From the IMG/VR virus record IMGVR_UViG_3300027986_000016, positions 1-44,069 of that record: a stretch of DNA of 44,069 nt; one strand, written 5' to 3'. Both the position numbers and the translations under genes were made by a program. Shown here piece after piece: positions 1 to 44,069 of the stretch. This DNA is from a virus (taxonomy: Duplodnaviria; Caudoviricetes). The notes under the pieces were generated by a model. It worked only from the letters and a program-made list of their open reading frames with translations, was not told the origin of the DNA and ran no database searches. Every line of letters begins with the position of its first letter. The first letter of the stretch is position 1.

Positions 1-1
1 G

Positions 2-403
2 GTTGCGTTCGATCTCTATAACACAGCCCTACGCTTCCCGCAGGTATTCGTACCTATGGCTAATCTGTTTGCCGATGCAGGCATACAGGTCGGCGTGATG
101 ACAGGCAACCGAACTGACGATGCTCGTCAGGCGTGGACTGACCTCGGCTACCCCGAGCCTGCCTTCTTTACCTCGCATCCGAAGCTCGATCCCAACCTGA
201 CTGCCACCTGGAAAGCTGACGAGTGCAAGAGACTCGCCGTGGATACGCTCATTGATGACTTCTCTGGCGGGAACCACGCGGATGCTTTCCGAAGACGCAT
301 TGACGAGATAGGCGGGGACACGGTTGCCCTCGTGGTGTCGCTCCCCGCTGATGGCGAATATCAGCAAGTTGGTAAGGGGGACAGCCAGAATGCCAGTGTA
401 TGA
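2..403 (+). CDS. HAD-superfamily phosphatase/nucleotidase-like protein (5' partial)
   Basis: Frame is open from base 2: VAFDLYNT (HAD motif I-like), VMTG (motif II), WKADECKRLAVDTLIDD (K and DD motifs). The track start at 56 is probably internal. Confidence 0.65.
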   Translation, partial: VAFDLYNTALRFPQVFVPMANLFADAGIQVGVMTGNRTDDARQAWTDLGYPEPAFFTSHPKLDPNLTATWKADECKRLAVDTLIDDFSGGNHADAFRRRIDEIGGDTVALVVSLPADGEYQQVGKGDSQNASV

Positions 404-623
404 GTATCGGTGCGATAGTGAAGACTGCGAACTGAAGTACGAAGTCACCTGCCCCATCGAAGAGCGAAACCTACAGGGGTGCCCACTCTGCGGCTCCCCA
501 GGACGCCTTCTCCCGAATCTTGTTACTTTTGATATGGGACGCGACGGCACGCGGAATCGCAACCCTATCAAAATGTGGTCACTCGAAGAGCGGATGGCCG
601 CTAAGTACGGTGACAACCCCTAA
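390..623 (+). CDS. FmdB-family zinc-ribbon protein
   Basis: MPVYEYRCDSEDC...CPLCGS signature; ATG at 390 after AAGGGGG. Confidence 0.85.
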   Translation: MPVYEYRCDSEDCELKYEVTCPIEERNLQGCPLCGSPGRLLPNLVTFDMGRDGTRNRNPIKMWSLEERMAAKYGDNP

Positions 624-1114
624 CGCACTAGATAGTGAGTTGAGGGACAGGGGCGCCCGCGAGTCTTAGCGCGATGGCATGAGGCGCAGAGCACTTGCAA
701 TCCACAATCGGGATAGCCCTGCTGTTTCAGAGAATCATAAAAGGCTCGTCCCCACTTCTTCGCCTCAGTCCTATGCTCAGTTCCGCCGCCCGCGATATGA
801 TCTAGCTCTAAAAAGGCCATATGAGTCTCGCCGCAGCACGCGCACTCACCACCGTACGCTCTCATTGCATCCTCCTGCGATCTGATGCGTGCGAGGCGCG
901 AATACTCGCGACTTCTGGACGGAAGTCTTCGAGCGTAGCTTTGCCCACGGTTGTAGCCCCTGCTCCTTCGTCTACAATCAGGGCACCAGGCTTTGTCAGG
1001 CTCGGGCGGTTGCTTGCCGCACGATGGGCAAAGACCGGATTCACAACGGGAGTAGTACACCTTCATGCGCCGTTTTCGATTGCGCTCTTTTGTCGCTTCG
1101 GATTTTTCGGTCAC
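620..1114 (-). CDS. HNH endonuclease with N-terminal Zn finger
   Basis: CPSCGK..CPDC, then YGGECACCGE..LELDHIAGGG..LQVLCASCHRAK. Start uncertain (GTG 1114 or ATG 1066). Confidence 0.85.
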   Translation of the reverse strand: MTEKSEATKERNRKRRMKVYYSRCESGLCPSCGKQPPEPDKAWCPDCRRRSRGYNRGQSYARRLPSRSREYSRLARIRSQEDAMRAYGGECACCGETHMAFLELDHIAGGGTEHRTEAKKWGRAFYDSLKQQGYPDCGLQVLCASCHRAKTRGRPCPSTHYLVR

Positions 1115-1155
1115 AGACCATTTTAGCGCATGTGGATGTATCGGAGGAGACAGGC

Positions 1156-3042
1156 ATGTGGATGTGGTTCGCTGAGCTTGACGCGGATGCGCGCAATGCT
1201 CTAGATGACAGTGACTTTGCGTGGATCGACAAGGACGGCGGACGCCATCTCCCGATTCACGACGCCGGCCACGTCCGAAACGCGCTGGCACGGATCAACC
1301 AGACCAAGGGTCTAGCCGGCGCAGCGAAGAAGAAGGCGCTCGCCAAGATCAGGGCTAGAGCCGCGAAGTTCGGCATCGACACGTCGAAGCAGGCGATCGA
1401 GCAGTACGAACACGAGTACCAGCTTTGGCAATCCTTCCTCGCGGCTGAGGCTCCCAAGTACGGGCCTGGCGGGGACCTGGATTGGGACGATAAAGAAGAG
1501 CCTGACGAGAGCGAGGACGACACCCGCGCCGGCGACCCGAACAGCGCCGATGAAGGTGGGACAGCACCGGCACCGGGCCTGACGTCAGGCGATGTTCATG
1601 TCAATGCGCCGGTCAACAGCGAGCCTTCCAAGAAGCGCAGCAAGACGCTCAAGTTCTTGACGCAGGCCGCGCGGCAACATTTCGCGTCGGGTCGGCTCAT
1701 GACTGCCGAGCAGTTCAATCGGTTCCTGAAGCAAGCGCAGGGCAAGCAGGGCGGACTCGCCAAGAAGCGGGCCGACGAGCAGGCGATGGGCGGTTGCGGC
1801 GGCGATTGCTGCGATAGCTGCACCGGACCCGGCTGTGGTTGCTGCGAGGCTTGCGAGGCATCGTCGTTCGTGTCGGGTGAGTCACAGCAGTATCGAGAAG
1901 GGTCGCCGCACTTCGTCACGCCTGACGGCATCGGCCTGCGGATGTTCATTCCGCTGCGCTTTGACGAATCAATTGGCGTTGGCGACTGGATCGAATACCT
2001 GCCGCCTCCTGGCGTGTTCCACTCGCCGCGCTACGGCAAAATTGAGATCACCAAAGAGCGGAACGAGAACTTCGTCCGCAACTTCAACTCTGGCGTCTAC
2101 CAGGACGACGTCCCGATCGACGCCGAGCACGAGACGAAGCTGTCAGGAGCACTCGGGTGGATGCGCAGGGGCGGAATGCGTATCAATCCCAACGGCTCTG
2201 TGTCCATTCGACCGGACTGGACCGACCGTGGCAAGGCCATGCTAGAGCAAAAGCGGTTCAAGTACTTTTCGCCAGAATGGTATGATTCGTGGAGGGACCC
2301 AGCTACGGGAGCAATTCTTAGCGACATTGCTATCGGAGGCGCTCTGACGACTCGGCCCTTCTTCAAGCCAAGCTCTCTCAAGCCAGTCATCGCCAGCGAG
2401 CAAGGCTTCAGCGACGTAGACACTAAAGCCACCACAGAGGAGAATACGATGGCAGGCGAAGAGAACAAGGAAACCGAAGCGAAGCGGCTCTCCGAGCTTG
2501 AGCAGCAGATCGCTGAACTGAAGAAGGAGCGCAAGGAGCTTCGGGCTTCAGAAGAGGCTGCCAAGAAGGAAGCCGAGCAGTCCAAGACCGCCGCCGAGGC
2601 ACAGAAGGCTGCCGTCGAGTCCGCTCTTGAGGTCGCTCGTCAGGCGGCTGAGGAAGTAGCGAAAATTCGGCAGGAGAATCAGCGCCGAGAGTTTGCCGAG
2701 ACGGCTTCCACGTTCGTCGGGGAGACTGCCAAGCACGTCGCCCTGATGGAGAAGCTCGGCGGCGACCCCGAAGCCCTCAACCAGTACATCGAGACGCAGA
2801 AGACCGCCGCCGAGGCGCTGTCCGCTGCCGGGTTCTGGGAGAGCATCGGAGCCAGCACCGCGCAGGCCAACGGCGAGACGAGCGCCGTTGAGGCGGCTCG
2901 CAAGGCTGCCGAGGCAATCGCCGCGCAGGGTGGCGGAAACATCAGTGTCGCCAAGGCCGCTGCTGAGGCGTGGGACGATGCGAAGTACGTTCAGTACCTT
3001 CGCGAGACGGGCCAGCACGTCGGCACCCGGTCGCGGAACTAG
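1156..3042 (+). CDS. Prohead protease/scaffold: DUF6582-like N-terminus, Mu gpI-like protease, coiled-coil scaffold
   Basis: GGAGG RBS before ATG 1156. ARNALDDSDFAW..LPIHDAGHVRNALAR (DUF6582-like). IDAEH..ALGW..WTDRGKAMLEQKRFKYFSPE..GGALTTRPF (Mu-like protease I). Ala/Glu/Lys-rich C-terminus. Lies just before cement and capsid genes. Confidence 0.88.
   Translation: MWMWFAELDADARNALDDSDFAWIDKDGGRHLPIHDAGHVRNALARINQTKGLAGAAKKKALAKIRARAAKFGIDTSKQAIEQYEHEYQLWQSFLAAEAPKYGPGGDLDWDDKEEPDESEDDTRAGDPNSADEGGTAPAPGLTSGDVHVNAPVNSEPSKKRSKTLKFLTQAARQHFASGRLMTAEQFNRFLKQAQGKQGGLAKKRADEQAMGGCGGDCCDSCTGPGCGCCEACEASSFVSGESQQYREGSPHFVTPDGIGLRMFIPLRFDESIGVGDWIEYLPPPGVFHSPRYGKIEITKERNENFVRNFNSGVYQDDVPIDAEHETKLSGALGWMRRGGMRINPNGSVSIRPDWTDRGKAMLEQKRFKYFSPEWYDSWRDPATGAILSDIAIGGALTTRPFFKPSSLKPVIASEQGFSDVDTKATTEENTMAGEENKETEAKRLSELEQQIAELKKERKELRASEEAAKKEAEQSKTAAEAQKAAVESALEVARQAAEEVAKIRQENQRREFAETASTFVGETAKHVALMEKLGGDPEALNQYIETQKTAAEALSAAGFWESIGASTAQANGETSAVEAARKAAEAIAAQGGGNISVAKAAAEAWDDAKYVQYLRETGQHVGTRSRN
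2449..3042 (+). CDS. Putative internally initiated scaffold protein (in frame with the protease)
   Basis: GAGGAG-N6-ATG (MAGEENKETEAK) directly after the protease domain; analogous to Mu I/Z and lambda C/Nu3. Confidence 0.65.
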   Translation: MAGEENKETEAKRLSELEQQIAELKKERKELRASEEAAKKEAEQSKTAAEAQKAAVESALEVARQAAEEVAKIRQENQRREFAETASTFVGETAKHVALMEKLGGDPEALNQYIETQKTAAEALSAAGFWESIGASTAQANGETSAVEAARKAAEAIAAQGGGNISVAKAAAEAWDDAKYVQYLRETGQHVGTRSRN

Positions 3043-3063
3043 GTCAGGTAAGGGAGAAAGACA

Positions 3064-3438
3064 ATGGCAACGGGCATTGGCGTACTCGATCGAACGTACA
3101 ACGCAAACGTCGATCTGAGCGCGAAGATTTACTGCTTCGTCCAGAAGGACGTGAGTGGGAACGGCGTCATCCTTGCGACGGACGGTGGTCCGGTACTCGG
3201 GGTGCTGCAAAACAAGCCAACTCTGAACCAGGGAGCGGTTGTCCGCATCCTGGGCGAGACTCCGGTGATCGCTGGCGCGAACAGTTGCGCCGAGGGTGAT
3301 CTGGTTAGCTCCGACGCTAGCGGGAATGTCGATACCGCTGCGTCGGGGGAGTACATCGCCGGCATCGCGACCAAGGCCGGCGTCTTTGCAACGGGGCAGA
3401 TGGCTACGGTGATGCTGCTTCCGCAAGGCAAGAAGTAG
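3064..3438 (+). CDS. Capsid cement/decoration protein (DUF2190-like)
   Basis: 124 aa; ANVDLS..FV..GVLQNKP..G....GDLVSSDASG..A....IAGIA pattern; between scaffold and capsid genes. Confidence 0.8.
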   Translation: MATGIGVLDRTYNANVDLSAKIYCFVQKDVSGNGVILATDGGPVLGVLQNKPTLNQGAVVRILGETPVIAGANSCAEGDLVSSDASGNVDTAASGEYIAGIATKAGVFATGQMATVMLLPQGKK

Positions 3439-3494
3439 TCGTAAAAGTAACGGCACGCGGGGGCACGTGCTGAACATTCGAGGGAGACACAGTA

Positions 3495-4499
3495 ATGGCA
3501 GCACCAACTCCGACTCCGGGCCTCACCCCGAGTGATGTCCACGTAAACGTGCCGCTCACTCAAATCTCCGTCGCGTATCGGCAGGACAACACGCAGTACA
3601 TCGCTGCGCGAGCCTTCCCGATCGTGCCGGTGCAGAAGCAGAGCGATAGGTACTACGAGTACGACCGGGACTACTGGTTCCGAACCGAAGCGGATAAGCG
3701 CCGACCGGCGTCCGAATCGGCAGGCTCCGAGTACACCGTTCAGAACACGAGCACCTACAACGCCGAAATCTACTCGGTGCATGTGATGGTGCCCGATGAC
3801 GTCCGCGTCAACGCCGACTCCGTGCTGTCGCCGGATCGCGACGCGACGATGAACGTGACCGACCAGATGCTGCTCAAGCGCGAGCAGATTTGGGCGAGTA
3901 AGTTCATGACCACCGGACTCTGGACCGGCAACAACGGTTCGGACATGACTGGCGTGGGTTCCGCTCCTGGAGCCAACCAGTTTGTCGAGTGGAACGTGTC
4001 GGGCAGCCAGCCGATCGAGGACATCCAGGCGCAGATTCTGAACATCGCTCAGTTGACCGCGCGCAAGCCGAACAAGTTGATCCTGGGTCCGCAAGTCGCC
4101 AACGCGCTGCGCAACAACCCGGAGATCATCGACCGTGTCAAGTACACGGAGCGAGCGTTCCTGGACTTCAGCATCCTCGCGCCGGCGTTCGGCGTGGACG
4201 AAGTTCTCGTGCCGTTCGTGGTTCAGAACACCGCCGCCGAAGGCGCGGCTCGCAGCATGAGCTACCTGTACGGCAAGCAGGCGCTTCTCCTGTTCGCGCC
4301 GAGCACTCCTGGCCTCCTGACCCCGTCCGCTGGCTACACGTTTAGCTGGCAGGGCTACCTGAACGGCACCGCCGATGTGGCTGTGTATCGCTTCAGGATG
4401 CAGGAGCGCAAGGCCGACCGCGTCGAGGGCGAGATGGCTTTCGACATGAAGCTCATCGGCTCCGACCTGGGCGTGTTCTTCACCAGCGCGATCCAGTAG
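3495..4499 (+). CDS. Major capsid protein (lambda E-like family, HK97 fold)
   Basis: DVHVNVPLTQISVAY..IAARAFPIVPVQKQSDRYY..KPNKLILG..SAGYTFSW..GVFFTSAI; 334 aa; position in module. Confidence 0.93.
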   Translation: MAAPTPTPGLTPSDVHVNVPLTQISVAYRQDNTQYIAARAFPIVPVQKQSDRYYEYDRDYWFRTEADKRRPASESAGSEYTVQNTSTYNAEIYSVHVMVPDDVRVNADSVLSPDRDATMNVTDQMLLKREQIWASKFMTTGLWTGNNGSDMTGVGSAPGANQFVEWNVSGSQPIEDIQAQILNIAQLTARKPNKLILGPQVANALRNNPEIIDRVKYTERAFLDFSILAPAFGVDEVLVPFVVQNTAAEGAARSMSYLYGKQALLLFAPSTPGLLTPSAGYTFSWQGYLNGTADVAVYRFRMQERKADRVEGEMAFDMKLIGSDLGVFFTSAIQ

Positions 4500-4513
4500 A
4501 TGCTCCACTGATG

Positions 4514-4548
4514 GACCGGGCGGGACTTTTAGGGGGTCCCGCCCGGTC
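4514..4548 (+). terminator. GC-rich hairpin after the capsid gene (terminator or RNA-stability element)
   Basis: Perfect 13-bp stem GACCGGGCGGGAC/GTCCCGCCCGGTC with 9-nt loop; no U-tract. Confidence 0.6.
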
Positions 4549-4569
4549 TGACCACCTTGGGGGTATGAC

Positions 4570-4830
4570 ATGACCGCAACCGAAACCGAAACCGCCGAAC
4601 CGATCCAGTCTGTGCGCCACACCTACGTGGCAGTGCAGAGACTGTTGTCCCACCACAACGGCAAGCACGTCTATCGCGAAGTGGGCGACGAGATGCCTGA
4701 AGTCGAGGCGTGGGACTGGACCATCCGAGAGAGCTACCTGCGCAACCATCGAATCGAGAAGGTGACGGTCGGATCGACCGAGCCTCCGAAGCGCAAGCCG
4801 GGACGACCGCCTAAAGACGCTTCCAGGTAG
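4570..4830 (+). CDS. Hypothetical head-associated protein with C-terminal AT-hook-like motif
   Basis: 86 aa after the capsid gene; KRKPGRPPK tail. Confidence 0.65.
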   Translation: MTATETETAEPIQSVRHTYVAVQRLLSHHNGKHVYREVGDEMPEVEAWDWTIRESYLRNHRIEKVTVGSTEPPKRKPGRPPKDASR

Positions 4831-4838
4831 GCTAGGTC

Positions 4839-5495
4839 ATGTCCTGGACCTACCTTGAGCCTCGTTCGAGTCTCGTAGTAGCGACTCCCCCTCCGACGCT
4901 GACGACCTTTAACGTCACGACGGGAACCGGGTCGCTCTTCATCGCGGGGCCGGCGACCGAGAACGGCTACATCTGCAACATCCTCTCGGTAGCTGGTGAC
5001 ACCGTAACGCTCTCAGCGCCGCTTCCGTATCTCCCCATCGCCGGTGACGAGCTTGTCCAGACCATCATCGGGCAGAAGGACAAGGTTCGTTTGCTCGTTG
5101 GCGACACAGACACGACGGATCAGCAGCTTCAAGACGAGGAGATATCGCTCTTCTTGCAACTCAAGCCGAATCCGATGCGGGCTGCCGCTATCGCAGCAGA
5201 GGCCATCGCTGGCAAGTTGTCCAGAGCGGTGGATTATGAGATTTACCAGGAGATCAAAGAGCGAATGTCTCAGGCCGCAACCGCCTACTTCGCTCTCGCG
5301 GATCGTCTGCGGCACGAGGCTGCGAGATCGTCGGCGCTACCGCTGATGGGTGGGCTACTTCAGGCCGATAAGGACATGGCTGTCTCGGACACGACCAAGG
5401 TCCAGCCGTTCTTTACTCGCGAGATGATGACCGAGCCTGGTACGGAGCCTTCCCAGGACAACTCGACTGTCGGCTACGTCCAGCCCTACTACTGA
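4839..5495 (+). CDS. Head-to-tail adaptor
   Basis: MSWTY..DKVRLLVGDTD..QLQDEEI..AAIAAEAIA helical adaptor signature with an inserted beta domain. Confidence 0.8.
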   Translation: MSWTYLEPRSSLVVATPPPTLTTFNVTTGTGSLFIAGPATENGYICNILSVAGDTVTLSAPLPYLPIAGDELVQTIIGQKDKVRLLVGDTDTTDQQLQDEEISLFLQLKPNPMRAAAIAAEAIAGKLSRAVDYEIYQEIKERMSQAATAYFALADRLRHEAARSSALPLMGGLLQADKDMAVSDTTKVQPFFTREMMTEPGTEPSQDNSTVGYVQPYY

Positions 5496-5507
5496 TAGGA
5501 GCTACTG

Positions 5508-6161
5508 ATGGCACCTATCGTCAGCAAAACAGTTATCGCTAGGGCTCGGAAGCACCTGAACACAGCGATGGTCGAGACAGCGACCATCCTCCGTACCGGC
5601 CAGAGCTATCCGTGTCTGGTTGTCATTGAGACGCGACCGATCGTGATTCGCGGGATGCCTGAGCACCTGAGACTGCGCAAGTGGAATATCAGGATGCAAG
5701 CCCCGCAGGCCCCATACAGCGGAGGCGTGGACGTCGTCACCGGCGACCGTATCCGTGTCGTTACACAGACCGGACAGACTCGCGGTGTGTTCATCGTTAC
5801 CGAGCTTACCGGCCCGGACACCTACAACGTGTCCACGACCGTGCTCGCCGTCATCTCGAACGCGAACGTCACCTTCGCTCGCGACGGTTCGCACAGCATC
5901 AATAGCATCGACGTGTTCATCTCGCGGGTCACTGACGAGATGAAGGCTCAGGGCATCTCCTACGATTGGGAGGTCTGGTTCGACTCCTCGATCACCTACC
6001 CCGTTGGCACGCCTGGTGGCTTGCTTGTCTCTAAGGGCGACAAGATGCGGTGGACTCGCTCTCCAAATCCGTTCCCCAAGGCCGGCGCGATCCTCGATCA
6101 ACCACGCTACGCTTACGCCGAAGACGCGATCACCGCTGCCTACTTCAAGGAATCACTGTGA
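5508..6161 (+). CDS. Putative head-closure/stopper protein
   Basis: Beta-rich (DVVTGDRIRV); follows the adaptor. Assigned mostly by synteny. Confidence 0.55.
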   Translation: MAPIVSKTVIARARKHLNTAMVETATILRTGQSYPCLVVIETRPIVIRGMPEHLRLRKWNIRMQAPQAPYSGGVDVVTGDRIRVVTQTGQTRGVFIVTELTGPDTYNVSTTVLAVISNANVTFARDGSHSINSIDVFISRVTDEMKAQGISYDWEVWFDSSITYPVGTPGGLLVSKGDKMRWTRSPNPFPKAGAILDQPRYAYAEDAITAAYFKESL

Positions 6162-6162
6162 C

Positions 6163-6342
6163 ATGGAGATCACGTACGAACAGGCGTTCAAGCAAGCCCT
6201 TCTCGATCGTCTCTTTAGGGACTTACGATCGAGCGTGATGAATGCTGCTCCAGACAATCACGAGAGAAGGGTAGCCCTCAGTCTCATGGAAGAAGCTCTC
6301 GATCGAGTAACGAGAGCTATTCGGATAGGCGAGGCTGCCTAA
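6163..6342 (+). CDS. 59-aa protein with Tad1/Acb2-like helical hairpin motif
   Basis: MEITYEQ..APDNHERRVALSLMEEALDRVTRAI; ATG 6163; stop overlaps the next ATG (TAATG). Confidence 0.55.
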   Translation: MEITYEQAFKQALLDRLFRDLRSSVMNAAPDNHERRVALSLMEEALDRVTRAIRIGEAA

Positions 6343-6776
6343 TGGCTTTTGTAGACATGTCCGTGGTCAACCTGGGGTTGGCCGAGGTCAAGCTGGAGAC
6401 ATTCATCGCGGAGATGCCCATGCTGCTTATCACGCTGCCAAAGACCATCGGCAGAACGATGATGGATACTCGGGTCATGCCCGCGATCAGGCAGAACACG
6501 CCAGTGAAGACCGGCGCATTACAAGAGGCCACCGACTACACAATGGAGAGCGCCGGCCCAGAGACTAGGTTCAAAGTGTTCAGCACGGCAGAGAACGATC
6601 GGTCGGGATATCAGTACGCCAGAGCGCGGGCTTACGGATTCAAGACTGTGGCCGGCAACGACTGGATTCCGCCAGAGGACCCACGCTACCCGATAGCCGG
6701 TTTCGAGCAGGCCGATGTAAGCGGTATTGGCGCGATGCTCCCTACCGGAAGTATCATGAAAATTGTGCCCCTGTAA
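6342..6776 (+). CDS. HK97 gp10-like neck/tail-completion protein
   Basis: NTPVKTGALQEA (P-x-x-TG-x-L motif), YARARAYG; position. Confidence 0.75.
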   Translation: MAFVDMSVVNLGLAEVKLETFIAEMPMLLITLPKTIGRTMMDTRVMPAIRQNTPVKTGALQEATDYTMESAGPETRFKVFSTAENDRSGYQYARARAYGFKTVAGNDWIPPEDPRYPIAGFEQADVSGIGAMLPTGSIMKIVPL

Positions 6777-6791
6777 GGGCAAGGAGCAAGC

Positions 6792-7565
6792 ATGGCTGGG
6801 CCGTTCCAAACCCGCGAAATCGAGATCGTTAGAGCGATAGCGGACACGATCTTTAGCCGAACGTCGCTCCTGCAAACAACGACGGTTCAAACAGCTTCGG
6901 CGGTAGGGGACCAACTACTCAACCTCGCCAGTTCGAGCGGCTTTGTCGAAGATGGCTACCTGCACTTTTTCGACAACACTGGTGAGCCAATGGTCGGAAT
7001 CACCTCTGTAACAGGAAACCAGTTAGCCCTACGGTACGGGGGATACGCCAGCAAGGGGCTGCCTGTTGGCTTGCAGTATGTTCATCTCTCAGGAGCGAAA
7101 GTCGCGACCAATCTGATGATGCACCGGCCTCTTGGTATCGCGCCGATGTTGAAGAACGGGCAGCCGGTACTCGCCATCTGGCCTGGAACAAAGCGCGTTG
7201 TCGAACACACGATGGGATCGACAAACTCACCGTTGGTGATCCACCTTCAGGTCCATATAGCTCTTCAGCAGTACGACGCCGACCCGATCGACCCCGAGGT
7301 CTACAACCAGTTCCAGCAGGAGGCGTGCTGGAATTACCTCCAGACCGTCGAGAATGCTCTCAATCAGAACCGCCACCTTACCAGCAACTACAATAATCCA
7401 GGACCACATGCAGACGGGCTTGGTGACGGCAAGAGCACCGAGATCATCCGCACCTCCTGGGATGTCTTCACTGAATCGCAGGTGGTGGACATACCGCAAG
7501 CAATCGGCGCGATGCAAGTGATCGTGCGGCCACGGCGCTACGTGAGATTGGAGCCAGGAACGTAA
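6792..7565 (+). CDS. Putative tail terminator with inserted beta domain
   Basis: Between gp10-like and tail tube genes; PVLAIWP..VENALNQN terminator-like pattern. Confidence 0.55.
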   Translation: MAGPFQTREIEIVRAIADTIFSRTSLLQTTTVQTASAVGDQLLNLASSSGFVEDGYLHFFDNTGEPMVGITSVTGNQLALRYGGYASKGLPVGLQYVHLSGAKVATNLMMHRPLGIAPMLKNGQPVLAIWPGTKRVVEHTMGSTNSPLVIHLQVHIALQQYDADPIDPEVYNQFQQEACWNYLQTVENALNQNRHLTSNYNNPGPHADGLGDGKSTEIIRTSWDVFTESQVVDIPQAIGAMQVIVRPRRYVRLEPGT

Positions 7566-7978
7566 TGGAAACCATACGCCTCGTTTACAACGGAGATCGA
7601 CGCTTCGAGGAGCCGCGACGTGGCTTCATCCCAGGACTCACGCTTCCGCAGGGGGATCGACCCGCTGGGCTGTGGCCTGGTGAGTCAATCCTGATTACCG
7701 ACGAGCTTCTCGCGAGCTTGAATCGCCCCACCGGCGAACAGGCACGCTCTGACTTCGCAGAGTTCTTGGCCGGCATTTACAACGCCAACATGAAGCATGA
7801 GCGATGGACGGTGTCTCGCGAGAACAGCGCAGAGATCATCCCGCCCATCTCTCTCGCGCCGCCAGAGCCCGAGATCGCGAGCGGTGTACAATCTGAAGAC
7901 GAGCCCGAGGAGTCTGCCGAGGGCGATGAGGCTGTAAACGATGGCGCTCAAAGCGCAGATGAAGAGGAGACAGAGTAA
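7565..7978 (+). CDS. Hypothetical protein, acidic C-terminus
   Basis: TAATG overlaps on both sides; 137 aa. Confidence 0.7.
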   Translation: METIRLVYNGDRRFEEPRRGFIPGLTLPQGDRPAGLWPGESILITDELLASLNRPTGEQARSDFAEFLAGIYNANMKHERWTVSRENSAEIIPPISLAPPEPEIASGVQSEDEPEESAEGDEAVNDGAQSADEEETE

Positions 7979-9615
7979 TGCCAACGGGACTCCAGGGTTA
8001 CACCGAAGGCGGTGAAGGCTATTTAGGGCTAGCAATCTCGTGGCGTCCCGATGGCGTCACCGATCCCTTTGCCTTTGTCGCGCCAACATCGTTCGTACTC
8101 GCTGAGAGCAAGTCGCTCGACCAGGCGTACACGCACATCGAGCGAGACGCCTATGTCGGATCGCGCGACACGGACAAGGGACACCGGCACGGCAAGGCTG
8201 CTGTCGGAGGTCCGATCACGTTCGCGCTCTATCCGACCAACGGGCTGGACATCTGGGAGGCTGGGCTTGGCTTCAAGGCCGCTGTCTCGGCCATCGCTTC
8301 CGACACCACGACCGCTATTCAGAACGGAGCCATGACTCCTCCGGGCGCGCCAACCACGACGCCGTCCGGTACGGGTGGGACGCTGGCGGCAGGAACCTAC
8401 AAGTACGCTGTGACGTTCACGAGCGCCTACGGCGAGACAACGCTGGGCACCGCAACTGCGGGTGATGTCCTTTCAGGCTCTACGTCCAGCGACGCGCTCT
8501 CCGCGATCCCGGTTGGGCCTCCAGGCACCACAGGGCGAAACATTTACCGCGCACTTGGCGCGGGCGCATTCGCCTTCGTTCACGCCATCCCGGACAACAC
8601 CACCGCGACATGGACCGACACCGGAGCAACCGCATCAGGCGCGCCGCCGACGTACAACACGTCGCTGCCGGCGCACATCTCGATCCTGGCGCTCACGACC
8701 GGGAGCGCCGCCTACACCCCTGGCATCCCGATCCTGGTGGACACCGGACTGAATCAGGAGTGTAAGGCGTGCATCAAGTACGACGCTGTGAACAAGTGGC
8801 TGTACCTCCCGCTCCTGGGAGACAGGGACGGTCGCGTCATCACGCACACGAGCGCAGGAACCACGGTGGTCGCGCCGGCCTGCAACATCAACAGGCCGAT
8901 CACGCCGACTGACTTCTCGCGAAACCAGACAAACCTGCTCCCGACCGTGTCTGTCGAGGACAACATCGGCGGCAAGTACTCGTGGCAGTACCGGGGCGGC
9001 TACGTTGGCAAGATCAACCTGAAGGCGACTGCGGCCAAGACGACGGTCACGACCGACATCATGTTCAACAAGCCGCGCCAGCTTGCCAACGGCGAGGGAT
9101 CGAATCCGTCCCCGACCGCGTTCAACGACGCAGAGGCCGACCTGAACGACCTGTCGTTCGAGTACCAGGACGGCTTCCTGGCGATCGAGAGCGACCAGGC
9201 ATCAACGCAGGTGCCGATGCTTCAGCGGATGGACGACGCGACCGAGTGGGAGATCAACTTCAACAACAACCTCAAGGAAGAGGCCCCGATGGACGGGACT
9301 TCCGCGAAGAGGTACATCCCTGGCGCGAAGCGCAAGATCGACGTGAAGCTCAAGATGCTCAACACGGCTGACTACCCGGTGATCTACACCAACTTCGTCA
9401 GCAAGGACCTGGACGCCACCTTCATCGCACAGTTCGCGCAGAACGTGGGCACGGACGCGGCTCCGACGTGGAAGTTCCGAAGCTTCTACATGCCGCACGT
9501 CCGCTACGTGAAGAGCACCGAGGTCCAGGGGATCACGGACACCGTGGGCGAGAACGTCGAGGGCATCGCCCGTCGAGCAAGCGGACAGGAGAAGCTCTAC
9601 TCCTACTACATGTAG
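7978..9615 (+). CDS. Major tail tube protein with inserted Ig/Fn3-like and small beta domains
   Basis: YLGLA..ESKSL..VGGPITFALYP N-terminus; SVEDNIG..YRGGYVGKINLK..WEINFNNNL..KRKID C-terminus (tail-tube-2-like). Insert GTYKYAVTF..GETT..RNIYRA..WTDTG. Confidence 0.8.
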   Translation: MPTGLQGYTEGGEGYLGLAISWRPDGVTDPFAFVAPTSFVLAESKSLDQAYTHIERDAYVGSRDTDKGHRHGKAAVGGPITFALYPTNGLDIWEAGLGFKAAVSAIASDTTTAIQNGAMTPPGAPTTTPSGTGGTLAAGTYKYAVTFTSAYGETTLGTATAGDVLSGSTSSDALSAIPVGPPGTTGRNIYRALGAGAFAFVHAIPDNTTATWTDTGATASGAPPTYNTSLPAHISILALTTGSAAYTPGIPILVDTGLNQECKACIKYDAVNKWLYLPLLGDRDGRVITHTSAGTTVVAPACNINRPITPTDFSRNQTNLLPTVSVEDNIGGKYSWQYRGGYVGKINLKATAAKTTVTTDIMFNKPRQLANGEGSNPSPTAFNDAEADLNDLSFEYQDGFLAIESDQASTQVPMLQRMDDATEWEINFNNNLKEEAPMDGTSAKRYIPGAKRKIDVKLKMLNTADYPVIYTNFVSKDLDATFIAQFAQNVGTDAAPTWKFRSFYMPHVRYVKSTEVQGITDTVGENVEGIARRASGQEKLYSYYM

Positions 9616-9644
9616 GCACGATCTAGAGACACAATTTGCAAAGT

Positions 9645-9683
9645 GACAGGGCGCGGGTGGGCTTGCAACCTCCGCGCCCTGTC
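9645..9683 (+). terminator. Hairpin after the tail tube gene
   Basis: Perfect 12-bp stem GACAGGGCGCGG/CCGCGCCCTGTC followed by CCGTTT. Confidence 0.6.
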
Positions 9684-9730
9684 CCGTTTAACCGCCAAAG
9701 TACCTAAAAGTACAAGAAAGTTGGAGCATT

Positions 9731-10540
9731 ATGGACGGTTTCCTGCAATATCTCGCTAAGTGCTTCGCGGCGGCAACGCTCGCTGTAGCGACCGCCTTCG
9801 CCATTGCCATCACGATCGTGGTCGCGGCTGGCGGCTGGAATGGATGGGGAAGCGTGTCGCACACGAGCACCACACACTTCGCAAGCAAATGGGCCAGTTC
9901 TAGCAAAGTCCAGGCTCGCTGCGGTCTACCTACCAGTAAAGAGTTCTCCGGTAAGGACGGCTACAGCCAACGGTTTCAGTCATGCTGGATGAGCGAGGGC
10001 GCGGTCCAGATTCACAGCTACGGATCGCCGGCGACCAGCACTCCTGTCCCTACAGCCACGGCGACATATGCCCCTCTCCCGACTGTTCCGCCTACCACGA
10101 CACCCTGGCCTACGGCGATGCCCTTACCAACCAATACTCAGGTCCCACAGACGCTGTCGAGTCAGATGGTAGCTGTAATCAACGAGACTCGCGCCAGCTA
10201 TGGCGTGCCGCCTCTCACTGAAAGCACCGCGCAGGATGCGTGCTCTGAAGTGCATTCAGAGCACATGTACCAGCAGCACGGCATCTCGCACGACGAGTTC
10301 CCGCAGGACGTCTGCATCGGTTGGAATAACGTCGGTGAAAACGTCGGGCAAGCTGGCCCAGGCGATCCGCTTCAGATGCTCGGACTGCTACATAGCGAGA
10401 TGATGAACGAACCGCACTCGGTAGGCTGCCAGGGCAACCACGCCTGCAACATCATCAGCCCGCTCTACAATAGAGTTGGCGTCGGTGTGTACGTCGCGCC
10501 AGACGGAACCGTTTGGCTAACAGAAGACTTTGCAGGGTAG
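9731..10540 (+). CDS. Membrane-anchored CAP (SCP/Tpx-1/PR-1) domain protein
   Basis: N-terminal hydrophobic helix; Pro/Thr linker; INETRASYGVPPL..HSEHM..ISH..GENVG..HACNIISPLYNRVGVGV..WLTEDF. Confidence 0.9.
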   Translation: MDGFLQYLAKCFAAATLAVATAFAIAITIVVAAGGWNGWGSVSHTSTTHFASKWASSSKVQARCGLPTSKEFSGKDGYSQRFQSCWMSEGAVQIHSYGSPATSTPVPTATATYAPLPTVPPTTTPWPTAMPLPTNTQVPQTLSSQMVAVINETRASYGVPPLTESTAQDACSEVHSEHMYQQHGISHDEFPQDVCIGWNNVGENVGQAGPGDPLQMLGLLHSEMMNEPHSVGCQGNHACNIISPLYNRVGVGVYVAPDGTVWLTEDFAG

Positions 10541-10547
10541 GTGGAGC

Positions 10548-10883
10548 ATGGCTGACCAGAGCGAGGATTTTCTCCGACTTCGAGACATGGTTCAGAAGGG
10601 CTACTACAAAGAAGACACCGGCATCGCGCAGAGCGACCTGACGCCGATTCCGTGGGCGAATAAGCGGTGTAAGGACTGCCCCTTCTTTGAGGTCAACGCG
10701 GCGTACGTCCACGCTCCTGGGAAGTGCCGACTTCGTGGCGGCTTGAGTCGCCAACGCACAGATCATACCTGCCGGTACTTCGATCTAGAGATGCACGCCG
10801 AGGCCGAAGCGATCATCAACACGCACAACCCCGGCGCGCTCCGGGAATGGTGTACGTCCTTAGAGCCAATCTGGTGGAGCTAG
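10548..10883 (+). CDS. Four-Cys protein with HiPIP-like spacing
   Basis: RCKDCPFF..GKCRL..TCRYF; GGAG RBS before ATG 10548; no signal peptide. Confidence 0.6.
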   Translation: MADQSEDFLRLRDMVQKGYYKEDTGIAQSDLTPIPWANKRCKDCPFFEVNAAYVHAPGKCRLRGGLSRQRTDHTCRYFDLEMHAEAEAIINTHNPGALREWCTSLEPIWWS

Positions 10884-10963
10884 GCTATACTGAAGCCGAA
10901 CAGTGGTAGCAAGCACGGTCGCAAACTGCGGTAGCCCCGCCGACCGTGTTCTCAGGAGAGGTA

Positions 10964-11623
10964 ATGACTACAGGATCGGGCATTCGTAACCCCAACGCGA
11001 CCTACGGATATCGAGAGGACGACTGGCCGGAAGGCTCCCTCTGGACGTTCCGACGAGAGCAGACCGGCGACGACCGCGACGCCGTGTCCACCATGACCAC
11101 CAAGCAGGTGATCGGGCGCGTGGACCGCAAGAAGGTCCGCGAGATGATGAAGCGCGGCGAAGACATCCAGGACTACATCACGTCACTGACCGACACCGAG
11201 GTCCTGATGTCCACCGAGAAGGCGATGCTTGCGCGAATGAGCGTCAGGGTCGAGGGTAAGTTCTTCACCATCCCAGACGACTTCACCGACGACGACGGCA
11301 GGCCGCATCCGATGGCGGGTCAGTTGATCCCTCAGCCGCCGCCACGGAGTCTAGAGCGCAAGGACCCGGCACAGTACAAGGCCCAGCTTGCGCAGTTCGC
11401 GCAGTGGCTCGGCCTGATCGACCCCGAGGCGCGGAGTGAGGCGCTCCAGTTCATGTCGGCGGTGTGGGCAGGGGCTGACCCCGACGCCCTGAAACGCTTT
11501 CCGGGAGGCCGTGTGGGCGTGGACGAATCCACTGGAGGAGGGAGCGAGGAAGCTGAGGGAGGACTACGACTTCCCGCCCGAACTGCGGTACTACCGGGTG
11601 ATAGCTCTGACGGGGTGGACTGA
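10964..11623 (+). CDS. Tail assembly chaperone (gpG-like)
   Basis: AGGAGAGG RBS; between tail tube and tape measure; overlapped at the 3' end by a second frame. Confidence 0.7.
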   Translation: MTTGSGIRNPNATYGYREDDWPEGSLWTFRREQTGDDRDAVSTMTTKQVIGRVDRKKVREMMKRGEDIQDYITSLTDTEVLMSTEKAMLARMSVRVEGKFFTIPDDFTDDDGRPHPMAGQLIPQPPPRSLERKDPAQYKAQLAQFAQWLGLIDPEARSEALQFMSAVWAGADPDALKRFPGGRVGVDESTGGGSEEAEGGLRLPARTAVLPGDSSDGVD

Positions 11624-11771
11624 CGAAGAGTACCGCGCTCAACCCGATTCGGTCATCAACGAACTGTTCATGATTGACGAGATCGTGCGAGACGCAGATC
11701 GTCGCTTGCTCGCGAAGTTCACAGCAAACGAGTTGGCGCTGACTCTCGCACCGCTGTTCACCGTTCGGTGA
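11499..11771 (+). CDS. Tail assembly chaperone frameshift extension (gpT-like)
   Basis: +1 frame open from just after TGA 11490-11492 to 11771: FREAVWAW..PPEL..LTGWTDEEYRAQP, a gpT-like GW-T-x-x-E motif. Candidate shift site TTT-C at 11498-11501. Confidence 0.65.
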   Translation, partial: FREAVWAWTNPLEEGARKLREDYDFPPELRYYRVIALTGWTDEEYRAQPDSVINELFMIDEIVRDADRRLLAKFTANELALTLAPLFTVR

Positions 11772-11775
11772 CAGA

Positions 11776-11950
11776 CGAAAGCCCGACCAATCACCGTCTG
11801 CGACCCGCACTGCTGACGGTGATGTCGGGCTTTCGAGCGCCAGTCTGAGGCTCCTGCTCACCACCTCTGGTAAGTTTTGATCCCCCTCAGAAAATCCTCA
11901 GCCTGGCGCTATCTGGAGGATCATATTCAGCGCGGGTGCGGGTCGCGCTG
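11776..11950. ncRNA. Candidate structured RNA or bidirectional terminator complex
   Basis: Three stems: 11776-98/11815-35, 11836-50/11896-910, 11928-34/11944-50. 11-nt complementarity between 11800-10 and 11936-46. Confidence 0.45.
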
Positions 11951-11960
11951 GACTCTGGGC

Positions 11961-12248
11961 TTAGCCGATGGCGAAGTCTGCCGGGTTTCGATCGAGCCAC
12001 TGCTCGATCGCGCGTCCGATCGTCACGGTCAGGGAGTTCAGCTTCTCTGGGCCGTTGTCTCCGTAGCAGGCCAGAAAGCCGGCGACGTCGGGGGTCCGCA
12101 TGAGTACCTCTGTGTCGGACCCGCCCGAAATCTCCAGGATCATGGACAGAACCTGGCGCTTGACGTGGACAGGGGTCGCGTTTGGGTTCTTGTAGCCTGA
12201 CTGCCTCTCCTGGGTGGGAGTAGACTGCTGTCGCGTTTCGTGGACCAT
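11961..12248 (-). CDS. Hypothetical protein, antisense moron in the tail operon
   Basis: GAGGAG RBS before ATG 12248; 95 aa; own promoter upstream. Confidence 0.7.
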   Translation of the reverse strand: MVHETRQQSTPTQERQSGYKNPNATPVHVKRQVLSMILEISGGSDTEVLMRTPDVAGFLACYGDNGPEKLNSLTVTIGRAIEQWLDRNPADFAIG

Positions 12249-12297
12249 TGGTTCTCCTCTTTCGGGGATTGCCCAGCGGTCCCGCACCCGCAGAGAC

Positions 12298-12327
12298 ATT
12301 CTGCCATCAGTGCCGGAAGCGCGTCAA
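12298..12327 (-). promoter_or_regulatory. Sigma70-type promoter for the 11961-12248 gene
   Basis: Minus strand TTGACG-N18-CAGAAT with TGn extended -10. Confidence 0.55.
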
Positions 12328-12483
12328 TATGCATCTTTGTCGTAACCAAGTTGACAAGAATATACGCGCGGGCGCTGTTCCACGTACGCGCGTGTTCCGC
12401 GCCATGCGGAACGCCTATACTTTAGGTGGTTGAGGACCAGAGCATGCGGCTCAGGGAGCGCCCGCGTCCTCGCGGAGTCGCAA

Positions 12484-15400
12484 GTGGACAGCAGCAACAA
12501 CACTCTGATCCTCGAAATCATCATGAAGGCGGTTGACCAGGCGACCGCCGTCATTAAGTCTGTCGTTACCGAGCTAGGTGCTTTCGGCTCCAGCGCAAAC
12601 CTCGCCGCCATATCTCTGGGGGTCCTGGGCGGCGCGATGCTCGTCCACGGCGTCGAGTCGGCGGTGAAGTTCCAAGACGCCATGATGCTGGTTCACACGC
12701 AGGCTGGCGCGACGATGGAGCAGGTTCAGGGGCTAACTGCCTCTGTCGAACAACTCGCGCTTTCTCCTGTCGGCCAGAGCGCGGAAGTCCTGGCGCAAGG
12801 GTTGTACCACATCGAGTCAGCCCTCCAGGGGGCGCACGGCGCGATCCTCTCGAACGCTGCGGCGATGGACGTCCTGAAGACGGCAGCCGAGGGGGCGCGT
12901 GTCGGCCACGCCAACCTAGAGACGGTAACGAACGGGCTCATTGGTGTGATGGTGGCGTTCCCACAGTATCTCCACAACGCAACGGCAGCGATGGCCGAAC
13001 TGAACGCCATCATCGGTTCTGGTAATGTGCGCATGGGCGACCTGGCTCAGTCGATCGGCACCGGCGTGCTCCCGGTCTTCAAAGAAGCCGGCCTGACCAT
13101 CCAGGACTACGGTGCAGCCCTGGCGACCGCAACCGACAACGCCATGCCTGCCGAGATGGCCGCGACGCGCCTGCGCATGACCATCTCGCTCATCGAAGCA
13201 CCGAGCGTGGCGGCGACCAAGGCTCTCGCCTCTATCGGCATCGGCCAGACGCAACTAGCGTCCGACCTACGCCAACCGAACGGTCTGCTCAACGCCGTCG
13301 AAGACTTGAAGACGCACCTAGAGAACTCAGGCAAGACCGCTGTCGAACAGACCGCGATCATCGACTCAGCGTTTGGCCGTAGCCGTAGCTCTTCCATGAT
13401 TAACCTTCTCATTGACGAAGTGGGGCGGCTCTCCTCGAAGTATCAGCAGCAGGCCGACTCGGTGAAGAATTGGGCCAGCGACGTCGCAGCCGCAGAGAGC
13501 ACCGTCGCCGCGCGGTGGGACCAGTTCAAAGAAGTCATCTCGACTCTGGACATGGAGATCGCGTCAGCCCTACTCCCTGTCCTGGCACTTGCCATTACCG
13601 GACTGAAGGACGTCGCGCAGGCTGTCGGTTCCGTGCTGACTATCTCGCCTGGTGCGACCGCTGCGATTTTCGCGATAGCCGCTGCGTGGGCAGCCTTGAA
13701 TATCGTCATTATCGGTGGGCGTCTCGCGGCGGATGCGTGGGCGTTCTCTCTGCGCAACGTGCTGCCTGTCATCTCGCACACCGGCGCGGTGATTGGGTCT
13801 ACCAAAGACCTGGCCTTAACTATGGCCGCAGGCTTCCGTCAGGGCACAGCGGCAATCGGAGAAAGCTCCGCAGCCAGTATCACCGACGCTCAGGCGAAGG
13901 CGTTAGAGGCTGCATCGGAGAACGAGTTATCTAAGGCAACCGCGCTGCGCATGGCGAATACGCAGAAAGCCATCGTGGTTGCTGAAACCGACGCAGCCAT
14001 GACCGAGAAGGCAGCGGCCATACTCAACCTCAACACCATAAGCCAGAAGCAGAACGCTACAGAGCAAGAGATCGCCACTGCGAAAGCGAGGCTTCTGGCG
14101 GCAACAACCGACGCTCAGGCAGCATCGGTCGAGAGGCTAACAGCCGCAGAGGCAGTAAACACGGCTCGTGCTGAGTACATGGCTGCGAGCAACGCGCAGT
14201 TGGCGCTTTCGCAGGAGATCGAGACAGCCGCCACGGTGGACGCCACGGTTGCTACTGTCGGGCTGGACGGTGCATTGACAACGATGTACGCGCTACTCAG
14301 TCCGCTTATTGCTGTGGTGGCCGCAGTCGCCGGCACGATCGGGCTTGTGGTCATCGCGGCAGCGGCGCTCACTGTGGGTCTGTACGAACTGTACCAGCAT
14401 GTCCAGGGCGTCCACGATGCTATAGACGGATTCGTAAACTACGTCAAGGGCGACGTCATTCAAGCCTGGCGCGACTTCACAGGGGCTGTTGAGTTTGCGG
14501 TCAGCAAGGTAGGCGACTTCATTGGCTGGATGGGTAGTCTGCTCTCTCACAGTCACACCTGGGTCATGGGCATCGCCGCCATCTCTAAGGCGTTCACCGA
14601 CCTTATCAGCGCCATCAAAGACGCCGTTACCTGGATCGGCAACTTCATCGGGGCAATGGGCAATGTGGCAGGCGCGGTCATCTCTACGGTCGATCCTCTC
14701 CACAGGCAGTACCAGGCAACCGAAGATGCGAAGAAGGCGGCACAGACCTACAGCGAAGTCATGGGCTACGGCGTGTCGATGAACGAGCTTGCCGCAAAGG
14801 CCGGTGCGGGTTTCGCGGAACAAGCAGAGAAGCAAGAAGCCGCAACCAAGAAGCTCGTCGTGGCGCTCAAGGACTACGAGGCCATGCTGCATCAGGTGGC
14901 GGAAGACGCCCTTGGCAAGATCGACGCTGCGACCGCTGCCGCTGAGGCGAGCATGACGCGCTGGGCTGATACCTCAATCGCTTCGGCAAAACGGATGTCC
15001 GATGGTGTCATAGCTGAGATCAACAAAGTCTCTAAGCAACTCGGGACGCCGATGGGCGAGATGAGTCTTGGCAGCATATCCAACGCCGCCATAGGTGGTA
15101 GCACCAATACCGGAGCCACACAGACCGCAGCCGGCGTCGAAGCCTATACCAAGATGGCTGCCTCGCTCGACAAGTGGGACGAAGCTGCGCAGAAGCTACC
15201 GGAGCAGTTCCGGGCGGTCTTCGATGCGAATACGACCGCGCTGCAAGCCAAGCTGACGAGTGCGTTCGACGCCATGCAGGGGAAGATCACGGCAGAGAAC
15301 CAACGACACGAGACAGCTATCGCCGCGCTGAACAAGGACGAGCAAACCAAGGTCGCTGACGCACACAAGGCCGCGCAGCAGGCAATGAACAACGAGCAGA

Positions 15401-18108
15401 CGTCGTACCTCCAGTCGTACGCGACCGCGAATCAGACGCACGAGAGCCACCTGCAAACGATCCTCCAGAACTTCGAGACGACCTTCCAGACCGACCTGGC
15501 GAACTTCCAGGCTCACACTGCCGAACAGCAGGCAAAGGCGGCTGCCGACCTCCAGACCCACAGAGATGTCATGCAGGCCCTTCAGGCGCGAGAACAGGCA
15601 GCACTGCAAACGATCGAGACGAACAACGCTCACCACAATCAGGAATGGGTTAACCAGCACAAGGCCGCACTGCTCGAAGCCTACCAGCGCGAGGTTGCCC
15701 TGGAGAACAACCGTTACCAGAACACCATCGCCGCTGAGACGCGAGCCGCGCAGAACCAGGACTCCGCGTTCAATCGTCAGGTCGCGACTCTCGATGCGCA
15801 GACGCTGAACAAGGTGCAGGCCGAAACCAGAGCATACGACGACTCGATCGCGAAGCTGAACGCTGCCCACCGACTGCACGAAGTCAAGATCGAGGAGGCG
15901 CTCCAGAACCACGTGGAGTCTCTACGCCAAACGCTAGAGAAAAACATTGCGGCAGAGGACGCACGCCACGCCAAGAACCTCGCTGACTTTGTTCGTGTCT
16001 TCGACAACGCAGCCGCCAAGATTGGCGACGCCATGACCAAGGACAGTTCGCCGCACCAGATTCTGTCCAGCGTTCAGAGCATGACGCAGCAGCACTACAA
16101 CGACGCGCTCGAAAAGGCGACCGTGGATATCTTGCTGCACGGCAAGGCAACCCAGAACGACATCGCCGCACTCCAGCGTGCCGCTGCCGAGCGAGACAAG
16201 GTCACGAAGGCGGAAGCTGATGCGGCTGCCATCTCGGGAACCGCAAAGACGGCCACGGCCAAGGGGCCGACCTTCCAGGGTGTGCTCCAGGCCGAAGACA
16301 AGGTCGTCGCCGCGCAGACAAAGGTCATCAGTGACAACACGACCGTCATCAAGGAACAGAGCGCGCTTCAGGTCGCGAGGATCGACAACGTAGCAACGGC
16401 CCTGAAGGATGCAACCGCTGTTATCACGCAGATGTCCAATGTCGCCACGGTCGCGGCAGACGGTCAGGTCAAGGCGATCCAGGACGCTTCGGCAGTTGCC
16501 AAGGCGCAGTTCGCACTGACAAGCGCCACGACCCCGGAACAAGTCGCTCTTGCGCAAGCCCAGCTTGAGCAAGCACAGAACAAGCAGTCGTCGGATGCTG
16601 CGATCCAGGCGGCAAATCTCACGGTGGCGCAGGACGAGCTAAAAGAAGCTCAGGACAAGGCGGCAAACGACCGCGCCATCGGCGCACAGCACCTAACGGT
16701 CCTGCACGACGCTATGACGGTCGCAAACCTTCAGCTTGATCTACAGAAGGACAATGTCAAGGTTGCGCTCGACCAGCTTACCGTTATGGGCAATATCGAG
16801 AAGGTTATGACGGGAGCGAGCGCCGCGCAGGACGCGGTGTTCCTCGATCAAGCTCAGATCGAGGCCGACAATGGCAAGATTGCGCAGGCGCAGGCGCAAC
16901 AGCAGATCGACATGAATAAAGAAGCCAGCATGACGGCGAACGCCAACGCTCAGGAAGCTCTCGACGCCTACAAGACGGAAGGAGACAAGGCGACCGCCGC
17001 CGCGCTAACCAATGCCCAGAAAATCCAGGAGGCAAAGGACCAGGCCCATGTGGATGCTCTCGGCCTGACCAGCAAGCTGGACACAGCCCAGGACAAGACC
17101 GCAACCCAGGTCTGGCAGACGCAGGACAAGATCACGCAAGAAGAGGCCAAGATGATCGACGCTAACACGGCGATCATCAAGGATAACTCCACGATGCTTG
17201 TCGATCAGATGGATGCGCTCGCTACGGCCATCCAGGATCAAACCAAGGTCCTAACTGCGCAGGGCGACGTTGCGAAGGCACAGGCGGACGGTCAGGTCAA
17301 GGCCATCACCGATGGGTCCGAAGTGTACAAGGCTCAGATGGCGATAGCCCACGCCACAGACGCTCAACAGCTTGCGCTGGCACAAGCCCAGCTTCGCGCC
17401 GCTCAGGACAAGCTGCGCTTCGACATGATGATCTCGTCGGCTGCCGTCGCGGTGGCAAACCAGCAGCTACGGCAAGCTATCGACAAGGCGCAAGAAGACG
17501 CCACGGACGCGCAACTCAAGCAGAAAGTCTTGCAAGACACGCTCGTCGTTGACCAACTAAAGGTCATTCTCCAGCAAGACCAGATCAGGCTGTCCCAGGA
17601 CCAACTCGTTGTCCTTGGCGATATCGCCGTGGCTCTTGGCGCGGCGACGGACGCTGAGAAGTTGATCGAGGCCGATAACCGCAAGATTGCTCAGGACAAC
17701 GCCAACATCGCGCAGGCCCAGCAGCAACTTGCGATCGACCAGGCCGCAGAAGCCGCCGCAGCCGCGCAGGCGAAGATTCAGGACGCTCAGGATGCGCAGG
17801 CTGTAGAGCTAGCGAAGCAGCAGCAGGCACAGATCGAACAGCAGGCCGCGATCCAGGAAGCGCAGGACAAGGCGCACGAGGATGCGATCAACGCTCAGAA
17901 GGCGACCGCAACAGCCGCTACTCAGATCACGACAGCCATCCAGGACACCAACCAAGAGCTACGGAACGACCTGGCGAAACTCCTGGAAATAGAAACCCTG
18001 GGCGCTAACGGGCTGGCTCGCCTCAATGTTGCTGGCGCTCCCTCGGGAACGAATATCATGAATGGCTGGGCGTCGGATTCGGCACGCCAGGCGGGGGCTC
18101 CAACCTAA
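12484..18108 (+). CDS. Tape measure protein
   Basis: About 1,875 aa; TP901-type N-terminal TMP domain; hydrophobic segments; long Ala/Gln coiled coil. GGAG RBS before GTG 12484. Confidence 0.95.
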   Translation: MDSSNNTLILEIIMKAVDQATAVIKSVVTELGAFGSSANLAAISLGVLGGAMLVHGVESAVKFQDAMMLVHTQAGATMEQVQGLTASVEQLALSPVGQSAEVLAQGLYHIESALQGAHGAILSNAAAMDVLKTAAEGARVGHANLETVTNGLIGVMVAFPQYLHNATAAMAELNAIIGSGNVRMGDLAQSIGTGVLPVFKEAGLTIQDYGAALATATDNAMPAEMAATRLRMTISLIEAPSVAATKALASIGIGQTQLASDLRQPNGLLNAVEDLKTHLENSGKTAVEQTAIIDSAFGRSRSSSMINLLIDEVGRLSSKYQQQADSVKNWASDVAAAESTVAARWDQFKEVISTLDMEIASALLPVLALAITGLKDVAQAVGSVLTISPGATAAIFAIAAAWAALNIVIIGGRLAADAWAFSLRNVLPVISHTGAVIGSTKDLALTMAAGFRQGTAAIGESSAASITDAQAKALEAASENELSKATALRMANTQKAIVVAETDAAMTEKAAAILNLNTISQKQNATEQEIATAKARLLAATTDAQAASVERLTAAEAVNTARAEYMAASNAQLALSQEIETAATVDATVATVGLDGALTTMYALLSPLIAVVAAVAGTIGLVVIAAAALTVGLYELYQHVQGVHDAIDGFVNYVKGDVIQAWRDFTGAVEFAVSKVGDFIGWMGSLLSHSHTWVMGIAAISKAFTDLISAIKDAVTWIGNFIGAMGNVAGAVISTVDPLHRQYQATEDAKKAAQTYSEVMGYGVSMNELAAKAGAGFAEQAEKQEAATKKLVVALKDYEAMLHQVAEDALGKIDAATAAAEASMTRWADTSIASAKRMSDGVIAEINKVSKQLGTPMGEMSLGSISNAAIGGSTNTGATQTAAGVEAYTKMAASLDKWDEAAQKLPEQFRAVFDANTTALQAKLTSAFDAMQGKITAENQRHETAIAALNKDEQTKVADAHKAAQQAMNNEQTSYLQSYATANQTHESHLQTILQNFETTFQTDLANFQAHTAEQQAKAAADLQTHRDVMQALQAREQAALQTIETNNAHHNQEWVNQHKAALLEAYQREVALENNRYQNTIAAETRAAQNQDSAFNRQVATLDAQTLNKVQAETRAYDDSIAKLNAAHRLHEVKIEEALQNHVESLRQTLEKNIAAEDARHAKNLADFVRVFDNAAAKIGDAMTKDSSPHQILSSVQSMTQQHYNDALEKATVDILLHGKATQNDIAALQRAAAERDKVTKAEADAAAISGTAKTATAKGPTFQGVLQAEDKVVAAQTKVISDNTTVIKEQSALQVARIDNVATALKDATAVITQMSNVATVAADGQVKAIQDASAVAKAQFALTSATTPEQVALAQAQLEQAQNKQSSDAAIQAANLTVAQDELKEAQDKAANDRAIGAQHLTVLHDAMTVANLQLDLQKDNVKVALDQLTVMGNIEKVMTGASAAQDAVFLDQAQIEADNGKIAQAQAQQQIDMNKEASMTANANAQEALDAYKTEGDKATAAALTNAQKIQEAKDQAHVDALGLTSKLDTAQDKTATQVWQTQDKITQEEAKMIDANTAIIKDNSTMLVDQMDALATAIQDQTKVLTAQGDVAKAQADGQVKAITDGSEVYKAQMAIAHATDAQQLALAQAQLRAAQDKLRFDMMISSAAVAVANQQLRQAIDKAQEDATDAQLKQKVLQDTLVVDQLKVILQQDQIRLSQDQLVVLGDIAVALGAATDAEKLIEADNRKIAQDNANIAQAQQQLAIDQAAEAAAAAQAKIQDAQDAQAVELAKQQQAQIEQQAAIQEAQDKAHEDAINAQKATATAATQITTAIQDTNQELRNDLAKLLEIETLGANGLARLNVAGAPSGTNIMNGWASDSARQAGAPT
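16297..17952 (+). repeat. Diverged 828-bp (276-aa) tandem duplication in the tape measure gene
   Basis: GC(A/G)GACGGTCAGGTCAAGGC(G/C)ATC at 16456 and 17284; colinear motifs ADGQVKAI, ALAQAQL, DQL-V-G-I, DN--IAQAQ, IQEA-D-AH-DA. Confidence 0.85.
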
Positions 18109-20600
18109 TGGCAACTCTCATCTCTGCGAACGCCGACGTCTCATGGGCTAAGTCGTTCCCGCATGTCCAACTCTTTCAGGTCATGGGGAACGGCCATTAT
18201 CTCGTGATCTACAAGGACACAACGTCCGGGAATCTGTACTACCGGACGAGTCCAGACAGCGGAGCGACCTGGACCGCAGCCACGGTACTGCCGGGGTCCC
18301 CCACACCTACGGGCCTGAGCACGGTTGACGTCATCAACGACGTTCTGTACATGTGGTACTCGGGAACGTCGATCCAGCTTTACACTGCGACGTTCAACGA
18401 CGCCACGAATCTGTTTGGCGCACAGACGGTCTACACCTATACCTTTACCGGGGTGACGAACTATCCCGCTCTCGATACGGTGTACGTCAGTGGCGTCTGG
18501 CACGTGACTTTCTCCAGCACCAGAGGGTCCGCGCGAAGTATCTGCCTGTTCCGCACTCCAGGCTTCGACAACACCCTGAACACCACGCAGCAGTTCGTGG
18601 ACCTGAATTACGCTCACGCCGGTGTCACCGGACTGCGCATCAAGGCCATCTCGGGCCAGTTGCATATCGCCTGGTACGATCCGGCGACTACCAAGCTGAT
18701 GCTCGCGCCGGTGACGCTAACCGCGAACTCGTACAACTACAACACCGCCAATCTTGAGACAGCAGCGACCATCTCGGATACCACCACGACGTTCGATCTC
18801 GTGGAGGAAATGAGCGGTCAGCAAACCTTCGTCCTGAACCAGAGCACGCTGCTTTACTCGCTGGCACGATCCGGCACGAACACCTACGGCCAACCTGTGC
18901 CGCTTCAGGGTCAGATCGTCAGCGGGCAAGCTCCCGCCACGCTGCTCAATGGCAACGACCTCTACGTTGGCTTCCAGACGACCATCAACCAGTCCAATGG
19001 CGAGACGTATATTGCCAAGCGTACAAGCTCGAAGTGGACCTTGCCACTGGTATTCGCTGGTGGGGCATCAACGGGCTTCCAGTACCCAATTTTGGCCCTT
19101 AACGTGGGCCTCTACGAAGATGCGTCGAACAATCTGTACTTCACAGGCTGGCAAACGAGCGCAGCACCCCTCGCACCGACGAATGTCGCGCCGGTTGGCA
19201 ACATCAGCACCCTGACGCCAACCGTCACCTGGCAGTCAAACCCTGGTGCGCCGAGCGACCCAACCAAGAGCCGTCAGATACAGGTCTACCGCGTCTCCGA
19301 CAACAACCTGATGTACGACTCAGGCGAAGTCGTTGGCAGCACACCATCTCTCGGCGTGCCTGGCGGTGCGTCGCTGGCGTACGGTATCGCCTACAAGGTT
19401 CAGGTCCGGGAAAAGGACTCGCTCTCAGCGTTGGGGGCCGGCACCTGGGGACCATACTCTGCGTTCGCGACCTTCACGCCACAGCAGGGAGCCACGCCGG
19501 CCATCACCAAGGTCACGTCTGGTGGGACGGCGTACACCTCGTTCCCTGCGACCATCGGCGCGGCGGATATCCAGGCTCACGTCACGTACACACAGACGAA
19601 CGGCGACGCGACGAATGCCTACCAGCTAGTCCTGTATGCCGCCGACAACGCGACGGTCGTGGCGAGCATGGCGATGACTACGTTGACGCCGTCTATCGCA
19701 TCGGGCGGCTCGTTCGACACGATCGACTGGACGCCGACCGGACTAACCAATGGCGGGACCTTCTACCTGTCGTGCAAGACGGCTGATGCTGTGACCGGCG
19801 TCATCAGTGAGTCGGCCCACGTACAGCTAAATGTTTCGTTCACGGCACCATCCAGCGTCACAGGACTCACCGCGACCGTGTTGAGCGATGTCGGGCAGGT
19901 GCAGTTGAACTGGACGAATCCCGGAGGCACGACCAGCGTTCTCATCGAGTGGCAGCCCTACACCGAGTCGGGCAAAGCTCTTGGCTGGCAGCAACTAGGC
20001 CCGTCAGGGCAACTCTGGAATCAGCTAATCACCACGAACCAGGCTCCACAATGCAAGGCTGACTACCGCGTCACCGCGATTAACTCACTCGGCCTCAAGT
20101 CCACGCCTACGGTGGTTAGCGGCGTCTTGCTCAACAACGCCCTCGACTATGCCGGCATCTGGTTGAACGATATCAACGATCCGCTCAACACGCGCTTCTA
20201 TTGCGGCTACGTGGAGAATTGGGACTCGCTGAAGCGCGACCTCATCTGGGACATGGTGGAGTGGGTCCCCCAGGGCGCGCAACTGCCGGTGCAGACCTTC
20301 GGCCTCAAGAGCTACTGGATTCTCGGCACCTCGAACGCGCTCAAGGTTTTCTTGCCGTCGCAGGAAACCGACGCTGTGGGCAACGTCTACTACGGTGCAG
20401 ACAATCGCGACATGGCGATCTCGATGGCGAACAGCCACAACGTCCTGACCTATCGTGACCGCCGATTTCCCGTCCCGATCTTTGTGAAGTTCGCTCAGTA
20501 CGAGGATCAGCCGAACGACGACATCAACACTGACATGGTTCTAGAGCTACACCAGACGGCGTACTTTGGGGGCTTGCCAGTCGTCGGGTCACTGCACTAG
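18108..20600 (+). CDS. Minor tail/distal tail protein with BNR propeller and Fn3-like domains
   Basis: Asp-box YRTSPDSGATW; Fn3 patterns (APTNVAP..VTWQ..YKVQVR; VTGLTA..LNWTNP..YRVTAIN). Directly after the tape measure gene. Confidence 0.75.
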   Translation: MATLISANADVSWAKSFPHVQLFQVMGNGHYLVIYKDTTSGNLYYRTSPDSGATWTAATVLPGSPTPTGLSTVDVINDVLYMWYSGTSIQLYTATFNDATNLFGAQTVYTYTFTGVTNYPALDTVYVSGVWHVTFSSTRGSARSICLFRTPGFDNTLNTTQQFVDLNYAHAGVTGLRIKAISGQLHIAWYDPATTKLMLAPVTLTANSYNYNTANLETAATISDTTTTFDLVEEMSGQQTFVLNQSTLLYSLARSGTNTYGQPVPLQGQIVSGQAPATLLNGNDLYVGFQTTINQSNGETYIAKRTSSKWTLPLVFAGGASTGFQYPILALNVGLYEDASNNLYFTGWQTSAAPLAPTNVAPVGNISTLTPTVTWQSNPGAPSDPTKSRQIQVYRVSDNNLMYDSGEVVGSTPSLGVPGGASLAYGIAYKVQVREKDSLSALGAGTWGPYSAFATFTPQQGATPAITKVTSGGTAYTSFPATIGAADIQAHVTYTQTNGDATNAYQLVLYAADNATVVASMAMTTLTPSIASGGSFDTIDWTPTGLTNGGTFYLSCKTADAVTGVISESAHVQLNVSFTAPSSVTGLTATVLSDVGQVQLNWTNPGGTTSVLIEWQPYTESGKALGWQQLGPSGQLWNQLITTNQAPQCKADYRVTAINSLGLKSTPTVVSGVLLNNALDYAGIWLNDINDPLNTRFYCGYVENWDSLKRDLIWDMVEWVPQGAQLPVQTFGLKSYWILGTSNALKVFLPSQETDAVGNVYYGADNRDMAISMANSHNVLTYRDRRFPVPIFVKFAQYEDQPNDDINTDMVLELHQTAYFGGLPVVGSLH

Positions 20601-20608
20601 GAGCATTC

Positions 20609-23074
20609 ATGCAGAATCCAGCGAACTTCATCAACGCTGACTTCCCCACGGTGCAGTCCGTGGTTGGACTTGCCATGAACCCGCGATGGACAAAGGGCAT
20701 GGCGATCGTGCCGCAGGCGAGGCTACTCGACCTGAACCTCAACCCTGTGGCATTGCCGGTGCCTCTCACCGCGAGCGATCCTACAGCCCTATGCGCCGTG
20801 AACAATACCGGCTACATCCAGGACGTTGTGGTGTCGATGAACACCAAGGACGACGTTCAGCGAAGCTGTAAGTTTACGCTCTTCGAGTTTCCTGGCATTG
20901 GACAGTTCAACACGCTCAAGAACCTCGTGAAGATATCAGCGCAGTACTACTACATCGAGAAGACCGGACCACGCTTGGTGAACGAGATTCCTGTAGGTAT
21001 CTTCATGTTCACGATCCCTGACCGAACGCTGAACGATACCGGCAACATCTGGCAGATCACCGGACACAGTCTGCTCCAGATCGTGAACGACCTCGGCTTC
21101 GAGAACGACTACGTGATCCCGCAGGGCATCGACATCGTGCAGGCGGCGGTCGGGATGCTCATGGCCGACAAGCTCAATCCCGTCATGGGAGGGAGACAGC
21201 CGGCGCGGGCGTGCGGCGGAACAGGCGGATGCGTCGGATGCTTGCCGCCATCCGGGACGGGCACCGGCTCAGGCTACGCGCAGCAGGGCTATGCCACGAC
21301 GGACCCGCTAGCAGCCATGTCGCCAGTCGCCAGCAGCACGCAGTTGCGCCAGAGAGGAGCCACAGGCTTTGGGTCGCTCGTGCAGTACAACACGACGGTG
21401 GGTATGAAGATCGACGCGCCGTCAGGCGCTCCGATTGATCCCTGGACGTGCAAGCCGATGCCGGTGCAAACCATCAATCCGGCTCAGGTCTGGAGTGCTG
21501 TCCCTGGCGAGATGTCTCCCGGCACGATGGTTCCCGGAGAGCCGGGTACTGCCATCGGGCCGTTCCCTGCGTTCGTACTCTCGCAGCTAAATCAAGCCGG
21601 CAACCAGATGTACATGGACACGACCACCGGCAAGGTCTACGACACCGTAACCGGGGCCGAAAACGACCCTGTACGCGGTATTCCGGGCACAGTGCTGACT
21701 CCCACCCTATTCAAGCAAGCTCTCCCTCTCAGCTTCGGGAAAGGCGGCGGCGATGGCGGTCTGGCGGTTGCGCAGAGCAACACGCGCGGATACGCAACAT
21801 CCTTCGGATGGTCCGTGGCCGACACGGCGCACGCGCTGACTCAGCAGGCGGCTCCTGGGTCAGCGACCTACCTGCATTGGGTCCCGGAAGCCGGTCGCGT
21901 TGTGCAGTTCTACTATGTCGCCGGCTCGACCGGAATGAAGATCGACGGCGTCACCGGACACCCGATCGACCCGTGGAATTTTCAGCCGATGCCCTACGCA
22001 TCGACCGGGAGCGGCCCGCAGCAGTCCTGGGCTGGCGATCTCTTCCAGGCGAGCGTTCTGTATAGCGGGTCCACGATGTACCTGGACCCGAGCACAGCGA
22101 AGTTCTACACCTGGGACGGTGTCCAGTCCGCAGGGCACCTGACCGAAGTGCATCCGCAATGGAACGGTACGACGCCAACGTATCCGCAGACGGTCTTTCA
22201 ACTCGCCGGTGGCGACGGTGGCGTCTCGACGCTCCCTCCCGGAGCTATCGGGCCGCAGACAGGCGGCGTTGGAGCATACGTGTGGCCTGACCCGAACGCA
22301 CCTGGATTGACGCCTAGCTGTTGTCCGCACTCCGGGCCGAACATCCCGGCCTGGCGCATCTTCGCCGTGCCGTCGCCGCAGACGGTTCTCGATCCCGACT
22401 CGCTCAAGACTGTCAAGGGCGATCCACACACCAAGGACACGCTGCCCTTCACGCCGAAAGACAATCAGCTTAAGAGCCTGAACAACCTCCTGGCTACAGC
22501 GAACTACTGGCCGCTGTACGACGATGAGTCGGGAAACTTCTACCTCGCTCCTCTCCCGTACCTGGACGGCAGTATGCCGCAGGCTGATCCCAACTTCAAG
22601 TACCAGACAGCGGTGGATGGTGTCATCGTCCCTGGAGTGGTTCAGAAGCTACTCGATCAGACAGCTATAGCTAACAAGGTTGTCGTACGATCCGAGAACA
22701 CCAAGCGAGCGTCACTGACAGCAGTTGCGTACAACACGTCAGACTACTCGTACATCTCGATTCAGAATCTTGGCCGTGTTGTGCAGAAGCAACCGGCGAT
22801 CCAACTTGACACCATCACTGACCAGAGCGTGCTGCAACTGCGGGCGTTCATCGAAGTGAACCTGGCCGCGCTACCCGCTGAGTCGATCGAGATGACGGTA
22901 CAGCTAAACCCCTTCTTGCAGGTTCACGACGTCCTGGCGCTGACCATCTGGAGTCCAGACGGCAAGACCCTTGAAGTCAGCACGCAGTCCAATCCGTTTC
23001 TCGTAACATCGTGGGAGCACGACTTTGCCAAGCGTCAGACTAAGATGGTGCTCGGAAGGTTGGTGCCTCTATGA
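20609..23074 (+). CDS. Tail-tip hub (Tal-like) protein with large internal insertion
   Basis: DDVQRSCKF..PVGIF..ITGHSL N-terminus; LYDDESGNF..IANKVVV..PFLQVHDV..VTSWEH C-terminus; typical of hub proteins. Confidence 0.7.
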   Translation: MQNPANFINADFPTVQSVVGLAMNPRWTKGMAIVPQARLLDLNLNPVALPVPLTASDPTALCAVNNTGYIQDVVVSMNTKDDVQRSCKFTLFEFPGIGQFNTLKNLVKISAQYYYIEKTGPRLVNEIPVGIFMFTIPDRTLNDTGNIWQITGHSLLQIVNDLGFENDYVIPQGIDIVQAAVGMLMADKLNPVMGGRQPARACGGTGGCVGCLPPSGTGTGSGYAQQGYATTDPLAAMSPVASSTQLRQRGATGFGSLVQYNTTVGMKIDAPSGAPIDPWTCKPMPVQTINPAQVWSAVPGEMSPGTMVPGEPGTAIGPFPAFVLSQLNQAGNQMYMDTTTGKVYDTVTGAENDPVRGIPGTVLTPTLFKQALPLSFGKGGGDGGLAVAQSNTRGYATSFGWSVADTAHALTQQAAPGSATYLHWVPEAGRVVQFYYVAGSTGMKIDGVTGHPIDPWNFQPMPYASTGSGPQQSWAGDLFQASVLYSGSTMYLDPSTAKFYTWDGVQSAGHLTEVHPQWNGTTPTYPQTVFQLAGGDGGVSTLPPGAIGPQTGGVGAYVWPDPNAPGLTPSCCPHSGPNIPAWRIFAVPSPQTVLDPDSLKTVKGDPHTKDTLPFTPKDNQLKSLNNLLATANYWPLYDDESGNFYLAPLPYLDGSMPQADPNFKYQTAVDGVIVPGVVQKLLDQTAIANKVVVRSENTKRASLTAVAYNTSDYSYISIQNLGRVVQKQPAIQLDTITDQSVLQLRAFIEVNLAALPAESIEMTVQLNPFLQVHDVLALTIWSPDGKTLEVSTQSNPFLVTSWEHDFAKRQTKMVLGRLVPL

Positions 23075-25332
23075 ACGCCGTACGCGCTGCGACCGTCGCC
23101 GCCATGACAGGTGGTGTTGCGGAGGGTAACGGGCGTATCCGCTCGGGTGCGTACGACGTTTCTCCGGTGGCGTTGATCGCGGATCACCAGTGGCGCACGC
23201 TCTTTCCGTACCTCAAGCCAACCAGTCGCGCGCAGGTGGTCGGGCAAGGCTCGGATATTCACTTCTTGTCGGTGACGTCCTACGCCTGCGACAACCCAAC
23301 CGGCGCGGACCTCGCGGTGATTACGCCTATATACACGCCGCAGCTTTACGACTCGTACGGGAACACCATCGACGGCTCGCCGTTTAACTCGGACGTGCAG
23401 AACCTGGACATAACTCCCGGCAACACCGCAGCTATCGGCGTTCACGGTCAGGGAGGTAAGCGTCTGCCATTCATCAACCAACTGGTTCCCGGTAGAGGCA
23501 TCAAGCCAACGCCATACGGTTTCTACGACTATAAAAAGCCGCCCGATAGCTCTATATACATCATGACCCCGCCGCAGGGTAAGAACGCTCCAGGGACGGT
23601 CTACAAAAACCCGAATGCGCTCGACAAGGTTGTGAACCGCCCATTGATCGACGTCTACCTTGGACGAGGACTGACGTACGATACCGAGGACACGACAGGC
23701 TTCACGCCGATCATGGTCAAGGCGGGGCGCGGCCTCGCGTTCTCCGCTCCCGATCCGAACGACAACGGGCAGCGTTTCCTCCAGGTCGATCCCGCAGGGA
23801 GCGGTATTCTCCAACTCGCCGCTGGCCCAGCTATCGCCATCGACCCGCCGACCCCGCCAACCATCGCCAGCGTGACGCCTGTTCAGACAGACGGCACTGG
23901 CGCGAACGATCTCGGCACGCACGAGTATGGAGCGACTTACACCACGACCGACAGTAAAGAGAGCATGATCTCTGCCGGCGTCCAGACGTTCAACTCACCA
24001 GGCTTCGAAGCTAACGCCGTCGTCATCAATGCCGTCCCAACGCCGCCGCAGATCATCAACGGGCTGAATCTCTATCGGACTAAGGTGGTTGACACGCAAA
24101 CGACTTTCTACAAGATCGCGTCCTTCACCAGAGCACAGATCATCGCAGGCATCTCGTACGACGACAATGTCGCGGACTCGGCTCTTGGCGCGGCGTATAC
24201 CGGATCGAATCCATCCCTGGTGAGCGTTGAGCTTGCGACCGTAGCTGGCGCGAACGTATCGGGCCTTGTTGAGAACGCTGGCGACGACACCAACGGACTG
24301 AAGGTAAACGTGGATGGCACGACCGTGACCATCAATAGTTCAAACCAGCTTGTCGCATCGGGCGGCAGTGGCGGCGGTGGCGGCGGCGCTTCCGTGGGCG
24401 AGGTTGCCAAAGTGGTGGCGACGCATCCGAACTATCTCGGCGCTGCCGTGATCCCAGCAGCCACGATCGCAGCCGGCACGAACCTCAACTGGAGCAACAA
24501 CCTCTACGATGCGACTTCGGGCCTCATGCACGATACCGTGACGCACAGTGATCGCTTCGTCGTGCGACAACTCGGCTGGTACAAGGTCACGTTCTGCGGG
24601 CAGTTTCAGAGCAAGTGCGGCCCTGTCTTCGACGCTGCTATCTACCTTAACGACAACTACCAGATAGCTCAGGACTCGCAGCAACTTGGCGGCGACGCTG
24701 ACTCCACGACCGTCTATCACTCCACTGAATGCATTGGCGTTTGCTACGCCAAGCCTGGTGACTACTTCACCGCCTATGTTCAGCAGACCGCGAATGTCTC
24801 CACAAGCTGCACGATCGAAACGGGCACAGAGGCGTCCGGTGGTGACTTCTTTACTGATGGCTGCATGTTCATGGTTGAGCAGCTACAGCCGCCAGCGTCA
24901 TCTTCCGCAAATGCGTTAGGCCATGCGGTCGCGGCGCGCAACAACTCATGGCCCATGCCGTCGAGCACACCTCAAGCGATCCCCTGGCCGACGAACATCG
25001 TGGACACCGATTCTTTCTGGACGCCTAGCAGCACCAAGCTCACCGTTCCGGTAAAGGGCATCTACCGATTCACCGCGTTCACCACCAGCGGTGGAGTGCT
25101 CTCTGGTGCGCCGTTCGAGTGGTATCTGAACATGCGCGTCAATGGGGCCGACCCCTGGACAGGAGGAGCTACGGTCTACGGTGGCGAAGTCTCGTCCGAG
25201 AATGTCAATGATCTCGCAATCTCCGGGTTGGTTGCTCTCAACGCGGGAGATTACGTCGAGTTTTATATGTGGTCAACGAATAGCTCTGCGCCTACAATGA
25301 TGGTGCAGGCCGCTCTAGAAGGCGTGGCGTAG
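23071..25332 (+). CDS. Minor tail/fibre protein with C-terminal C1q-like beta domains
   Basis: LKVNVDGTTVTINSSNQL fibre motif; Gly linker; TKLTVPVKGIYRF..LVALNAGDYVEFY C1q/TNF-like pattern, present twice. Confidence 0.75.
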   Translation: MNAVRAATVAAMTGGVAEGNGRIRSGAYDVSPVALIADHQWRTLFPYLKPTSRAQVVGQGSDIHFLSVTSYACDNPTGADLAVITPIYTPQLYDSYGNTIDGSPFNSDVQNLDITPGNTAAIGVHGQGGKRLPFINQLVPGRGIKPTPYGFYDYKKPPDSSIYIMTPPQGKNAPGTVYKNPNALDKVVNRPLIDVYLGRGLTYDTEDTTGFTPIMVKAGRGLAFSAPDPNDNGQRFLQVDPAGSGILQLAAGPAIAIDPPTPPTIASVTPVQTDGTGANDLGTHEYGATYTTTDSKESMISAGVQTFNSPGFEANAVVINAVPTPPQIINGLNLYRTKVVDTQTTFYKIASFTRAQIIAGISYDDNVADSALGAAYTGSNPSLVSVELATVAGANVSGLVENAGDDTNGLKVNVDGTTVTINSSNQLVASGGSGGGGGGASVGEVAKVVATHPNYLGAAVIPAATIAAGTNLNWSNNLYDATSGLMHDTVTHSDRFVVRQLGWYKVTFCGQFQSKCGPVFDAAIYLNDNYQIAQDSQQLGGDADSTTVYHSTECIGVCYAKPGDYFTAYVQQTANVSTSCTIETGTEASGGDFFTDGCMFMVEQLQPPASSSANALGHAVAARNNSWPMPSSTPQAIPWPTNIVDTDSFWTPSSTKLTVPVKGIYRFTAFTTSGGVLSGAPFEWYLNMRVNGADPWTGGATVYGGEVSSENVNDLAISGLVALNAGDYVEFYMWSTNSSAPTMMVQAALEGVA

Positions 25333-25343
25333 GAGGCGATGAC

Positions 25344-28064
25344 ATGACGGATATAGTTGGGTTTTCCAACAAGGGTCGCACTACGATTAACATGCCACCG
25401 AACGGTCTACCGTCCGGCTCGGGATCGCAGACCCTCACCGTCCAGAGCGCAGCAGTCTTGCCGCCTTCTGGTAAAGCCTTCGACATCATCATTGAGCAGG
25501 AGTACATAACGGTTCCTGCTGCCGTCAATACGGGCGGGCCAACGTACACCGGCGTCCTTCGGGGGCAGTACGGCACGAGTCCTGTCGCGCACGTTGACCA
25601 GACTCCGATCATCGAGGTTGTTACCGCCTACGAGCTAGGCCAGTTCGTGCAGTTCCCGCAAGCCAAGCTGACGATCGACCAGGATGTCTCGATCACCACA
25701 CCGAACAACGGCGATGTTCTCACCTACGACACCGCAACCTCGCTCTGGAAGAACAAACCAAGCGGATCAAACACTCTCTCGGGCGACACTGACGTCACGC
25801 TTACATCCCTCGCGAAAGGCGACATCCTCGTCTATGATAGTTCGATCTCGAAGTGGAAGAACTACGCCGCAGGCACCTCTGGCTACGCTCTGATATCCAA
25901 CGGGGCCGGTACTCTCCCGACCTGGCAGGCGATTGCGCAGGCGCTGTCTGGCCTCTCTGACGTCACGATCACGTCGATCGCGAAAGGCGACATTCTCGTC
26001 TATGACGCCGCACTGAGCAAGTGGAAGAACTACGCAGCCGGGACATCGGGCTACGCGCTCATCTCTAACGGACCCACAACGCTTCCCACCTGGCAGGCAA
26101 TTGCTACCTCGCTGGCGACCCTCACAGACGTGGTCGAGACATCGCTGGCGAACGGCGATATCCTCGTCTACGAAAGCGCCACCGGCAAGTGGAAGAACTA
26201 CGCAGACGGCACAGCGGGTCAGGTGCTCACTGCGAACGGCGCAGGGCAGAAGCCTACCTACCAAACGCAAGCCACGACGATGTACGCCTATTGGGACAAC
26301 ATCTCCGGGACGGGCGACAACGGAACGCTCTACGCATCATGGAGCACGATCTCTCCGGGCGCAGCCACCGGCGCTGACGGCAGTGGTCATATTCACATCG
26401 ACGGCACGCACTCCAGCCGAATCGACTTCGATGTGGCCGGCATCTACACCATCACGTGCGGCTTGCTGCCTGGCATTGGCGATAACACGACGACCAACTA
26501 CTTCAGGATGCTCAAGAACGGTGGCACGACGCTCGACATCCTAGACAGTTTCTTTAACTCGTCCACACAAACGTACAAGAGCCTTAGTTGGACCGGGCAC
26601 CTGAACGCCGGCGACTACATCGAGTTTTCGCTCTACATGGGCGGCACGGTGTCCATTAGCTACTCAGTGGGGTACATCGGCATCACCTCGATCACACTGA
26701 ACGGGCAGCTTGCGCCAGGAACGTACGCAGCACTGACCGACGTGGCGCTCTCGGGACTGCAAAACGGTCAGGTGCCGATGTACAACACTGGCACGTCAAA
26801 GTGGAACAACGCTAACGCCAGTCTGCCGCTGTCCACCGAACTGGCCTACTGGACGAAGTTGGCCGCTCTGCTAGAGCCCGACGCTATAGAGCCGGTACAG
26901 TACGGGACGTTTACCTATACCATCAGCGGCAGCGCAACCAAGTTTCTCCTAGCAGCTTGGGATGCGTCGATCGCGAGTAATGGTCGCTTCGAGCTTCGGG
27001 ACGTTCGCCAGCCAATACCGTTGAGAGGCGTGACCGTGAACGGACTTGCCTCTCAGGCTATCGCGGTGTTCTTGGACCCGACGAAGCCGACGTACGCGGA
27101 TGCCATGAGCACCTACTACTCGCGACTCGATCAGATTGCGACGAGCGCAACGAAGTATGTGTACATCTCCACGACATCCACGATTGTCCCGCTACTGCCG
27201 GGTCCGTACGGTTCGATCATTACCGGAGCAACCTGTTTCGACTTCGCGTGGATCATCCTGTCGCCATTCGGCCTCAACCTCTACGACGAGGTAGCCGACA
27301 CCACGACGCAGCGATTCGCTCATCAAATGAGGTTCCCAATCAACAAGAACTTCGCTGGCGGGTTGCAAAGCTCCTTCACAGGGGCGGCGGGCAATCTCGC
27401 CGGCGTGTCGTACATCATCCTCCCAAGCACGTGGTCCGCTGTCACCGATCCGCTGGCCCCATACAGCTTCCGCGACGACTTCATGGGCGCGACTCTCGAC
27501 ACGACGACCAAGTGGACGCGCGTCCAGAGCACTGCCGGCAACGTGGAGATCGACACCAATTTCCAGTGGCTAAACCTTGTTGGTAACAGCACGTGGGGAG
27601 CGAATGGGCTATACACGCAGTCGTCGTGGGCGCACTCTTCCGGGAAGAAGATGCTCGTAGACGTCTATGTGCCACAGGCAGCATCGCAAGGGACGAATCA
27701 GGTCATGGTGGGCTGGATGGACGCGCTTGGTGTCTCTTACACCAACTTCGCTCACGGCATCAACTTTGGCAACAACGGGTCCGGTGGGTCGCAGCTTCAA
27801 GCCTACGAGAACGGCACGGCGCGTGGCGCTGTCGGGAGCGGATTCACGCAGGGTGCCATCTATCGCTTGCGCTTCACTCTCGGAGCGTCCAGTTGTACCT
27901 ACGAGATTCAGGGCGGGCCAGAGTATCCTCCCATCGGCGGAACCTCCTGGACGAACATCACGCCAGGCACAAGTAGCTCTTCTACCACTCCGCTCCGCGC
28001 CGGCGCGTCGGTCGGAGCGGCTTCCACACCGAAAAGCTGGATCAGCGACGTCCGCGTGTACTAA
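25344..28064 (+). CDS. Tail fibre / receptor-binding protein
   Basis: DV-x-x-x-S-x-x-x-GD-x-LVYD..KWKN fibre repeats; C1q-like domain (LNAGDYIEF); C-terminal lectin-like beta domain (FRDDFMGATLDTTTKW..ISDVRVY). Confidence 0.85.
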   Translation: MTDIVGFSNKGRTTINMPPNGLPSGSGSQTLTVQSAAVLPPSGKAFDIIIEQEYITVPAAVNTGGPTYTGVLRGQYGTSPVAHVDQTPIIEVVTAYELGQFVQFPQAKLTIDQDVSITTPNNGDVLTYDTATSLWKNKPSGSNTLSGDTDVTLTSLAKGDILVYDSSISKWKNYAAGTSGYALISNGAGTLPTWQAIAQALSGLSDVTITSIAKGDILVYDAALSKWKNYAAGTSGYALISNGPTTLPTWQAIATSLATLTDVVETSLANGDILVYESATGKWKNYADGTAGQVLTANGAGQKPTYQTQATTMYAYWDNISGTGDNGTLYASWSTISPGAATGADGSGHIHIDGTHSSRIDFDVAGIYTITCGLLPGIGDNTTTNYFRMLKNGGTTLDILDSFFNSSTQTYKSLSWTGHLNAGDYIEFSLYMGGTVSISYSVGYIGITSITLNGQLAPGTYAALTDVALSGLQNGQVPMYNTGTSKWNNANASLPLSTELAYWTKLAALLEPDAIEPVQYGTFTYTISGSATKFLLAAWDASIASNGRFELRDVRQPIPLRGVTVNGLASQAIAVFLDPTKPTYADAMSTYYSRLDQIATSATKYVYISTTSTIVPLLPGPYGSIITGATCFDFAWIILSPFGLNLYDEVADTTTQRFAHQMRFPINKNFAGGLQSSFTGAAGNLAGVSYIILPSTWSAVTDPLAPYSFRDDFMGATLDTTTKWTRVQSTAGNVEIDTNFQWLNLVGNSTWGANGLYTQSSWAHSSGKKMLVDVYVPQAASQGTNQVMVGWMDALGVSYTNFAHGINFGNNGSGGSQLQAYENGTARGAVGSGFTQGAIYRLRFTLGASSCTYEIQGGPEYPPIGGTSWTNITPGTSSSSTTPLRAGASVGAASTPKSWISDVRVY
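25776..26270 (+). repeat. Three 168-bp (56-aa) tandem repeats in the tail fibre gene
   Basis: GCGAA(A/C)GGCGA(C/T)AT(C/T)CTCGTCTA at 25812, 25980 and 26148; AAGTGGAAGAACTACGC in each unit. Confidence 0.9.
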
Positions 28065-28111
28065 ATCCCCTGGTGTCCTGCTACCATAAGAGTAGGTAAA
28101 GGGGGTTTTCA

Positions 28112-28555
28112 ATGACTGAGCAGCAGACGTCAATCGCTCCATCGTCGGTGGTGCAGGGTATCGCAGACAGCCTCAACGAGCCACCGAAGTTGTCCGAACT
28201 GGACGCTCACCTCGGTTCGCTCCTCCGTGAAGTCACCCGCTTCAAGCAGGCGTTCACCGATCTGCTCGCGCACACCCGCAACATCGAGGGCGCGCTGTCC
28301 GAAGCTCGCGACCACCTCACCGGCAAGGACTCGCAGATCGCATCGCTCAAGGCACAGCTTGAGCGAGCAGTTCAGGACGTGACCAACAAGGACACGCTCC
28401 TTCACGACCTACAGTCCCAACTGGACACGCTCCGGGAAAACTACAACACGGTCGAGAACCACGCCGCCGAACTGGCGCGAGAACTGGCCGAAAAGACCGC
28501 AGAGATCGCAGGTGTTGTCGATGCTCCTAGCGCCCCTGCGCCGACCAACGGCTAG
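28112..28555 (+). CDS. Coiled-coil hypothetical protein
   Basis: 147 aa with heptad pattern; GGGGG RBS. Confidence 0.75.
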   Translation: MTEQQTSIAPSSVVQGIADSLNEPPKLSELDAHLGSLLREVTRFKQAFTDLLAHTRNIEGALSEARDHLTGKDSQIASLKAQLERAVQDVTNKDTLLHDLQSQLDTLRENYNTVENHAAELARELAEKTAEIAGVVDAPSAPAPTNG

Positions 28556-28576
28556 AGGCTACAGGAGTGACCCGCA

Positions 28577-28972
28577 ATGCCCCCGACCCATGTCGGCGCA
28601 AACGGCTACTCGAAGCTTGATGACCACGATCTACTCATCACGCTCAACACGCAGTTCGAGAGCTTCCTGGAGGCCCAGAAAGAGGAGAAGGCAGTCCGTG
28701 AGGCGATGCTGTCTCGGATTGCCGCTCTAGAGAAGGGGCACGACGCAGCGGCGCATCTCTTCGATGAGATCGTCGCCAAGCTGAACAAAGGGCTTGATGA
28801 ATCCGAGCGTGTCCGCGTCAGGACATGGATTCGCCAAGAAGACGACACCATCGAGGCCGAGAAGACGCGCGATGGGCAGTCGCCAATCGTGAGGTCCACG
28901 ATCGCCGGCGCGATAATCGGCGTCTTCGGGATTCTCGTTGTGGCACTGCTCCAGGCGCACGGTGTTCTGTAA
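28577..28972 (+). CDS. Coiled-coil protein with C-terminal TM helix (XhlA-like architecture, lysis-associated)
   Basis: DHDLLITLNTQ..RIAALEK..IAGAIIGVFGILVVALLQ; AGGAG RBS. Confidence 0.7.
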   Translation: MPPTHVGANGYSKLDDHDLLITLNTQFESFLEAQKEEKAVREAMLSRIAALEKGHDAAAHLFDEIVAKLNKGLDESERVRVRTWIRQEDDTIEAEKTRDGQSPIVRSTIAGAIIGVFGILVVALLQAHGVL

Positions 28973-29361
28973 TGGACGGCCAGCAGAAACCAACAGTCTT
29001 CATCCATGAGGATGACGAGGCACTTCTCGACGCGCTCTGTGACTCGCTGGAGATGTTAGGCTACCCGGTAGTCGGCACGTCGGGGATGCTACAGCCAAAC
29101 CGTTTGCGGTTCCGTGGGATGCCTGGCATCTTCATCATGGACCTGATGCTCATGAACGAGCCGTCCGGGATCGAGCTAACCAGGACGCTGAAGGAACGAG
29201 GCATGAAGTGTCCGGTGATCGCGATTACGGCATCGCCAATGATGGCCGAACAAGCTCGTGAGTCAGGGCTGTTCGCAGACGTTCTAAACAAGCCTGACGG
29301 CGTACTTGCGCTCCATCTCGTCTCGGCAATTGACAAGGCACTCGCGCCCCAGGAGGGCTGA
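28972..29361 (+). CDS. Stand-alone CheY-like response-regulator receiver
   Basis: VFIHEDDE (acidic pocket), IFIMDLML (phospho-acceptor Asp), SGIEL, PVIAITAS (Thr), LNKP (Lys). ATG overlaps the upstream TAA. Confidence 0.9.
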   Translation: MDGQQKPTVFIHEDDEALLDALCDSLEMLGYPVVGTSGMLQPNRLRFRGMPGIFIMDLMLMNEPSGIELTRTLKERGMKCPVIAITASPMMAEQARESGLFADVLNKPDGVLALHLVSAIDKALAPQEG

Positions 29362-29365
29362 CACC

Positions 29366-29524
29366 ATGCGGCATCTCTTCGATCATCTGCGCTGCCTCAT
29401 CGGATTCCATCCCGTCGATCTGTACGTCACTGAGCGTCACAACGCCCACTGGTGGTACACTGCCTGCCGCGTCTGCGGCAAGGGGTCGCCATTCGCGAAT
29501 GAGTACGAAAAGGGCAGCAAATGA
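29366..29524 (+). CDS. Small Zn-finger protein (DUF1660-like C-x4-H..CxxC)
   Basis: LRCLIGFHP..CRVCGK; AGGAGG RBS; ATGA overlap with the next gene. Confidence 0.7.
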   Translation: MRHLFDHLRCLIGFHPVDLYVTERHNAHWWYTACRVCGKGSPFANEYEKGSK

Positions 29525-30555
29525 AAATCATTTCTGCCTTAATCGCCCTCGCTGTGCTGTTCTCTTCGTGCGTGTTTGCACGCCTGTCGCAGAGCGTCAC
29601 ACTTGCGGCAAAACCCGTCCGCATCCTCCACGTGGCGGCGGGCACCGACCTGAAGTCACTCCAATGGGACCATGCCTTCATCTTCCTGCCGACCGCATGG
29701 CAGTACGCACCGAATCAGGGGGAGGGTGCTGTCGCCTGCGACGTGGATAGCGGGATAGACCCAAGCGTCACGGATACAACCGCCGCTGTCATCGACTCGA
29801 TCAATACCACCGACCAGACATCTCCTGATACGTGGCAGGACGACGTGGGTCACGGCACGTTTACCGCGAGCCAAATAGCCGGCAACGGGTCAGTGCTCGA
29901 CGCGGTCGCGCCGAAAGCCAGTCTCATCATCGTGAAGTCTCTAGGGCCAAAAGGCGGCGACTTTCTCTCTATCTCAGCCGGTATCATCTACTGCATCACG
30001 CACGGCGCTGACGTTGTGAACATGAGCTTCGGGGGGTCCGATCTAAGCGAGCACTCAGCGTTTCAATCGCTCGTGGACCTCGGCTGTCAAAACGGCGTGG
30101 ACTTCACCATCGCCGCAGGAAACTCGGGTGGGCAGAATCGAAACGATCCGGCGTCGGTCCAGTCGCCGTGCGCCATCACCGTGAACGCCATTAGCCCGGA
30201 CGGCTTCGTGGCGAAGTTCTCAGACTACGGGCAGACGCCAAACACGGTGAGTGCTCCGGGCGTCGGAATCGTCGGTCATTGGGGATCGCAGATTGGCATG
30301 GGCGACGGAACGTCGTTCGGCGCACCACTCGTCGCCGGCACCATCGCCCTACTCAGAGCGCAGGGCGCAAGCGCGACTCAGGCGGTAGCTGAGATTCTAA
30401 AGACCGCATCGCCGCCCTTAGACAAAACGATTCGCGGTAAGGCGTATGCGAAACTGCGTAGGCTCCTATACGGCCACGGCTACCTCGACGCCGGCGCGGC
30501 GCTCAGGGATTGGGCGCTACAAACCAAGCGACACTCGAACCTGGAGGCACTATGA
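29521..30555 (+). CDS. Exported subtilisin-like serine protease (S8)
   Basis: Signal-like N-terminus MKIISALIALAVLFSSC; triad DVDSGID, GHGTFTAS, GTSFGAP; oxyanion AAGN; VVNMSFG; YGHGYLDA. Confidence 0.95.
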   Translation: MKIISALIALAVLFSSCVFARLSQSVTLAAKPVRILHVAAGTDLKSLQWDHAFIFLPTAWQYAPNQGEGAVACDVDSGIDPSVTDTTAAVIDSINTTDQTSPDTWQDDVGHGTFTASQIAGNGSVLDAVAPKASLIIVKSLGPKGGDFLSISAGIIYCITHGADVVNMSFGGSDLSEHSAFQSLVDLGCQNGVDFTIAAGNSGGQNRNDPASVQSPCAITVNAISPDGFVAKFSDYGQTPNTVSAPGVGIVGHWGSQIGMGDGTSFGAPLVAGTIALLRAQGASATQAVAEILKTASPPLDKTIRGKAYAKLRRLLYGHGYLDAGAALRDWALQTKRHSNLEAL

Positions 30556-31712
30556 AACGGCTCTACGACTTTCTAGCACCGTGGCGACCTGGCGGACTAC
30601 AGGGGCGTCACTACCACGGTGTTATCACCATCGCGATCGTCGCTGTCTTGATCTTCATACTCGGTGCGGGGATCGGCGGGACAGTCACGTACAAGATCGC
30701 GAGCGACCGTCAGGGCGGTTTCATCAAGAAGCATCTGCCGCCCCCTGTGCGGGTCATGCGTGGTGCGCTGCCGTCGTCGTACAACCTGTTCCGCTTTGTC
30801 ATTCGCATCCATCAGCAGGACGGCTCAAACTCGTGCGTGGCTCAGACCGGCTCCGAGATCGAAGAGATCACGCTTGCCGAACAGGGCATCCACATTCCAA
30901 TGAGCGCCGGCTACATCTACAACCAGTACAAGTATCAGAACCTCGATGACGGCATGACCTACCCCGCCCTTGGGTACGCACTCACACAGGACGGCGACGC
31001 GCCTCTCTCGGTCTTCGGCTACGACGGCGTAGGCGATGTCTGGGCACAGCCGGGGCCACTGGCGAGACAGGTCGCGGCGCGCTACCGCATGAAAAGCTGG
31101 TTCTCGATCGGTACAACGGACATCGGCACGATGGAGTACGAGCTAGCTCACGGCCACCCGTTCGGCGTGGCGCTACACATATACGCTTCGTTCCTCGCGC
31201 AGCTAAACAGCGGCCAGACCGTATACGTGTCAGGTCAGGGCGGCGCGGGCGACTACTTTGTCTTCGATCACTCGATGACAGCAGTCGGCTACGACTCCAG
31301 CGGCCTGTGGCTCCTCAACCACTACGGCCCTCCGGGATACGTCCACATAACCTGGGACTTCCTAGCTGCCTGGAATAACGGCGACTCGATCGGATTCGTG
31401 CCGAACATGCAGCCGAAGCCACCGCTCATGTCGAAGGTCAACCAGCGCATCTGGAATCAGTACCGCGCCGAGCACCACAAGCCCTTAATTAGCTTCAAAA
31501 AGGGGTCTAGCTTGACTCCTGCCGCCCGGTATTGGGTCAAGCACACACCGGCCCACACAGGGGGCATTTTGAAGGCAGAGCAGTGGTTCCCGCGCGGGCG
31601 TCACGGACTCAAGGGCTTCGAGGAAGACTTCTACCAGGGCTACGACTTAATCTACTGGCCGCGCTTCAAGGGCGAGCCTCACAAGTGGTTACTCCACCGA
31701 TGGGCGCGCTAG
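30552..31712 (+). CDS. Membrane-anchored papain-like (C1) cysteine protease with C-terminal LGFP-like domain
   Basis: TM VITIAIVAVLIFILGAGIGG; LPSSYNL; QQDGSNSCVAQ (Gln/Cys); SAGYIY; DHSMTAVGYD (His); LLNHYG (Asn). GGAGG RBS; ATGA overlap. Confidence 0.88.
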   Translation: MKRLYDFLAPWRPGGLQGRHYHGVITIAIVAVLIFILGAGIGGTVTYKIASDRQGGFIKKHLPPPVRVMRGALPSSYNLFRFVIRIHQQDGSNSCVAQTGSEIEEITLAEQGIHIPMSAGYIYNQYKYQNLDDGMTYPALGYALTQDGDAPLSVFGYDGVGDVWAQPGPLARQVAARYRMKSWFSIGTTDIGTMEYELAHGHPFGVALHIYASFLAQLNSGQTVYVSGQGGAGDYFVFDHSMTAVGYDSSGLWLLNHYGPPGYVHITWDFLAAWNNGDSIGFVPNMQPKPPLMSKVNQRIWNQYRAEHHKPLISFKKGSSLTPAARYWVKHTPAHTGGILKAEQWFPRGRHGLKGFEEDFYQGYDLIYWPRFKGEPHKWLLHRWAR

Positions 31713-32026
31713 ACCAACCACCGCTGACGGGCGAACTGTTCCATGAAGTCGGCGTGCTCTCGCAGACTGAGGCTGACCTGACGGCAGAGAACAGATCGCT
31801 TACCGCGCGAGTCGCAGCACTTGAAGCACGAGCCGCTATCTCTGCCGATGCGGCAAGCTGGGCCGAGAAGCACGCCGAGAACGCGAAGGACGCTCAGGGG
31901 ATGCTTGTCGAGTTGCGCCACGCGCTGCTCATGAGTTGCGCGACTGGCGCTGCCGGCGTTACGATTGGCGCAGCCCTTGGCCCTCTGGTGTCGCATCTCT
32001 TCGCAAGGGCGTTCGGGGTAATATAA
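31700..32026 (+). CDS. Coiled-coil protein with C-terminal TM helix
   Basis: LTARVAALEAR..ATGAAGVTIGAALGPLVSHLF; overlaps the end of the C1 gene. Confidence 0.65.
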   Translation: MGALDQPPLTGELFHEVGVLSQTEADLTAENRSLTARVAALEARAAISADAASWAEKHAENAKDAQGMLVELRHALLMSCATGAAGVTIGAALGPLVSHLFARAFGVI

Positions 32027-32073
32027 GAGCCCCGACGCAGCCTGGGGGCAGGACTACGAAAGAGGCTCGCTCT

Positions 32074-32328
32074 ATGATAATCGACACGCGACGTGGCTGT
32101 ATCGACTGCGGCCACGGCCCGATCGTGACTATGGTGTGCGACACATGCTGCCAGAGGCGGGTTCAGCGAGACGGTGAGCACTGGTTCAAGACGCTGTGCG
32201 CCGACTTCGACATCAAGCATCCCGGTCTTGCGGCAGAAAAAGAGCGCAAGGCCCGGCAGCGAACCACCAGGGCCAAGCGCGAAGCAGTTATCGGATGGAA
32301 CAACGAAGTGCTGAGAGAGGCGAGCTAG
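32074..32328 (+). CDS. Cys-rich hypothetical protein
   Basis: CIDCGH..CDTCC; GAGG RBS; stop overlaps the convergent gene stop (CTAG). Confidence 0.55.
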   Translation: MIIDTRRGCIDCGHGPIVTMVCDTCCQRRVQRDGEHWFKTLCADFDIKHPGLAAEKERKARQRTTRAKREAVIGWNNEVLREAS

Positions 32329-32588
32329 TCCCGCACGGTGATCGTCCTAGTCTCGCCGTTCTTCAGTTCAACGACGACCGTGCCGGTGTGCGGGTTGATG
32401 TTTAGCCGCTGAAGATCGCTCGGGTTGATGTTGTTCGTCCGCAGGAAGTCGTTGACACGTTTACCCGAAACGATGGCTGTGGTCGGTCGTCCGCGATGTC
32501 GTCCGATCGCGATGATCGCGGCACGAAGGTCGGCGGTCAGGTTAGGCTCTTCGATCACGAGCGTCTTATCAGAACTGCGAGTCAGCAT
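32325..32588 (-). CDS. Hypothetical protein
   Basis: AGGAG RBS; last gene of the leftward early operon. Confidence 0.7.
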   Translation of the reverse strand: MLTRSSDKTLVIEEPNLTADLRAAIIAIGRHRGRPTTAIVSGKRVNDFLRTNNINPSDLQRLNINPHTGTVVVELKNGETRTITVRD

Positions 32589-32754
32589 GTAGTATCTCCT
32601 GGTTGACGGGAGGGTGACAGATTACACAGAGCACGGCGTCGTCCGTGTGCTTCCAGAGCCACACGTGCTCGTTGATGTAGCAAACGGGATGTCCTTTGTG
32701 GGCGACGTAAGGCGTACCGTCATCCGCGACTCTGGCGTCAGTCTCGTCGCCCAT
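32569..32754 (-). CDS. Small Cys/His protein
   Basis: CYINEHVW..CVICHP; overlaps neighbouring genes. Confidence 0.55.
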   Translation of the reverse strand: MGDETDARVADDGTPYVAHKGHPVCYINEHVWLWKHTDDAVLCVICHPPVNQEILHADSQF

Positions 32755-32908
32755 CGGTATCACTCGGAAGCTCTTTGCGCCCACCACACTGGTTGCACTT
32801 CAGGTACTGCTTGAAGCACACGCCGTCGATGCTCACCAACCTCACAAGAGACGCAGGATGGCCGCAGCCTGAGCACCTTGGTCGTTTGTCGTTCGGCTTG
32901 CCGATCAT
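32738..32908 (-). CDS. Small Zn-ribbon protein
   Basis: CSGCG..CNQCG; GGAG RBS; ATGA overlap. Confidence 0.6.
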   Translation of the reverse strand: MIGKPNDKRPRCSGCGHPASLVRLVSIDGVCFKQYLKCNQCGGRKELPSDTDGRRD

Positions 32909-33111
32909 GCTGCGCACTCCATCGGGACCTTCCAGGACAGCGTTCGGCAGCGGCTCCAACCTAGAGCCACGTAGGCCCAATGCAGGATGTTGTGCTGGGC
33001 TACGACCGGGTTGCTAGCCCGGACACAGCCAGTGACACGCTCTTGCGTGTCTTCGTTGAAGACCTGTACCTCAAACTCCATCTCGAACGAAGTCGTCACG
33101 TTGTTGTCCAT
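32905..33111 (-). CDS. Hypothetical protein
   Basis: 68 aa; tiles the operon. Confidence 0.6.
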   Translation of the reverse strand: MDNNVTTSFEMEFEVQVFNEDTQERVTGCVRASNPVVAQHNILHWAYVALGWSRCRTLSWKVPMECAA

Positions 33112-33380
33112 TCTGCGAGCGTCGGAACAACAAAGGCCATCTTCGGGCCAACGAATTGCCTGAGACTTTCCAGGCGCATCTTGGGCGGGTCCGTCTCCCG
33201 CAGAACCAGGACACGGTTCCGGCCCGTAGGCTTGTAGCCCACGCTGGTGACTTCAGCGACGGCCTGCCGCTTTGCCTCGTGCTCGGTGTCGGACGGCAGT
33301 TTCAAGCCGTAGCACACGACGTACTCAGGCGTGTCGTGGCCTTTCAGTTCGATCTCTACCACGTAGGTGTTCGTTGCCAT
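33096..33380 (-). CDS. Hypothetical protein
   Basis: GGGAG RBS; 94 aa. Confidence 0.65.
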   Translation of the reverse strand: MATNTYVVEIELKGHDTPEYVVCYGLKLPSDTEHEAKRQAVAEVTSVGYKPTGRNRVLVLRETDPPKMRLESLRQFVGPKMAFVVPTLAEWTTT

Positions 33381-33381
33381 C

Positions 33382-33960
33382 TCACACTCCCTCCCATGCC
33401 GGTAGGTTATCGGCAGGAACTATGCCATCGGGAATCTGCTTGCTCATGCGTCCCATCCAGAAGAGATGAATCTCGTGATTCTTGCTCTGGATGTTGATGT
33501 GCGGGCAGCCGTAGTAGTGGACGTGCTTCATCGTCACGACGCGGCGAGTGACGATGCGCCGTGTCTGCACCTTGCTATCCAACCACTGCCCTAGCATGTA
33601 GACTCTGCGCCTGACGCGAAAGTTGAGCGTGTTCACCCTCCATGTTCTCGTGTGACCGGAACGAGCAAAAAGCCAGTCGCGCGCAGCCATGAGAAGCCCG
33701 TCGCGGACTGGCCTGAGCGGGACTGTCACCCATGTCTCCTGCTTGTTTTCGACCTCGTACGGTCCCTCGTCGCTCCTGGCCGCGATGACCTTGGCTCTGA
33801 TCTCCATGATCGACGCCATCATCGCGTGGTCGTACATCATCTCGACTTCAGGGGCGATAGCTAGATCGTAGTCGGTGAGTATCTTTCGCGCGGCGAACGT
33901 GAGGTGTTCGAGCGTAAGCTGACCCGTCTTGGTCGCGGACAAGTCTATCGGCTCCATCAT
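33382..33960 (-). CDS. Hypothetical protein
   Basis: GGAGG RBS; 192 aa; ATGA overlap. Confidence 0.7.
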   Translation of the reverse strand: MMEPIDLSATKTGQLTLEHLTFAARKILTDYDLAIAPEVEMMYDHAMMASIMEIRAKVIAARSDEGPYEVENKQETWVTVPLRPVRDGLLMAARDWLFARSGHTRTWRVNTLNFRVRRRVYMLGQWLDSKVQTRRIVTRRVVTMKHVHYYGCPHINIQSKNHEIHLFWMGRMSKQIPDGIVPADNLPAWEGV

Positions 33961-34163
33961 CGCCTCCAGTGGTCTTTGTAGGGCAAAGTAGTTTTTGTTG
34001 GAAGGATGATCGCCATGCGTCCTGCGCAGTTATCCTTGCGCCGGCGTGCATGGCAGCCGTTGCATAGACCGGCTTTGAAGTGAGCGCCAATCATCGTTCG
34101 GCATTGGGTCTGCGACCCGTCCGCGTTCTTTTTCATGCCGAGGCACCGTACTTGCTGGGTCAC
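33957..34163 (-). CDS. Small Cys-rich protein
   Basis: C..C..CNGC; tiles the operon. Confidence 0.55.
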   Translation of the reverse strand: MTQQVRCLGMKKNADGSQTQCRTMIGAHFKAGLCNGCHARRRKDNCAGRMAIILPTKTTLPYKDHWRR

Positions 34164-34447
34164 TACATGCTCCTTTGACGGTGGGTCGCTGCGTAAGCTT
34201 CTCGCAGCTTTATGTGCGTGTTTGTCGCTTCAGTGCGTTTCCTGTCGAGTAGCTCGATGCCTTCCAGGACAAGCCGCTGGGTTGTGTCGGGTAGCGCAGC
34301 GAAGCACTCAAGGCAGAGCGAGAGGTTTGCGTGCCATCCCACCAGGACGAAGCCTTCTGGGGCGGAGTAATTGCAGCCGTCGCAATCTAGGAAGTGTCGC
34401 TCGTACTTAAGCGTTAACTGGCTGACCCGACCCTCAGAGTCGTCCAC
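34163..34447 (-). CDS. Small Zn-finger protein
   Basis: CDGC..LCLECF. Confidence 0.6.
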   Translation of the reverse strand: MDDSEGRVSQLTLKYERHFLDCDGCNYSAPEGFVLVGWHANLSLCLECFAALPDTTQRLVLEGIELLDRKRTEATNTHIKLREAYAATHRQRSM

Positions 34448-34448
34448 G

Positions 34449-34640
34449 CTATGCCGCCTTTCTCTGGCGCTTCTCTTTGGTCGTCATCCTATGCCAAATT
34501 GATTGGTCGTAGGCACTCTTGCGCCCACCGCTGGCATAGGCTCGTCGTTCGCGGCGGTTCATCGCGACGCCCTTGCTCTTCGCTTCAGCCCGCGCAATCG
34601 CCTCTTCGATCTCTTTCTCGGAGGGGCCGTTGTCTTTCAT
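34449..34640 (-). CDS. Hypothetical basic protein
   Basis: MNRRERRA motif common in small phage proteins; ATGA overlap. Confidence 0.6.
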   Translation of the reverse strand: MKDNGPSEKEIEEAIARAEAKSKGVAMNRRERRAYASGGRKSAYDQSIWHRMTTKEKRQRKAA

Positions 34641-34840
34641 GACGGGTACTCGAATTTCCGCAAGCGACCGCCGTCCTTACCACAGGTGATACACACCTTA
34701 CGGTTCTCGCTCTGGTATACATCCAAGCCGAACACAACGCCGTCTTGGATGTACACCAGGACAGGCTCCCACTCGTGGAAGCCACGCAAGAGGCACACGG
34801 CCCCGCTGCGCGCCAGTAGTCTCTCGATCGTCCGCATCAT
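34637..34840 (-). CDS. Small Zn-finger protein (DUF1660-like)
   Basis: CLLRGFHEW..CITCGK; ATGA overlaps. Confidence 0.65.
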   Translation of the reverse strand: MMRTIERLLARSGAVCLLRGFHEWEPVLVYIQDGVVFGLDVYQSENRKVCITCGKDGGRLRKFEYPS

Positions 34841-34995
34841 CTCTCTCGCCCCTTGTACGGCACCACGCCGATGAAGTGCTTGCAATCGCGGCAGAGCACG
34901 ATCTGACCGCCGAACGATATACCGTGACAGTCAGGCACATGCCCGCCACGAAGACGGCACCTGAGCTTGTTGAATAGCTGTCGCACGATGCTCAC
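34837..34995 (-). CDS. 52-aa Zn-finger protein (not in the ORF track)
   Basis: MSIVRQLFNKLRCRLRGGHVP..CRDCKH; GTGA and ATGA overlaps with both neighbours. Confidence 0.65.
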   Translation of the reverse strand: MSIVRQLFNKLRCRLRGGHVPDCHGISFGGQIVLCRDCKHFIGVVPYKGRER

Positions 34996-35279
34996 GGCAC
35001 GACTTCCTTGTCCACACCGCCGACATTGACGGACATTCCGCCGTATCCGCTGCGATAGTCGTTGCCGTTGAGAAGGTGCCCGCTGGCGTTGCCGAAAGCG
35101 TGCGTGTGGCGAACGCGCGACCCGAGAGCCTTGAGCGCGTCCTTCACGGCGGCAATGTCGCTTCGGTCCTGACTGGTGGTCACCTCCTGATACAGAACAG
35201 GCGCATCGTCCACTGCCTCATTGAATTGATGCAGCGAGATTGGGTCGTTGTGTGTTCCTACGATGATCTGGTAGCTCAT
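34992..35279 (-). CDS. Hypothetical protein
   Basis: AAGGA RBS; 95 aa. Confidence 0.65.
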   Translation of the reverse strand: MSYQIIVGTHNDPISLHQFNEAVDDAPVLYQEVTTSQDRSDIAAVKDALKALGSRVRHTHAFGNASGHLLNGNDYRSGYGGMSVNVGGVDKEVVP

Positions 35280-35291
35280 GGCGTGTCCTTT

Positions 35292-35663
35292 CTAGAATGT
35301 GTCTTCGTCGGACCAGTCGCCCGACGCTGCGTCTGGTTTGTCCTGCTTAGAGCCGAGGAACCTGAGCGTTTGGGCGGTGATCCGAATTGCTGCCCGCGTC
35401 TCGCCGGTGCGCTTGTCCTGCCAGGTCCGTAGCTCTAAGTCGCCGCGTATGAACACCTGCCGGCCTTTGGCAAGGTAAGCGTTGGCGGTTTCAGCGAGCT
35501 TGTCCCAGCACTGTACCTCGAACCACTTGACCGTGTCATCATCTTTCCGGTTGCTATTCACAGCGACCGAGAAGTTGGTGACAGCCTTGCCGTTAGGCGT
35601 GTAGCGCATCTCGGGATCGCGCCCGAGGTTGCCGATGATTTCTGCTTCTGCGAGACTGCTCAT
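35292..35663 (-). CDS. ssb: Single-stranded DNA-binding protein
   Basis: IIGNLGRDPEMRYTPNGKAVTNFSVAVN..LAKGRQVFIRGDL; acidic tail DEDTF; AGGAG RBS before ATG 35663. Confidence 0.96.
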   Translation of the reverse strand: MSSLAEAEIIGNLGRDPEMRYTPNGKAVTNFSVAVNSNRKDDDTVKWFEVQCWDKLAETANAYLAKGRQVFIRGDLELRTWQDKRTGETRAAIRITAQTLRFLGSKQDKPDAASGDWSDEDTF

Positions 35664-35671
35664 GTGCTCTC

Positions 35672-35914
35672 CTATGCTGCGATGCTGATGATTCGTGAGG
35701 CGTTGTCGGCTTCGTCCTGGACGTGCAGCTTGGCCGCGTCGAGGATCAACTGCCCGACACGCATCTCGAACATGAGCGCGACGTCGGACTGCCAGTTCGG
35801 ATTGTTGCGAGTGTGCTCGACGGCGTCGTAGTAGACCGGCCACTCCACGGTCACATGACTGTCCCCGTCTTCGACGTGAACGGTCATCGCCTCTGTATCG
35901 ACGGTCATCTTCAT
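35672..35914 (-). CDS. Hypothetical protein
   Basis: 80 aa MKMTVDTEA..; ATGA overlap with the holin stop. Confidence 0.6.
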   Translation of the reverse strand: MKMTVDTEAMTVHVEDGDSHVTVEWPVYYDAVEHTRNNPNWQSDVALMFEMRVGQLILDAAKLHVQDEADNASRIISIAA

Positions 35915-36288
35915 TGGGTTGGCCCCGTCGTGGTCGGTGGAGTTGGCGTCGGATCGAGCGTTCGCGTACCTGCCGGCGTCACGGTCGGATCGGTCTTGGT
36001 CGGCTTGATGCCCTTGATGAGCGTCGGAATGTCCACGCCGCCTGATGCGGTTGTCGCCGCAGCGTAGAGGCCGGATGCGGAGAGTCCGAGCGAGATGCCA
36101 AACACGATGCCGTTCGGCCAGTTCGTCGCGAACGACGACTGGTAGTAGTACAGGCCGGCGAGGATGCCAAACAGGATGCTCACGAGCGGAGCGATACGGT
36201 TCGGGACGCCAATCTGCTTCGCGACCTGGACGAGCCCGATGATGGTCGGGACGCCGACTGCGAGGGTTGTCACTGACGTGTCGATCAT
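35911..36288 (-). CDS. Holin (A118/superfamily V-like, three TM segments)
   Basis: IIGLVQVAKQIGVPNRIAPLVSILFGILAG..GISLGLSASGLY signature; Pro/Thr-rich tail. Confidence 0.85.
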   Translation of the reverse strand: MIDTSVTTLAVGVPTIIGLVQVAKQIGVPNRIAPLVSILFGILAGLYYYQSSFATNWPNGIVFGISLGLSASGLYAAATTASGGVDIPTLIKGIKPTKTDPTVTPAGTRTLDPTPTPPTTTGPTQ

Positions 36289-36293
36289 GCTGC

Positions 36294-36611
36294 TTACCTT
36301 TCGATAATCGGTCGGTAGAGGCGCTCCAAGGCTTCAACAGCGACCACAGCGACCGCCGCGACCTGGAGCAGTTCTTCGATTAGGTGATGGAAATGCTTGG
36401 CCGCTGCTCTGCTGTCGTCGTCAAACAGAACGCGCAGACTTTCCTGGGATGCTTCGCCAAACTCTTCTCCGAGAATGGCGAGCCAGACGATTGGGTCGTG
36501 GTCCTGCTGGCCCCATTTGTCATCCTGACGAGCGCGCTCGTTTGCCACCCGCTGAAGGACGTTAGCCGTCGCTACCGGGTCAAGCAGCGCGAGTTGATCG
36601 GTCTGAATCAT
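36294..36611 (-). CDS. MazG-like nucleotide pyrophosphohydrolase
   Basis: ERARQDDKWG..WLAILGEEFGEA..EELLQVAAVA (EExxE..ExxQ). Confidence 0.85.
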   Translation of the reverse strand: MIQTDQLALLDPVATANVLQRVANERARQDDKWGQQDHDPIVWLAILGEEFGEASQESLRVLFDDDSRAAAKHFHHLIEELLQVAAVAVVAVEALERLYRPIIER

Positions 36612-37230
36612 GCCTGAATCTCCTGACTCGTAGGTCTTCCACTGCGTAGCGTTTGAAGTACCAGACTCCGAGCACGCGACGGCCAGGGAGTTTCCCTTCC
36701 GCTGCCCACGCTGTCACCGTGCGGTTGGCCCACCCGAGTATGCGGGCGGCTTGCGGCACAGTGACCCAGGAGTCTGGCATGGCCTCGATGAGCGTCTGCC
36801 GATGATTTACGCCTCCCTTCTGCATCGGCGGAAACGTCTTGACTGAAAAGAGCATCGGGTACTCGGTCAGAAACTCGTCCACCGATGCTGTTGGTATGCG
36901 GTATCGCGCCTCGGGGTTGTCTCTCTGGGCGGCGTTGTCGAGCACCGGACAGCGATCCACGTCCTTGAACATGCCTGATAGGACCCAACGCCAAAGAGTT
37001 CGTCGTGGCACTCCAAGGATCGCCGCCAGTTCGGTGGTTGTATACGAGTAGCCGTTGAACGTCGCCGCCGCGCCCTGTAGCCCGAGCGTTCTGATGCGGG
37101 CGCGGATAGCCTTGATCGTTCGCCCAGGTAGAAACTTGGTGTAATTCTCGTGGTTTAGCTGGTGAACGTTCTCGACCAGGGTCAGGTCTTCGTCCCGCGA
37201 CCACGGCTCTTTCTTAGCTGGCTTGCGCAT
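36580..37230 (-). CDS. DNA-binding protein: Myb/SANT-like N-terminus plus two MerR/excisionase-type HTH domains
   Basis: WSRDEDLTL..GRTIKAIRAR; YTTTELAAILGVPRRTLWRWV; VTVPQAARILG..TVTAWAAEGKLPG..WYF. Confidence 0.8.
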   Translation of the reverse strand: MRKPAKKEPWSRDEDLTLVENVHQLNHENYTKFLPGRTIKAIRARIRTLGLQGAAATFNGYSYTTTELAAILGVPRRTLWRWVLSGMFKDVDRCPVLDNAAQRDNPEARYRIPTASVDEFLTEYPMLFSVKTFPPMQKGGVNHRQTLIEAMPDSWVTVPQAARILGWANRTVTAWAAEGKLPGRRVLGVWYFKRYAVEDLRVRRFRHDSDRSTRAA

Positions 37231-38575
37231 AGATCACATTCTTCGGTAAGGGATAGTCTACAAAGCGCGTGAGCGGGCCGAAGTACGAAACCTCAGTCTT
37301 GCCGCACTCGCCGTTGCGATCCTTCTGTAAGCTGAGTATCTTGGCGAAATAGCCCTCTGGCATGGTCGCTTGTTCCTTCTTGGGAGCGTCATAGACAAAC
37401 AGGACTTGGTTCGCATCCTGTTCGATGCCGCCCGATTCTCGAAGGTCAGATAGTTCCGGTTCGCGATCCTGTATCTCAACCAGACGATTTAGCTGAGAGA
37501 GGCCCAGGACGTTGACGTTCAGACGTTCTGCTAACTGCTTCGCGCCGGCAGTCACGCCGGATACCTGAGTCGCGCGGTTTGCTTTGAGCAAGTCAGGCGA
37601 TACGGCCACAAGCTGTAAGTAGTCGATAGCGACCACAGCCAGCGGAGCCTGCCGCGCCAGAGTCTGTGCGTGCGCCGCGATCTCTTCAATGTTCCACCCT
37701 GCGGCTGAAACGATCACCAGGGGGCTGTCCGCAATCTCGGCCAGAGCGATTGTCGCGCGGTTCAACAAGTGGTCATCCTGAATGTCTCCCTCGCGGATGA
37801 GCCGTAGCGGGACGCCTGAACGAAGGGCGACGAGGCGTTGCATCATCTGTGCTGGTGCCATCTCGTACGAGTAGAGCACACATGGGAGCTTCGACACAAC
37901 TGAAATGTGGTGTAAGATTGTCGCCGCGAGAGCGGTCTTACCCTGAGAGGTTCGTCCGGCAACGACCGTGAAGTCGGTTCGACGCAGCCCTCCCTGAAGT
38001 AGTTTGTTGAGGCGTGTCATGCTGGTGCGGATCACTTCGTCCTTCAACTCGCCAGTGATGCGCTTGAGCGTCGTGTCGTAGACCGCCTGCATCTCGTCCT
38101 TGAGCGTTCGTTCTTGCAGGCCGCGAGTGATGCGTCCTATCTCGCTGTGCAGCTTTCTCGCCCTGAGCGGCAAGCCTTCGTCGGCGTCTGCCGCAGCCTG
38201 GAGCAGATCAAAGCCCGCCTTCCCAAGCTGGCGTTCGAGGCTCATGCGGTGGACGATACTCGCGTAATGTACCGCGTTGAAGGACGACGGCACCATCAGC
38301 ACCAGGGCTGACAGATAGCCGGTCCCGCCGATCTCGGCCAGACTGCCAGTCTTGTCCATCTCGTCGGTGACGGTCACGAAGTCGGGCGCGACGCCACGGT
38401 TTACGAGCGAACGTATCGCGTAGAAGATGGCCTGGTTCGACTCCAGGAAAAAGTCCTTCGGTTCGAGTCCCGTCGCCAGCGTGTACTCACCGGCGCGCGG
38501 GTCGATCAAGCACGACCCGAGCACGGCTTCTTCAGCCTCTTTGTCGAACTGACTTGGGAAGTCAATGTGCGGCAT
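37214..38575 (-). CDS. dnaB: Replicative DNA helicase
   Basis: EAEEAVLGS N-domain; Walker A GRTSQGKT; SYEM; IDYLQL; LSQLNR; DLRESGGIEQDAN. Confidence 0.97.
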   Translation of the reverse strand: MPHIDFPSQFDKEAEEAVLGSCLIDPRAGEYTLATGLEPKDFFLESNQAIFYAIRSLVNRGVAPDFVTVTDEMDKTGSLAEIGGTGYLSALVLMVPSSFNAVHYASIVHRMSLERQLGKAGFDLLQAAADADEGLPLRARKLHSEIGRITRGLQERTLKDEMQAVYDTTLKRITGELKDEVIRTSMTRLNKLLQGGLRRTDFTVVAGRTSQGKTALAATILHHISVVSKLPCVLYSYEMAPAQMMQRLVALRSGVPLRLIREGDIQDDHLLNRATIALAEIADSPLVIVSAAGWNIEEIAAHAQTLARQAPLAVVAIDYLQLVAVSPDLLKANRATQVSGVTAGAKQLAERLNVNVLGLSQLNRLVEIQDREPELSDLRESGGIEQDANQVLFVYDAPKKEQATMPEGYFAKILSLQKDRNGECGKTEVSYFGPLTRFVDYPLPKNVIYAQAS

Positions 38576-39371
38576 TGAGTAGCTCCCGCTGCGCGGTGTT
38601 GTCTGAGTGATACCGCGCCAGGTCATCGGGCGTCAGCTTGATCGTGTCGCCACGCGATTTCTTGTGGCCGTCGCGCAGGGACCAACCTCGTTCGTGATGC
38701 ATCCGCATCTGGTTCATCCAGCCCGCGACGACGTCAGTATGCGGCTTCAGGCCACGCTGAAACTCACGCCACTGTTCCGCGACCTTGATCTGCCAGGCGA
38801 CGTAGCTGAGCGCCACGTCGTACGGGTCTTGTTTCGGGTACTTCTCGATCGTGCGCTCGATGCGCTTCAGGTCATTGGGAAGTGCAGGGCTGTCACCCTT
38901 GAGCGTAGCGTAGACCCGCATTACTTCGTCACCAGCGGGCGTCACTGACAGCGTCGTTGGCGTCGGTGGCTCAAGGGAAAGCTGTTCCTGCTGGCGCAGC
39001 ATCCGCAAACGTTCTCGGTCATACGTCCTTTTCTTTTCGATAGCTTCGTCCGCGCCACCGTAGAGCTTCCACTCGTGAACGTATACGTCGCCGTTCGGCC
39101 ACTCGTCCATCCACTCGCAGTGGATCAGCGCCCGCCAGAGCAAGTCCGGTTCTCCGGTCCAAAACAGGGCCTTAGCCAGCTTTTCCCGGTCAATCGTGAC
39201 CTTGCCCTCTAGTGGGCTGTGGCGGGCTGCCCAATGCCACAGGAGATGGATGATCCCCAGGGCTTCGGGTCGGCGCACGCCCAGCCAGTCACACAGGTCC
39301 ATCAGCTTGGGATGCTGCGCGAGGTCGCAGTGCGACCGGATTGACGGAGTCTGCGATCGAGCCACGATCAA
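38562..39371 (-). CDS. Phage replication initiator (N-terminal wHTH)
   Basis: HPKLMDLCDWLGV..ALGIIHLLWHWA..VHEW..KKRTYDRERLR pattern; directly upstream of dnaB. Confidence 0.75.
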   Translation of the reverse strand: MIVARSQTPSIRSHCDLAQHPKLMDLCDWLGVRRPEALGIIHLLWHWAARHSPLEGKVTIDREKLAKALFWTGEPDLLWRALIHCEWMDEWPNGDVYVHEWKLYGGADEAIEKKRTYDRERLRMLRQQEQLSLEPPTPTTLSVTPAGDEVMRVYATLKGDSPALPNDLKRIERTIEKYPKQDPYDVALSYVAWQIKVAEQWREFQRGLKPHTDVVAGWMNQMRMHHERGWSLRDGHKKSRGDTIKLTPDDLARYHSDNTAQRELLNAAH

Positions 39372-40234
39372 GCAGCGTCGGACAGTTCATCTTGCTCGTA
39401 GAGCGTCAGGTCCGTCAGCTTAATCGCGATCCATTCCCGGACTTTGTCCAGGTCGGCCTCGGGCAACTCACTGATGGGGTCAGGTAGTCCCAGCGAGGTC
39501 AGGCAGTCCTGCTTGACTAGCTTGAGCGTCGCCATCTCCAAGCCGGCAGCCGCGCGCTTTTTCGCGATCTCGCCCATAGCGATCATGATGTCCGAGATGG
39601 GGTTAGCCGCCTTGGGAACGTACGTGGACGCAGCAGGTTTGGCCGCTGGCTGTTCCTGAGCGGGCGGCGAGGAGGTTGCCGCAGGAGGCGGGCTTGCAGT
39701 CGCCTCCTGCGGCTTTCGAGTGTGTGGTTGCTGCGCGGGTCGTTCGCGGCGCGGCTGTGACGCAGGCCGTGCGCTGTCACGATCTCCCTCGTCGTCTGTG
39801 TCGTCCAGATGAAGCAGTGCTTTGTAAAACGATTTCACCGTGAATGAGATAGCCGCAGCCGGGTTCGAGCCGGTGTCGCTCCACCAGATGTCCAGATAGT
39901 CGGTCGGTTCATCCACGTTGACAAGCCGGAACGCGATCGTCACCTGCCAGTTGTTCTTGTCCAGGCAGTGTAGGCCAGGCGACACTGCACTCTCAGGAGC
40001 GAGGTCTTTCGTCGCCTCACTCGCAAGTGACGCATAGTGGGTCCGAAACTTCGCCTGCGAGGGGATGACCACGATGCCGGCCTCGGCTAACGGCTGGCGA
40101 ATCGCCTTCTCGATGTCCCCTCGCCCGAGCGCTTGTTTTTGATACTGGTTCTGGCTCGTCGCCTGAATGTCGCCTACTTTCGTGGCGAGAGAAGCGATGC
40201 GCTGGTACAGGTTTAACGGCTTGTCGGCGGTCAT
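39368..40234 (-). CDS. ERF-family ssDNA annealing protein
   Basis: NLYQRI..IRQPLAEAGIVVIP..FRLVNVDEP..AAISFTVKSFYKALLHL..DD; Pro/Ala linker; GGAGG RBS before ATG 40234. Confidence 0.8.
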   Translation of the reverse strand: MTADKPLNLYQRIASLATKVGDIQATSQNQYQKQALGRGDIEKAIRQPLAEAGIVVIPSQAKFRTHYASLASEATKDLAPESAVSPGLHCLDKNNWQVTIAFRLVNVDEPTDYLDIWWSDTGSNPAAAISFTVKSFYKALLHLDDTDDEGDRDSARPASQPRRERPAQQPHTRKPQEATASPPPAATSSPPAQEQPAAKPAASTYVPKAANPISDIMIAMGEIAKKRAAAGLEMATLKLVKQDCLTSLGLPDPISELPEADLDKVREWIAIKLTDLTLYEQDELSDAA

Positions 40235-40689
40235 GGTTTCCTCCGGATCGGAATATGGGTAGCAAGCTGTTGAGACGAAGTCACGATATGACGTGTCAAT
40301 GACGAGTAGTGCTTGACATTCGCAGCCCTTGTGGCTCGAAGCACTGTGAGACACAACATGTGGTGGCCGTGCCGGGGAGGCTGTCCCACTGCCCTCTCTC
40401 CTCCAGATTGCGGGGATAGACACACCCTATCAGGCCATTCCGGGTTTGTACAGATGCAATTTGGTAGCGACAGATCGGTCTTGACGACTGCCGTCTTGAC
40501 ACATCTTAATCTGGCGTTCATCTTCTCTCTTACACGCGAGTGCGCGATTAAGTAACTACTCAAGAGTATTTCTTTCTACGTCAGACCTGTACTTATCGTT
40601 ACTCTTCCTAAGCGTTACTTGAGTACAGAGAATCATTGTCTACTGATGGAGGGAGGGTTAGGAAGGGGAGAGTCCGAGAGGGGGAACCG

Positions 40690-40762
40690 TGTCGTACGAC
40701 ACTACATAACGTACGCCGTTTGTCGTACGACACGACATAAGGCTCTCGTTTGTCGTACGACA
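40690..40762. repeat. Three perfect 12-bp palindromes TGTCGTACGACA with 31/30-bp period (iterons or operators)
   Basis: Copies at 40690, 40721 and 40751; flanks partly shared (CGTT before copies 2-3, ACATAA after copies 1-2). Confidence 0.9.
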
Positions 40763-40767
40763 TCCTC

Positions 40768-41112
40768 TCAGTCGTCCTTGCCGCCATCCTCTGTTCTAAG
40801 TTTGTGCGCGCGCGTACGCGCAAGGTACGAGTTCTCGCGGTCGATGATCGCCTGACGCGAGCTAGCGCGCCAGGCATCGTCCACGTTGGCACACGCGAAT
40901 GCGACCAAGATCGACACGAGAGTCATCGCTGCGTCCTCGTCTCGCAGGACGCCAAGCACGATCGGTTGGTCATCGCTTGTGTACATGAAGATCGTTGGCG
41001 GCGTGCCAGGCTCAGTCTCGTCCTCTTCGGTGATAAGCACCTTAAGCGGCGTGACCCTGCCGTCGATCTCAGTCACCCGTGCAAGAAACGTTGATGCCAC
41101 TGAAGCCCCCAT
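40768..41112 (-). CDS. Hypothetical protein, first gene of the leftward operon
   Basis: 114 aa directly downstream of the leftward promoter. Confidence 0.6.
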   Translation of the reverse strand: MGASVASTFLARVTEIDGRVTPLKVLITEEDETEPGTPPTIFMYTSDDQPIVLGVLRDEDAAMTLVSILVAFACANVDDAWRASSRQAIIDRENSYLARTRAHKLRTEDGGKDD

Positions 41113-41137
41113 AGGCCGGAACTAGCGGCCTGCTCTC

Positions 41138-41166
41138 ATCTTACTCCTGTATCGCTCCCAGATCAA
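41138..41166 (-). promoter_or_regulatory. Leftward sigma70-type promoter
   Basis: Minus strand TTGATC-N17-TAAGAT. Confidence 0.65.
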
Positions 41167-41183
41167 GACCGAAAATTTGGGGG

Positions 41184-41212
41184 TTGACACGCTCCTGGTT
41201 TCATGATAGGGT
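41184..41212 (+). promoter_or_regulatory. Rightward sigma70-type promoter
   Basis: TTGACA-N17-TAGGGT with TGn extension. Confidence 0.75.
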
Positions 41213-41251
41213 GATCGTAACGCTCAGAAGACCGCTCTTTCTGGAACGGAG

Positions 41252-41494
41252 ATGGCAGTGGAAGACGCCAGCGTAAGCTGCAACAAAGTAGGCTGCAAGT
41301 GCGGATGTTCCGCTCTTGAGGTCAGCCCGAAGCTCCTGTGGTTGTGGGGGACGCTCAGGCTAGGCGCAATTGCCAGCGTCCTGAGAATCGACCCCATCGA
41401 AGAATGCATACACGCAGTCATCTGTGAGGCAGACGGGTTGTCTCGATGCTTGTTTTGCGGCCATACAGCAGTCCTGGAGGGTGCCCATGCATGA
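41252..41494 (+). CDS. Cys-rich hypothetical protein
   Basis: CNKVGCKCGC..C..C..CLFCGH; first gene after the rightward promoter. Confidence 0.55.
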   Translation: MAVEDASVSCNKVGCKCGCSALEVSPKLLWLWGTLRLGAIASVLRIDPIEECIHAVICEADGLSRCLFCGHTAVLEGAHA

Positions 41495-41573
41495 AAACGA
41501 TCTGCTCCTTCTTCTTCCGTCCATCATCATGGTGGCCGTGTTGATCTGTGCTCTAGTGGGAGGCCACGTGTGA
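41487..41573 (+). CDS. 28-aa single-TM peptide (not in the ORF track)
   Basis: MHENDLLLLLPSIIMVAVLICALVGGHV; GGAGG RBS; GTGA overlap with the next gene. Confidence 0.5.
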   Translation: MHENDLLLLLPSIIMVAVLICALVGGHV

Positions 41574-42160
41574 GAGAGTTTGAAACCGGCGCGACACGCG
41601 ACAACGACACCAACAAGCTGGACTACGAGGGATTTCTGTCCCCGGTCGTCCTGGAAGCGTTCGCCGGATACATGCACAAGCACCGCAAGCAAGCGGACGG
41701 GAAGCTGCGGGCGTCGGACAACTGGCAGAAGGGGATGCCGCGCTCCGTCTACCTGAAATCGGCGTTCCGGCACTTCATGGACCTGTGGAAGCTGCATCGC
41801 GGCTACTCAGCCATCGACCGATCCACCGGAAAGCCGGTTGACGAAGCGGAGGCGTGCTGCGCGCTCATGTTCAACGTCATGGGCTACCTGCACTCGATGT
41901 TGACGGAGATGCCCGAAAGCTGCGACCCTCTGGACAATATCGTCCCGTTCCCAAGCATCACGCTATCGGATAGGGAGCTAGCCGGCCCGATGATGACTCT
42001 GGACCTGGAGGTGCCGGAAAACGAGAAGGAGCGAGAGGCGTTCTGGGCCGATACCTCAGACGTCATACGAGATATCGCGCACCGCCTTGTTCCATACCAG
42101 AGGGCGACCGCTGATGACTGGATGATGCGCCAGGCCAGAGAGAAAGCGAGCAAGCTATGA
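41570..42160 (+). CDS. dATP/dGTP diphosphohydrolase-domain protein (DUF5664)
   Basis: FETGATRD..KLDY..LSP..DNWQKGMP..SAFRH..ALMFN. Confidence 0.85.
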   Translation: MREFETGATRDNDTNKLDYEGFLSPVVLEAFAGYMHKHRKQADGKLRASDNWQKGMPRSVYLKSAFRHFMDLWKLHRGYSAIDRSTGKPVDEAEACCALMFNVMGYLHSMLTEMPESCDPLDNIVPFPSITLSDRELAGPMMTLDLEVPENEKEREAFWADTSDVIRDIAHRLVPYQRATADDWMMRQAREKASKL

Positions 42161-42783
42161 ACCTCGCCATCGACATGGACGGTGTCCTGATCTCGAATGA
42201 CGAGGTCTGGGCCGATCACTACAACAAGAACCGCGAGAAGCACGGCCACGTCTGCGAGGCCGGCGAGCCTGATTCGTGGGACTACTTCACCAACATCTGC
42301 AAGACCTGTTTCCACGACTGCGTCCACAGCCACGACATCATGGCCCGGTCGCCGGCGATGCCCGGAGCGAAACAGGGATTGCGCTACCTGACCCTGATGG
42401 GCTACACGCTCCATCTCGTGTCACACCGCGCGCCGAACATGCGGGCTACGGCGAAGCAGTTACTGGAGAGACACGGGCTACTCGATCACTTCAAAAGCGT
42501 CGAGTGGTCCTGGGCACCGAAGGTCGAGACGTGCGAACGCCTTGGGGCATTCGCCCTGATTGACGACAGCCCCGCCAACCTTGAATCGCTCGTGGGATCA
42601 GGCACGGCACCGATCGTGTTCGATCATGCCTACAACCGACACCTGAAGCACATGCGCCGGGTTCGCTACTGGAAGGATGTCCCGGACGTGGTGGAACTGG
42701 CCTGGCTCAAGGGCTACGCCACGAGACAACTTAGGGAGGCTAACGAGCAGCTTGTGTCACAATTGTCGAGAGGCAATACATGA
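42157..42783 (+). CDS. HAD 5'(3')-deoxyribonucleotidase (NT5C-like)
   Basis: IDMDGVL, VSHR, K..LIDDSP, FDHAYN..RV..W. Confidence 0.9.
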   Translation: MNLAIDMDGVLISNDEVWADHYNKNREKHGHVCEAGEPDSWDYFTNICKTCFHDCVHSHDIMARSPAMPGAKQGLRYLTLMGYTLHLVSHRAPNMRATAKQLLERHGLLDHFKSVEWSWAPKVETCERLGAFALIDDSPANLESLVGSGTAPIVFDHAYNRHLKHMRRVRYWKDVPDVVELAWLKGYATRQLREANEQLVSQLSRGNT

Positions 42784-43013
42784 GCGCTCCGATCTTCGGG
42801 ACGTGGTTAGCGATTGACGACGACACCGAAGAGGTCATTGCCGAGAGCGAAGAGGGCACCAACTATGGGAAGTTCGAGCGACAGGTGAGAAAGTCACATC
42901 CTGGGTGCTCGTTCGTCATCTCCTACCGTGGCGGTGAGGCTGGCGGCATGATCCGCGACCGGCCACGCACTCTGGCCCGCTGGGATGCGCGCCAGCTAGA
43001 CGGAAAGGGTTAG
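42780..43013 (+). CDS. Hypothetical protein
   Basis: ATGA overlap; 77 aa. Confidence 0.6.
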   Translation: MSAPIFGTWLAIDDDTEEVIAESEEGTNYGKFERQVRKSHPGCSFVISYRGGEAGGMIRDRPRTLARWDARQLDGKG

Positions 43014-43015
43014 TC

Positions 43016-44069
43016 ATGAGAGTTGCCCGCCCCTGGACTGAGGCTGAAGAGGCATTCATCCGGGACAATCCTGAACTGACCATACGCGAGTTGTACGGGC
43101 AGAGCGGCAGTGACCGCACCTGGGACAGCTACCGCAACAAGGTCAACTCGATGCGCATTGATCCTGCGAACGAGCCAGAGGAACTAGCCCGCGTCAAGCG
43201 TCTCGGTGTCATCGCAGACCTTCTCGAACGATCCGGCATTGCTCCCGAAGACATCGGCAGGGTGGAGAAAGTCCGACTCAACGAGTGGGAGGGCTTCTAC
43301 AAGGACGCCAACGACGAAGCTCAGAAAGTTCACATGGAAGCTGCGAGCCTCATACTCTCCCCGAAGTGGGCTGAGGGTCCTGCGTGGCCCGTCGTGCAGC
43401 CTGGCCCGTCATACAGCGTGCATCCGATCGACTGCGACGCCATCCATCCGTCCGGGATGGAAACGTGTGTCGTGCTCCAAGACGCACAGGTCGGCTATTA
43501 CTACGGTCGCTGCGACGATCTTCACCCGACGCATGACGAAGCGGCCCTGGACGTCGCGCTACAGATCGTATCTCAAGTAAAGCCCGATCGAATCGCGCTC
43601 AACGGCGACTGGTTCGACTTTCCAGAACTAAGTAAGTACCGCAAGCAACCGAAGTTTGTGCGCACTACGCAGGCAAGTGTCGATCGCCTGACACGCTTTA
43701 TGGCCCAGCTACGCAGTGCCGCGCCGGCTCGTTGCCGCATCGAGTGGATCGAGGGCAATCACGAGAAGCGAGCCTCGAACTACATCATCGACAACGCTCT
43801 CGCTGCGTTCGGTCTGCGACAGGGCGAACAGCCTGATGGCTGGCCGGTTATGAGCGTGCCTCACTTGTGCCGACTGGACGACTTTGGCATTCACTACCTG
43901 GCTGGCTACCCCGCGCAGAATATCTGGCTCTCGGATAGACTACAGATCGTCCACGGCGACAAGGCAGGACGAGGGGCAAACAGCCAGAGATATCTCATCG
44001 AAGAGCGTGTCAGTACGATCTACGGCCACGATCACCGACGCGAGTGGGCAGAGATCACCAAGCGGACTC
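43016..44069 (+). CDS. Calcineurin-like metallophosphoesterase with Myb-like N-terminus (3' partial; not in the ORF track)
   Basis: Open from ATG 43016 to the window end: PWTEAEEAFIR; VLQDAQ, LNGDWFD, EGNHE, VHG, GHDH motifs. Confidence 0.9.
   Translation, partial: MRVARPWTEAEEAFIRDNPELTIRELYGQSGSDRTWDSYRNKVNSMRIDPANEPEELARVKRLGVIADLLERSGIAPEDIGRVEKVRLNEWEGFYKDANDEAQKVHMEAASLILSPKWAEGPAWPVVQPGPSYSVHPIDCDAIHPSGMETCVVLQDAQVGYYYGRCDDLHPTHDEAALDVALQIVSQVKPDRIALNGDWFDFPELSKYRKQPKFVRTTQASVDRLTRFMAQLRSAAPARCRIEWIEGNHEKRASNYIIDNALAAFGLRQGEQPDGWPVMSVPHLCRLDDFGIHYLAGYPAQNIWLSDRLQIVHGDKAGRGANSQRYLIEERVSTIYGHDHRREWAEITKRT

Follow-up and report, generated by a model that had tools for sequence, protein, structure and literature searches.

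SAR and secreted endolysins are paired with holins, as in the cases of P1 Lyz and phage 21 R, and the SAR endolysins are held by an uncleaved, weakly hydrophobic, Gly/Ala-rich N-terminal transmembrane segment. Among wall hydrolases with a papain fold, passages of PMC10318531 list CHAP, NlpC/P60 and Amidase_5. The true papain family, C1A, includes xylellain, a cysteine protease of Xylella fastidiosa (PDB 3OIS, MEROPS C1A); the literature searched yielded neither a C1A enzyme shown to cut peptidoglycan nor a characterised C1A phage lysin. Subtilases of family S8 have been recorded in Bacillus and Moorella phages (Kirov, Tyroviruses, MTATph1).

The window analysed here, a 44,069-nucleotide stretch of phage DNA, was 100% identical to a 72,051-base record over 9,858 shared bases, and thus represented 44 of 72 kb, ~61% of the genome. 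Behind its tail genes lies a compact block that encodes both a C1A peptidase (hereafter C1) and an S8 subtilase. An earlier note on this DNA had proposed that the two proteases act jointly to release the phage through a protein wall. We favor, at somewhat better than even confidence, a different reading, in which the block is a lysis module whose lysin is C1, the subtilase being an exchangeable accessory.

Layout of the post-tail block

The six tightly packed or overlapping genes described between positions 28577 and 32026 were borne out in coordinates and junctions; all lie on the plus strand and are joined, in order, by TAATG, a 4-nt gap, ATGA, ATGA and a 13-nt overlap. The block had been placed directly after the tail fibers. 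Its post-tail position held, but direct adjacency did not, as a 147-aa soluble coiled-coil protein with generic coiled-coil matches only (28112..28555, plus strand) sits between the last tail fiber and the cassette. The first cassette gene (28577..28972) encodes a 131-aa coiled coil with a C-terminal transmembrane segment (hydropathy 2.5 at residue 107), an architecture that, by eye, we take to be XhlA-like; it received no Pfam or NCBIfam assignment and had no homologue in related loci. It is followed by a single-domain response-regulator receiver (28972..29361; PF00072, E 4e-10), in which E13/D14/D15, D57, T86 and K107 can all be read from the sequence and which was not found in the related loci examined. 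The third gene (29366..29524) encodes a 52-aa Cys/His protein, probably a Zn finger (C10/H15/C34/C37), with no Pfam match at E 0.1 and PHROG matches at E ~0.1 or worse. The S8 subtilase (29521..30555; PF00082, E 6e-31) and the xylellain-type C1A peptidase (30552..31712) come next, and the intact catalytic sets claimed for them are both real, namely D76/H111/N201/S265 in S8 and Q89/C95/H240/N256 in C1. The last gene before the strand switch (31700..32026) encodes a 108-aa coiled coil with a weak C-terminal hydrophobic stretch (1.68); it had no family match and showed no similarity to the XhlA-like protein encoded in a related cluster (E 1.2).

The window had been described as lacking any recognizable peptidoglycan hydrolase gene; it does contain a lysis gene, for a holin-family membrane protein encoded on the minus strand at 35911..36288 (phrog_1299, E 1.3e-18). 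This gene lies 3.9 kb from C1, on the opposite strand, in a replication block between ssb and a hypothetical gene that appears MazG-like by eye. An exported CAP-domain protein is encoded in the tail operon (9731..10540, plus strand; PF00188, E 1.9e-7); it is 31% identical over 280 aa to L162:12463-13272, and its homologue lies directly 3' of C1 in G048, a related siphophage.

The mixed content of the block could also mean that its genes are morons, the exported proteases and the receiver remodeling host surface or signaling (e.g., for superinfection exclusion) while the lysis genes reside in the other ~18 kb. Neither the receiver nor the Zn finger is a lysis gene, related loci lack homologues of five of the six genes, and the holin is located elsewhere. 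In addition, two genomes of the inferred host class (G059 and G060) encode secreted C1 proteins amid ordinary chromosomal genes. These cellular proteins branched outside the phage family in a quick tree, however, and a holin or post-tail linkage of the family was kept across two kinds of element. The even GC of the block (58-62%) also speaks against a moron origin, as does, weakly, a plus-strand scan that found no terminator-like site between the tail genes and the block; promoter and terminator scans gave signal no better than chance. We therefore consider morons an improbable explanation.

The C1A peptidase and the holin genes near its relatives

The product of 30552..31712 is a member of peptidase family C1A, the papain family. 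Xylellain was its top match by profile (E 6.5e-14), Foldseek and VIA, with a VIA score of Z 27.0 and an rmsd of 2.4 over 235 aligned residues; the predicted model, made with an alignment, had a pLDDT of 84.8, while the single-sequence fold (pLDDT 37) was unusable. The active-site residues stand in papain order and were invariant in 26/26 aligned family members. PF00112 was matched by 20/29 members of another alignment but not by the window protein, with which a word-index search returned only the query and a single-protein viral scan returned nothing. The closest solved structures were general proteases, not wall hydrolases. The family comprised ~26 anchored proteins from viruses or virus-like clusters of one Chloroflexota class.

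The protein consists of a transmembrane segment (residues 23-41), a catalytic domain (~60-285), a Pro linker and a basic, aromatic C-terminal domain (~291-386), the last being separate from the catalytic domain and not mentioned in the earlier note. An N-terminal transmembrane segment was present in 24 of the 27 members checked (hydropathy 1.75-3.1); one of the remaining three had a hydropathy of 1.66 and two were N-terminally truncated. The segment of the window protein contains 32% Gly+Ala and follows four Lys/Arg residues, and its strong hydrophobicity (2.82) fits a permanent anchor and a releasable one equally.

Two further proteins, P0150 and P0260, carry the C-terminal domain behind another kind of N-terminal domain. 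By eye those N-terminal domains resembled M23, a label not used as evidence because Pfam, PHROGs, NCBIfam and the PDB gave no support for it. A search for further fusion partners returned only six known members, which is a weak negative. The C-terminal domain had no Pfam match, and its identification as an LGFP repeat (PF08310), a lead from Atlas only (0.77, cluster 13% LGFP), was rejected, the Pfam model matching nothing in the window even at E 10 and nothing in two other Pfam scans; its fold was barely probed, because the catalytic domain filled the structure-search results. Distant phage C1-type domains were fused to PG_binding_1 at two loci (L113 and L176), the latter adjoining the holin family of the window.

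A homologue of the window holin lay 0.5-1.4 kb upstream of C1 in 11 of the 12 family loci (L108-L112, L115, L117-L119, L170 and L171), the twelfth (L116) having no upstream DNA. Two of them, L170 and L171, were retrieved through the holin alone, and both have C1. The 11 linkages are not independent, because the loci are kin; they fall into a single family of related clusters, some of them duplicates (L108/L109 and L112/L118), and may reflect one event. No Pfam peptidoglycan hydrolase was found among the 89 ORFs of the C1-bearing clusters and their flanks. Elsewhere in the holin family, a Pfam-recognized peptidoglycan hydrolase lay alongside in 21/36 other loci scanned, and the homologues flanking ordinary endolysins were the more distant from the window holin. 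In siphophage G048, whose tail-tip proteins are 26% and 34% identical to those of the window phage, the tail genes are followed by a tail-anchored coiled coil, a C1 that has the same C-terminal domain, a CAP protein and membrane proteins, up to a strand switch, and S8 is missing. Capsid relatives (64 loci, 35-54% identical) were too distant for comparison, and none of 12 long records among them had shared tail or cassette genes or a C1; a single-protein viral scan with the tail protein at 20609-23074 found nothing.

Because its relatives adjoin holin-like genes, C1 is likely the enzyme that bursts the host, and its assignment to the lysis-enzyme slot, as the earlier note had it, is most likely correct given this linkage and the same post-tail position in G048. 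In the holin-linked clusters C1 sits amid virion genes, a placement that would also suit a virion-maturation protease or a virion-bound entry protease. The N-terminal membrane segments run against such a role, and head-maturation proteases are already present in the phage and the clusters, making it highly improbable.

In the lysis-module reading, C1 would be a late product whose N-terminal anchor stays uncleaved on export, and would therefore be kept waiting on the outside of the membrane. The holin would time lysis by holing or depolarizing the membrane, and its action would release or activate C1, as for signal-anchored endolysins. Wall binding may fall to the basic, aromatic C-terminal domain, and cleavage of envelope peptide bonds in a peptidoglycan-making Chloroflexota host would be the task of the Cys95/His240/Asn256 site, with peptidoglycan peptides as the most likely substrate and wall-linked protein as a possible one. 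The subtilase, the receiver, the Zn finger and the tail-anchored proteins would be variable passengers that may help to clear outer protein layers. A bolder version is doubtful: it makes a C1A protease with a new wall-binding domain the dedicated lysin in an uncultured Chloroflexota class, serving both its tailed phages and its compact particle clusters that resemble gene transfer agents. The envelope to be cut would be unusual, with atypical peptidoglycan peptides or a layer of wall-linked protein, and in this phage the lipoprotein-like subtilase would break an outer S-layer as the monoderm counterpart of a spanin.

Host envelope, subtilase and other wall hydrolases

The host is probably a member of Chloroflexota, in a class with cell-wall synthesis genes. 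Strong matches to the C1 family were confined to five genomes of one 21-genome class, the rest of the 401 sampled Chloroflexota genomes giving nothing stronger than E 1e-40, and the ssb DNA of the window matched 9/21 class genomes at 70-89%. On these two lines, the Chloroflexota host proposed earlier is the most likely one. The support comes from homology; no spacer or prophage match was found, spacer-like DNA matches between window positions 24070-44069 and the 21 class genomes were absent, a DnaB search gave no genome match, and ssb gave no host signal against plasmids. The five C1-bearing genomes encoded mraY (5/5), murE (4/5) and a PBP transglycosylase (5/5), and 19/21 class genomes had a murG-like gene that scored under the curated cut-off. 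The proposal of a host lacking peptidoglycan, for which the mur genes were the suggested check, was thus not supported for the inferred class.

The subtilase has an N-terminal signal and no long propeptide. The signal ends in what we take to be a lipobox-like Cys17; the protein is possibly a lipoprotein. Its closest relatives were 31-40% identical (best viral, 34%), and no close cellular source was found in the host class, where the best match was 32%. Its role is likely that of a variable and optional accessory, not of one partner in a pair of exit proteases. No S8 gene was found near C1 at any of the 12 family loci or in the related siphophage, nor at 47 holin loci or in 45 capsid-related records; conversely, this C1 family occurred at 0/80 viral S8 loci. 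Conservation of S8 and C1 as a pair was therefore not upheld. A distant papain-like gene was adjacent to S8 at three of the 80 loci (L220, L221 and L233; two non-redundant), all in another phage group, an observation in favor of the earlier note.

Joint exit by S8 and C1 from a host with little or no peptidoglycan would draw on that recurrent pairing and on two intact enzymes, both with predicted export, that are translationally coupled in a lysis slot. Peptidoglycan loss is, moreover, documented for part of Dehalococcoidia in passages of PMC10284905. The peptidoglycan genes of the inferred host class and the lack of S8 at related loci weigh heavily on the other side, together with a probable 3D-fold protein encoded by the phage (see below). 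The Bacillus and Moorella phage S8 proteins (a comparison set of 59 records) are stand-alone, ~290-340 aa long and ~30% identical to the window S8; the two whose surroundings were checked, both in cultured phages, belong to modules for nucleotide or replication functions, outside lysis modules, whereas the window S8 has a signal or lipobox and lies in a post-tail block. According to the portions of PMC9703825 bearing on Tyroviruses, these phages have S8 as well as an ordinary amidase and holin. Such joint exit is accordingly very unlikely, and a two-protease route through a protein wall loses most of its basis.

The absence of a wall hydrolase, also claimed previously, was borne out by Pfam within the window, where peptidoglycan-hydrolase families matched none of 154 ORFs (63 + 91), but was not supported for the genome as a whole. 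A gene for a putative exported 3D-domain (MltA-like) protein with a signal peptide lies ~0.45 kb past the window end (L065:8963-9553), with an Atlas score of 0.94 and TM 0.80 to PF06725. Pfam gave no 3D match for it and no lysin among the 53 ORFs of L065; because Pfam failed on this gene, the lack of Pfam hydrolases is a weak negative. Passages of PMC4499186 describe B. subtilis YuiC and prophage YorM as lytic transglycosylases with 3D/Sps domains. By eye, T114, Y116, D157 and D170 of the phage protein correspond to T91, Y93, D151 and the catalytic D162 of YuiC; the first Asp does not line up (AVG in place of AVD). The protein could be what actually cuts peptidoglycan, and an ordinary endolysin could lie in the ~18 kb of genome beyond the data examined.

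Lysis may then be layered, with the 3D transglycosylase-like protein or an endolysin from those ~18 kb cutting peptidoglycan and C1, here with S8, stripping an outer S-layer or sheath; passages of PMC10284905 report that peptidoglycan and an S-layer coexist in some Chloroflexota. Cwp84, an S-layer-associated C1, was among the structural matches (Z 18.6), although many general proteases outranked it. A second enzyme-like ORF lies near C1 in G048; by eye it resembles a permuted papain-like amidase, which family searches did not confirm. The 3D gene, however, lies among nucleotide-metabolism genes, away from the holin, and the C1-holin clusters, including G053 with host genes on both flanks, contained neither a 3D homologue nor a Pfam hydrolase. 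Layered lysis is a credible option to which we assign a low probability.

Comparison with known lysis systems

If the lysis-module reading is true, the papain family proper would be added to the catalytic domains used in phage lysis, and the case would show why domain scans overlook the lysins of such phages. C1 would then provide an enzyme open to testing and a candidate binding domain for work on the envelopes of uncultured Chloroflexota, about which little is known.

Compared with xylellain, the phage C1 has the same fold and Q/C/H/N site at 18-20% identity, and adds an N-terminal transmembrane segment, a basic C-terminal domain and, in its relatives, holin linkage. With the papain-fold wall hydrolases it shares papain-like Cys-His chemistry, which viruses use on wall peptides. 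CHAP, NlpC/P60, Amidase_5 and PeiR are nonetheless other families; C39-like PeiR (PDB 8Z4H) aligned with the C1 model at Z 14.8 (rmsd 2.5, 144 aligned residues), leaving the phage enzyme far nearer to true C1A. Unlike the SAR endolysins, C1 has a C1A catalytic domain, not a glycosidase or amidase, and the holin of the window is on the other strand. The likeness to SAR and secreted endolysin systems lies in the combination of a holin-family gene, an N-terminally anchored enzyme with predicted export, and a position at the end of the late operon.

C1, the holin and the subtilase

The window's C1 protease (30552..31712, plus strand) had 183 relatives at E ≤0.001 and 29 at 1e-10 in the full-library search. 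About 26 of these formed one family with an N-terminal transmembrane segment and a C-terminal domain common to most. The active site claimed for C1 was confirmed as intact, since Q89, C95, H240 and N256 were invariant in a 26-row alignment, made after P0146, P0150 and P0260 had been removed from an initial one. PF00112 was matched by 20 of the 29 members; the window's C1 itself gave no match. The C-terminal domain (~291-386) contained many Lys, Arg, His and aromatic residues and also terminated P0150 and P0260, relatives whose N-terminal domain differs; one domain carried on differing N-terminal domains is a modular pattern of lysins. Pfam did not place it with LGFP, and the Atlas gave no more than a lead to Chloroflexota clusters (0.77-0.79). 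Distant phage C1-type domains were fused to PG_binding_1 at loci L113 and L176. By eye, the exported N-terminal domain of P0150 and P0260 resembled M23, for which no database support was found.

The C1 family alignment detected seven viral loci (five family-level, two weak) and five genome loci, and the holin alignment supplied two further family loci. In 11 of the 12 family-level loci, C1 had a window-holin homologue 0.5-1.4 kb upstream, the twelfth (L116, from unpublished genome G052) having no upstream DNA; all are compact particle-gene clusters related to one another, some of them near-duplicates, and may count as one event. Among 47 holin loci, the seven whose holin most resembled that of the window all carried the C1 family (five known from the C1 search, two new). 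The other 40, less three near-duplicates and one without a candidate ORF, left 36 loci in which 59 of 107 candidate ORFs were scanned: 21 had a recognised peptidoglycan hydrolase, one a weak match, six a binding domain only and eight none. Therefore, the window-holin family normally adjoins endolysins, and C1 appears to fill that place in this clade. Among 89 ORFs of the C1-bearing clusters and their flanks, none matched a wall hydrolase in Pfam.

The post-tail order recurred partly in record G048, which also contains a siphophage-like region related to the window phage (26% and 34% identity in tail-tip proteins). Its tail genes are followed first by a tail-anchored coiled coil, next by a small ORF that looks enzyme-like, and then by C1 ending in the same C-terminal domain, a CAP protein, two membrane proteins and a strand switch. 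This CAP protein, directly after C1, was homologous to an exported CAP-domain protein within the window's tail operon (9731-10540, plus strand), in which a W...CGxP...E...QRF segment looked by eye like a surface-binding repeat. At L162 ~6,000-6,300, a truncated gene of 146 aa marks the border between this G048 region and a compact cluster, either one element inserted into another or a chimeric assembly. Compared with its G048 homologue, the window tail protein at 20609-23074 (plus strand) had a ~380-aa insertion with internal repeats, possibly a receptor-binding module.

All six genes that the earlier note placed at 28577..32026 were present and as tightly packed as described (TAATG, a 4-nt gap, ATGA, ATGA and a 13-nt overlap). 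The block does lie after the tail fibres, but a 147-aa coiled-coil ORF intervenes after the last of them. The receiver domain matched PF00072 (E 4e-10); Pfam, PHROGs and NCBIfam assigned no family to the Zn finger or the two tail-anchored proteins, and no homologues of these genes or the receiver were found in related loci. That the block consists of morons is unlikely in our estimate: the lack of counterparts for these genes would fit it, and the recurrence of C1 beside the holin speaks against it. A virion role for C1 is barely credible; its N-terminal transmembrane segment speaks against one. A minus-strand HNH endonuclease (620-1291) overlaps the head-protease ORF at its 5' end, and the protease therefore probably starts downstream of 889.

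The subtilase (S8; 29521..30555, plus strand) retained its claimed triad (D76, H111 and S265, plus N201) when aligned to subtilisin BPN' and thermitase (PF00082, E 6e-31). Its signal ended at Cys17, in what we take to be a lipobox-like pattern, and a long propeptide was absent. The notion of a conserved S8-C1 pair failed: S8 was found at none of 12 C1 family loci, none of 47 holin loci and none of 45 capsid-related records (45 of 64 loci examined; distant relatives, six near complete). The closest S8 relatives were 31-40% identical. Viral S8 loci numbered 304, and none of the best 80 had a C1 family member. The sole favourable result was a distant papain-like gene within ~0.6 kb of S8 in three of those 80 (two non-redundant), where both genes belong to a compact cassette in a different group of phages. 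That cassette (L220:3596-7370, L221 and L233:2994-6713) comprised a small protein, S8, membrane or exported proteins, the papain-like protein and a small membrane protein. In an annotated phage collection, S8 genes occurred in 59 records, 52 of them Bacillus phages, and both genes inspected lay outside lysis modules. Tyroviruses encode a conventional amidase along with a holin (PMC9703825).

The host and its wall

Two C1 family members were named Chloroflexota C1 peptidases, and the five genomes with strong C1 matches belonged to one 21-genome class (one record was titled Proteobacteria). In 401 sampled Chloroflexota genomes, matches better than 1e-50 occurred only in those five; three more had weaker matches (1e-35 to 1e-41), two of which were inspected and were ordinary secreted C1s outside the family. 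The window's ssb had a DNA-level match in 9 of the 21 class genomes and its holin a match in 6.

The earlier note had envisaged exit from a peptidoglycan-poor host through two proteases. Both active sites are intact; the five C1 genomes, contrary to that view, carried mraY (5/5), murE (4/5) and PBP transglycosylases (5/5) over curated cut-offs, or 4/4, 3/4 and 4/4 when unpublished G052 was dropped. We regard that exit as very improbable. A murG-like gene, below cut-off, was present in 19 of 21 class genomes and adjoined mraY in the five. The Tepidiforma envelope is described as a membrane with peptidoglycan and an S-layer, and the same source locates the loss of peptidoglycan inside Dehalococcoidia (PMC10284905). 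On these grounds, an outer protein layer is possible in this host and a wall without peptidoglycan unlikely. By homology, the predicted host is a peptidoglycan-making member of this Chloroflexota class.

Chromosomes of the same class held compact particle-gene clusters, in G053 (C3 ~503,000-517,200; L117, L156, L157), in G051, G054 and G055 (L115, L118, L119) and at L108, L112, L170 and L171. They encoded a portal, a protease-capsid fusion, a GDSL-like protein, holin, C1, adaptor-like and tail-like genes and, in G055, a terminase. The G053 copy, flanked on both sides by host genes, bore frameshifts, and no integrase or replication gene was seen in it. These clusters are candidate gene transfer agents or domesticated prophages.

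Genome extent and a predicted 3D-domain protein

The window is a genome fragment, with an estimated completeness of 61% and no terminase or portal found in it. A 72,082-base contig also carried both proteases, and the 72,051-base contig L065 was 100% identical to window 34,212-44,069, adding 10 kb past the window end. Because the end of L065 falls inside the window, the genome appears to be circular and ~72 kb, with ~18 kb outside the sequence read. Window 41570-44069 and L065 1-8715 encoded dATP/dGTP diphosphohydrolase-like, NT5C/HAD and metallophosphoesterase proteins, followed by a Dam methylase, radical SAM protein, DUF2997 and AAA ATPase, with possible roles in nucleotide modification or counter-defence.

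The claimed lack of a peptidoglycan hydrolase stood for the window, where Pfam found no such family in 154 ORFs; it may not extend to the genome, given those ~18 kb and a predicted exported 3D-domain (MltA-like) protein of 196 aa ~0.45 kb past the window end (L065:8963-9553, minus strand). This protein, undetected by Pfam, had a signal peptide followed by a proline linker, and its C-terminal domain was grouped with 3D domains (Atlas score 0.94; TM 0.80 to PF06725). Compared by eye with YuiC, whose 3D domain is a minimal active MltA-type transglycosylase (PMC4499186), it retained the catalytic Asp (D170), with the first Asp out of register. At L113, a 3D-like gene follows the C1-PG_binding_1 gene (by eye; a weak phrog_6631 match is common to both 3D-like genes). 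Layered lysis, in which the 3D protein or an enzyme outside the sequence read cuts peptidoglycan and the proteases clear outer protein, is a less likely account that ranks second; the 3D protein and a possible outer layer accord with it, and the lack of any Pfam wall hydrolase in the C1-holin clusters speaks against it.

A proposed lysis route and known systems

The holin that the earlier note overlooked (35911-36288, minus strand; phrog_1299, E 1.3e-18) is flanked by a hypothetical gene and ssb within the replication block, on the strand opposite the late genes. Holin-endolysin lysis with C1, a C1A-type peptidase, as the lysin is probable. In the account that we judge most likely, at little better than even odds, C1 would be a signal-anchored lysin, timed by the holin, that attacks the wall of a host that makes peptidoglycan, with S8 as an accessory; the export, release, wall binding, activity and substrate of C1 are steps that we infer. 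The anchoring follows the concept of signal-anchored (SAR) endolysins, and the first tail-anchored coiled coil resembles XhlA in architecture by eye.

Literature searches, with subscription journals mostly outside their reach, found no characterised C1/papain-family phage lysin, Chloroflexota phage lysis or phage subtilisin acting on an S-layer. The amidase-SLH lysin described in PMC12285257 is not papain-type. Viral papain-like-fold wall hydrolases ranked lower as matches to the C1 model (pLDDT 84.8; PeiR, Z 14.8) than xylellain, the closest structure (Z 27.0, rmsd 2.4, 235 aligned) and also the top match by profile and by Foldseek, whose fold C1 is predicted to share.
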